Source: Balanoglossus misakiensis (taxonomy: Eukaryota; Animalia; Hemichordata). From it: a stretch of 64,000 bases of DNA. The notes beneath the pieces were generated by a model. That model was not told where the DNA came from. It did no database searches and was given only the letters and a program-made list of their open reading frames with translations. Made by a program: the position numbers and the translations under genes. The DNA lies in NCBI GenBank assembly GCA_040954595.2, contig CM082581.2, forward strand, positions 5,014,699 to 5,078,698, read 5' to 3'. Below, piece after piece: positions 1-64,000 of the stretch. The stretch's first letter is position 1; the number at the start of each line of letters is the position of its first letter.

Positions 1-593
1 AATTCAATTTGAATGAAGGTTTTAAAATGTTCTTTCCACTAAATTTCAACTTCACAGACGACACAGCAATGCAAAGTGTTCAATACAACATATTAACTCT
101 ATCATAGATACAAATATAAGAATAAGAAACATGATTAATACAGCTATGCACTTTCTGTCACCTTTGCATAAATGGTAGCGTTCTATACAAATTCTGTTTC
201 TTATTTGATTTTTATCGTGCCGTTTATAACAGCAAAAGTTGCAACCATAATAATAAAATTCCAAAAACAGTGAATTAAAAAAACATTTCGCATGTGGTGT
301 TAAATAAAATACTTACAACAGTTTTGAAATGTTCATTATGATACATGTACTTATTTCGATAAAGAAATACCGTTTAAAGAATCTATGTAGCAATTAACCT
401 ACGATGTCCAAAGAGCTGCCACCGTTGCATTATTCTCCAGACCTGATTTTACTTTCAAAATAAGTTTGGTTTATATATCTATGATTACCGGTGGACATAC
501 ACATCATTGCCGTTGTGGCTTTACGTTTAAAGGTAAACAAGTAAATTGTTTTGTATTTACACAAATGCACACAATTCTTCATTGATATTGATA

Positions 594-3151
594 TTATTTT
601 TTTTCTGAGGCATCGTTACTCTTGTACATTTTTGACGCTGTTAAAATTGCTTTAAGTATCGTGCTACGTACATACGCTTCTTTCGGTGCATCCTTGGACT
701 TTTTCCTAAACCCACTTGAAACATCGTTGGCGATGGCAAACATCCTTTGTTTATCGATACCAAATTCATTAACAAGCATTTTCGTAAGACCGTCAACCTT
801 CTTCTCTGCATCACCGGTTGTTAAACCCGCTACCAATTTGTCAAGATGGGTGATGATGACAAACACGGGAATGTTACGTCCTATGGTATAGATAAAATGT
901 ATAGATCCATACTGACCAAGATCGCCACGTGTATGGTGTGGACCGACACCTACGGTAAAATCCATTTTACGACCGATAACATGTTCATCACTATTCAAAG
1001 CATTCTGTACTGTTTGATACCATAATCACATATGAACCATGAGTGGAGAATATACATTCATTCTGATTTCGTGCGGAAAAGAAAACTGAAATGCAGTCCC
1101 ATACCTTGCTGTTTAGCCGCTTTTAATGCTATCACGTTGAGCACATCGAGTTTTACATTTCCGTCCTGGATGCAAATCACGGCATGAATTTTAAGACGGT
1201 CACGGGCTGTCCGTGATGTTTGTGTCCCGATTCCTTTTCCTGGTTCCTGCTTTCCATCCAGTAGATTTTCCATCAGTTTACTTAGTTCTTCCCGATATTT
1301 CGGATCCATAGTCTGACCAGGTACATCCCATAAACAGAACGAAGACTTTCCGATGTCTAATACATTCCGTGTGTATACTGGAGTACCTGCTGCTGCCCTT
1401 GGGTATGTTTGTGCAATCGCAGTTTCAATTTGGAGAGACTTAAATTTAGAAGAGAAAAGTTGCTTTCAAATATCCACACTTAGTGAGGAATGTTAAAATA
1501 AACTGTACACAATTGATTGCTGGATACCAGGACCTCCATAGTATTTTTGCATCGAGATTGCTAGGTCGGATGACTATTTTCATCATAAATGAAATAGCTT
1601 ATCAAGCAATCATATTTCTCTATTCGCAAATCTTTTTTTTTTTGGGGGGGGGGCAACAGAGTCAACTAATGTAAAACGGGATGTTCTTTGGTGTAGCTGT
1701 GAAAAGGAAATCGATTGGTCGAAGAATTCACGTCACTTGGTTAAACATGTTTCAGTGAGGAGAAAGCTAAATAAAGTCAAAAGTTTGCGACTTAGGCGCC
1801 TTGAAGACGGTACTATAGTTTCGAGTAATCGCACACCACACTTACCTCGGCAATTGTGTTGATTGTAGCCGACTTTCCATGATTTGGAGCGCCGATCAAA
1901 ATAATGTTCTGTTCACAACAGTATTGTTCTAAATTTCCTACAGAAGACATAAAATCATTTCTTCAGATTCTGATAGAAAGCAAATATGAAAATATTTGTA
2001 CAGATAGCATGCGAATAAATGCTTCGTGTGGTGTGTGAAAAGTTGTTATCATTACAATGAAAACGGTTCAAGAGCTTCACAGAGCTACCAATATACTTGT
2101 TGTATTCTGGCTTGTTTCCAAAATGTCTCACATGTTTAATGCCGTGGGTGAATATGTCAGGTTGTTGTTGCTAAAGTTTGCAAATACTTACGTAAATCGG
2201 AATCTGTTTCCTCTTTCGTGTGAAAAGTAATTTGTTCCTTCGGTCTGACGACCCTCTCCTCCGATTGCAATGGTCGACTTGTGAGCCCCGGGAGTGCGAC
2301 TGGTCTATACAGCAGTATATCAGTATTTTCACCAATGCCAAATCTTGTACGTATTCTTTCAGTGAGATCGGTAATATCGTCATCACTTTTGCAAGGCAAT
2401 AGTGTCCAGTTTTCTCTAAGTATGGGACGGACTTTGACTCGAAGGCCTACATCAAAGTTCAAAATGGTCCAGATTAACACTTGGTCAATTTATTATGGCC
2501 GAGTCTATTGACACCCGGATGGCAATAGACACTCTGACTTATTTAAATGAGCAGCAATTGTTTGGCAGTCCCGAAAACTCTTCGCCTATATCGGGAAAAC
2601 AATCGACAAATCCTCGTCTTATGAGCCTTGTATCCGAAAAGCAAGAATTTCAATCCATTGTACAGAATGCATTGTTTGAAGACTGTAACAAATGTGTTGA
2701 CCTTTAGAGACAAGGGTGACACTGCCAACCTTAAGTTAAACTTGTCATTTTGGAGTACGCCATGCATTTCTGATAATTTGCACGTATTCATACATACATG
2801 TAAGCTTATAGCCAGCTTATGCCCAGTTCTGAGTCAACATAATTAAGGTGAACATTGAAATCTATAGCCTGAGGATACTGGGACCAAACACCTTTGGTGC
2901 AAAGATGAGCATACTTTTGCTGAAGTTAGGTGGGTAACGTTATACGTGTCCACCAATGCACCTTCAAAGGGACAATGTCACTCTCGAGCTTTTTGGTTAA
3001 TTGTGTTTGATACGAAAGTCTATGCTGTTTGAATTGAATCATGCGATAGGAATATTGTCATACCGTCATTTTGTGAAGAGCGTCGGTCTGTCTGTTCCAT
3101 TTCTGGATCTTCTGTGCGTGTACTTGTTGTTGTTGACGGCGACTCGTTCAT
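594..3151 (-). CDS. IFI44/IFI44L-like P-loop NTPase/GTPase with N-terminal ubiquitin-like domain, 5 exons, ~351 aa
   Basis: Exons (minus): 3151-3064, 2446-2192, 1937-1846, 1438-1105, 880-594. All introns are GT-AG with matching phases (1,1,0,1), total 1056 nt. The spliced protein has Walker A NIILIGAPNHGKSATINTI, a G2-like GT, G3 LWDVPG, then LLDG...KIHAVICI and G4-like IITHLD. This order and spacing match the IFI44 family (GxxGAGKS / DxxG / IHCV / LTHVD). The P-loop exon is absent from the ORF track. Confidence 0.8.
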
Positions 3152-3159
3152 TGTGTGAT

Positions 3160-3355
3160 GGAATCGAAACACGGAAGTCTTTCGTTTTGTTCACTGGGCC
3201 TGGCGTATGTTTTATGGTTGCTTCTCAGTTCTCGCCATATATGAATAGTCATGAGTGTGACGTCCTAATAATTTACAGCAACCAGACGCCTATGACGTCG
3301 ACAAAATTATGGGCCAACGCGATCACACCAATCAGAACCCGCCCAATCCAATCAT
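3160..3355 (-). promoter_or_regulatory. Putative promoter/5' region of the IFI44-like gene
   Basis: Compact cluster upstream of the ATG at 3151: two TGACGTC CRE-like sites (~3258, ~3293), three CCAAT boxes (~3328-3352), GC box CCCGCCC (~3338) and AANNGAAA IRF-like cores (~3162 plus, ~3180 minus). It lies downstream of the PGGHG-like poly(A) signal. Confidence 0.45.
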
Positions 3356-3524
3356 GCTTACGTCTAATAAGTCAAAAAGGGGTCGTGCGATCGCTCACAA
3401 TGGCCTCGGGTCATACGAAACATTGACCAAAAGTAAATAAAAACCCAGCAACATGAACGACAAACTAATGGCGGAAAAATGCTGACTCAGCAGTTTTCGT
3501 CAATTATTAATTAAATTCCTATAT

Positions 3525-3530
3525 TTTATT
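3525..3530 (-). terminator. Candidate poly(A) signal of PGGHG-like gene
   Basis: TTTATT on plus = AATAAA on minus, ~140 nt after the stop codon at 3672. Confidence 0.5.
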
Positions 3531-3671
3531 ACAGATTTGTATTATGCTTACAAAGGAGAAACGACAAATCCACAATGGCAGAAAATGACAATACTTTCAA
3601 TTTTACTGATCGTACATCCTTAAACTACGCCTTTGGACCAACCCAGAACTCATTTCCTTGGGATTCAATGA

Positions 3672-6600
3672 TCAGAACAGTGACATGACAATAAAGAGTG
3701 TCCCTAAAACTATAAGAGCCGTGGCCGATGTTTTACATGCAGCGCATACTGGTGGTCCTTCAGATGGTTGTGCAGTTGGTGGGCCCAGCGTTGGGGAAGT
3801 GACGTCTACGATTTTACTGGTAGAATCTCTTGGTAGGGGACATCCGCTGTCAGTTGTGGTGGTGATTTTGCCACTTTGACGGGCGAAGGTCAAAGGTTGG
3901 CCTGAGAAGAGAAGATTGGTCATTAGCTTGTAGTATGAGAGTGAATGTCTGTTGTGATTTCGTAATGGAGGTATGGGTGAAAAGGCTCCTGTGACCTTTT
4001 CCTGAACTATGTGCGTTGTGCCTCCTACTTGGCCCATACCAGTAGCTTCGAGGAGTTTGCCAGTGTTTAGTGAGACAGAGAAAAGTAACATGTAAGTGAC
4101 AGCACACGGCATAGAGATGCAACGCACTCCAGCTAATATAGTCGTGGAATGTATTGCTTACTGACTTAATGAACTTTTATGGTTGGTTATGAATTTTAGA
4201 TACACCAAAAATGATATTTTAGGGGGGAAATCGTCACGCAACGTCAGTGTTTAACTTGTCGCACCTTCAACTAGATCATATTCAGTTTGATCGTTGAGAG
4301 TTACTTTTAGCGGGAAACTCCCAACTGTGGTGGCGTTGATCTCTACAGTTGTTGCGTCATACTTGAAATCCAGGGAGGCTTCGAGATATTTGATTCCGAC
4401 GAACTTCACTTCGGTTGTGTCCGGAATCAGATTCGGGTTGAAATCGAGATGCTCGACGTGCAGCCGAAAACCCCCGTAGCCGAAGAAAACGGCTTGCAAA
4501 AATCCTCCCATGCCGGTGATGAAGTTGACCGCGCCGATACCCTGCTGCGCTTCGGTCCAAATCTGAAAATGAAATGTCGAATGGTCGTTCGTGCAGTGTT
4601 GCTTACATATATCTTTCTCAAGGTGCCTATAGCTTTGTGAAAAATAATATACAGAATTTCGCAAATAGAAAAACTCTAAAGATGAATGTTGCTGTGTGTT
4701 CATTCACTGCTGCATACAATAAATTTAGGCTCCATATGAAGTCAGTTTCTTTTTCGAAATGTGTATATCCTTAAGTATGTGGTTTTGCACGTTAACTTTA
4801 GACAATTTAGAATGAAAAAAATATTTCTGTTTTAGAGTAACAAGTTAAGTGGCACACTTCAAAATTGTGCATTGTGCAAGGTATCTTAACAACAGCTGAA
4901 CACCATATTAAATTGAAATGTGTCGTAACAATCACTCCGGGCCCTGGAGGGTGTATTCTATAAGCAAAAAATCACACTAATACCTTATACGGCTGCCTGA
5001 CATACAAACTGTAACTTTTGTGGAACAATTCGGTTGCCTTATCAAAGTTTTCAAGTTCAAGGTGGCCAACTGAGAACATTCCCCAGGTCATGGCCGGTCC
5101 AAACGGATCGGTGACAGGCTCGTAGATCTCCAAGTCGTTTCCTCGCACTTCAGGCGTCATTTCCCACATCATCGGGAATCCCAGAAGAACCACATCGGCT
5201 TGCTTTATCATTTCACCTGCGAATGTATTGGAATTTTATGTTAAAATGTAGACATCTACTTGCATATTCATATGCTCTTCTTTCTTTTTTCTGCCTCACC
5301 CTGTGGAAATGGGAACTGGGTGCTGAATCACATTTTAAAAATCGTGTGGCATGTAAGCTTTTAACACTTCATGGATACCACAGCGCATGCGCAACAAGTT
5401 CGTTGTTGGCGACAGCAGTGTTCAACTCTGCACCTGTGTGCGCTTGAGGAAATCAAATGAAAACGTCCGTTTACGGAGATGCCGAACCCATACATGCATA
5501 AAATAAACGATAAATCGTCGAAGTGTGGAGGTTTTCGGCTGCACGTCGGGTATCAGTATGACGTCTGTCTCCCCCCGCGGGCAGACAGCAGTATGCTGTT
5601 ACCCCCAGAGCCACTCAATATGTATACAATATCATATTGACATATCTCTTTGCGTATAGATGATTTGGGGGACCTCCTATGAATGAAAAAAATGGTTGTT
5701 TGTGTGCATTTGTCTCACCGATTGGGTAACCTTCATATTCGGGGTGGAATTTCCTCTCGCTGTCAAAGATATACGTCATGTTGCCAGCTTTGTCCAACCA
5801 GTCGTCGGGCAACGGGTCGTTGCCACAGAGACAAGCCGCGTAATCGGCCATGAAGATAGCTAGACTTGCGCCGATGTTCGTGTAGACTGAATTGTCAATC
5901 TCTTCATGGTACTCATCCGGAGGCATGACACCTAAAAGGTCATGGAAATGAAGGAAAACATAGCAGAAATGAATTAGAGTCTACTGTCAAAGAAAACAGT
6001 ACATTCTTGGCACATTCTTTTTAGATTCTTCGTTTTGCAGTAACATCGAGTTTCGCTCTTCCAAGCTTGTAATGTTCACATTTGATATCACCAAAATGAC
6101 AACATATAGTTTGACTAGAGAACAAACAGCGTCGAGTTGTACGTACTGAGTTATACTTTTCCCCCAAAGCTACCACAATCTATAGAGAACGGTATTTTAC
6201 CAAGAATTTCCCAGGCATCCCTCTCATCGTTGTAGGTAACGCGACTCTGCCAAAAGTTGGCGATTTCTCTCGTGAAATCGCACCCCCAGTCGGACAGCCA
6301 CTCCACGTCACGGGTCGCCGAGATGTACTGCCTCGCCGCGAAGGCGACGTCGCTCGTGATGTGTTGCTGGTTCTCTCTGGTGGGAATGCAGCAGTCGGGT
6401 GTCACTTCGGCGCCGGTGAATGCGCCCTCCCATGGGTAGCGAGTGCCCAGGTGCCAGTGGCAGAGCGCGCGACGCCTGGCCTCCTCTCGCACGTGCCACC
6501 TGTACGACAGGATGTCTCGGCCAATCGACGGGTGGAACATCAGCACTGTCGGGAACATCCAAGTCTCCGTATCCCAGAAACTGTGGCCCTGGTAGTCGCG

Positions 6601-9600
6601 CAAGTAAGCTCCGTTGGCCAGACCACCAGGACTGAGACCGTAGAACTGGTTCTTGGGACTGTGCGCATCGTCTGAAACGGGCAGCGAACTAAGGATGTAG
6701 TAGAAGCAGCCGTAGATATATTTACCAAGCTGTACATTGTCAACCTCAATTCTGGCACCGTCCCACGTTTCCCGCCATTTCTCGACGTGAGAATTTAGCA
6801 AGTCGTTACTAGCTACACCAGCATCAAAATCAGCTTGTGCTATTGTGTCGTTCTGGTCTATAGACGTGATGTAGTTATAGACGTCATTTCCAGTCGTGCG
6901 GGTGTCAATCATTATCTCCTCGAATTCTGTGTAGTAGACAAATACGGTGGACGTTTCGCTCAAAATGGTCTCCGATATTTTAGTCTCGCCACTTATCTTC
7001 TTGTAATCACTGGATTGGACAGAAAAAAATAAACAAGGATTCGCAGTCAGCTTACAGTAACTTAGAGAATATACAGATAGTCGTATTCTTATGCAAACTA
7101 TTTTACCAAGAAACGAAAAATAGATATGGCATGGGAATTTGATTTAAAACATATTCAAATAATATTCTGCACAATGTGCGCGTGACATACTTTCCATTCG
7201 TGCTGTAGTCTTCGGGTTGGGAGAAGGTAATATCTTCGGATTCGGGACCTTCGTTATTGGCCAGCGTCACCGTGACATCTTGGTTACCGTTTCCGACCGT
7301 TACCACTTCAATCTGGGTCACTAGAAGCCGTGTGTAGAAACGATGAGCGAATATACGAACCGTTACGGTGAAGTCATCGTGTTTGGCCTCTTCGTGCCAA
7401 ACTCCTGAAGATGATAAAATTTGGGAGGAAAACGGTGCAGTAATCAGTATCGGTATATCTTCCATAAAACAAACACAGGCCAGTCATGGTATCATTACTC
7501 GCTGATACGTCTCAAAACACTTTAGCCAACTTGGAGCTTTTCCCCACTATAATTGCGAGAAAATGTTTGTTGTTTCTTTAGGTGCACCTGAACCAGCGTC
7601 TAAACCAAGTTTTGTACACAATTTCCTTTTAAAGGTTTGAGCTCTGTAAAATGTAATAATCTGAAAAAGCTACTACCTTGCTCTACATCCAGAAAATATC
7701 TCCGCGTCACTTGTTGTTCTATATTTTCCGGAAATGACACCCTTATTGCGTTCTTGGATGGAACTCTGGCGCGATGGCTGACACCTGCAATATGAAAGGA
7801 AGACAAGAAAAGACCATCACGATTGTCGTTTGAATTTTACGGCAGCTTCTCCAACAGTGTTAAAATCAGCATGTTACCTCCATAAAATTGACCACACATG
7901 TCTCTTATTGATGCACAATATTACAACAGAGCCTCGTGAATACACTATAAGATCACCTATGCGTGTGATTATTCGTAGTAGTACCAGGGAGTCGCCACAA
8001 CTAAACAGCGCCCTCTAAACATGCGATTTATTCAAAGCCGACACTTGAACCATGCCACTTCCGAAGTGGCCTGGTTCTGCTAGTTCTATCCAACTTCTAA
8101 TAGATATGTCTTGCAAAAACATTGATGACGTTTGACGTTAGTGTGTTTATAATAATCCTAATTGACCTTAGAGCAATTACAAATCCTCTACATGGGACGT
8201 AACATACGTCAAAAGCGATCCGGGACTCACATATGTCACCAGGTCGACCAATTCTTCATGTGTTTACCGCCGTACCTGACTTATCACCTGATGGATGCAT
8301 CTGTCAAGATACGCCTTTCGACTACAAACCACCAGTCATATTTATCATAAATCACCCCAAGTCTCCGCTGTACTCTATGTTTGTGTCGTACTATGATAAA
8401 TGCACAGTAAAATAAGGGCTTTTAAACCAAAGACGGAAAAAGCTTTTCCTACAATAACTGTATTCTAGCGTAGAAATCTTTGGATTTTCAATGAACATGA
8501 AGATAGTTTACGTAAAAGGAGTGGTATATGAAAACTGCAAATGCTTAACTGCTGCTTAAGAGGACGGCATTAAATTTCGTGCGTTCTAGCAGGTCGGAGA
8601 GTGATCCCGTGTCTCCGTGACCCGAAACATGTCCTGGAAAAGGGTCAAACCCATCAGTGTAGTGCATGGACTAGTGTACCGTATGTTGTGTGTCGCGGCC
8701 TCATCATGTGGCGTGAATGGAAATAGCTTTGAACAAACAAAGCAATAAATTGCACAACTGACTAGATACATGATGTGGGTGATGTCGAGATAGTTTTTGT
8801 GGGTCACGCGGCATGAATGTAATCTGGTGTCAGTGCGATTGTCTTTCGAAAATTTGGCATCCGCCATTTTGGTTCCACACAAAAAAACGCACAGCTAGCC
8901 TCTAACTTCATTCCACACATTTTCAAGTCAACCATCATTCTTCTCACCCCTTATGCATACACAAACATGACAGCATTTATATAATCGAAGTTTTTGAAGC
9001 TTAGAAAATGCATTTTCTCACAACCGATAACTTTATCTGTTAATGATAGCGTGGAATAACCAGAACTGCGTTTTATCACAGATTCCCTCCAGAAACAGGA
9101 TTCGAAACAGCGATGATGGACTTCCTCTGTGTGTTTCGGTGTGCAATGTATTTAATCCAGCCTTTCCTGTTTCGTAGCAAACCACGCAAACGAGATACCA
9201 ATACGACATTATGCAAATTAGACTGCGCATCCCTCTTAGACTGATCCCCATTCTCCAGCGTCTATAATTTTATCATTCACTCTATTAAAATTTCAAAATC
9301 TACAAACTTACCTAATCTATCATTGTACAGTCCATTGACGTAAATGGTATCTCTGTATACGGTCGATGATAGATGCCCATTCCCGACAGACGCCATGTAG
9401 CTAAAGTCTATCTCGCCTTCATCCATCGGTAGTCTGCATACGTACAATAAGAAAACACACAACAGATGATGTACGGTGGTACTGCCATGTTACAATTCTT
9501 GTCGAAGACGGAGCGTTTCCCGATACAATCAATCGTCCGTCGTAAATATATAACTTGGCAATAATGATGTTAACTTTGGGGGGGGGAAGAAAACATAACT

Positions 9601-9830
9601 TACTCGTTTGATTCAAAAACTGTCGGGGAGTCACTGACGTCATCGACATATTGCGCTGTTGCACGGCGAAGTCTGCTTTTCGTCGATTCGCCCATTGGCT
9701 CGTTGCGATATTTCAACATCTGGTCCGCGCCGATGGACAACAACTTTTCTAGTTCAAGTTCATAGTGACCATGGATCGGGGAAGAGGAAGCCAATAACAG
9801 CAATAACACCAGACAGACAATGTTAGCCAT
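3672..9830 (-). CDS. PGGHG: Protein-glucosylgalactosylhydroxylysine glucosidase-like (GH65, acid trehalase-like), secreted/GPI-type, 9 exons, ~817 aa
   Basis: Exons (minus): 9830-9604, 9433-9312, 7784-7677, 7404-7191, 7009-6201, 5931-5719, 5216-4984, 4562-4265, 3901-3672. All phases are consistent, total 2454 nt. GH65 motifs: GLSPGGL, YQGHSFWDTETW, YPWE, QHITSDV, VMPPDEY, NSVYTN, IKQADVVLLGFP, GPAMTW, WTE, GAVNFITGMGGFLQAVFFGYGG. May be a paralog rather than the strict ortholog. Confidence 0.9.
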
Positions 9831-12800
9831 CTTGAAACCAAGATAGTGTATACAGTCTCCGTCCTGCAGGACCGAATAGTATTTAGGGCAAAGTGCCATT
9901 GTAAGCACATTCTTTGTTTAGCGAAAAGTCCAATGGGTTTTCAGAGGTCTTCTTCAAAATTTTCCTTCATCAGAGCGATTTCTGTCGCAAAACCCCAGCC
10001 GTAAGGTTGTAGAACCGTTACCCCAAGTTTACGTCTAGTGATAATTACGTGCTGCGCAGACAGTCACTCAAAACGGACAACAAATCTGAAATAATAAAAA
10101 CAAAATGTAAATTGAAGGCTACAGATGGCAGTGACTTTTAATATTTGTCAAGAAAATACGCATATTTTACAATGTGTATCACATTACAGAATGGCGTATA
10201 TGGCATGAGAAAACTGTACGTGAAAATGAAATATGTCTGCTTGTTAGTTTCTCTGTCTGTCTTAAAATGGTTTATTAAAACTTTGAGTGGACGTAAAACA
10301 GAGAAATTGTTTAATTTGGCCATAAAACCCCCGGGAGTTTCTGTTTGAATAACTTGACTTCGCATTGACAGATACAAATTACATTGCCTGCTGAGGACAG
10401 TGGTGTCAGTAAAATGTTTACTTGTCAATTTTGATTAATGCGAACTCATACGCGTGGTCGGGCGCGGTGCGGTGGTGTGTGGTGTGATGATGTGAACAAT
10501 CGAATTACAATAACTCGTCAGGTAGATATGCGTTTACGAAGCACATATTTCACGAACACGTGCAAAAACGGAAGAACCGCATCAATGTGTTATCTGTACC
10601 CGGTACTATCCCGAAGATCCCATGTATTGACGATAACATTGATTTAAATCAGTCGTTTTTACCGAGAGAGACAAAATCTAACTATTTGAAATTAAGATCT
10701 AATTTTATCACCAATGAAAATGAATATGGCAATTATCTTGTTAAGAAGAGGTTTCAACTCTGCTTTCAATGCAGTTCTGGTGAACACGCGATTCTTGACC
10801 CCCAGTCAAAACTCGGTCATTCCGACTAATATCAACAAAGCGTGAATCACTCTAGCACACGGCGACTTTGATGTGGGCTATTTCCATTAATTTTTCTCCG
10901 CGCAACATTAAAATTTCGGGCAATGGCATTTACACCTGATAGAAAGCGGGCGTGCAGAAAGACGATACAAATGAAGATGTTCGAACGAGGCGTTAACAAC
11001 AAAACTATATTAGAACATTACTTATAAAAACTGTAGGCCCTTTGCATTCACCCGATATACCGACAACTCCACCCCTGCCCCTGCTTGCACAACAAATTAT
11101 GGGATTCATTCCACACTCGCAGGTCCGGCTTTCTAAAATTAAAGCCGTCAATTTCCGTCTACTTCTATGTCTACATGTATATCTTGTTTCCAATGCCCAT
11201 GCGCAGTGCGTCATGGGATGGCGTGTTGCAGCAGGGACAGTAGGAGAATATTCAAATTTACGAACGTCTTATATAAAAAGACACTCCATAACGAACGACT
11301 GCACTGTTCGAATGCATCATTGATCTATGCAATATAAGCTTACGCAGCCCAAACCCTATTTTCACAGTACGCAATTCGCGGGATATAAGCTTCTAATTTT
11401 CCTTCTTGGGGTAATATTCAATTCGTACTATTTCGTCTACACGGTTGGTTTGCACACATACAGGCTATATTGTATGGAGAAGGCGCACAAGTTATCGTCC
11501 ATCGGTGACCTTGAGACATATTTATGTCATCTCTAAATGGTCTTATCTCGGTAGATGTGGTGCGGTGTCATGTGTACCCCATGTCACGCCTTATGACCTA
11601 CATGAGATATGATATGTTGGTAGTTATTACATGTACATTGTACCCCCTCGCTCATACTTAAATATGTAACATAGACCCTGGATCTCCAGGGACAATGGTT
11701 ATCAGAACTGCATTTCCCTTGAACATAAAACATACCACATAGTAATTCATACTAATCAAAGCTTTTTGGGTGACCGTGATCAAACGAATTTAACTTTGGG
11801 AGTAGATATTTCATCTAAAACTGGAGCTTACGTGTGCAAAAGCGAATTGTTTTCTCTTGTGTTACGTATTCCGATCTGGAATGACCGTCCGTGAAAATCG
11901 AAAAAAATCGTTCCTGAAAAATATTCATCAAAATCACCCAGCTCTGAGTAACTTATCGATAATATCCTAAATTACATAACAAAAACAACGTCTCTCGGAC
12001 ATTTGTACTAGTCTTTAAAAGAGACATTTTTGCTGTTGCTCAAAACTCAGCAGCCAAGACGTGTTCCTTAGTAAAAAGTGCCAACACAATAGAAAAACAA
12101 TTTGTCTGAAGTGTGAATTTTGGCCTAAATGGCCTTGTGAAGAACTGCAGTTATGTTCGACAATGATTATTTTCAACAAACATTTACCTATCTGCATGGA
12201 AAAGTTAGTACATGATCGTACAGGAACAATAGCATTCGTATTTTCTATTTCGCTAACATAATTGGAACTGATCGGAAGAGACGCATACGGTTGAAATCTG
12301 TCAAAATTCAGCAGAGAACTTGTACTGTGGATCCTCTATGTTTTTAACGTCCTGAAATTCAGTGCAAGATTCTCCTCAAGACAGTACAACAAATACTGCT
12401 CGATTGTACATTGTTTGTTTGTATGCAATTAATACCTCAATAGTTCCGATCATGGTTATGAAAAGCCAGGACATACTCAGTTCCCGGCACTTATTATTCG
12501 CCGTAAAATCTCCATGGCCGTGTCCTCCGTTCACAACAGGTCTATAAAGGCTTCATTCGAGTGCATTGAAACTAGAATAGTTTATTAAAACAAACAAACC
12601 GTTAATATTGAATGAAATCGTGATTTAATACATTTTGAAATCAAGTATTTCAATCTAAACAACACTAAATTATGTTCAAGTACTGCTGATTAAAATATTT
12701 AGGTTTACATGTACCAAATGTTGATTCAGAAAATGAGAAAAGTCTTGATTATAAAGCGCACTGACTGTCAGTTTACGCTTACATCTTTTCAGAGCTTGTG

Positions 12801-14775
12801 TAATTGCATTTATATTTCATTAATATTCCTGAAATGCGACCAACGCATTCGTCTCAGCTTTGATGTCTTCCCGACGGCGCCCGGCCTGCATATTCCTTTT
12901 CTTAACCTTTTTGTCATCGGCCATTGTCTTGGTAACGAGTCTTTCAGGGGTGCGCGTGGAAAGTGATCCCCAAGTGAAAGGTGTGATGGAAACGAACAAT
13001 AAGCCGGGACAATAGATCCCAGCGAGGGGGGTCTTCCGCATTGAAATTACCCATTATCATAGCACTCAATGCAGACCTCGCGTGCGGGATGTGACAGTCA
13101 TAGTGGCGATTACCACAAAAAAAACCAGACTATATTTGGCAGTTTGATCGTTGACTCCAAGGGCCCTTTGTATTTTCAAGAATCGATTGTTTGTGCACGG
13201 GCAAACAACAGCAAGAGACCCCATACGTGATTTTTATAATCTTCTATTCCAAGTTAATCATTATTTAGCAACATCTGACCAGATCCATGTTAGCTTGACA
13301 ATAAAGTTAATTGCGGATTATCGATGCGGTGTCTCGTCGTATTGTGCCTGGATTCGCGTGGCACGCGATGTTCGATCACGTGGTGGCTAAACCATGGATA
13401 CGAAACAGACAATCACTTCAAGTTTAACTGAAATGAAACTTAGTTATACTGAGGGACTATGATTGTACATCCTAACTTAGTCTTGGATATGACCTGTGAA
13501 ACAAGATGTCTGACCAGCCGCATTATTGGTCATAATCATGTTATATACACTCAGAGATTACAATTTAAAATTGCAAGTACTGGGCAATATTGCAGTATCA
13601 TGACGGAATTCCACTAAAAAGTGAAAAATATAACTCGATCGACGATTCTGTTGCTTTGCCAAACAAATCTGAAGATCCACATTTTTTCTCACTGACCAAA
13701 GTAACGCAAACAAAAAATATTGTACTTGGATTTCAACCTGATAAAACGTTTTGTAATGAAAACAAAATAATTCTGATCAAAATGCTTAAGTGTGCATCCC
13801 TGCCGTAAAACTGGAAAGAAACATTTCAGAGTCATAACATATCATATTGCATTTTTTGTAATCAAAAATACAACCAACGACGCAATTCTAGTCATTTTTT
13901 TTCAAATCCTGGCGATGGTTCATTAGAAACTGAGCACCGTTTTACGCTTTCATTATACTTGTAAAAACATCCATTTCGATATCGTTTGGAAATTGACGAG
14001 ATATTGGCAGATAATCAAATTGTGATACAGTGCCCCTATCGACCGTCACAAACACAAAACCTGCCATCGTTTCTTTTACCTTTATTGGTAAATCGGCCCG
14101 GATTATCACCTCGTCAATGTCAGTCAGCTCCGTTGCAAAATTTAATGTGTGGTGAGATTTGACATTGGCAACAGGTTGCGATTTGAAAGACATCATATTG
14201 GGGGATTAACATTTTCGATTACTCCATAATTCTTAACTTAATCTTGGGATCTCCCCACGTGTTTGTCGTCCACTTATTAATGTTGTGTCCGTTTCTAATT
14301 AACCCCATTGTGAAACTTCGAATAATTCCGGTCTGGTGCCAGAGATCAGTGCCACTATTGGGTTTAATTGTTCCAAAAAATGCAAGCTGTCGATATGCTG
14401 TAAAATAGGGGAAATTTCTTGGTATTACTTTTACTGAAGAGCGGATATTTATTATTGTTATGTATTAAATTAAATTTCTTGCTCTCGCTTTTAATCGACT
14501 AGGCTTCAGTTCTGTGGATATTCTGAAGTCTCTCGTTGTGCGAATTTTGCAACTTGTATTCTAATGACCTGCATCTCTTTGAAAATTGTGAAATAAAAAC
14601 CTCGGAAAATGCATTTTCGGGTTGTTAATTAATGGCATCTAATTATCAGGTGGCTTCCTCAAGCTGGCGAGTTGCATTGTTATTGGCGGCAGCTGTTAAC
14701 GGGGTCTCTGGCGAGGCATTCAACTCCTCCCGTTTAATTTGAATTGCTAATTAACGAGGCAAATACAAAAGCGTG

Positions 14776-14782
14776 TATAAAA
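14776..14782 (+). promoter_or_regulatory. TATA box of homeobox gene 1
   Basis: TATAAAA ~110 bp upstream of the Kozak-context CACCATGG, preceded by a CCAAT (ATTGG) and several TAATT motifs. Confidence 0.65.
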
Positions 14783-14884
14783 GGCTGGAATGTCCAGAAC
14801 TACAGCAACAGATCACACACTGACACTCACCGTGCACGGCCGGGTTACGCTGCAGCCTTGTGATAACATCAACCCCTATCCACC

Positions 14885-16463
14885 ATGGTTCAAGATTCGA
14901 CCCTGAAAGCGAACGCGACCAACGCTCCACCCGTGGCGGAGAGAGTGAAAGCAGACGCGGACGACAGCGAAGTGGCCATGATCTTGACCAAACACCAGCC
15001 GCTGCAACCATCGGCGCTCAACAGAGCCATGCACCACCCGTACATGCCACAGCAACCCGTCGGCCGCGCGGCCCACCAAGGATTCCCTATAAACCAAGCC
15101 ATGAGCGTACAAATCACTCCGGCGCACGGCAACATGGAAAACATACCGTACCAGGATCCGTCTTTGCTACAACGTCACAGGACCGTGTCGCCTTCAGGTA
15201 AATATCGTATTTGCACACAAATTCGTAGATTCACCTCCATCATGATTCAGCTCGCAATCCTTCAAATCTAGTTTGCCTTTGATTCTGCATGGGTAGGCTC
15301 ATAGTATTTCGTTACAAATAGTTTATCAACAGTGCTGTGACACTGTGACAAATAGTGGCGATCACCCCTAGTAATATTTTTTTCTCTGATCGACACATTG
15401 TAATCGGACTGTTAATTATCTTCCAGTTTCCGAGGCTGAATCGGACAGCAGCGGCGAAGGTTCCGTGCGAAGGAAGAAAGCGCGTACTGCTTTCAGCCAA
15501 CAACAGGTGATCGAACTCGAGAAGAAATTCCGCCAGCAGAAATATTTATCGGCCTCCGAGCGCAACACCTTCGCTCAAAAGATCGGGATCTCCGACACTC
15601 AGGTACGTCGAAACGCTCCACCGCCAAAATATACTTGCAGATGTCACAACCTGAAATCTAAAAACGCGCATGCTCCATCAATTTCTTATTTCACACAGCA
15701 TGACGCTGTTCAAGAAAGTTCACGTTAATCCGATAATCGTAAATTAACTAGATTTAAAACACCTCGTTGTTTATGTGTACTGTGCATAACACGGGTGGGC
15801 TTCCTAATCATGTTATCTCTGAAAGAGCATTATCTGTAATCTGATTGCCTGGAATAAAGAAAACAATGAACTGAAAGTACATGGTAACCTCCTGCAACAG
15901 AAACTCTTTTATTCGTCGCATAGCCCTACAAGCGTTCGAGTTAATGTGAGACCACGATAGCAAAATTATACATGTCAGATTGCGTAGATGATCGTACAGA
16001 CCGTTTCAACCGTATATTCACTATTTTAACGATTTTTCATCAGGTGAAGACGTGGTTTCAGAACCGTCGCATGAAGTGGAAACGTCAGCGCAAGGACGAC
16101 CCCGAAGTCAACCATATCGGTAACGTGTACCCAACAGCGCCGTACCCGGCCGGTTCCCCGGTCTACTCCAGTCCAAGCTACCAGCACGTCGGGTCACAAA
16201 TGGTGACCTCACAGGCCCAACCGATGACGACAGTCAGGCTGCCCACCAGCTCGTCCCTCCTGCCACCGGCGTACAACGTCCAGCCACCGCCGACCTACCC
16301 GGCCTGCACTGCCGCTGTACCGCCCACGACGTACGCACCGCCCGCCACGTACGCGCCGACACTCTCCACCTATCACCACGCCGGTTATAACGTCGGCAGC
16401 TTACAATCTTCCCCGCTGAGATCCGTGGCGTCTCCGTATGACGTCGCACACGTCATGTACTGA
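14885..16463 (+). CDS. NKL-class homeobox gene 1, Vent/Ventx-like, 3 exons, ~302 aa
   Basis: Exons 14885-15197, 15427-15602, 16044-16463 (phases 1,0). Homeodomain RKKARTAFSQQQVIELEKKFRQQKYLSASERNTFAQKIGISDTQ|VKTWFQNRRMKWKRQR with an intron between HD residues 44 and 45 and T47/Q50/M54. Pro/Tyr-rich C-terminus. AATAAA at 16679. The homeobox is certain, the Vent family assignment is inferred. Confidence 0.9.
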
Positions 16464-16804
16464 AAACGCTTTGGTGCATCATAGACTGTTTTCTTTCAAA
16501 CAACAACACACGTTACTTTTTTTGCTTTATTAATATTACCCTATTGAGTTGCAATCTTTTCGTGCCATAAAGTATTTTGATTGAACGCTTTTCTATTTTA
16601 TCTCAATCGAATTAATGTATTTCTTTTAAATTAATGTAGCTAAATGCTGATCATACTGTTTATAAATTATTTGTTCCTAATAAATATTGAACACTAACAG
16701 CGTGTTTCACAGATAATACGGATCAGACGTCCGCTTATTTTACTTTGACAAGTTTGTCTACAAGCTTAACTTGTTCGAATCGACACATCGACGCTGCAGG
16801 AACA

Positions 16805-16842
16805 CACGTGAAGTTTATTATTCCACCCACGTGAAGTTTATT
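16805..16842. repeat. Short direct repeat CACGTGAAGTTTATT x2 (E-box containing)
   Basis: Identical 15-mers at 16805-16819 and 16828-16842. Confidence 0.7.
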
Positions 16843-18132
16843 TATTATTACTTTTTGATGTTTGAAAATTAACTTAAGATTGAACATCCATTGTCAACAT
16901 TTTCAAACTAAACATCGCTTCCAAAACACGGAATTCGGACTTCAGGTCATTATTGTTTCTGCTTCACTGAAACTATATAGATTCAGAGCGTAACAAGAAT
17001 GTTTATATTTCATAATGGGGTTGAGTGCGGCTGATCGAAACCGACAAGTTAAAATCATGACAAAAAAATATCAAAGAGCGATATGTAAAATTTCGCTCAC
17101 CATACACCATGATACATAATTACAAAGGTGAGAAAGTCAGAATTATTTTTGAAAATAATCATGACGTGCTTTGTGTATTGATTTGTTACACGAAGGTTAC
17201 AGCCCCCCTTTCTTTTGCCGTTGGATGGCGCCACCGACGATGGGGAATCAAGTTTCGCGCTCCTGTACCGAGAGGAATCGAACTTCACTCTGTCGGTGGT
17301 GGCGCCAACAGTTTGGTCTGACAAGCGGGTGTGCTTGTCAAATTGTCTGGGTCCCTGCCCCGCCCGATCACTTTCGTGAGTGTAGCGCCAGCAGCGCTAG
17401 AAAGGGGACAGGGAACCAGTCGAAAAAGACACTGGCTGACAAGGACACTGTTGTAGCAGCAGATCGGCAAACCTACTGATGAGTTGCAGTTGTGATGGAG
17501 CTAAAAACGTGCACAATAGTTTTTGTACGGAAACAAGGTTTCACACATTTCCCATATGTAAAAACACAACTTTGAATATTAATATCTCGACATCTTTGTT
17601 TAAATAAATTAATAACGTTGACATCACTTCCAATAGCAAAAGAAACCTACATGTACAACATCTTAACAGCATAGGCCCATCATGGTTTACTCTTACCAGC
17701 TCCCTTGTACTGAAAAAACAACACATACACAATGCGCAGTTTTGCATTTAAAGTAAGCGCAGCCAATATTTGACAATCCTTACAAGTCTACATGTACGAC
17801 TCTGAATCGTCCCAACTCACCCGTATTTACAGCGTGATTGTGTATTCTTCAAGTCAACAAAGAATGTTAATCCTTACTGTCACGCATCAATCAAATAAAA
17901 ACGGTGAGGCCGTGTATCCATTCCATTTAATTGCTCCTTTAGATTATTCTTAAATATCTTCGTGTGCTTGATGCGGGTCGATTTATTAAACCTTAACAAT
18001 GGAATAGCCTTTGGCGCGCTTTCCCGGATGGGACCAGGTGGTGCACCCGTCCCACCAAAGTCCGGCCAATTTTGGAATGACAGGCCTTTAGATAGAACTG
18101 AAGGCAGTTGTCTGAGGTGAAAGAGTTAATTA

Positions 18133-18400
18133 GTTGTGCATAGCTTGCAGCAGCACTGCACAAAAATGCGCATAGTAGGCACTTCAGAGATGACGCACAT
18201 GGAGATGGGTATATGAAACTCTTTGGTTATAGCACAGACACTGTGGTCATAGATACATGTACATATGTTGAGCATAGCTTGCAGCAGCACTGCAAAAAAA
18301 TGCGCATAGTAGGCACTTCAGAGATGACGCACATGGAGATGGGTATATGAAACTCTTTGGTTATAGCACAGACACTGTGGTCATAGATACATGTACATAT
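18133..18400. repeat. Tandem duplication, 2 x 134 bp
   Basis: 18133-18266 and 18267-18400 are identical except for two substitutions. Confidence 0.95.
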
Positions 18401-19114
18401 GGGGAGTTGCCGGGATTTGTAAAGGCATTCGGATGCATTTACATTATGTACAGCCATTGTGGTTGGAGGGATAGTGGTACCACGTAGTCCCAGTGGAGCG
18501 GCCGTTAATACAGTTACGGTTTTTAATTGAAGCGGGTACCTTTTTTGTTTGCTGAGATCTAAGAGCAACCACAGAACATTATCCCATCACTTTAATGTGC
18601 CCTGGTATATGAAAAGACCTATGATGTCACTGCAAGGGTAAATGTCGGTACCCATTCATGTTCCCTCAATGCACGTTCATCATCATGGCCTATAAAACAA
18701 GAAAAGGGGTACTTTTGAACAATCCTCTGTGTAAAACTGTTGCGATTCGTGTGTGTTATTAGCGTACTGTGAGTTAAAAAACCTCAACCAGCCTAATGGT
18801 TGACTAAGAGGAGCGCCTGCTAATGCGCGAACCAGGGATTGAAAGTTGCGCCTTTATTATAAAGGATTAGAAAACATATTGCTTTCTCCAAAAACGCAAA
18901 ACTTGATTTTCTTCCTGTCCCTAATTTAGGTGGGTTTTTTTCCGTATTTCGCAAAAAGGGTTGTCTTTTTAATATTGAAAAGTCCTGCTAAGGCGGTATC
19001 TTTAAACTTTGCATTCACAATAAAATAAATGCCCATTTCACCTGAGAATAGTGATGGAAGAGCTGATTAGTTGCGGATAGCGTGTAGCAACACGGCAAAG
19101 AGACCACTGGGCGT

Positions 19115-19208
19115 TAAATGAACGAAGAAAATGGCCGCGTTCCAAAACTGAGCCATGCACCAAGTTGATACATTGGATGCAGTTTTCGTTACGGTAATCA
19201 TTCGTCAT
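19115..19208 (+). repeat. Dispersed ~95-bp repeat, copy 1
   Basis: TAAATGAACGAAGAAaATGGCCGCGTTCCAAAACTGAGCCA...TTCGTCAT is shared with 21186-21284. Confidence 0.85.
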
Positions 19209-21185
19209 TAGGTGTTGAATTTTTCGCCATGTTTTCAGTATTTGTGTTTTGTGTGTCTACTGCCGTTTCTTGTTCAAATCTTTGAAGCATGGTGAAATGC
19301 CAGTGTCCAATAATAATAATAATAATAGCATGATGTTGGGGTACAGCAAGAAATTGTATTCGATACACAGAACAAAAATACTGGGAAAAAAGCCAAAAGT
19401 TACAACTAATGTCTCTTTAAACGACAAACGCACTCGAAACAACCCCAAATGAAAACAAACAAAATTTCTCCCGGCCCATTCTTCTTCTCCCCTAGAGTTG
19501 TCCAAAACATTATTGTTACTGGAACCGATGTTATGCTTGCTAATTTATTGACTCAAAGAAATTGCAAGGAAATGGGCGAGAGACTTGTTTTATCGACAAA
19601 ACAATGGATTAGTTAGTCGCGCTTTGATTTAGTGGCGCCAGCTTCAATGAGTGGCACAATTTGAGAGAAAGGGAAAGTCCACATAGCCGGGAGGCTGGTA
19701 ATAGCGTTTCAGGGGCCGTTGTCACCTTCTCGGGGTTGGCCATTAGGTCAATACAGAACGGTGTGAATAGGTACATTTTATATCTGCCTGGTAATTGTGT
19801 GATTTAATGGTCGCCAGATGCGTTCACGGATGTCACCATCTGTGCCACAAACCATTGGGTTTTATGAGCGGAAAATATGATCATTGGGTTAACAACGTGT
19901 TGCCTAATGATATAATTGCAACTGCCGAGAGTACGGGACCCCTTTTGGCACTTTCGCCGCCAGGAATTGCACGTTAGAAGTCTAATTGAAAGAATACATT
20001 TGAACTTGGCCACAAATTGAATTTCGTCGCACCATTTGCCACATGCATGCCCCAGTTTTCTGCACACAAATACCGCGAAAGTCACAAATGACTAGTTCTT
20101 GCGAGGTATATCATGGTCCCTCCGTTGAAGTGCATAGATATCTGATACAATGAATCATAACCACGTATGATGAACTTTGGTCCCTTTGGACAATCCTCGG
20201 TTACCCCTACGTCACGTTGCACAAATTCAAATCGTATGTTGTTTTTTGGTTCTAAATCATAAACTTGCCTGCAAACACATTGTGAAGAGTGAGTCTGCGT
20301 ACAAAAGTAACAATGCCAAGTTCGCAAATGTGTCCGATTCTACAAAACAGTCGAGAACAGCTGGTTCGTTTGTTGGATTTTGTCCAGAAGATAGATGTCA
20401 CCGCTGTCTATCGAGATCCCACATAGTATGTCATAGCTTCTCACTTTCAAAAGAAAACATGCCCGTGGTCTTATGATTGGCAATATTGATATGCTAATTA
20501 CAATAGGCAATTGTTATTCACGCCCACATGTGTTCTGTCTCTGCTAAAACAACAACGTTGTCTGCGATTTATGTCCGCCGTTGGGTTTAGAGATAGAATC
20601 CTGGAAAATACATTTGTTTCTGTTAGCCCATTATGTGTATTTTATTCCATATTAAGCGAATTCACCCATCCATCCATCATCTATCCACCCATCCATTCAT
20701 CATCCATTTCTCTCTCTCTCTCATAGTTTAGATCCTTCGCTACTCTACTTCACATTAAAGCCAGTAGAGTGTCTATTTTCACATCAAATTACATTAAATT
20801 TTCCTACCATAAACTAGGGATGAGCTCACAAGGTGTATTCATGTGGAGAAAGACGCGAAAACCGTCAATGCCAGATGGGCTATCGAAACAAATGTCTCGG
20901 CACGGACGAGTGTGCGACGCATCAAAATGACTGACGTCGCATGCACGGAGGCTGATACATTTACGAATGTCGAGAATCTGAATGAAAAAAAGTTAGATTT
21001 CATACTCCGGGAGATGTGGCAAAAACAATCGTTTCTTGTTTACTAGAATTGCAAGGATCGCACAGCTTCCGGCACCGAATGGCTTGTTTCAACGTGTTAC
21101 GTCTTTAAGCCGATTACTTCCTTGTCCGGGGGCTATTTTCCATGGAATTCTTCGCTGGGTCCATTGAATATAGTGGAAAGTGCGA

Positions 21186-21284
21186 TAAATGAACGAAGAA
21201 GATGGCCGCGTTCCAAAACTGAGCCAGGAACAAATTAAAGTTGATAAACTCGGTGCAGCTTTCGTTATGGTCTTCGTTCGTCAT
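21186..21284 (+). repeat. Dispersed ~95-bp repeat, copy 2
   Basis: Near-identical first 41 bp to the 19115 copy, with a more diverged 3' half. GAACGAAGA...TCTTCGTTC inverted ends. Confidence 0.85.
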
Positions 21285-21629
21285 CGTATTTGAGTCATCC
21301 GTCGATTAAGGTATTTTTTTCTCTGTGTACAAATGTATTTCACGAATATTCAAGATTGCTTTCGTACATTTCAATTAAAACGAATATGGCGGTGGTAACA
21401 ATGGAAACACGGATGGTCGAATTGCAATTGATAATTACAATTTAAACACCACAATGTTAACCGCCAATTGCTGCGGTTTATTTATTAACGGGGTAATTTT
21501 CACGTTGTTTATCGTCGTCTCAGCTCTTCAAAACATTTGCCCCCATTGATGTGATCCATTCAGCCGTGGTTTGTTGTAAAACATAAATTGGGCCGATTGT
21601 TATGGTAAATTCGCGCCAAGCCCCCGTGG

Positions 21630-21637
21630 TATATAAG
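21630..21637 (+). promoter_or_regulatory. TATA box of homeobox gene 2
   Basis: TATATAAG 110 bp upstream of the ATG at 21740, the same spacing as in gene 1. Confidence 0.55.
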
Positions 21638-21739
21638 AAGGAAACATCCCCGGTGATTTGCCACTTTTCTTCTGACCACGGCGAGAGCGACGTCCATCCT
21701 CAAATCTCTCCACCCACGTCCACCACCACCCTCCACGAC

Positions 21740-23044
21740 ATGACGCAAGAAAAAGTGACCGCCATCGCAGTCGCGCGGCCGAGTGATGACAGCGACGATG
21801 ACGAATTAGTCATCGATATTTTGTCCGACGGTGATGAGATGTCGACAGAATCAAGACTACAGGAAATCGCTCCATCTTCACCTACAAGTAAGTGATGGAA
21901 TATCTAATACAATTGCGTTCATGTAAGATAATTCGTTGAGTTTCGATCGCCAACAAATGCGAGGTTTACGATGCAGTACTGGTCCTTGCTCTCCAATACA
22001 AAACTCAGAGGGGTGACAGTAAGACTACGGACCCGCAGCAATGCCGGTCTTTGATGACACTGGTGCTCGTCCAACAAATTCATGAGATATGGAAAAGTTC
22101 CCAACACCTCCCAAATGGTTTCAATAATTTCTTATTCAACATTTTTCCCTTTTTCTTATTTTCCTCAGCATCAGAAAGCAATTCCGACTGCAGCGGGGAT
22201 GGCTGCCACGGGAGGAGACGAAAAAGAGCCCGCACGGCGTTCAGTAATGAACAGATTTCAAAACTCGAGAAGAAGTTCAACCAACAGAAGTACTTGGCTC
22301 CCGTCGAACGTGAAGAGTTTGCGGAGGAAGTGGGACTCTCAGAAATGCAGGTAAATATCGAGTTTCCCTGTTCAATTTTATGAATCTGCCTTGGAACAAA
22401 AAATACATCAGATTTTAAGATTATTTCAAGGAATTTTTTCACCAAGAGATATAATATCTCCTCGTTCTTGTTGATATTATTTAATTTTCCTAGACACATT
22501 ACCCATTTGCAATGTTTACTTACTTTATACGATACATCATCCATCACATCACGATACACTACACGCCGAAATAGAAATTAGCAAAACACGCGTTGTAATA
22601 ATGTCTGTCCGTTTCACCCAACAGGTCAAAACTTGGTTTCAGAACCGCCGGATGAAGTGGAAAAGACAACCGAGGCCAGACTCTGACGTTTCCGATACTG
22701 AAAGTCGCCTGAGTGGTTATATGGAGGCGCCGATTTATCCCGGCCCAGCTTACCCAGCGCATCGTCCCATGTTTCCTTCCTCTCTCCCACGACCGGTCAT
22801 TCCAGCGTCTCAACCGCAACCCATGACGACCGTTCATCTACAGCCACCGAGACCCGCACAGTACCTTCGGCCACACTGCGGCTACCCGATGCCGGCTGCC
22901 GTGCCCCATCACTACGCCCCCTTCGCACACCATTTGCCGGCGAGACCCTACGTTGCCCCGTCGCACAGGTATTTCCCAGGCTACCGCGTAGTTCCCACGT
23001 CGTTCAGGCCAATACACGGACACCTCACGCTGGCACAGTTCTGA
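21740..23044 (+). CDS. NKL-class homeobox gene 2, Vent/Ventx-like, 3 exons, ~249 aa
   Basis: Exons 21740-21887, 22169-22350, 22625-23044 (phases 1,0). HD RKRARTAFSNEQISKLEKKFNQQKYLAPVEREEFAEEVGLSEMQ|VKTWFQNRRMKWKRQP. An upstream in-frame ATG at 21602 lies 5' of the TATA box, so 21740 is preferred. Confidence 0.88.
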
Positions 23045-26000
23045 AACGACGGTCGGACTAATAGCATAACACAACACCACAAATTTATCAGCGTAAACTA
23101 GCACGCGGGTTGTGGTGTAACTCCCCACAATTATTCATATGAACTTGCCAAACGAAATAATCATATCTGTGAATTCGCCCATCATTCATATTTGAGAGAC
23201 AAGCATGTACATTTGTATTCGAATGCTGAACATTCATTGCCATTGTAAATATAATCTATAGGTTGTATTTTAAAATTTATTTATTTACGTATACGTTTTT
23301 AAAATAAAATTTTTCAAAAGCAACATTGTCTTTACGCATGTTTGTAGATGTGTGAGTGAAAATGAATTGTTCAGTGCGATCAGTTTAACTTTTTTTTACC
23401 AAACGAATTTGTTTTTATCTTGCCTAAATCCACATATTGCTGGATATCATAAATGCACATATAAATTCGTCTCCAAAATCAGGAATAGAAAGCAACAAAA
23501 ATGATATAATCGAAAAGAAAACCTTCCGTTTGTTGGCTACTTTGGGTTAATCATTCAGCCCGCATTGGTTCCTAATCTCTTGTGAGTTTTAACATGTGTC
23601 AACTTTTTAAAGAGGGGTCGGGAACTGTTACTGACTTCATGGCCACGAGTAAAATAGTCATTATTTGAAATGATCGGTTTGGCTGTTACAATTTCCCGGA
23701 ACGAGGGAACGTCGGTCGTCGAATATTACCGTGGGGTTAATTAGTTTTGCGAGACGGATAGAAGCCCAGTTGATCATTGATAGTGTAATTTGGCAGTATC
23801 CAATGAATAGTGTTGGCAATACCCCGATTGTGTTTTAACTTGTTAAGTGCGCTTAATCCCCCAATGGGGTGTGAGACTGCCATTAAGGTGCCAATTGTTC
23901 CAAACACAGCCCAACAATGAATTGGGCTGGCTTGTATTCTTACCTGGCGCCAGCGGCGAACCACAAACATCGACGGCTCGTTGAGAAATGATAGTTGTCA
24001 ACATTCTCTCGCTCCTGCCATGTTCCCGCGTTATGTAAGCAGTTGCTCACCGCTCGCCTCTCCCCATGCTCTCCCCAGCAGATGGAAACCACCAACAGTG
24101 GAACTTTATGCGGGCACATGCATATATGCTTTATGAAAAAAACGTACCAAATGAGACTCTTAATAGCCAAGCATAATTCTAACCTCTCCATTAAAGAAAT
24201 TCTCGAAGCCGACACCTCCAATATTTCATTACTGTCAGTTATTTAAGTGTTGCTGTTGTAATTCCATCATTATATCGTATTAGGAATAAACTGAACTCAT
24301 GAATAACCCCAACATTTCGAAAAATGGCAATTTTATGTCAAAGTTTCAATGGCGACGGGACAAGATATACATCAAAGTGATCCCACAACATTCACATGTG
24401 CATATGCATGGACGACATTTACATCCACTTTTACGCGAAGATGACCATCCTTAAATGTGGCACGCAGTTTAATGTGATGGTATAGACGATTAACAAAGCA
24501 AAAACAGTACTAGTCATCCGATTGCAGTCATATAATGGTGCCTCGTACATTTGCGCAGAATCAAACCCGTGTGATATTCGTCAAAATTTCATGAAATACT
24601 TTAATGAGTTAGTTTTGCATTTGCGCATTACAGTGGCTCTTGTTTTTGTAAAAATATGCTTGTTTTTCTTGCACATCACCATGAAGAAAGAATCGTCGTT
24701 GTGTGACACTGTTGTTAGAAGAATTAACTCCCAAGAAAGTTCTTTACAAAAACAGAAGTTTCGGATTTGTTTTAAGTTTATTTCATAAACTATCTTCGTC
24801 TTTGCATTTGCGGATCTTCAACTACAACGTCTCTATTACCGCTTAGTTACGTTGCCTATACGCAAAACAGCCGACGTCGTGATTTCTAACTTGTTTATTC
24901 TTCTGGTGACCAATTTGCAACGTGTGAAATTCTAATTGAAATCACACATTTTAATACTTTCACTTTTCACTTCAGCCACGCACACATCTGTATATGCAAA
25001 TGTCATCTGGCGCCAGGCTGGTGGTGGTCCTGGCCAGATATGGCTGAAGATCATTGACATGTAAAGCGATCTTTTTTTAACCCTTTCACGGGTTTCTAAC
25101 AACTCCTGAAAGGCGAATGGCCAATGCAATATGGTAAAACAATAGAAGTGTGAATCTGGCGTCAATAAACGGCCAGTCAACCCACTGTTTTCTTGTATCG
25201 GAACTGACACCAATACTTTACATCGATTTATTTAATGAATCAAGTTATGAATCCATGAGTTAATTAGTCACAGGATAATTAGAATTGATCACAATATTGA
25301 TACTCATGGTTACGACACTATAGTATTGCTGTAATTTCATTTGTAGACCAATAAATTGTGTGCCTATTAGTGCGTATACACAAAGAGAAAATATTTGCTT
25401 TTTTGCTTGAGGTGCGGGCGATTGTTTTCAGATAATGATTTTCTTTCAGCAATATTACAATTTCAAGCCGTTTTTTTCAATTGCAACCTACCTACACCCC
25501 TTTCGTTTTTGAAAGCTAACGTGTGATTTTACGTGAAAAGTAAAACAACCAGAGCGTGAAATACGTTAATCAGTCAAACTGTATGTACTATATTTGGTCA
25601 CAGACTGTCTATGATTTGGTCACAAGTTCTTGTGGAGTGCGAGGGTTGTGATGTGGCGTGGCTTTGAGCATTGAGTGCGATAAATGCCACCTTCATCCAC
25701 TGGCTGTTTAAAGAGACACAATCGATAACTTTTGACTTTTGGTTGTTTTATTTTGATACGCGATTTATATTGTTGCATTCACCAATTTCCCAACAACATA
25801 AAGGCCATTGCACATGGATATTTTCATCATCTAATTTTTGGCCAGTACCAAAAATTACATTCCAGATTCATATTGTAATCTTATACCCGTGTACAACTTG
25901 TGCAGGCTGGGCTGTGACACGCGGTCACTATTCATGTCTCAATGGGCATAACAACATAATTACCCCAATCAAAAGGAATAAAAAATAGTCTGAAACTTTG

Positions 26001-29000
26001 TCCCTTAAATTGAATTGAAAAATTAATTATGGTGAAATGCTACACAAAGAAGACCCCGTAAAAGGAACATAAATTCTGCAACACATGGCTGCCATTCACA
26101 ACCTGTATCCTGTCATGATTCTCTCTCTAATAGTCACATCTGTGTAAAAATAGTAATTAGCCACCAAGTTTACGAGGCGGCCATCCGCAAAAGCCTTGCC
26201 CATTTGATCGATAGGGATTGCCATTTAGACGACAATTGCGACTGTATTAGAATGTGTGAAATATGCGGAGCGGAGTGTAACTTCTGAAGACCGATTCTCA
26301 CTTTTTGCACCGACATAAAAACCGCACTTTCTCACTGTTGATTACTGGCGCCAGTGCTTGTAGCACCTTGCTTATCCGCAAAGTGTGAGAACATCAATAT
26401 TTCCACAACCGTAACGCAAGCACTGATTGATAGAAATTCTTGTCAGTGAGTTTTTGCCTTCGTACATCAAGATTTTATCAGAACTTTACATCAAAAAAGG
26501 TTCAGGCTCTTTATCTGTTTTATTGAAAATCTAAAGGATTAGCTTGATAAATATTTCAATGATAAACAAAGGCTTTCCGACGCATAAACATTAATAATTG
26601 TCAATCAGAACTAATGCGATATAACTAGTATGCTGAGACGAAACGTGTTTATGAATATTTCATATGTCAAGCTCGGCATTGAAACCGTTGCGAATAAATT
26701 GAAACAACTGTTTAAACTTTGATTTCAGAAAATCGCTTCTTTTATTTTCCAATTATCAAATATGGTTTGGCAGCAAACTATACTTAGATATCATCATGCT
26801 TTGAAAAGCAATCGCGTGATGTGTAAACATCCCCCCTGGAGGCCTAGCTTCTGAATTACCACTTTGGTTTGTACTGGCTGGTTTAACTTGTAAAATTCCT
26901 AACGATTTTCCTCATCGATGTTCTCTGAAATGTACCTCAATTGAATGAGGTATGCGTTGAGCCGATTGGATGGGTCGTGATCAGGCCCATATTGACTTCT
27001 ATAGCCAAATTCCCCGGGACATAAACACGCCATTGACAAACGTGTGACATTTTTCGCGAATTTGGAAACATTTCCCAATTAGCGAGTTCTTGATGAGAAC
27101 TGCCATTAGGCACGATCACAATCGATTGTCAAGTAACTAACCTTCCCAGACATGTAATTACTGTCCAAGCCGGCAGCTGTTCCTCTGTGATGAGCCGGTG
27201 GCGCCAGGATGGTGGCGGTGCCGTGAAAATCCCTGGCTGGAGTAAAGCTGCCCGGATTGTGATGCTAATCTCCGCCTTTCATCTCATCACACGATTCGAA
27301 AAAACACGAATATCAAGCAATAGACAAAGACAATAGGCCATTTAACACCTTTACTATCACATGATTAGCTAATGATAGTGGCACTGGGGAAACTGTACAA
27401 CCAAACTGACACTGTTCGGGGGGAATGGCCTTCCAAATTGATTTTCTGGTAGGTTTCTGCGGGTGACAATTTATTGAACGATTTTGATTTAAAGAAATTG
27501 GAACAGCGAACGTCGCATCGTTTATCCGAATTATATGAACAGTGAATCGGGAATCGTTTCGGCAAACAAATTCAGAGTCACACCTCAGGTTAGGCATGGG
27601 TTAGGCAAGGAGGTATACATATGTTCCCTCCTACCTCTAGGGGTTAGACACGTGGTACATCATGGTTAGACGAAGATTCAACGTAACTGAAGATTTGTTG
27701 CCCTTGTATAGGGATGTCGTGTCTACCAATGTTTTCCACGGCTTATGTTGTATCTACGGTAATCGGGGCCAATATCCCCGGCAGTTGGCAGCTTCAGCCC
27801 CGAGAACCTCGAAGACAGGCGAGCTCACAGCCAACACGGTGCAGGGGTCTATTGTAATACAGTTTAGAAAAGCATTGTCAATATTGGGGCGAAGTGTAAG
27901 ACACAGTTAAGAAAACAATGGGGATCATCGTCCAGTTCAATAGACGAGGAGGTTTGCTATTACTAGCTGGCGCCACCGGCGTGCACACAGATAAAAAACA
28001 TGCAATCTAAAATGTGTGAAGTGGTTTAACACTGTTCTTTATTGCCGATTAAGATCCTTTGTTCTGTGCTATGCACGTCGAAATTCCTGGTGATGGACAT
28101 TTTCCTGTGTTGGTGCATAGACCTACGGTTGGTGGGATTTTAAGAATTATTCCGGCGTGACTATAAGAAGAGACCAGTATTTCGCAGGGATTGAAGAAGC
28201 CGTGAATTATATTCTGGTAGAATTGTAATTAACCAAATAATCTATAAGCTTATCAACAATTCTCGTGTACTTTTATGTATTGTAATGTCGGTCGCCACAA
28301 TGTAAAACTATCGTCCATCGCCAGGTCTGTTCAAATCAGTGAGTACACGAAAAGGGGAAACTTGCCTTCAAATACTATAATTCTAATTTATACCATAGAT
28401 TTATACCATAGACCCTAGGGAAGGTCCGTGTTCATACAAACCACCTGTTGATTCTATCACACGGCCTCTATGCATGTGTGTGCGGTAGGGGTTGCACGCC
28501 CGCATAGGGGTCTGTCCTGATGCATGTAGATGTCTATTGGCCACTTGGCATGATGTTTCTTTTCTTGTACATTACTAGTCTAGAAATCTCGAAATACAAT
28601 TTCGGAGATCGTCAGATGCTTCCACAGTCTTCCTCTTGTTTTCGCCATTTCCACTTGGACTGGCTAATCTGTGAAATCACTGGCGCCAGGCAATGAAAAC
28701 ATGTCGGGCCGTCTATAGAAAACTGCCCAACGTCCTTTGTGAAGAGAACTATAGGCCCATCGGCTATGTGTAAACGCCATTGAGCGATTCTCGCAGATTT
28801 TCAACGACTTCGGCTTTGATGTAATATTTTACTAGTATTGACATGTTGACACGTGTAAACAAAAGTAGGTGAGAACACGGCGATCCATTATCGCTCCTCC
28901 ATAGACCCCATTCACAGGTCAATAAATCTTTTTCACACGTTTCCCGGCAAGTGATTGGTCGGTGGTTGCGTGAGCCATGCAAATAAGATCCGTCAACAGA

Positions 29001-29003
29001 TGG

Positions 29004-29010
29004 TATAAAA
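29004..29010 (+). promoter_or_regulatory. TATA box of homeobox gene 3
   Basis: TATAAAA 70 bp upstream of the ATG at 29074, with ATTGG (CCAAT) ~50 bp further upstream. Confidence 0.65.
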
Positions 29011-29073
29011 CAGCGTCAGGTGTGCGCAGTCGACAGAGTATCGTTCAGCCAGCAAAGCATCAACAACACCATC

Positions 29074-30370
29074 ATGGTCACCAAAAGCGACAGCCCAACC
29101 CGCAGAGATTCTGGAAGTAAATCCCACGTCGACGATTACGAAGTTGCGGTGATACTCGCCCAGACATCGGCGATGATTGACGGCAAATACAAGACTCCCG
29201 ACGCGAGCAGCGATGATGTGGCCGTTTCTGAGAGCGACTACGGCAGTGCAGATAGCGTGATCAGTTCTCCAACACGTAAGTAGCATACACGATCCCCCTT
29301 TTACCTTGCCGCAATGATTTTTGTGGGTGCTGCCCGATTGACTGGTGCTCGCAGCTCGTGCTGCGAATAACCAGTCAACGTAGCAGCACCCGCTGCAATC
29401 ATTGCAGCTACTCTCTACCCTGATCCTAGTGACCAAAAGTGGATGTACTTGAGTCCTCATTGCGTACGGCCCAGTTCATTACCAGTACATGTATATCTTT
29501 TATTGAATAATATAATAACCCGTCTTGTATTTTTCTACAGCATCTGAATGCGGCTCTGACACGAGCAGCAGCGACAGTTGTTGCGGCACCACACGCAAAT
29601 CGAGGCGGAAGCGAGCACGTACAGCCTTTAGCAGCGAACAAGTCTACAAATTGGAAAAGAAGTTTCAAGACCACAAATATCTGTCGCCCACCGAACGAGA
29701 AGACTTTGCTGAGAAAATTGGACTTTCAGATATACAGGTATGTCGAAAGTTTCACTTCCATTTTGCTATTTTTGAAAGTTCCTCGGGTTTTCGAGGATGT
29801 TTGCTTGTTTCAAAACCAACTCCGTGTTTATTAGTATATAAGTACACGTATATTCAAACACTGGCGACAACATTGGTGACAATAGTGTTGTGTAGTATCA
29901 TACAACATACCTGCTAGGCCTGCTTTTTTTACAATGAAACTAATTTTTTTCTAACTCAATTTCAGATAAAAACCTGGTTTCAAAACCGACGCATGAAATG
30001 GAAGAGACAACGCAAGGACGATTCCGAGGACGCAGCAATTCCCGAGTCGTACCCCGTAACGTCACTTGTCAGTTCTGCCTACCCACCGCCGCTGATTCCG
30101 TCTCCCCCAAGTTTATACCCCGCACCGATGACGTCAGCCCACCTGCGACACGTCCCGTCCGCTGTGCCGCTCCCAGCCCGACAAATGGTGCCGCTGTCAC
30201 CGTATCCACCCAGGGTTTCAACGCTCGCGTACCCGACTTTGACGCCGATGAGATCCCCCTATGCACCGGCGATACCGTTCCATCCCCCGGCCAGTTACAG
30301 TTTGAGCCCGTTGGTGTCCAGTCCGTACAGTCCGCTGCATAGACAGTACCCGCTGACCTTCTACTGTTGA
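29074..30370 (+). CDS. NKL-class homeobox gene 3, Vent/Ventx-like, 3 exons, ~267 aa
   Basis: Exons 29074-29275, 29541-29737, 29966-30370 (phases 1,0). HD RKRARTAFSSEQVYKLEKKFQDHKYLSPTEREDFAEKIGLSDIQ|IKTWFQNRRMKWKRQR. Pro-rich C-terminus. AATAAA at ~30542. Confidence 0.9.
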
Positions 30371-32016
30371 GGCATCAAGTCTCACAGCAAATAACCGGAC
30401 ATTTCAATGAGACATTTTATTCTCAGAATCTTTCTATTTCCTTCCATTTTCGGCACCAAGTGCCAACAAATGTTCCCGACTTTAAGAAGTATCCTGCCAA
30501 ATGTTTGTATATATATGAATTTTTAAAATTATTTATTGCTTAATAAAACTTTTCATCAATTGAACGATTTTTGCCGACATTTTATTGCGTCTATATAAGT
30601 GAATAATACCGCCTGTAATTAGACCACTGTCCCATCCATATTCGGTTTAATATTCAGATAACATCAATGCACATAGTGAAATCTGCGGTTTGAGACCCCA
30701 AATATGGGCGTTCCAACGTTGTTTTTTGAAGTAGAAAAAGAAACTGCGCGATCATACACACATACATTGTTCTAGCGCCTGTCCCACACCCCGGGTAAAT
30801 ACATGTAGTCCAAGAAAACTATGAACGGTATTTAAAGGGGGAATAAACAATTCGTTCTGGAGAATTGTTAGCAGAATGCAACCAAGAAGTCTGCCAAATA
30901 GGAACAAAACATCTAACTGAATCTTTGCTCGAGCTGAAAAAGATTATAATACATGTACTAGTATTTGATCAGCCTGACAGCGCCCGCTACCATGCACATT
31001 GGCAGACAAAGAGCTGGTACTCTTAGGTTTTGGATTTCGATTAGCGCTGTTTAAAATAACTGTACGCGCCTCTAGTAAACAGCATAGGCGTTTGAAAGAA
31101 TACAAACATTTTGTTAAGATTAGTATAATTTCAAATTGTGATAAATTATGATAATTATAGTTTTTATTTTCAAGAGTATTTGCAATGTATCGGTAAAAGA
31201 ACGTAGCGCCTCAGTACGGTTGTGATGCGGGTTTTACAATGCATACGTGAAGTTATCCAGTAACCGAGTTTCGGGTGATGAGTCACGAGTCCATTTTAGT
31301 CCTACATGTATTTTAAATTCAGGTTTTCTGTCTATAGCAAGTGGCTGTGAGGGCTATTCAGTGTCAAATATGATAGGTCATATTGCAAAACTTAACTGAC
31401 TTCAGACATCCATGAAATTTTTTTTAATGTCAGCAAACTGTTGTCTAGTCATTCCAACACACGATTTTAGCAGGGTACGATCAGGGAGCACGACGCGTCA
31501 TCACTGAAGACTATGTAAATGAAAAATATGCAAAATAAAATATATATTAGACATTCGCAATTGATCCGTGAGGCCTGCGAGACTGTTTTATCATGCATGT
31601 ACATATAGACTAATACAGTCTAGTCGTATGACAAGATGCCACAAGTAGAGCACGCCCTCTTAGGGCTCAGACTGAAATTTCTTACGTTAATGCATTTTGG
31701 GAAAGATTTGTGAATGAAACCCTGGAATGAAACATTTGAATGTATCGTAATAAATATTGCGAATAGGTTAAAGATAACATGACAAAAACACTCTTTTGCT
31801 TTCAAGCATTTCCGTTGGTTAATATCAATATAAAACGCGCATATTTAGAAATGAATCTGAATCTAAACGTAATGCGATTGCATGTTGTCGGAAAGTTGCG
31901 ACAAACAAACAAACAGTATCGCCATTTTGAAACCTCAGCACGGATGAAGTTTAGCAGTAAGTCTTGTTATTCGTGATATTTTCGTCATCAAGGGGGTGGT
32001 TCGTCACATTTTAGAG

Positions 32017-35000
32017 ATGGATGAACCCATGGAAGACCAATGCGGTGAGCACCAGTCGAACATAGAACAACAACAGGCGTCGGCTGAAGCAGAACGAAAG
32101 AAATTGCCATCACTTCTGAGGCCAGTAGGTACGTAGTTGACGGAAGCCTGTCATTTTTCCCCAGGTCATATGTTTTACTCGTCCAGTTTCACCTCGCTTT
32201 GGAAAACATGCGGCTTGTAGATGATGTTTACATGCTATAAGATTCTCCATTTTCAGATAGACTCACTTATGTGCAAATGGGGGCTCACCCGAGACCGCAC
32301 CGTGCGTATGCCATGCGTATCTATCATCAAATGGTCAATTAATGTTTTGGAACCCATTGCATGTGTCAGAGGTGGGATGCCAGCCCATTTCAGAAAACTA
32401 CATTTCCAACTTCCTTACCCACTTTTGCTTTCACTTTCCTTTATTTGATTTTCTTAAATAATGTAAGTTTCATTTTGTTTGGCATCCTTTCAAAACCTGC
32501 ATATAAATCGACATGACCCCCGCCCCCATGACACACACCCCCTCACCATCACTGGCTCAGTGCCTGTCACTCCAGTGTGAGGTGCGGCTTCCTGGGTAAC
32601 ATGCGCGTGTAATGTAACTATCACGGTGTGATCAGAAGGAGGTACAGTGTTGGTGGCTATTAATGCTGTGTAACCATAGAACTGAAAGTAGGGGCGACTG
32701 CTTTGCTTCTTGTTAACTGTGATGGTTACGACCCCTGTGAAGAGGTCAGACTTCCTCCATTTTGAAAGCGCGACTTTGAACTTGACAAATAGTCTCCCAT
32801 GTATTTAGGGGAATGAAAGAGTACAGATTTTCAGTATAGGCATGGTATCAATTTACAGCTGTAGTAAAGTTTTTTGTGAACATTTATTTTACAGTTATGG
32901 GTGCAATAACAAAAGAAGAGTATGAGAGTCAGTACTGGCCTAAGCTAGAAAATGCAATTACTCAGTTGTTAACTCAGACACCTGGAGACTATATACCGAT
33001 ATCCTATGAGCAGATGTACAGGTGAGTTCATGATAATTACTCCAAAAATCAAGCAATAGGTTCAAGTTAGCAAGTTTGTTCCTTTATGTGGGTCTGTTGG
33101 ATCCAGTACTGATAACACATTGTCTCGGATAAAACATCTTACCTTCACATGAGACACACTGACCAACATATGTTTGGTTTGATATTTTCAGCTGTGTTTA
33201 CAAATGTGTTTGTCAACAACACTCTGAACAGATGTATGGTGATCTACTTATAATCATCAGTAAACATTTAGAAAGACTTTCAATGGAATTAGAGGTGAGA
33301 ATTTTCATTCCTTCATCTCAAGTGTGACAATCTTGCTTTAACTTTGGTGTTGACAGTTAGACCAAAATAAAGGTGTGCAGTCACTAACACTCAAGTGAAT
33401 GGTTAAAAACTGATGAAAACTTTTATATGGTGCCCATTTGTAACTTTTTTTAACTCGCAGTATGTGTGAACCTAATTACTAACCACAGAGAATATTGAGT
33501 AGAGGAGTGCCTACTCCCACAGAATATAACAATTATTGGTTTCCTATCTCTATATTCCAGTCAAGTCCACCAGAAAACTACGTAGGAAGTTTTAACTTTG
33601 CACTCAACCAGTATACGCAAGCACTAGGAGGTATTGTTCCAATTTTTAATTACATGGTAAGTAGCTGCCATTTTTAGTTCCCATATTTATTCTAAAGACA
33701 TTAGCACTCCCAAATACAAGGCTGTGTTCACCTCAGCTTCTGAACTTGTCAGGTGACTTGATAAATGATATGTGAATAGAACAGATAGAATAACGATTTT
33801 GTGTCATTATACTAAACACATAAATTGAAAGTTTTTCTCTTTTTTCGTTGCAGAATCGTTTTTATGTAGCAACAAAACTCAATACAGATTTAAAAGATGA
33901 ATTGTCTAAATTATTCACAATATACGTAGCAGACAAACACGTACCTTTATTATTCAGTAAGTATAAAGTCTATTTTATAATGACCTCAAAACCCAATTTA
34001 GTTACAACTATTGTAAAATGATATGTGCTTTGATCACTTATGCTCTCTTTGTAATTTGAAATCGTCTGTAGGTTTACTAGAAGAAGCACATACAAAACCA
34101 TTTGCTGTGTCACCACCAACAATGGCAAACATCATCAAAGGTCTATATCAACTCAAACCAGGTGAGAAGGAATACTGAACACGAACGACCACATGGTTTT
34201 GTCATTACTCAGGAAGAGTTCTCACATTGCATTTAGTGAGAAGGGGCAGATAAATAAGTGATGCGGTTCCTTTATTTGACCCAGTTTTGGAAAAATCCAT
34301 GCTTTTTGAGGGAGGACTTGTACACATGACAACCAAGCACTGGTTCAACTTTCAACCGAATCACATTTTTTTCTGATCAATAATTTTTCACTTGCTTGTC
34401 TTTTCTCAGAATTAGCACAACTGAAACCCCATCTGTTTGCGAGGTTTATTCCAAATATCTTTCCTCCAGCCAAAGAGGAGCTGCTCGACCAGTACATTCA
34501 AGAAACACAACAAATGCAAAGAGAGCTGGAGAAGTGTGGTTATGCAAGGTAATCTTTCAATAGACTTTTGTAAATCTCTGGTCAGTTCATAGGCTGTTTA
34601 AAAGGAGACATAGTTACTGATGTTGGACATTATGTATAGTTTGAGGATTCCTTGTTGTTCTTACTGAAATATATGAAATCAACAGTAGGCAAATGTAATA
34701 TGTATATCTATATAATATAGAAATACTTTGAAGGTATCATTTCTGGTGTATTCTACGAGTTTTCTGCAGAAATTATCTGATGCATCCATGAAGATGTCAG
34801 TGAAATGACTGCATAGAACAATGCATGGCACGGCACTGTTTGTCATATTTTCCAATGGAACTGTCTGTACCTTCATATAACAAGCTTTCTTGTGATTCAG
34901 GTGTTAGGTCCAGGTGACTTATTTGCACTGACGATAACGAGCGCAGTGGTAACTGTGACTGTCATTTTCATCCACAGGGGCAACCAGAGCAGGAAGAGAG

Positions 35001-35207
35001 CTGGAGAAGACAGTATACCCAGTAAGTATGAGTAACGTGATAAGAATTACATTCTAGCTAGCAAGAGCTTTACTTAGAACCCCATGATGCCATGTATTCG
35101 AGAAGCACTGACAGAATTCACTGTTGTGGCTATAATGTACATTATTTTCTTTCTTTGTTTCAGAAAATTTACCATTAAGCTTCATGCCAAAGAACACAAG
35201 CAGCTGA
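32017..35207 (+). CDS. CACUL1: CDK2-associated cullin domain-containing protein 1
   Basis: Exons 32017-32128, 32895-33021, 33192-33294, 33561-33656, 33854-33956, 34072-34161, 34410-34548, 34978-35021 (or read-through to stop at 35035) and 35164-35207, with consistent phases. Translation [45 protein letters not shown]...[13 protein letters not shown]...[11 protein letters not shown]...FIPNIFPP...[11 protein letters not shown] closely matches vertebrate CACUL1 as recalled. Confidence 0.92.
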
Positions 35208-36756
35208 GAAGCAGCGGAGTGTGCTCCTGGTCATATAGTAATAAACTTAATACCGTATTTGGCTTGCCAGTTTCAACCAGACACTGGGGTTGATCCATTT
35301 AGAAGAAGTTTGTGTCTTGTAACAGAACTTATCGATCTTCTTCACCCACTATGATTTTTATGCAGTGACTGATCTATTCGCTGCACCAAAAAGGTACAAT
35401 TTAAAATGCTGTCACCCCTTCTACCTGGACATGGGCTGTCTCCTATCATTGGAATTGATAGGGTTGTACCAAATTTCCGGGGTGGTGGCAGGAATGAGAT
35501 AGAGGTTATTATGCGAAAGTCCGAGTTCCAAGTCCTGATGTGTGTCACTGTTCAGATTAGGTTAAGTTTGTCATTCATACCATGCGTTCAAATGACACGC
35601 TTTTTTTGACCGTCTCGAATTCACGGTAACTGCCCCTGGTTGACCCCTGACCCAAAAGGTCAAAGTTGAGAGGCTACCTGGACATGCTGCCCACAGACTC
35701 GTTTGTGTATGCAAACTGGGGTGTAGTCTTCTAAACATGTGAAGTATTTACAAGAAACACAGTGTGTGTCCTCATGGTGAAATAGATGCAGTGTATCTAA
35801 AATAGAATATCTTTGATTGCTTCTGTAAATTATACAAGTACAATTTACCGGCTTATCGCAACCAAATTTTTACATTCTACCCAACAATGTTTTTTTTCTG
35901 GCTCTATTCATCCATTTTAAGGTTCCTTTTTTTCATGCAAATTATCTGAAATGCCGGGCTGTGGTTTGATAATAAATTTGTGTAATCTGGTGAAAAGAAA
36001 TGCTCAATTTTTTTGTGCTGACTTTGTAGAGTTAAAAAATAGGCTGTAAACTGAGCAAGGTTGTTGCATAATGTGAAAATATAATTTTTACCTTTAACAT
36101 GTCAAAACACTGGTTATAAATTGTTCAGACAGCGTGCTTGGGATTATCAAACCAGTGTGCTTTGTGTTGATCGAACTTGTGAAAAAATTTGCAAGTCTGC
36201 GGGTGTTCTGAAAAATAATGTGGTGTGATCTGTCTTCAGTGAAGACCTTGGTGCATTGTCAGGAAACGTTCCTGAGATGTGGTATCAAAAATGAACTTTC
36301 TTTGAGACAAAGAAGCTGTGATGTCTTTCCAGCTAAAATGCTGTTATTTAAGACAGAATGCATTGCTATTTTGACAGTTATCAATGGAGCTAGCAGTTGG
36401 GCTTTGATAATTATAATACTGACACCTGGTGTGGCATCAGAATTTATTTATGAAACTCTTTTAAGTCCTTGTCCACTTTTTTCACTTTTCCTAATACACT
36501 CTTAGCATTATATCCGGCGTTTTTTTTTCTAATAAAGTTTGATCCAGTTTCAAAAATAAAACAGAATTTTGGGTAATTTTTGTGTCATTTTCTAAAGGGT
36601 GTAATTTCCACTATTATCACGATTACAAATGTACCCGTCAGGACTCTTCGTTTCATTCTGTCGTGCGACGTGTGCATGCATTTGGCATGTCATTCTGGGG
36701 AAGTTCGCCCTCTTATGGCCATTACTGTTGTTACTGCCGTTTTCCTCGTTCGAACC

Positions 36757-36829
36757 TAGTCTCGGTTACCCAGACCCCCCTGCTTCTTTCCCAACGGAAG
36801 AAGCAGGGGGGTCTGGGTAACCGAGACTA
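36757..36829. mobile_element. Miniature palindromic non-autonomous DNA transposon (MITE), 73 bp, 9-bp TSD
   Basis: Perfect 32-bp inverted arms TAGTCTCGGTTACCCAGACCCCCCTGCTTCTT / AAGAAGCAGGGGGGTCTGGGTAACCGAGACTA around a 9-nt loop, flanked by direct repeats GTTCGAACC (36748-36756 and 36830-36838). Confidence 0.85.
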
Positions 36830-38417
36830 GTTCGAACCCAGTATCGAGGTACAATGTACCAGTATCGCATGATGCTTCAAGTTCTGTCTACTTGCGGCCA
36901 TCGTGATCATAACAATTGAAATTAATAGATGCCATTGCCTTTCTATAGGTTGTTTATTGTGCGAAAATAAAACGTTTCTCGAGCTTTTCAAATTGTATAC
37001 TATACATGTACTACTTTTCCACTTACATATAATATTTTTAACTGTAGTGTGTGACGCGGCTATTATGAGCCCAAATGTCTGTATTTATCATTGTACGGAG
37101 AATGTTGGTCACTTTTATATTATCGTCATTTAATTATGACTGTTCGGTCTATGTTTTAGTTTCTGTGCTATGACACGCAAATGAAATACATTTTCCTAGA
37201 ACGCGGTTGAAACCCATGTAACCGGGCCTGCAAACCTGAGTTTTTGTGATATTTTGTGGTTTGGCATCCAGAAACTCGGGAGAATCATCTTGTCTTTGGG
37301 GGCATGTGACTTGCCAAAACCCACTGTCGACAATTAAGTGTCGTCCAACTTTAACTCAGAGTATGATTCCCGGTGATTTTAGTGTGATATGGATTTCAAA
37401 ATATTAACGACCCATTCGTACTCAGGCTGACATACACACACATTTTAGGCCTATTTTCCCGACAAAAACATATAAAGCCGTGAAGAAAATTTGTTACACT
37501 TAGTGACTTAGGCCATCTACTGTCTATGCTCAGACCTCCTGGCCTAGCAATGACGTGTTGATAAGTTGTTAAGTTAATGGTGACAGGTTTTGTAAAGAGC
37601 GATTCACACTTTACAGCAAGTAATAAACAAGTCAATCGTCACCATCTGGGACACGAAGAGGCAATTACTGGAGTTCACGCGTGTCTGCTTTGCTGTTGAT
37701 GACCAGCATTCTCTCACGCAGTGGTTTCCCCCCTCCCTGTTTTCGAAATAGTTTGCACCAAGTGCATTTCTATTATCCAAGCGATTTGCATAACAATAAT
37801 AATGTCAAATGATTGTAAAGCCTGAAATTCCTGAGTTTTACACCAATCAATTACGAGCTGGCGGTCACGTGGTGCAACCGTTGTCGTCCATGTTTAGCTG
37901 GTCCTTCGATTTTCGCGATTTCGGAAACCGTATCACGTTCGAAATTGACGATCGTAGGAAGATCGGGAAAGGCGATCGCCGCTCGGTGATGATACAAACA
38001 CACTGGTGGATTTCTGGAGAATATATCGAGGGTCGGTTTGTTGTGAAAACGCGCCTGACAGCCAGGAAACCCTATGTTGACAACATTGAGTCTGGTGTTG
38101 TGTGAGTTGGTAAGTAGGTAAGCAAAAGTTGTTGTGGACCTGCGAGTATTCTGTCGCGATCAGGATGACGTAAGTGGTCTTTGGGCGATCTGATCGGATA
38201 CTTAACTCACAACGTTTTGTACAGTTGACATGCCGAATATCTGTCGCCAGACATACTCGTCGTAATGTAAATCGTGAACTCCAGTTAGAGGCGAACGTTG
38301 GAAGTACTCGTGTTACACCGTACGTACTGCATGGATGCAGGTATAAAACGACATGTCGTACCCTAACGAGAATCATATCGATTGATCGATTGGCTAGTTC
38401 ACACTCTCCGTTCAAAG

Positions 38418-41400
38418 ATGCACCAAACCAGGAGAAAGAAAAAACGGCCAGTTATGGCCAATTTGAAGACAGTCGAAGTGGCCCGGGGTCGGAACGGGTA
38501 CGGGTTCACCCTGTCGGGTCAGTCACCTTGCATTCTGAGTTGCATTCTGAGTGGGAGCCCCGCTGAACAGGCAGGGCTGAAGACGGGCGACTATGTTATG
38601 GCCGTCAACGGCGAAAATGTCGCAAAGCTCTCGCACGAACAGGTGGTGAAGTTGATCGGCGTGTCGACTGCGGTGCTCAGGTTGACTATAGCCGAAAAAC
38701 AGCGGCGTGATCACACCGATTCTTCCGATGACGAGTTCGTAGTCAACCGGCCCAGGCCGAGATCTCACCCCAGGATGAAAACTAGAACGCCGCCGACACC
38801 CACCAACGATTACCAGAACCCCGGCGCGAGTCGGGTGGACAAGGTGGTCGAGGATCTCTTCCGGAGAACTTTGTTCGGAAACGCGATGACATCAGAAGCG
38901 GTCGAAGAACATGACGAGGAGGAAAACGAGAAAAGTGATAGGGATGCTAGGCTTGCTCCAGGTCACCTAAGTCCGTTCAACAAGTCGGGAAAATACGAGG
39001 TTTTCTTGAAGAAACCACAGAAGTTGTACGAACGCAAGGTGTGGACTGGAAAAGGGTTTGATGATGAGACGGGTGCAAAACCTCGAAAAACTAAACAAAA
39101 ATATTCCGAGAGACACCAGATGTCTAAGCAACAGATGCAGTATATTTATCAGCAGCAGCAACAACAACAACAGCAGCAACTTCATCAACAACAACTGCTG
39201 CACCAACAACATATGCAACAGCAGTATGACAGTGGGCGTTTCATGTCGACGCCAGATCCAGCCATGATAAACAGACCGCTGTCACCTTTAGAGGTATCAA
39301 GCATCCTCTATCCGTCACTGCAACCCCACGTCAGCGCCGCTGTACCCCTTGACATTGACCACGAACTGGACGAGGACGATCTGTATTTACGCGTCGTTGT
39401 TGGATATTTAGGGTCGATTGAGATCCCGGCGGAGGCCAATCTTCAGACTGCCAGTTTGCAAGCCATCCGTGGATGTGTTCGGAGGCTCCGGATCGAGCAG
39501 AGAATCCACACGCTCGTGCTGATGGAGATTACCATCCGGGATGTCAGACTCATCACTTCCAACGGCGCGGTTGTTGTGGTGTATCCGGCCGAGAAGTTGG
39601 CGTTCACCGGAGTCTGTCCGGACGATAAACGCTTTTTCGGCCTGGTGACCATGCACGGACTGGAAGACTTGCACGAGATGAACGACATTGACAAGGACAA
39701 TTTTGGGAGTTCTTGTCACGTGTTCATGGTGGATCCTGAAATATGTTCCCACAGTGTCCACGCGAAGAAAGCTGCCAAGTTCGGAATTCAGTGCGCGGTG
39801 GATCCGGAGACCAACGGATGCCGGGAATTTCCACGATCGGCCAAGCCGATTCTTAGGACGCTCGCGAAACTGTACCAAGATCGGCACAACGGTCTGTACG
39901 TCAATGAATTGCAACGCGCTCAGGTATACATGGGTGGGGACTACCCGCTCGATGCAAGGCGAAGCAATAGTAACAGCAGCAACAGCGACAGCGGAATCGG
40001 TTACTGTCGGGATTCGGAGGGAATGAACGGATCGGGGTCCGGCGACCGGGTCGTCGTCGTCGACATCCCGAAAAACGGGCACGAATATTACAACGGGCAG
40101 AGCGCCGCGACCCCGAACAGGCTAGTCGTGAAAGCCGACGTGATGCACAATTCTGACCGTGAGGTCGCGTATTCTCTGTCGTCGTCGTCGGCGAAGTCGC
40201 AGCTGTCGTCGGACCACACGCACAAAAACACAACCGCTGCGGTGGCTGATGCATCGTCGCGACTGTGCCCGCGTGTGCGAGCGCATCCCCAGGAACCAGA
40301 CCGGCCGGTGTCCAGACTAGGTATGCACGTTTACACGGATTCTGTGGACTCGGGCAGCACGCAGGAATCGCTCAACAGAGCGCACCAGAGTTCAGAAAAC
40401 GAATTCACTGATGAACAGCAAGCGATAGCCAGAGCTCCGACAGGATTACCTCCGTCGGGTATCCACAGACATTCCATGTATGCCAAAGTGGATAATTCTG
40501 GCAACAGAAAGGATGCAGCTGAAAGTAACGGAATCGATTCCAGAAGAATATCGGATGGCAGGATATTAACAAAGAAACCGGTGAGTGAATTCCCATATCT
40601 TAAAATCCATATATGGGTAATTTCAGTAAAATTTACTAAACGAACAGTAGCTGAACCTGTCACTGGGCTTCTGATATTTTTCTCATTCTGTATTATTGAT
40701 GGGTGCATCTGTCAAGTTTTCATCTTCTACTGTTTAGATTATCTTCATATGCCCAACATTTGGCTTGTCAACAGGCAGTACTTTGTAAGTATGTATCACG
40801 CATTGTTATAATTGAGAATTGAATTCAGAGATGACTTCACTTCTCAACAACATACCAGTGATGTCTACACACATCCAGGCCTTGTTGTTGCCAAAGCAAA
40901 TGTTGGGAAGAGGAAGAAGAAGACACTCCATAATGTATTTGATAAACAGCATTGAAATACCGGAACATTTATTAAAGGTATCTTGTCCCTTTAATTAACA
41001 GACCCGGTATGATAAGGGTTACGTCAACTGTTCCTGTAGTTTCCTGTATTATTGATGCTTGTCCCATATTGAGTACGCTTACGTGCCGTTTTCACTCTCT
41101 CACTCTCAGATTCCCATAATACAGGTCAGAGGTCAAATATCCTCAGGTGGTAATTGGTATGCAAGTGATGGTGCACATTCATGTCTGAATAATTCTGAAT
41201 GGTTACATTTGAAGTTATGCATGACTGTCGTTCAAAAAAGTTACGCTGCCAGAAATAGTACAAATGCCAAAACAGACCAACTTTCAGGATGTCGCCCGTA
41301 AAAAGCGAGGGGGGGGGGAGAGAGAGAGCAGTCTGGCCATGAAAAGTCAATTGTTATCCGTTACCTGGGATTAAAGTTTAATGTTTCCATCCCAGAAGAC

Positions 41401-44400
41401 ATGGCATGATATGTTACAAACTACAAACACTGAAACTGTGTTTGCCTTCGGGGAACAGCAGAGACGTGCAGTCGACCAATTATACAAGGTGGCAAAACTC
41501 TTGTTGAAACACAGACGCTGTTTTCGTCAAGTATGTCAAGTCGTACGCGCAAACCAGTGAACTTTCACACGTTTTACATTCAGAGCACCCGTTTAGTGTG
41601 CTAGTGAAAGAGTAGAAGGCATCTGAGGCTTATCTCATAGTGTTTTGGAACACAGATGTGTATAAATGCTATGATCACTGATGGAGCACTGTTTCACAGA
41701 CCACGATGACACGTCCTCAACATATGTAACAGTATGTCTGCAAGTGTCAACGCAAGAGATACTAACTCAAACTTGCTAAATACAGCATCATTCAGAGATC
41801 TGACAATGTCAAGGTAAACTTGAAACAAAACTTAAACTCTTTTAGAGTGCTATTTTTATGCAATATTTGTTTATTCGAACAGGTCTGTTTATATTCATAC
41901 TAGTTTAGACTACAGGGAAACAGTGAGTCTATTATTTGTTTGTTAAATCAACATGCTCATTTGAAGCATGAAGTGTCCTGTTGTTCTGTGCTATGCTATA
42001 CACCATGCAGTATGGCCATGCCTGCAATATGTCATCTTTAGTCCTGATAATTGTTTTAGATGAAAATTTAATATGATTGTCATTGTACTTCTTTGTTTAT
42101 ACTTGTACAGAAGCGGGGAATATGTTTGGCTATAGTATACTGATTTGAAAGCGATTGACAGAACAAGTTGAAATAGTATAGGCAATAAGTTGAACAGTGT
42201 CAGAGGTGAACGCTTTGCAGCGAGTGTGTATATGGTTGTCTGTACAAAATGCTTTAAGGGATGAGCTGGGCTCTGCATGTTCAGACAGACAGACTTGGTC
42301 CACATCCAATTTCCTTGGAGCCATCGATCAAATGAACTTTCAAAGGATGAAAATCATTAAGGTAGTTTTATGGGTGTCCTACCTCCGCCGAGAATCTATT
42401 TTGTGAGCGTGACTTCGGCGATCAATTTATGATCTGACAGGTTTTGTGCGAGGTCATTGAGAGGTGGGTACTGTATTGGCGTTTTGCTGACGAAAATTAT
42501 GGCTATTCTTTTGGCGTTTGTTGTTGTAAACTTTAGTTTGGGCCGATTGACTGCCTGATTGTGTATTGGAAACACAGCCAGCATACTTGAGTGCGCAATC
42601 TGGCGTGGGGAAGACGCTGTTGACGTCTCAAGTGGCTGTGGACGTACACGAGAAACCGTTCCTTTTCTGGGAGCAGACTTTTCGCAGACTGTTTATTTTT
42701 GCGGTTCGTGGCTGTCACTTCGATGATTTTTTTACATTCAAGTCGAGTTTAAGGATTAATTGAGCGGCATAACATGGTAGGTCACGCTATTCATTGGACC
42801 TGAGCTCTTGCTGTCACCTACGTGCTGTCCGATTTTATTGTGTGTTAAAATCAGCCTTGAATTGTCTGGTCATCAAGTACAGGAGTTGTCCAAGTTCTCA
42901 CACGAGACCCATTGCTATCCCAATGAGTGTCTTGGGGGTTTGCGTGACAGTTTTATCTGTGCCCACCTTAACGTCAGAACAAAAAGAGCGTAATGGCCAT
43001 AAACGTAAAATATATTACGGCTTCTGTTTTACGTGTATGTTGTGGGCCTTTCATATGTGCTCATGGACGCAACTACAAAATTCTACAGTTCTTGGAAATT
43101 AAGACGATTTAATTATCAAAAATCTAAGTTTCAGTACACATTCTCAAAAAAGATCATATTTGCATCTTTGCAAATTGGCATATATGCGAACATGGTATTC
43201 GTCACCCAACGCAGTGAAACTTATTTTGATTTTTGACCGAAGCACTAACGTTTTAGAATACCATGGCTAGTGTGAATTAAAATCATTCCAGTGTGTGATT
43301 TTTTTCCCTTAGTGTCAACAATAATCAAGCAGACAATTTTTAAAGGAATTTGCTATTGAACATTTTGAAAGGATAAGTACTAGAAGTATGTGAGTGTTTG
43401 AAAGTTATTGTTGTGTTGGAATGGGTCGTTTTTTATGAGTTTTTTTGTTGTTGTGTGCCTTTGTAGTCGTGTCATTGCACTGGGCAGTAAATGATAAGAA
43501 TCCTTCACTAGATGTCCCCTTTACCCTTTCACCTCAGAAAATATACCCATGGCAATAATTATATATCTTTAAAAAAATTGAAATGATTGATATTCAGAGC
43601 GTTATATTGGTTAAACTACCGTTGATAAACAATTTACATGTGAGGTTAAAGAGACCCGATTGGTAAAATGTAACCTGAATTTTTGAAACGCTTCCCTGTA
43701 AAGTTATTGGCTGGCGCTCACCTAGTTCAAGGTACACTGTGTTGTCAGTATAACCAAACAATGTATTGATGAAATCCAGAGACATCTAAGCATACAATAA
43801 TATTATCGTCTCAAATTTTCAGAATGTTACCTAAAAAAACTACACATTTGTCAAATGATGTTGCCAACTTTATCATAAAAAAGTGCTGACTACTAGGGTA
43901 TGACTTTAGCCGACTGAAATATTTTCCATTTTGTCTGTCGTACTGGGTGCACTGCAGTTGCTGTTCGTCGGACAGCCATAAACGTCTTCTTTAGATTGAT
44001 GATGAGTGGCCGGCTAAGACGAATGACTATTGATGTGCTGCAGGGTACAAAGGCTGTCTTGCGAGACAATTCAATCGCATACCAAGAAATCAGCTACCAT
44101 GATAGAGATTCAGCTAAGTCATGTGTCCTATCTACTGGCAATCTTCAGTTGCCAGGGATTTGGTCATCTGTTTGCTGATGGTATTAATAGACAAAAAATA
44201 ATGATGACAAGGATAATTAATTAATATATTTGTTGTTTTTTGTGATGACCAATTAAACTGATAAACCCTTATCTGTTAATATCCCTGTATATACTTGAAA
44301 GAGTTTGAATTTCTGAATTATCTGGTCTGGCTACAAGCGTCAAATTTTTCTGTGGGCTTGTCATAATTTATGACCTTTGCCCTCTAAAACTGCTGCCAAG

Positions 44401-47400
44401 ACAACCCAAGTACTGATCAGGTGGCTTGATTTTTACACAAGAATCAACGGAAAGAATTGCTCGACCCAATTCGGGAAGTGAGGGAATACTTCCAGCAGTT
44501 GTATTTTGCATTCAGCGTTGACGTGTCAATTTACTGGAGAGAAAAAATTCAGTCAAGGCCTCTTTGTTTAACAGTCCAAAGTCAAGTTTGCACACGTGTA
44601 GACCACTTAAGATTCCCCTAGTGATCGATGTACTGATAAATGTTTGTGAACAGTTGAGGTGGGTTCAGTTACATTTGAAACAATCCAACCAAACCTTTTG
44701 CATTCCTACAAAATGTATTCCAAATTCTCTGTATGATCACAGCTTAAAACAATGGTGTGAACATATTTTTGTATTCAAGATGTATTCTTGTAGGACGAGG
44801 GAAAATCTGAAGTATGTGATTTCAAGTGTGAACAGGTTTGTAGTTGGAAAAAAAGAGCTTTTAACTTTAAGAGTGCCACAGCTAACGAACAAATGATCTG
44901 ATGTGGTTTTGCTGGCTATTCTACTGAAAACAATAGTTAGACCGTCTCTTTGTTTTATGAGTTAGTTGTTTGCTGACGAGGTCTTTGTGTTGTAAAGTAC
45001 TTGTTTGCTGTGGTTGTTCATTGTGGTACTCTCAGATGTAAATGGATTCAATTGGATTAAGCAGTCCCCGGTGTTTTTGCATTGACCCATCTTGTAGAAA
45101 TTCTCTGAGGCACATCGATATACATAATGATTAACCAACAGCATGTATAAAGAATTCTCTCCTCAAAAAATAAAACATGATCACCATATATCACTTAACA
45201 TATGTCTATACTGTATCAAAACATAAACTGATATTTTTTCCAAACTCCTTACCAAAAATGAATAAAGAAATTAAAATAATGTGTATTTTTACCAAAATCA
45301 TTGATATTATTTAAGCCTGACTCTAATAATATGATTTTGGTATGTCTATTTTTTGCTGATGCATCACTAATGATATTGTTGCCTTTTGTGTATTGGGGCA
45401 GAATACATTATTTTTTGATTGACAGATAATTATCACAATTTTACTTCCATTCACATTATTGGCATTGTCATGTCCGTAACATATGTTCCTTTGTCACTCA
45501 AACCATGGGTATTAACACGTCACTGAATACGGCCCAGCTGATGTGTTAGGGATTTTCAGGTCTTGGGCCGGGTGTATTTTGTTTCATTGTAATTGTATAG
45601 AAATCATTTTGTATACATTTGTCCAGCAAATTAGAACATCAATGAATTCAGTTATTATCTCAACATATGGAAGGTGTGTTCTGACCGCTTAGTACTTGGC
45701 ATGTATGGTTGGCCCAAGTTCACCTAAATCATATAAAAGTTAACAGGGCAACACAAAGATAATCTCTGTGTCACCGTATTTAATTGCATTTAATGCAGTG
45801 TGTCCTACATGTACTTTTCAGTGAAGTTGCTGTTTAAAAGTTTGTTTAAGTTCAATTTAACTTTCATCACCTAATAAACTGCGGAAATTTCAGATTGTAC
45901 AATGTACCATAGCTAGTAAATGTATGGTGATTATCAATGGTTTGCCTATCCATGATGTCAGTTCAGTTGTTGGGATTCAGAGCTTCATCACAGCTGTTGA
46001 CTGCTATATGCTGGGTGTAGTGTTCAGTAAGAATTACCAAAATCCACAAATATGTTGCAGTTTTCAGTAATCTTTGATAATCTGTGCTGACTGCCAGTTC
46101 ATAAATTATAGTGTGAACTCACAAATGTCATTTTGTGAACTTTTAACTTTAAGATAGTATGGTGTTGTCATGGTTGCAGTTTAATAGTTTACAAGTACCA
46201 ATAGTAGTGTATTTTGGCTGCTATGAGTGAGGAATCATGCCAGCGTTAATTTCAAGAGTACCCATGTTATTGTATGCAAACTTTGATGTGCTAGTTCAAA
46301 AGTCACAATTCAAGTTGAGGAAAATCCAGTCAAGTATCAAATTCCAGGTATATTCTGTCAACACTGCAAGGACTGCCTGTGTCAAGAGACAAATAATTGC
46401 TCAGTCAGTGTATTAGCACCTTGCTTGATGAGTAAACACCGATTGTTTTTGTAACTGTCCACAAGTCTTGATTAGCAGACAATGCTGTTTGTGTACAAGA
46501 AAAGAGAAAATGGACTGTTTGAAAAAATATCAGATCTAGGGTACAATTATCACAGTGCCACGACTTTCTGGTAGGATAATGGCCGCCCTTCTCCCATTCA
46601 GAGTGGAATGTTTGTATTTAGATGTTTACGTTCGCAGAGTTTCAACTTGTTACAGACTTCAACATTTGTACAAGGTGAATTTGTTTGTCCAAGTGCAGTA
46701 GAGTCTAAGTAGGCCGCAGACAGAGTATGCATACCTTTGTCCGTACAACCTCTCCAAACTTGACACCGCAAACGCTTTACGTCCAAATATTTCGCAGTGC
46801 AGTGAGAACTTGTGGGTTTCGCTGTTTTATGACAGAAAAATCGCTTTTTGTACCGCCTTCTTAATTTTCTCTGACAAACTCAGCAGTCTGAAAAATGAGC
46901 ACAAGGTTACGAATAGTCCCACATAAGAATTCCTGCGGATACAGCAGTATGATTGTAAAGAACGTGACGTCTTGATTTAAGAAACACTAAAAATGTACAG
47001 GGCTGACCACCCCATTGGTTGGCCAAGGAGATGGTTTCTAAACCATTGGTGTTGATTATCAACATCGAAACACTGTGAAACACCTGAGGGCTGCAGAATA
47101 AGGTTAGAATGTGTCAAGTAATTACATCACCGATATACACATCTCACCTTCGAGGCTTTGAGTTGTTGTAATTGAAACATACAAGTAAACATATCGATTG
47201 CTACACTCTAATATATACCATGTTGTTATTTATGGTTGATCTGTAAAATAACTGACAAAAAAGCTGTAAATTGACCCACAATACGATAAGAGCAACACTG
47301 AACGCAAGATAGAGGAATCTGCACTTGCCGGACCCCCCTGGAATTAAAACCCTGCCGTGTACACGAGGTCAGAGGTCACGATGGGCTTAGCTGAATTGTT

Positions 47401-50400
47401 CCGACTCCCCTAGACACCACACATTTTACAGTTACCATAGAATTATTACCCCTGAATGTGTAGTGCGTTTCAAAGTAGGATTAGATTAAATAAAAAAAGG
47501 ATTTTGTGTAGATTTTTAATTTTCTAAAGCCTCAGTGGTAGGTTAACTGCGTGTCTGTACGTCTGAGCTGACCATGATTTCAATTCAAGTTCAGTTTCGA
47601 AAAGAAGTCAATCCAATTAAAAAATGCGTAGTCAGCTCATGATACGACCTAATGCAAGTCCTGAAAGGGCTGCGTTCTTTTGTCTTAAGAAAGGGCCCAC
47701 TCGGGGGAATTATAGACTAATCAACAGGGAGCATTCAATGTGAGGTAGGTTGTTTAATTACATGCAGTGCTGGGAAGACTTAAAGAAAGCGATAGTGGGT
47801 GATTTTATGGCGAGCGCTCCACCCATATTGTACAAACAGGACGGGCAGTATGGTCGCAATCAAAACATTGTCAATCACATGAAAATTTATCCGCGTTTGA
47901 ACTCAAACCCAGTGTGCGCTTTTGAGACGCTATTGTCGGCGCTCCCAGGGAGAGAGCTATTGACCGCACGCATAAATTCCAGTTGTTTTTGTCCGCCCAT
48001 TGAGGTGGGGACTGTTGTTGGTGATTTATGCTGTGTTCGGCAATATATTGACCGAAAGAATTCAAATAGGATTTGGCCGCAGACTGTGCTGGTTGCGACG
48101 TTTTGAAGTTGAAAAACCTTTTGGTGAAAAGTTGTTAAAGTGTTAAATCATAGATTAGACATTTCACAGGTAAATGACCGTACTGTACTGAATGAAATAA
48201 GTTTAGGCCTTCATGAGGTTCTTGGAGTCTGATGTCATAGCAAAAAATCTTGTAGCGTTCACATAACATGTCCTTGATAAAGTTGGCATTCGTTATTCGG
48301 AATTTTTTTATCAAAGAACGCAACAACCAACCTGAGATGCACAAAAGAATGCGAAGAAAGGTCATTGTTTATGTTTCCTGTGTTTATCACTTTTCGAGGG
48401 CCATGTCATCTGTCGTCTATTATCGTATCTGACCTTTCCCCACCAAGATAAAATGTTAAATATTCATTTTCTGAACGACGTGTACTTAATTTCTGAAGGC
48501 AGTGAATTTTTTGCTTTGTCACCCTGTTGTGCGAGCTTACACAACCTCTGACAGAATGGAACGCCCCTGCAGCCCCTGTGAATGTAACGCCAAATGGAAG
48601 TTGACATACACATCCAAGTTCCGACAAGTGCGATAATTTCGGTCCTTGTTCGCCTAATGTTATCAAGTTGCCTGCTAGTTAGGGGATATGGATCCTGTAG
48701 ATTGACAAGGTCACATCAGGTCATGCTGGCTCTCTGCGGCGGGCAGTAGATTGGAATGCGTGTTGAAATACAAGTCAACGGTATGAACGTGCCGATATAC
48801 TTGTGTGCACCAATAGTAGAGCATCTGTGCAGGGGTGGTTACAAAATAGGCTGATGTCAAGTTTTTAAGTGTTTTAATGTTTCTAACTTGAACTCAAGAA
48901 AATAAGGAACTTAATGGTCTCAGTGAATGAGACATACTGGGGTGACATGGAGAGTACAAATTGAATATCATAGGTTGTTTCCAGTGAAGCCTTACAAGAT
49001 ATTATAGGGTATCGTAAAACCAGATTCTGGACCCAACAAATCAACCCTCGCACACAATTAGTCTACAAATATAGTATATATACATGTAACTATTTTTTTA
49101 ATTTAAAGTAAATATTAAAATGCCATTGTAAAGAATAATCATGGGTTATCATTAGATAAAATCTGAATTTGACAAGTCAAAAGCTGCAATTATTATCTGT
49201 AAATTGTATTAGATTTACTGCATTGTGACGTGTGTTCTCAGTTAGAAAATTATCAACATAATCTGTGGCTTGTTACTTCATCAGCCGACCGAATCAATCT
49301 TGTTTTATCTATTGAAATTTCAAGGGTTACATCAAAATCAATATGTCAGGTGGTTTTAATGCAGTATAGGGTACATGTTTATTTAAGTTGAAATGAAATT
49401 CGGGGTATCCTCAATTGATTATGTTTTTTTTTTATCACAAAATGATAAAAGGAGTTGATAAAAATCAATTACCACCTGCAGGATTCCACTTCTCAAAACC
49501 AAACAGTCCGGAGTGTTTGAACAGAGTTGTAAATGAACTTAGAAAAGCGCCTTGTCATTTGCACAACTATTGCAAAGCATGTTGGAGCTGTCAAGGTGAT
49601 AGGGCGAACATTCGTCGGTACTGGACTTCAAAATCTCTGAAGTGTATTTAATGATGATTTGTTGTTCTGTACTGTGTGTGCTTCTTGCGAAGTAAAGTCG
49701 GGACGTGTCAAATGAATTAAGTTATCGCTTTACAAGGATTTAAGACGTTTTTGATGTAGTGCGTGGTTACCACTGGTTTGTGGTAACTAGGGAAAGACAA
49801 GGTACAGGGGTATAAATGGGGCTCAGTCGACCTAATCTGTGCTACAATTATACAGCTATTGTAGAGATAAACTTTGACAGCAACAGACCAGCGTGGACTG
49901 TTATCACAGCAGTTTATGTACACCGTTCAACTTTTTATCATTCCCGTACTTTAAACGTGTTTGTCTTCTCAAAGGGGCCGATTTCAGTTTGTTAGGTCGG
50001 AAATACCAGGCTTAGTGGCCGGCTTGAGTCCCTTCGTAATGTCATGAACATACAAAGTATGCATTGTGATTCTTAGTACTGAAAGAGGCTTATGGTGTTG
50101 TGTATTGCAGCGAATGTATGATGTAAATTTGTGAAGTTATACATAAAGATATAGCCCAGTCCCTATGTGTGAAATATTCATTTTCAAGAACATACATGTT
50201 TGACAAAGAGACTAAAATCAGACAAATAAAGTGATTTTCAAAGAGACCAAAAACCAGACAAAGTGATTTTCTTTTTATACCACTCATAACATTCCTGCCC
50301 ACCGTTTATGTCAAATTCGTAAGATTCCATCTGTTAATTATCTGCCAGCTACTAATTGTTGCATTACGGTACCTGTATTGCATAACCAAGGGATATCTCC

Positions 50401-53400
50401 TCCCTGGTGACGCACATGCACTTTTGTTTTGAGGGGGGGGGGGGGGGTGTATGAGGATTTACGAACTGAATCCCTGCACAGCCAAGCCATGTGTTAGTTA
50501 CTTGAAAATGTTTCTATAGTTGTCAGGCACAATGCAAGTTCATGTTGACCCTTCAGCCTATGGACTTTGGGATTTAGAGATAATCTGCTGGCATTACGAT
50601 AATTTCATGTTACTTTTTGAAACATCTTCAGTTCTGTCGTTAATCACTGTCAAAAGGCCAAGCTTATCTGTCCTCAAGTCCAAGAATGCATTGTTGGGAC
50701 ATAAAAGACAAGAAAGTTCAGATGACCATGTGGGATTCAAAAGTATTTCCATGTGTGTTTTTCCCACCAACTCATCTCCTTCAACCCTTAAGAATTGGAA
50801 CCATGTTCTCCAAAATGCCATTTTGTATCTCTATGCAAAAAATGAATTGAAACTTAAAAATATCCTCATTCTTACAGCATGAGTCAACAAAATTGGTTAT
50901 TTTTTTGAACAAAGAGAATTACAAGCGTACAAGGTTTCTGCGTTTTCCAAACCCTTGCCTCGCTTCACTTCCAAAGTATTCCGATACCACTAAAGCCCTT
51001 TTCACAGCACACAGCTTTACAGCGCTGTATGAATCTCGCGGTTGCAATTATGCGCTGCAGTTCAACCAGAAAGCTTGCCAATAGACTGTATGTCAGTTTA
51101 TGGAGAACATAGCACTTAGTTTGGGGGGATCTATTGTACACCGTCAATACTTCTGCAACGAAATCTCTGTCATGGCATCTCCACTGTAGCCAAACTAATG
51201 GCCTCTTTGGCTTCTGTATCTGAAAGTAGTCGTGTTTGCATTCTCGCAAAATCTTCAGGTAGAGTAAGACTAGTACACACCTTGGAGACAGTTTATCAAA
51301 AAAATTAAAGTCCTCCAAATCTTTCAGTATTAAAATGTGTGTGGGGTCTTTGATATCAAAGAAGAAAACAAAGTGTTAAATTCACTATTTTTTCTCCATA
51401 GAGATAACACGGAGGTTGGCAGCCATTTTGAATTTCAAATTTCAGAAAATTGCTGTCTCATTCAAAATTTTGATGAAAAACTAAATAATAGAAATTACCT
51501 TGAGTAACTATGGAAATGCTCATTTTCAAGGCACATACTAACTCAACTAGTGACCTGACCTCTTTTTTGTGTCAAAACTGCAAGTGAGTGACGTGATGTT
51601 GTGAATTAGTTAAGGACACAGGTGTTGTCAACTGGTGTGAATTGCCCGAACTCCGACGATCGGTGTTTGTCAATAGACGCCCAGAGGACAACGTGTGTGG
51701 GCATCCACTGAAGTTTGTTTACTTTTTCAATAAAATGTTCCTGGGATCTATTCTGTGTGCGAGAGATTCCCCCAAAGATGCCTGCCTGTGTGACAACCAG
51801 GGTTATTGTTGTCCTTTTGTGATTCTGTTCGTACGTGTGACAGTGAAAGTAGCCGAGTTTAGGGTTGTTCGGGTGTACGTGCGCGAGACAACAACGTGAA
51901 ACGACACAATGGGATGTCGTGTTTGCTGCAGGCGTCTTCATCAACATGGTTGACAACTGTTTCAGCCGTGTTTTGACCCGTTTGCCGACACAGTGTAATT
52001 TGGTATTCATGAAACATTCGAGACCTACACATGCAGCATTATAACGTATCTTTAAATAAAAAATAATACTGACAATAAGTCAATGATAGTCATGTTTTTA
52101 CAGGTACAGAGTCCGTATTCAAATGAGCACAGTGCATTGATATGTTTCAAGGATGAAAAATGTTTCTTTTCAACACAGAGAATTGCTGCACTGGTACAGT
52201 TTTCAGGGTTGAAATCATGGTGCTTAAATTTTATATCTACTAAAACAGGACTGTCAAAATTCGAGAATTTCTAGTTTTCAAACTAAAAATCTGAGGGCAT
52301 AGTACTATTACATGTACTTCAGTGTAGAGTAGCTTTGATATACTGGTAGACTTCAAACCAAGTAACTGACAATATTGTATCATTAGCATAGCAGTGTGTA
52401 ACTCTGGTTAGCTATGGCTCTATTTCACTTCTCATCAATGGAGGCGCTCATCATTGGTGAAATTCATAGAAGATTAACATTTGTACAACGTCAAATTCAG
52501 AATAAAAGCTAATTTTGACTCTCCTTTTGTGTTTTGTTGTACAGGATGCAAGGAATGGAACTGGAAGAGGATCACTGCGTAGAGGGGGAAAGAATAAGGT
52601 GACAACGGGTCTTGCAAAAAGTCTCTCCAAAGAGGTACGATAGTAAAACCATTCTGAGTGGCTGTGATATCTAAGGATGTTTCTCAGTGAATGTGTAGTA
52701 CCGTCTTGTATGTTTGTTCTACATGAATTGTGAACGTTGGTGAAAAATTCATGTCCTCATTGTTTGTGGTAACAATGAGAGTTGTAATATTGATCAGTTG
52801 CTTGCATACTGACAGACCTGTTTGTGTGCAGTACTAGACGCCATTATCTGGAGACATATGACCTTGTCTTCAGAACATTCAAGAATTTCGGATTCTGGAA
52901 AAACTGTTTGTTGGAATGAGGTCTGAACCAGTGAGGAGATCACATATAGTCTTTCATATCCGTTTTGGAAAGATTGTCTGTAAATAAAAACAACGGAATG
53001 AAAGCTTGCCGTTTAGTTGTTGCTCTCACAGGACCTGGTTACTGGTGTCATCTTCAGTCTGCAGTCTAGGTTTGTTCAGTTTTCGGTCATTAAAGGTCTA
53101 TATTTGAATCAGGGGCCAAAAATTTATCGGTCCGGAAATGTAGTTGGATGATTGGAATTTCACTCCCCTTGTCTACTGTACATCTGGGTGGGAGATCAAC
53201 TCTGAAGGAAATAACATCCATGTGTCTGATGCTATAGATAGCAAAATACCCCAGTACGCCAGTGCTGTGACAAGAATGTTCATTCCTTTGATTTGAGTCA
53301 GTAGTTGCCAGTAGTTTGGATGTGATAGGATTGCTTTGCAGTATGGTCTAAACCCCTACAAAAATTCATAAATGTTCATTATCAGAGCAAAAGGGGTGTG

Positions 53401-56400
53401 AAGAAACATATTATCATAAAATATCAACAAATAATCAGTTTTAGGTTAAAATTATTGAAAGGGATGGGGAAATTTTAAGGTTGTAGCTGATTGGTCAGTG
53501 TCTGAGAAACATGTCCATCTTGCTGGGTAGCAGCCAATCATTGTAAAGCTTTGATACTTCCATTTGTGTCCACTGACCATTGCAGAAATACAGTAATCAA
53601 GTATGCCACATCAGCTCGTTGCCCCAAATAATCCTCACATTTGCATGTAGACATGATAGCAGTGTTGATGACGACTATAAAGCGATATAGCAAATCCTTT
53701 GGCGCCCATTTTACACCACAAGTCTATGAAATTCACATTTATCAAAATTCAATCAGAGCATACTTGTTTATTTGGTAGTCACAAAGATATGGGCACTCGT
53801 ATTGTGTTCATAAAAATCGAGGTAACAGAATAATTTTTTCAAGTTAAGGAGAAATTAATAGACACAGTTGTGAGACTGAATCCAGTAGTTTGACTTTGTG
53901 GACATTTTTGGACCATACTCATTGTCCTGAAAAGACCCATGGAGCCTTAAAGTGGCACTTGATGTGAATTTGTTTGTCAAATAAAAATTCATGACCCAGC
54001 AATAGGGCTCCTGGAAGTCAATATGACCTTTATCGTTTAAATGTTCGACATCTAAACTTAAAGTGAAGTTGGAGATAGTGTCTCTGACTTTTTACCTTTA
54101 GAGCAAGGCTCATGTGGCCATGACACTGAACTTGGCAATACCACGCCCATATACACAAACTAACAACATGTATTGTTAATGTGTATCCACTGTGACCAGG
54201 CGTAGTAATCAAATTAACGGAGACCTTGAATTTAATTTAATAAATGGCAGATTTTAGGTCAGATACCAGCATAGAAAAGGCTAGTTCTAAAAAGACATTG
54301 GATATGAACTTTAAAAGTTTCTTGGTCATTTGATGAGCACAGAGAGGTATACAGGGTGGCAGCTATTTATCTCCACTGATGTTCATGGTACCCGGAAAAC
54401 TTTATGCATGTGTATTAATTTATGTCGTTCGCAAAGAAACTTTTCCAATTCCTCTGATTGAGACAATTTCCAAAACTAAAAATTATCCCATCAGTAGTCT
54501 ATAGCAAATGTGATATTCGGGAAAATCCTCACAATTATATTTCAAAAGAACAAGACACCATCCTATGAAGGCTGGCTGCCATTCAGTCACCAACTGACAA
54601 AAGCAAATCAAATTGTAAAGGCTGCACACAGATGTGTTGCATAATACATCGTTTGTCATCAATAATTATTGAAGAATAAATTGTCATTTTTAATTAGCAA
54701 GTGTTGACAGTACAGAGAGTGTGGGTGAAAACATAATGTGCTGGTTGGAGATGCCCTGTGACATATTGGGTTCCATTAATCAATTTACTGTGCATTATTC
54801 TCCCCTAATTCACAACGCTGTTTACATTAAATGCTGAATAGTTTCAAACAATTACAGTTTTAATAACCATCAACTTTGAAAAACACTGGATTTTGATGTG
54901 ATGTGATATGGACTGTACATGACTTCTTATCTAACTGAATGACCACTTGAAAAACTGCCAAGTGTCAAATGAACATTCTTGTTTTATTTCAATGCTGGAG
55001 AAAAATACATAAAAAACACTACCTTCTTTGTGTGTATGCTGCTAAGTGTCCGTCAATATTTTCGAAACATTGGAAATTAACTTCAGGGCAGCACTAAAAA
55101 TTTGTCCTGCTATCAGAAAAAATAGATTATTTTGTGAAAGGATTTCGCCAGTTTGAACTGTGTCACTCAATAAAAGTTTTTAACACATTCGCTGCCTCTG
55201 GGCATTCCTTCCGTGACCTCAAGTGCACTGGATGTATTTTGTCGACCGGGTCTGATGAGACATAACATCTGCACAGTGGGGGTTGCCACCGTTGGTTCGC
55301 AATCCTTGAGGCAGTTCAAAGATCTCTCGTCTCTCTCGTCGTATTTCAACATGTGTACAGATGTGATGACAAATAATGTTGCACGGATTTACAGTCAGAG
55401 GCCGGGCAGATGTGTTTCCGCGATCTGCTGTATGTCGCAAACCCAGTTCACGAGAGACATTTCAGCTCAACTATTACAACCCTTGTATATAATCAACCCG
55501 TCTTAATCTGATCCAGACCTATTCAAACCTCACTTTTAATCATAATTCTCATCATCCATTCAACATCCGTTTTAATTTCATAACAACAGATGCAAGTCTA
55601 ATCATTGAACAAATCTGAGATACCTCGGAATGAAGAACTAGTTTCATTAAAAGCCAACCTATTTGTTCTGTAATCTTTTCCTCATGCAAATCCTGACATC
55701 ATATAATGAATGGAATGCATTCTTCTTGCTTAAGCCTCATACTTATCTTTCGTATCCATGAACTGCAATCAAACCAGATCCATCAAAACACGGCAAATTC
55801 AGAACTAATGACAAAGTGTGATCTGTTTTCAGTGGATAATCAGGCCACAAGTCTTCTTAAAGTTACAATGGCATATCGTGGAATTGTTTGAGTCCAATTA
55901 ATTAATTTCATATTACGGTAATATGAAAATACAAAACGGCGCAATGAAGAAACTTGTGACTGTTTGCTGGTGCTTTGGTGATGAAAATTGAATGCTGTTT
56001 ACCTATATGGTGTAAAAATGAAACAATGGAAAAATATATACCGGTAGTGCACATGGAAGCCAGAAAAAGTTACTGTCGTTCCACACTCACAGTCAGTTGA
56101 GGTTCCTGACGTGGCAGTTTAATACTGTTACGATACCTAACCTGTGCAAGCTGTTTACCCATTTCCAAACCTTTGCGTGTATAACAAACAGGCAAACAAC
56201 ATGCAGTCCCTGTATTCAAAAAATTGTGAAGACCGCGGTTGCAAAAAAATTCTAGTGTGCTAATTTGCATTCAGGATAGTAGCAGGGGAAATTCTGTTCT
56301 TCGTTTCTCAGCGAGGATTCCTTTGTTGGGCATTCCGTCCACTGTTAAAATTGCATACCATACTTATATGCATTCAACACCACTGCTTTTACATAGAGCT

Positions 56401-59400
56401 GCGTGGCTGTGCTGCACACTGCATGCATCAATGCCCTCTCGACAATCGCAGGCATGTTTTTGAAACAGCCAAGAGTACTATCGCCAGAGCAAACTCATTG
56501 TTTAATATGTCAAAACCATAATATTTCTCTGTATAGTTTTTGTTTTCTCAGGATTCAGTCAAAGCGTACTTTTATAGTTTTTTTGTGAAGTGTTAAAAGC
56601 TGTGAAGAACACGCCCCAAGTACATTTATGGGTGAAGTCCAGAAGTTGCACAGCCATGACAGAGTTCACAGTTCAGCTACGAATCTTGACAGTCTGATTG
56701 TGATGTCCAGTCGATACAATAAGTTTCTCGGTTATAATCTTGACTGGAGAGATTTCTTTGTCCTTGAAGTTGTACTTTGTTTCGTGTTGTTGAGTGGACC
56801 CTCTTGACTTTCCTTTGTACTTTTACAAAATAAATAGCTGAGTATATTTAAAAAGTGTTGTGTTTACCCATGAATAAATAATAGTGTTTACCCATGAATA
56901 AATAATGAAAGCCCTGAGTTGTTCAAACGTGACGCCCCTGTCCATCGAGCCAAGGTTTTTGAACACTTTGTACATATTCCAAAATTGGATTGTGTGTCTC
57001 ATGAAAAATTGGAGAACTTGTCAATTTGCAATATTATTTTTCTATTTACCTGGTCTTTAAAATTATTTATGAGTGGAAGTGTCCAAATAAAATCTCTAAA
57101 GCAAGTCAAGTACAAAAAATAACGGGAAAATTATTTTTGTTGTCCGACTGGTCAGATTGTCAAGGGGCAAGGTCTACGTACTAGCAATAGGGGCGTGATT
57201 CGTGCCATGTGGTCAATTTGGGCTGTTTGGCCAATTAGTGTCTTCTGTAAAGCAATTAAGTGACAATTTCAGAGACTACTGCTACCCATTAGGTTGCTTT
57301 GTTATTCATGAGCACAGCCTGGCTGATATCCCTGAGTGTTCCTTTGAAGGATTTAACGACCTCGTTAACTTTCTGTGAAGTTTTTGAAAGAGTTTTCAGT
57401 GGCGTGTAAAAAACCCTGGTGAAATTTTTGTGAATATTGTGAAAGTTTGTGTTGGTTCTGGATTTCTGTCATCATTGGAGAAGACTGACCAGTGTCAAAG
57501 ATGGCAAGGTGTCCATCTTTTTTTAGTCAACTTTGAAATACACTGGCCAAGACTCTGGCTGAATTTCAAGCCCTATCAAGCAGACAAAATAATGTCTGTC
57601 AAATAAAATGGACAAAACAGGCACTCCGGTGTTGCCCCATTCTGAAGGGACAGATGACATTTGTCATGCAGAAATTGGATTTTAATAGGATTAAGTGGGT
57701 CACCTTTATTTGGTGGATGAATTTTGTCACCAAGGGTCAGTTCCTGTCAGGCTCGTCACAAACACCACTACAAGTCAAGTTGGTGGACGTCTCGCGTTGG
57801 CATGGCAACTATTGTACAAGCAGAGAGCAGGCTTCTTGTCTTGAAGTGGTCAGCTAGATTCCATCAACATGTCTGCCTGTCAAAACTTTCTAAGTAAAAA
57901 TTTCAATAGAAACGTTTCCCTGTACCCTACAATGTGTCCTAGTCTGTATCACATCACTGATGGAAAATAAAGAACATTTTCAAACTTGAAGACTGTTCCA
58001 GATGATAAATGGCACCTTTATTGAAAGATTGTCACCCAAAACAGGTATATAGCCAAGTACTTTCTGATTTATCGACTCAGACCGTGCTATTTCTGCCATG
58101 TTGTATGTCAAGCAGACATGCGCTTTGTTCAAGTTCTTGATCCAAACAAGACGGCTGTGTCCGTGTAAAATGTACTTGCCCTGTAGCTAAGTGGTTTTAA
58201 GGTTTGGTAGCCCTTTATTATATGATAATGCCCTTTGCTGTGGGCATGTATGTCAAGTGATGCTTCACTAATAGTACCACTTGACTGCTAGAACAGGATT
58301 TGACTGTGCACGGTTCTGCTATACATCTGATTCTTGCTTCAAGGCGTAATCCCCTTAGCTTCTAGCGGAAGATTAAATCTGCGGTTTTGTTGAAGTTTGT
58401 GGTATACAACAGAGGGGGCTGGGAAGTACTATGTCATAGCCGTAGTTTGTGTTCTGGGCATGTTAGTGGGAGGAACAGATTAATATGACTTGTGAACCCT
58501 GGGAACATGTCCTGATTTAGTTCTTTGTAATTAAAAGAAAATTGCTCTACTGGTGTATTGAGCCAGATTCGGACATTTACAAGTGAACGTATTATTGATC
58601 AGCTCATCATGTTGCATTTTGGAATTATTGGCTTGACTAATCATGAGAAAATTACTAGTACCCGAATCTCAATGATTTGTGCGATGAGATTTGATTGAAG
58701 ATGACTAAATATCAATCATGTTGAGTGCCTGGTTAGAAAATATGACGAAGTGGTATGAATGAAAATGTACTTCATTGTGTTGGAAGTGTTTGTGGTGTGA
58801 TTTGCTTGCAATCTGTGAACAGCCTAACTGGATTTTGTCAGAAACCTACAGAACATTAGATTATGACAAGACCAATTCAATTGCGATGAAAACAAGTAAT
58901 ACACTTCTGCTGTTTTCAGTCACTTAATCTTTTTGTCATCCTGATTACTCCGATTGAGAGAAGGTACAATGGATAGTGTTCTCAATCATTTTTCAAACAA
59001 TTATTTCAGCAACTCGGTTGAATTGGACTGTGTACAAGACATGAATAAGAAACATTGTACCACTACATGTGTTCTGTGGCTGCCTGGACATCACATCAAA
59101 TCAATGCAATATAAACATCTTACACTGCCACAAAAATAATCTTTTTTCTATTATCTACAATAATCACCACTTGACTAATTAGAATGTTTTGTCTCTTCTT
59201 TTGCAGTCCCTGGCAACATCCGATGGAGGTAAATATAGTTTGTATCTTTGGCATTCTGCCATTTGCACACGATAACCTACTTGTTATCAGTGAGGATGAA
59301 CTGAAACTTTTCCTATTCAAGCTATTAAGTTATTTGTACAGAAGTACACACTGGGATATAGTGAATCATCAGTTATCAAAGCTCTATAGTGTCACTCTAC

Positions 59401-62088
59401 ATGTACATTTTTATTACACTGCAAAAATCATTAAATCTTTTACAAAGAACTCTGATAATAATATAAAAATGTAGGAAAAACACTTCAAGGGAAATTTTTG
59501 CAATTGGCTTCAAGAGAAAACAACACTGGGTCTGGTTTAATTTTATTTCAGATCTTCACCTTCAGATGGTACCTGTCAGCAGGAGTAGTAGTTTACGAAG
59601 TGTGGACAGCACCAAAGATTTACAGAAAGAAGACGTGGGACGGGTGGCCAGCTGGGCTGTCAGCTTTGAAAGATTACTCAATGATCCAATGGGATTGTTG
59701 TATTTTACTGTAAGTTTGTTGGTCTGTCTGTCTGAATCATTCTGTTGATATGCACTTGTTTCCAGCAAGCTATATAGCCATCCATCCATTCCTTCAAATA
59801 TCTGTGTCTAGTTGTCTGTACAGTGTAGTTCACTGTGGCTGTTTTGTGTTATCCAAACCCACTTGGTAGCTGTCAACTGAATAAGGATTTCCTTCTTTCA
59901 TTTTGTAGTCTTTCTCGCCCCCTTTAGAAACAAGTTGGTTTAGATCATGAGTGGGCCATTGCCATGGCAATAGGTCAGACACAGTCCCTAAACTAAGCTT
60001 AGTGTTTCACATCAGGGTGTAAATTTATGACAGTTATGAACTGTACCGAGCAAGTAGGCAGATGCCAGTTTATGGCGTCAATAACATTTACCACCACTGG
60101 CAAGAATTCAGTAGAACGGCACAGGGTCTGTACAAATATCTTGGAATTCTGACTGAGAAGGTACTACCATAAACAAGGGCATGTCTGTTAACATCAAACC
60201 AGATCTGGGTTGACAGTATGAGCGGAGAGAATAGATCTGTGCAATAACCATGCAGTTTGAGAGTGAAGGGAATTTTCGTCGTCGTTCCCAAGATTACAGT
60301 CTTCATCTCCCCTCCCTACACTGAAGAGTGAAATTGAATTTCAGTGTGATGGCTTTTGTCCCCTCTCTCTGATGTCACACAAAGATAAGCAGATTGCCAT
60401 CCACATCACAATTAACGCACTCACTGAGATGACAATGTGGGTATGTGTGTGTTGTGTGGACCCTGTAAGATTTCATTGTGGAATGAAAGGAGGGCTCAAC
60501 AAATTTGATCCGGCCGTTCTTTTGTCCGTATTCCGCAACTCACTTCATCTTGGATGAACAGTCGGAATGCCGGTACAATAGAGACGTGGGCCAGGGGGAA
60601 ATTTCACCCGACTTTGTTTTCTGCGCATTGAGATGTCGGACATTGGAAGTCTTGACTTCTGCTCGCAGCCAATACAATGTCGGGTGAAGTTTTTGAGACG
60701 TCGTGCTCTGTTGTGGCGTGTCAGTGATTGGGTTTGTGCAGTTCACAGGCATGCCATTGTTCCCTGACTCAAAAATTGAGTTGCAGCCACATCGATTTGG
60801 CCCAGTTTTGCTGCCACTAAGGTTGTTTTGATATCTATTGATATTTTAGGCATGTTTCTGATATATTTGAAAGCAAACACCACAAATTTTCAGTGAGATA
60901 CAACGGAACACTACTGCTAGAGTTACACACAGACCAGACGACCTTTTGATTATAGACAGACTCCGAAAACGAGATGTAAATGTCTAAACTAATGAAATCT
61001 TGTACCTCATAAATCAACATGTTTCAACAGTCTCTTATTTCGCGAGCAAAATTTTCACCCGAAATCATTTTGACAAGAATATTAAATCTTGCAGGCTGGT
61101 TTTCATCAGGGGGAAAAAATGACATTTCTTTATTAAAACCCAGACTAAAAAAATAGATTCAGGTCACTGTGGAAATCGTGTGAACATGATTATCTTTGAT
61201 CTCTCAAGTGAGCATATACTCTATTATCAGTCATTGGTGTATGATATGTACAGTTATGAAATTCTCCCAAGCAATGGAGTATGTATGATTTACAAGTTCT
61301 TGTCTGACTTTTTTTTGACCTCGGCAGGAATTTCTCAAGAAGGAGTTCAGTGAAGAGAATATTGCATTTTGGATCGCCTGTGAGAATTTCAAGAAGATAA
61401 AAGACCCAGTGGAGGTAAGGGAGACAGCATAGAACTAAGGGGTTATCATCTCAATGGGAGAAAAGTTACCATGTGTTTACCTTACTTATTCCATCAAAGT
61501 AACACCACCACCACCACACGCACACACACCTTCAACAGTACATCTGGGAAAACTCATTGAGGTCTTTAAGAATAAAAGGAAAGACATGGGACATTATTAT
61601 ACCTGATAATGCAAATAGAAACTGAGTTTTCTGTCCACACCGTTTCCTTCTTGAGAGGTGCATGTTTTACGTGGAAAACAATGAATTTTGGCCCAAACCA
61701 TTGTAGCAAAAGGGTTAATATTTGAGTCAGTCCGCATCAGAGTAAGAAGTCATCTTTCAACTGAATCAACATCAACAATTTCTGAAGTAGCATGCAGTGC
61801 CCTTGATTGATTTATGTGTACAGTTTTTGAGTAAAACCCTATTTGTGTGGATTGGCGGTCATTGTGTTTTACAGATCATTTCCCATTGCGGACTTCTCAG
61901 TAATATTATGAAAATATCTTGTCTTGTCTTGTGTTGAACAGAGGCAGAGAACAGCAAGGGACATGTACAACAAACACCTTGGCAAGAAAGCTGGGATGCC
62001 GGTGAACCTTGACAGCCATGCCAAACAGGAAGTGGAGATCCGCCTGGAAAACCCAACTCCGGATATGTTTGATTTTCAACAGAAACAG
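38418..62088 (+). CDS. RGS12: Regulator of G-protein signaling 12 / loco-like (PDZ-PTB-RGS; 3' part beyond window)
   Basis: Exons 38418-40580 ([23 protein letters not shown]..., poly[13 protein letters not shown]...[12 protein letters not shown]...[21 protein letters not shown]), 52545-52634, 59207-59228, 59552-59709 ([18 protein letters not shown]), 61328-61414 ([19 protein letters not shown]) and 61942-62088 (PVNLDS...[10 protein letters not shown]). Phases are consistent. The RGS C-terminus, RBDs and GoLoco are not in the window. Confidence 0.92.
39150..39224 (+). repeat. CAG/CAA polyglutamine tract in RGS12 first coding exon
   Basis: Encodes [25 protein letters not shown]. Confidence 0.9.
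56860..56906. repeat. Short tandem duplication, 2 x ~24 bp
   Basis: GTGTTTACCCATGAATAAATAAT repeated head-to-tail in an RGS12 intron. Confidence 0.85.
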
Positions 62089-64000
62089 GTAAAGTATGAT
62101 GTCATGCCTTCGTTGTCATGTCTTCTGCAGTTTAATATTTTATACTGTTGATTTTATGTGAGAAGTGGAAGTAAGAAAATCAATATTTTTTTAGCATAAT
62201 CAGAGATTTTGTTGTGGTACGTGTACCAGAGTATGTCTGTGTTAATTATGTGTCTTTGGTTGGTTCTTAATGTGTATGTCTGTCAGTACGTCTGGCTTTA
62301 AATTTTGCTAGCATAATATTTAAAAGTGCCTAAAAGTTCCCCCTCCCCATGTTCAGATGAACCTGGATCATATGAAATGTTGATTTCCATTGCACAAATT
62401 TCGAAGTTTGGAAACTCAAACTAATACCTACACCCAGTACTAACATATTTTACCAACTTAATCTCTTTCAGACTTGCTAATATGATATTCCCTTGCACCA
62501 AACAGCTTTATTGAATTTTCTTTCATCTTAATGTCTCATTATGTATCTCTGTTAAGATTAAATCTTAGTCAACATTAAACAGTACACTAATATTTGTGTA
62601 AAATCATAAGCAAGTATGTATGTTCTGATTCATTTTTAAATTTTTGATCTTTCTTTCTGATCAGTTGAAAATAAACATGGTGTCAAGCAGATATACTAAT
62701 ACACCATTTGCACTCTATTCTTTCACACTTTCTTATTTGCTTTCTCTTGATTCTGTCATTTTCATTTTCTTCCATTGTACCAATTGCCATGGAAACAAGG
62801 GTTTCATGAGCAAAGTAAGTGTCACTTATTAAAGTTGACATCCTTACTTTTTCAACAAAATGTAAGCGGTCATCGTAAGTGGTGGAGGTACTAAAATAGG
62901 TGTACACTGTAACACTGCACCGAACACGTTCTGTCCCACATTTGCAGTACACCCTCCACACTGCATGACAGATGATAATTTTAATATGGATGCACGGAAC
63001 ATAACACATTCTGCATGTACACATAACATGGTGTAATAGTATGTGAAGGTTGTGGTCCAATATGTTCCCTATGTTTAACATAGGATATAAAAATATTAAT
63101 TTTTCATAACTGAATTAATGAGATTCACAAAATGTCTGATAAGTTTCAAAGTGCCCTTTGCTAGCAACCTCAATTAAAGACAAGTGTTTTTAAATAGTCG
63201 TTTGTACCGTAATTGTCTCATTTTCCTTAAAATTTAAGAGCCAGCTACAGAGTGCACGCTTTTACATTAAAAAATGAGTTGCATTGAAGTAATTAGAAAT
63301 AACTGGTACCCTTCAATCTTGTGAATTTCATTGATGTGCAAATCTACCATCAGAGATTAGACTGTACAAAATAACCAGTCACATTCCCCACCTCTGAATA
63401 ATAACAGTAAAACACCCCCCAGTATAAAATCACACAGGCCTCCCCCCCCCCCCTCCATCCAGCACATGACAGTAATCAACTGTCACCAATACTAATGTTG
63501 TATTCAGTACAATTCACCCTATCAAGAATTTTTGACTAACAAGTACAATAATCGTTAGTTTCAATCTTCAATTCGCTTTGTGTCGAATATTGTCATCCAG
63601 GGAGAAATATTTGATTGGCACTGTCATATTAGTGCCATCATCAATCACTAAACAAACAGTTTTGTTGATGAAATAACATGTCGAACAAATCTTAGAATTG
63701 TATACGTAAATGAGTAATTTTGATACAAGTGGTAGCTTTGAACATCAAAGCGGATATTGGTATTCGATTGTCATGGGTCCATTTATGAACTTCGATCTCA
63801 ATGTATAGAAAAGTGACTGCCTTTATATTGATTCATATTTCACCTTAATTACGGTGTTGATATCTCTGCACACATTTCTTACTGTCCTCTCCCCACTTCA
63901 GTTTAAACCACTCACAATTACGTTAAGAGAACTTCCCTTTTCTGTTAACCCTCTCTTTCATATGGCACAGAGTGGTGTAGTAAGATCTACTCTGAAAGTT

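What the first reader, a model, noticed from the sequence alone, without database searches (positions are those of the whole stretch)
2157..2446. Ubiquitin-like (coilin-N-like) domain fused to the IFI44-like GTPase in place of TLDc, with a possible stand-alone UBL isoform
Seen: exon 2 encodes LRVKVRP-ENWTLLPC-DITDLTERIRTRFGI-DILLY-VALP-VVRPKEQITFH, a beta-beta-alpha-beta-beta pattern. From memory it resembles the coilin N-terminal self-association domain (VTDLISLIRQRFGF...LGLYL...LVRDNDCLRV). Known: vertebrate IFI44 carries an N-terminal TLDc-like domain. Inference: a possibly undescribed UBL+IFI44 architecture in which the UBL drives oligomerisation or condensate formation. Also seen: ignoring the GTAAGT donor at 2191 leaves the frame open to a stop at 2157, giving a ~125-aa UBL-only protein that could act as a decoy.
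Basis: partly seen in the sequence, partly recalled or inferred. Interest (0 to 1): 0.75.

Follow-up and report, generated by a model that had tools for sequence, protein, structure and literature searches.

The report
Ubiquitin-like exon on IFI44-type GTPase
A predicted five-exon animal gene joins a small, likely ubiquitin-fold exon to a GTP-binding domain that likely lies near the antiviral protein IFI44, and the add-on likely serves as a docking handle in immune defence; the proposed coilin likeness and short decoy form have little support.

Summary
Five GT-AG exons give one intact 351-aa frame: a disordered leader, an 84-aa module, then a TRAFAC GTPase without TLDc. The module is a frame-neutral phase 1-1 exon. 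It has one true relative among 1.84 billion representatives (P0003, 37% identical, apparently the same exon border). A ubiquitin fold is likely, not shown: Atlas features 0.89-0.92, weak matches to ubiquitin variants, AlphaFold pLDDT only 56. Coilin-N likeness was not supported (no Pfam hit). IFI44 kinship rests on motifs, a weak Atlas lead (0.79) and recall, and Gln follows DxxG where IFI44 has Leu, so I do not file it as a member. The 125-aa isoform is ordinary read-through: 98 of 156 donor-like sites stay open as long. An ATTAAA after its stop (14 of 156 by chance) keeps it possible. The fusion is seen at this locus only, without RNA evidence. The scan has no look-alike elsewhere, but has noted vWA-fused and stand-alone IFI44-like GTPases. 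Verdict: a new variant of a known kind, modest interest.

The parts
3264..3352 (-). Promoter-like cluster: three CCAAT boxes (ATTGG at 3352, 3347, 3332), a GC box at 3344 and two CRE-like GACGTCA at 3299 and 3264, between the upstream gene's AATAAA (3530) and the ATG
   Evidence: the only place in the window where a 60-nt tile holds 3 CCAAT boxes (3 overlapping tiles of 6394); function inferred
3064..3151 (-). Exon 1 (coding part): ATG with A at -3, 29-aa S/T/E/D-rich, likely disordered leader; phase-1 donor, the weakest of the four (3 mismatches to consensus)
   Evidence: one other phase-1 candidate donor exists at 3399
2192..2446 (-). Exon 2: 255 nt, symmetric phase 1-1, residues 30-114; likely beta-grasp (ubiquitin-like) module with no Gly-Gly
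2157..2191 (-). Intron-2 read-through: 11 codons to TGA; would give a 125-aa module-only product; probably chance
2135..2140 (-). ATTAAA 16 nt after the read-through stop: possible intronic polyadenylation signal
   Evidence: 14 of 156 comparable sites have such a hexamer
1846..1937 (-). Exon 3: linker and G1/P-loop (GAPNHGKS, residues 130-137)
   Evidence: (MMR_HSR1 E 8.5e-4, AIG1 E 1.2e-3, both under the cut-off)
1105..1438 (-). Exon 4: switch regions, G3 (DVPG 183-186, then Gln187), helix with LLDG (204) and strand KIHAV (228)
594..880 (-). Exon 5 (coding part): G4 (THLD, 267-270), C-terminal helix, stop TAA

Best explanation
This is likely one spliced gene for a 351-residue GTPase that likely belongs near IFI44 and likely gained a ubiquitin-fold module by exon shuffling, the module likely acting as a fixed docking handle that brings the GTPase to a partner in innate defence. 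Shown in the sequence: five GT-AG exons in one open frame; G1, G3 and G4 motifs; a 255-nt phase 1-1 exon 2; no TLDc and no Gly-Gly. Inferred, with my odds: exons 2 and 3 splice together (0.85); exon 2 folds as a beta-grasp (0.7); the GTPase belongs to the IFI44-like clade of TRAFAC GTPases (0.7); it acts in immunity (0.55); the module docks on another protein rather than polymerising (0.65). Mechanism: the module cannot be cleaved off or conjugated, so it would bind a partner, as integral UBL domains do (established knowledge), while the G domain cycles GTP. Gln187 after DxxG would allow Ras-like catalysis in cis, which IFI44 and IFI44L are described as lacking.
For: Gene model: 351 aa with no internal stop, introns 617/254/407/224 nt, all GT..AG, phases 1,1,0,1; promoter-like cluster upstream of exon 1. 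Module: P0003 is 37% identical over 84 aa. Its only residue triplet compatible with a phase-1 GTRAGT donor (1 of 96; background 808 of 109,646) sits at the position of this exon's donor, so the exon border looks conserved. Skipping exon 2 keeps the frame (266 aa). Fold: among 30 Atlas hits, 24 are unnamed clusters (best three 0.92, 74-76 aa); the named sets are all ubiquitin, Rad60-SLD or TUG-UBL1 (0.89-0.91). The two-sequence profile's PDB matches are ubiquitin variants in 2 of 3 rows, in register over helix and third strand, but only at E 0.5 and 0.91. Element order is beta-beta-alpha-beta-beta. GTPase: exon 3 matches TRAFAC P-loops. Exon 4 has an IFI44-like cluster of 243 aa among its Atlas rows (0.79, rank 26, 134 of 256 features, the highest count among the 7 rows shown). 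The order of LLDG, KIHAV and IITHLD fits IFI44-type proteins by recall only. Immune role by analogy: IFI44 and IFI44L restrict RSV (bioRxiv 10.1101/2020.02.24.963900, passages); IFI44 transcripts rise after infection in oyster and mussel (PMC8917759, PMC6401078, passages).
Against: Both AlphaFold models are of low confidence (pLDDT 57.2 and 55.7). No Pfam ubiquitin-clan match for either member. The Atlas score for IFI44 is under 0.9, a lead only, and ranks below fungal unnamed clusters (0.86-0.88) and a septin cluster (0.84). Gln follows DxxG where IFI44 and IFI44L have Leu. P0003 comes from a 626-base contig, so its link to a GTPase is unknown: the fusion is seen at one locus only. Intron 2 has a competing acceptor at 1970 with a better pyrimidine tract (0.76 against 0.71), which would end the protein at 124 aa, and an in-frame ATG at 1950. 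No AATAAA or ATTAAA lies in the 593 nt after the full-length stop. No exact ISRE-type element lies near the start, and one-mismatch copies are common (168 in the window). In IFI44 the G1 region was dispensable for antiviral activity.
Confidence: 0.45

Rival explanations
1. One reading: exon 2 is a coilin-N-like module that self-associates head to tail and builds filaments or condensates of the GTPase.
For: Coilin's N-terminal domain is predicted to be ubiquitin-like and forms fibrils through R8 and D79 (PMC9556525, passages). Exon 2 has a basic first strand with a Val-Lys-Val conserved in both members. By a recalled register (no call) the window protein has a basic and an acidic residue near the two coilin positions.
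Against: No Coilin_N match in Pfam for either member at E up to 10. No coilin cluster among the family sets of 30 Atlas hits. In the same recalled register P0003 has Thr at both positions (alignment).
Confidence: 0.12
2. A real 125-aa module-only isoform is made by intronic polyadenylation in intron 2 and acts as a decoy or dominant negative beside the full protein.
For: ATTAAA lies 16 nt after the read-through stop; 14 of 156 comparable sites have such a hexamer. The full-length stop has no canonical hexamer within 593 nt.
Against: The 11-codon read-through is ordinary (98 of 156). The donor has a full GTAAGT intron side. P0003 stops 2 codons after the same border, with an unrelated tail.
Confidence: 0.12
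3. Two separate small genes: a module-only gene ending near 2140 and a stand-alone GTPase starting at the ATG at 1950. The fusion would be an artefact of gene modelling.
For: In-frame ATG at 1950; ATTAAA at 2140; TLDc-less IFI44-like proteins of about 243 aa exist as an Atlas cluster.
Against: Under 200 nt would have to hold a 3' end, a promoter and a 5' UTR. The ATG lies inside the acceptor's pyrimidine tract with T at -3. Donor and acceptor phases match, and the donor position looks conserved in P0003.
Confidence: 0.08
4. The gene is real, but the GTPase belongs to another TRAFAC branch (septin, AIG1/Toc, Roc or Rag-like), or the module is not a beta-grasp, and the protein has a non-immune role.
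For: DVPG-Gln is Ras-like rather than IFI44-like. A septin cluster scores above IFI44 in the Atlas. Exon 3 matches MMR_HSR1 and AIG1 weakly. The models are weak.
Against: The 45-residue span from G3 to the KIHAV strand, with its LLDG helix, is by recall longer than in Roc or Rag and typical of IFI44-type domains. No septin, AIG1 or Roc model matches exon 4 or exon 5. All named Atlas sets for exon 2 are ubiquitin-like.
Confidence: 0.23

Closest known systems
IFI44 / IFI44L (TLDC5) and invertebrate 'interferon-induced protein 44-like' proteins
   Same: N-terminal module followed by a G domain with G1 GxxxxGKS, G3 DxxG and G4 (bioRxiv 10.1101/2020.02.24.963900, passages); exon 4 has an IFI44-like Atlas cluster as a weak lead.
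   Different: No TLDc (IFI44 has a putative one: PMC5614904, passage); a likely ubiquitin-like module instead; Gln rather than Leu after DxxG; too divergent for any sequence search here to link it to a named member.
Coilin N-terminal domain (Pfam Coilin_N; family name recalled)
   Same: About 80 residues, predicted ubiquitin-like fold, at the N-terminus, not conjugatable (PMC9556525, passages).
   Different: No Pfam match; no coilin-type low-complexity middle, RG box or Tudor-like end; fused to a GTPase.
Integral, non-conjugated UBL domains (Rad60-SLD, TUG-UBL1, parkin-type UBL)
   Same: Atlas neighbours carry PF00240, PF11976 and PF11470; no Gly-Gly.
   Different: No Pfam match; sits on a GTPase as a single symmetric exon.
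vWA-fused and stand-alone IFI44-like GTPases of protists and fungi
   Same: An IFI44-like G domain with a front end other than TLDc, or none.

Membership tests
Ubiquitin-like (beta-grasp) domains | beta-beta-alpha-beta-beta(-beta) fold with the sheet grasping the helix | tested here: inconclusive
   Element order fits (E2-7, E14-17, H21-35, E43-47, E64-66) but pLDDT is 55.7 and pTM 0.39
Ubiquitin-like (beta-grasp) domains | Sequence or feature likeness to known UBLs | tested here: inconclusive
   Atlas named sets all UBL at 0.89-0.91; ubiquitin variants at E 0.5 and 0.91; no Pfam clan match
Conjugatable ubiquitin-like modifiers | Gly-Gly at the end of the domain | tested here: not met
   No GG anywhere in the 351-aa model
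Coilin N-terminal domain | Match to the Pfam Coilin_N model | tested here: not met
   Not listed for P0001 or P0003 at E up to 10; HMMER's filters hide most matches above E 0.1, so a remote likeness is not excluded
Coilin N-terminal domain | Equivalents of R8 and D79, which mediate self-association (PMC9556525) | not testable with these tools
   No coilin sequence could be fetched; by a recalled register they are present in P0001 and absent in P0003
Coilin N-terminal domain | Head-to-tail self-association into fibrils | not testable with these tools
   Needs an experiment
IFI44 / IFI44L | G1 GxxxxGKS, G3 DxxG and G4 motifs | tested here: met
   GAPNHGKS 130, DVPG 183, THLD 267; shared with many TRAFAC GTPases, so not diagnostic
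IFI44 / IFI44L | Hydrophobic residue (Leu) directly after DxxG | tested here: not met
   Gln187 against Leu in IFI44 and IFI44L (bioRxiv 10.1101/2020.02.24.963900)
IFI44 / IFI44L | N-terminal TLDc domain | tested here: not met
   No TLD match on exons 2-5; exon 1 holds only 29 low-complexity residues
IFI44 / IFI44L | Significant sequence similarity or tree placement with named members | tested here: inconclusive
   Atlas 0.79, rank 26, on exon 4 only; no member sequence was retrieved
IFI44 / IFI44L | Induction by interferon-type or infection signals | not testable with these tools
   No expression data; ISRE-like matches near the start are at background density

The most novel reading that the evidence does not exclude
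An invertebrate deuterostome has turned an IFI44-type GTPase into a self-assembling immune effector: a mobile phase 1-1 exon supplies a coilin/PB1-like head-to-tail polymerising ubiquitin fold, a Ras-like Gln makes the G domain an active switch, and splicing or intronic polyadenylation gives three forms (full, module-less, module-only) that tune assembly.
Probability: 0.08. Interest if true: 0.7.

Novelty: new variant of a known kind. Interest (0 to 1): 0.35.

Why it matters
The molecular action of IFI44 proteins is still unexplained (passages). A natural variant that swaps TLDc for a small ubiquitin-like module, and has a Ras-like Gln where IFI44 has Leu, would suggest that the front domain is an exchangeable targeting unit. 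It would also give a compact protein for testing whether this family hydrolyses GTP. The weight is limited: the fusion is seen at one locus, in a fast-evolving gene, and swapping of front domains on immune GTPases is common.

Tried and rejected
Expression: no RNA holder was listed for 500-3300, so no reads could be laid; this is no evidence either way. No whole genome is held, so paralogues outside the window were not searched; inside it tblastn found no second copy. Word-based protein searches for longer relatives gave nothing for exon 2 (33 candidates), exon 4 (246) or exon 5 (46); weak evidence. HMMER over the representatives was run for exon 2 only; 3 of its 4 hits (P0002, P0004, P0005) were dropped as tandem-repeat artefacts. 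Locus scans found no relative: metagenome, viral (40), prokaryote genomes (70), phage tblastn (88). Fold searches with the two weak models were uninformative: best Z 4.1 (SUMO, parkin-Ubl, ISG15 and ubiquitin-fragment rows at Z 2.8-3.0 among unrelated ones) and 5.7 to AcrIF9; Foldseek had no match at E up to 0.001 in PDB or BFVD. No ubiquitin-fold entry stood above background; this does not exclude the fold. The two-copy complex job gave 'no answer' (score 0.00, alignment not used). PDB sequence searches with P0001, P0003, exon 4 and exon 5 were blank; NCBIfam gave only generic P-loop matches and PADLOC nothing. Rejected: an ISRE-driven promoter (two one-mismatch sites at 3160 and 3180 among 168 in the window); a repeat or transposon origin of exon 2 (no telling repeats in 1-4000). 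CpG enrichment upstream is modest (19 of 182 tiles reach it). Literature: ten searches. One search gave 0 papers. One search gave 2: PMC5499597 (passages read, irrelevant) and PMC13750538 (listing only). One search gave 1 (listing only). PMC9334734 only lists IFI44 (passages). Subscription journals and InterPro were not searchable, and no supplements were read; the coilin alignment in the supplement and figures of PMC9556525 bears on the coilin question and was not seen.

Full report
1. Observation. The finding lies on the minus strand, downstream of a glycoside-hydrolase-65 gene (Pfam; likely PGGHG, name recalled). The GTAAGT donor starts at 2191. Ignoring it gives a stop at 2157 and a 125-aa product with exon 1. 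All coordinates hold.

2. Gene model. Exons 3151-3064, 2446-2192, 1937-1846, 1438-1105 and 880-594 give 351 aa with no internal stop. The introns are 617, 254, 407 and 224 nt, all GT..AG, with phases 1, 1, 0, 1. Three CCAAT boxes, a GC box and two CRE-like sites sit at 3264-3352, between the neighbour's AATAAA (3530) and the ATG; this is the only triple-CCAAT cluster in the window. The model is a prediction. Intron 2 also holds a good out-of-frame acceptor at 1970, which would give 124 aa and, by established knowledge, a likely target of nonsense-mediated decay. It also holds an in-frame ATG at 1950. Other notes of this scan call the genome a likely acorn worm; I did not test that.

3. Exon 2 is a conserved, portable module. 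It is 255 nt long and flanked by phase-1 introns, so it can be gained or skipped without a frameshift (266 aa without it). HMMER over 1.84 billion representatives gave 4 hits at E up to 0.001. One is a true relative: P0003, 98 aa, from a 626-base unnamed contig. It is 37% identical in a gapless alignment over 84 aa, 43% over 65 aa by BLASTP, and scores 128 against a maximum of 27 in 2000 shuffles. P0003 looks like the same exon read past its borders. Its last three residues are the only triplet of 96 that fits a phase-1 GTRAGT donor (background 0.74%), and they fall at the position of the donor here; the acceptor side is also compatible. This is inferred from the protein, as the DNA was not seen. 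Whether P0003's gene continues into a GTPase is unknown.

4. Fold. Atlas features place exon 2 next to unnamed clusters (24 of 30 hits; best three 0.92, 74-76 aa) and to clusters with ubiquitin, Rad60-SLD or TUG-UBL1 families (0.89-0.91; in the 0.91 set only 29-36% of members carry the family). The two-sequence profile finds 3 PDB sequences at E up to 10; 2 are designed ubiquitin variants, aligned over the helix and third strand, at non-significant E 0.5 and 0.91. AlphaFold gives beta-beta-alpha-beta-beta but with pLDDT 55.7 (57.2 for the single sequence). Pfam lists no ubiquitin-clan or Coilin_N model for either member. I put a beta-grasp at about 0.7. There is no Gly-Gly in the protein, so the module is not a cleavable modifier. 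Coilin's N-terminal domain self-associates through R8 and D79 (PMC9556525, passages). I could not fetch a coilin sequence. By a recalled register the window protein has fitting charges and P0003 does not. Coilin likeness beyond a shared fold type is unsupported.

5. The GTPase. G1 is GAPNHGKS (130), G3 DVPG (183) and G4 THLD (267). Exon 3 matches TRAFAC P-loops below the curated cut-offs. For exon 4 the Atlas lists fungal unnamed clusters (0.86-0.88), septin (0.84) and a 243-aa chordate IFI44-like cluster (0.79, rank 26); all are leads only. From recall, the LLDG helix, the KIHAV strand and the C-terminal pattern fit IFI44-type domains well, but no member was retrieved to align. One described IFI44 feature fails: IFI44 and IFI44L have Leu after DxxG instead of the Ras-type Gln (bioRxiv 10.1101/2020.02.24.963900, passages), and this protein has Gln187. 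TLDc (PMC5614904, passage) is absent. I therefore say 'IFI44-like' (0.7) and do not file it as a member.

6. The short isoform. The read-through is 11 codons. Of 156 GTRAG sites in the window, 98 stay open that long, and the gene's other donors give 14, 10 and 15. P0003 stops after 2 codons with an unrelated tail. In favour: ATTAAA lies 16 nt after the stop (14 of 156 by chance), and the full-length stop has no canonical hexamer in the 593 nt available. Odds about 0.12.

7. How it likely works. The best reading is a soluble GTPase of the IFI44-like kind whose front module has been exchanged by exon shuffling. The module would dock the enzyme on a partner, as integral UBL domains do (established knowledge). 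The immune role is by analogy: human IFI44 and IFI44L restrict RSV and slow proliferation, and IFI44 transcripts rise in infected oysters and mussels (PMC8917759 and PMC6401078, passages). Against it, no exact ISRE-type site lies near the start. Joint confidence 0.45. The rivals are a coilin-like polymer (0.12), a real decoy isoform (0.12, compatible with the main reading), two separate genes (0.08), and another GTPase branch or fold (0.23).

8. Novelty. Searches for IFI44 with a ubiquitin-like domain found no relevant paper (open-access library only, InterPro not available). The scan holds no look-alike of this locus. Unchecked earlier notes describe IFI44-like GTPases with vWA or with no front domain, so a front end other than TLDc is not unique. 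This is a new variant of a known kind, resting on one locus. Interest 0.35, down from 0.75, because the two most striking parts (coilin-like condensates and a decoy isoform) have little support.

Noticed in passing
window 15390-16460, 21940-23041, 29519-30367 (+): Three similar homeobox genes in tandem, each with the homeodomain split by an intron at about the same place; Pfam Homeodomain E about 1e-11. They look NK-class by recall; the family was not assigned.
   Followed up: partly
window 38367-40808 (+) and 59467-59745 (+): An 814-codon frame with an N-terminal PDZ domain and, 19 kb on, a frame that looks by eye like the start of an RGS domain (no Pfam match): likely RGS12/loco (recalled).
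   Followed up: partly
window 3672-9900 (-): Glycoside hydrolase family 65 gene, likely PGGHG-like. Its last exon encodes a Ser/Thr/Pro-rich stalk and a hydrophobic C-terminal stretch, and a frame near 9850 looks like a signal peptide, which suggests a secreted or membrane-anchored form.
   Followed up: no
window 3264-3352 (-): Compact promoter-like cluster of three CCAAT boxes, a GC box and two CRE-like sites, only about 180 nt after the neighbour's AATAAA.
   Followed up: partly
window 878-880 (exon 4/5 region), residue 187 in exon 4: Gln after DxxG, Ras-like, in an otherwise IFI44-like domain: a natural test of whether this family can hydrolyse GTP in cis.
   Followed up: partly
window 1-593 (-): No AATAAA or ATTAAA after the full-length stop within the window; only variant hexamers. 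The 3' end may lie beyond the window.
   Followed up: no
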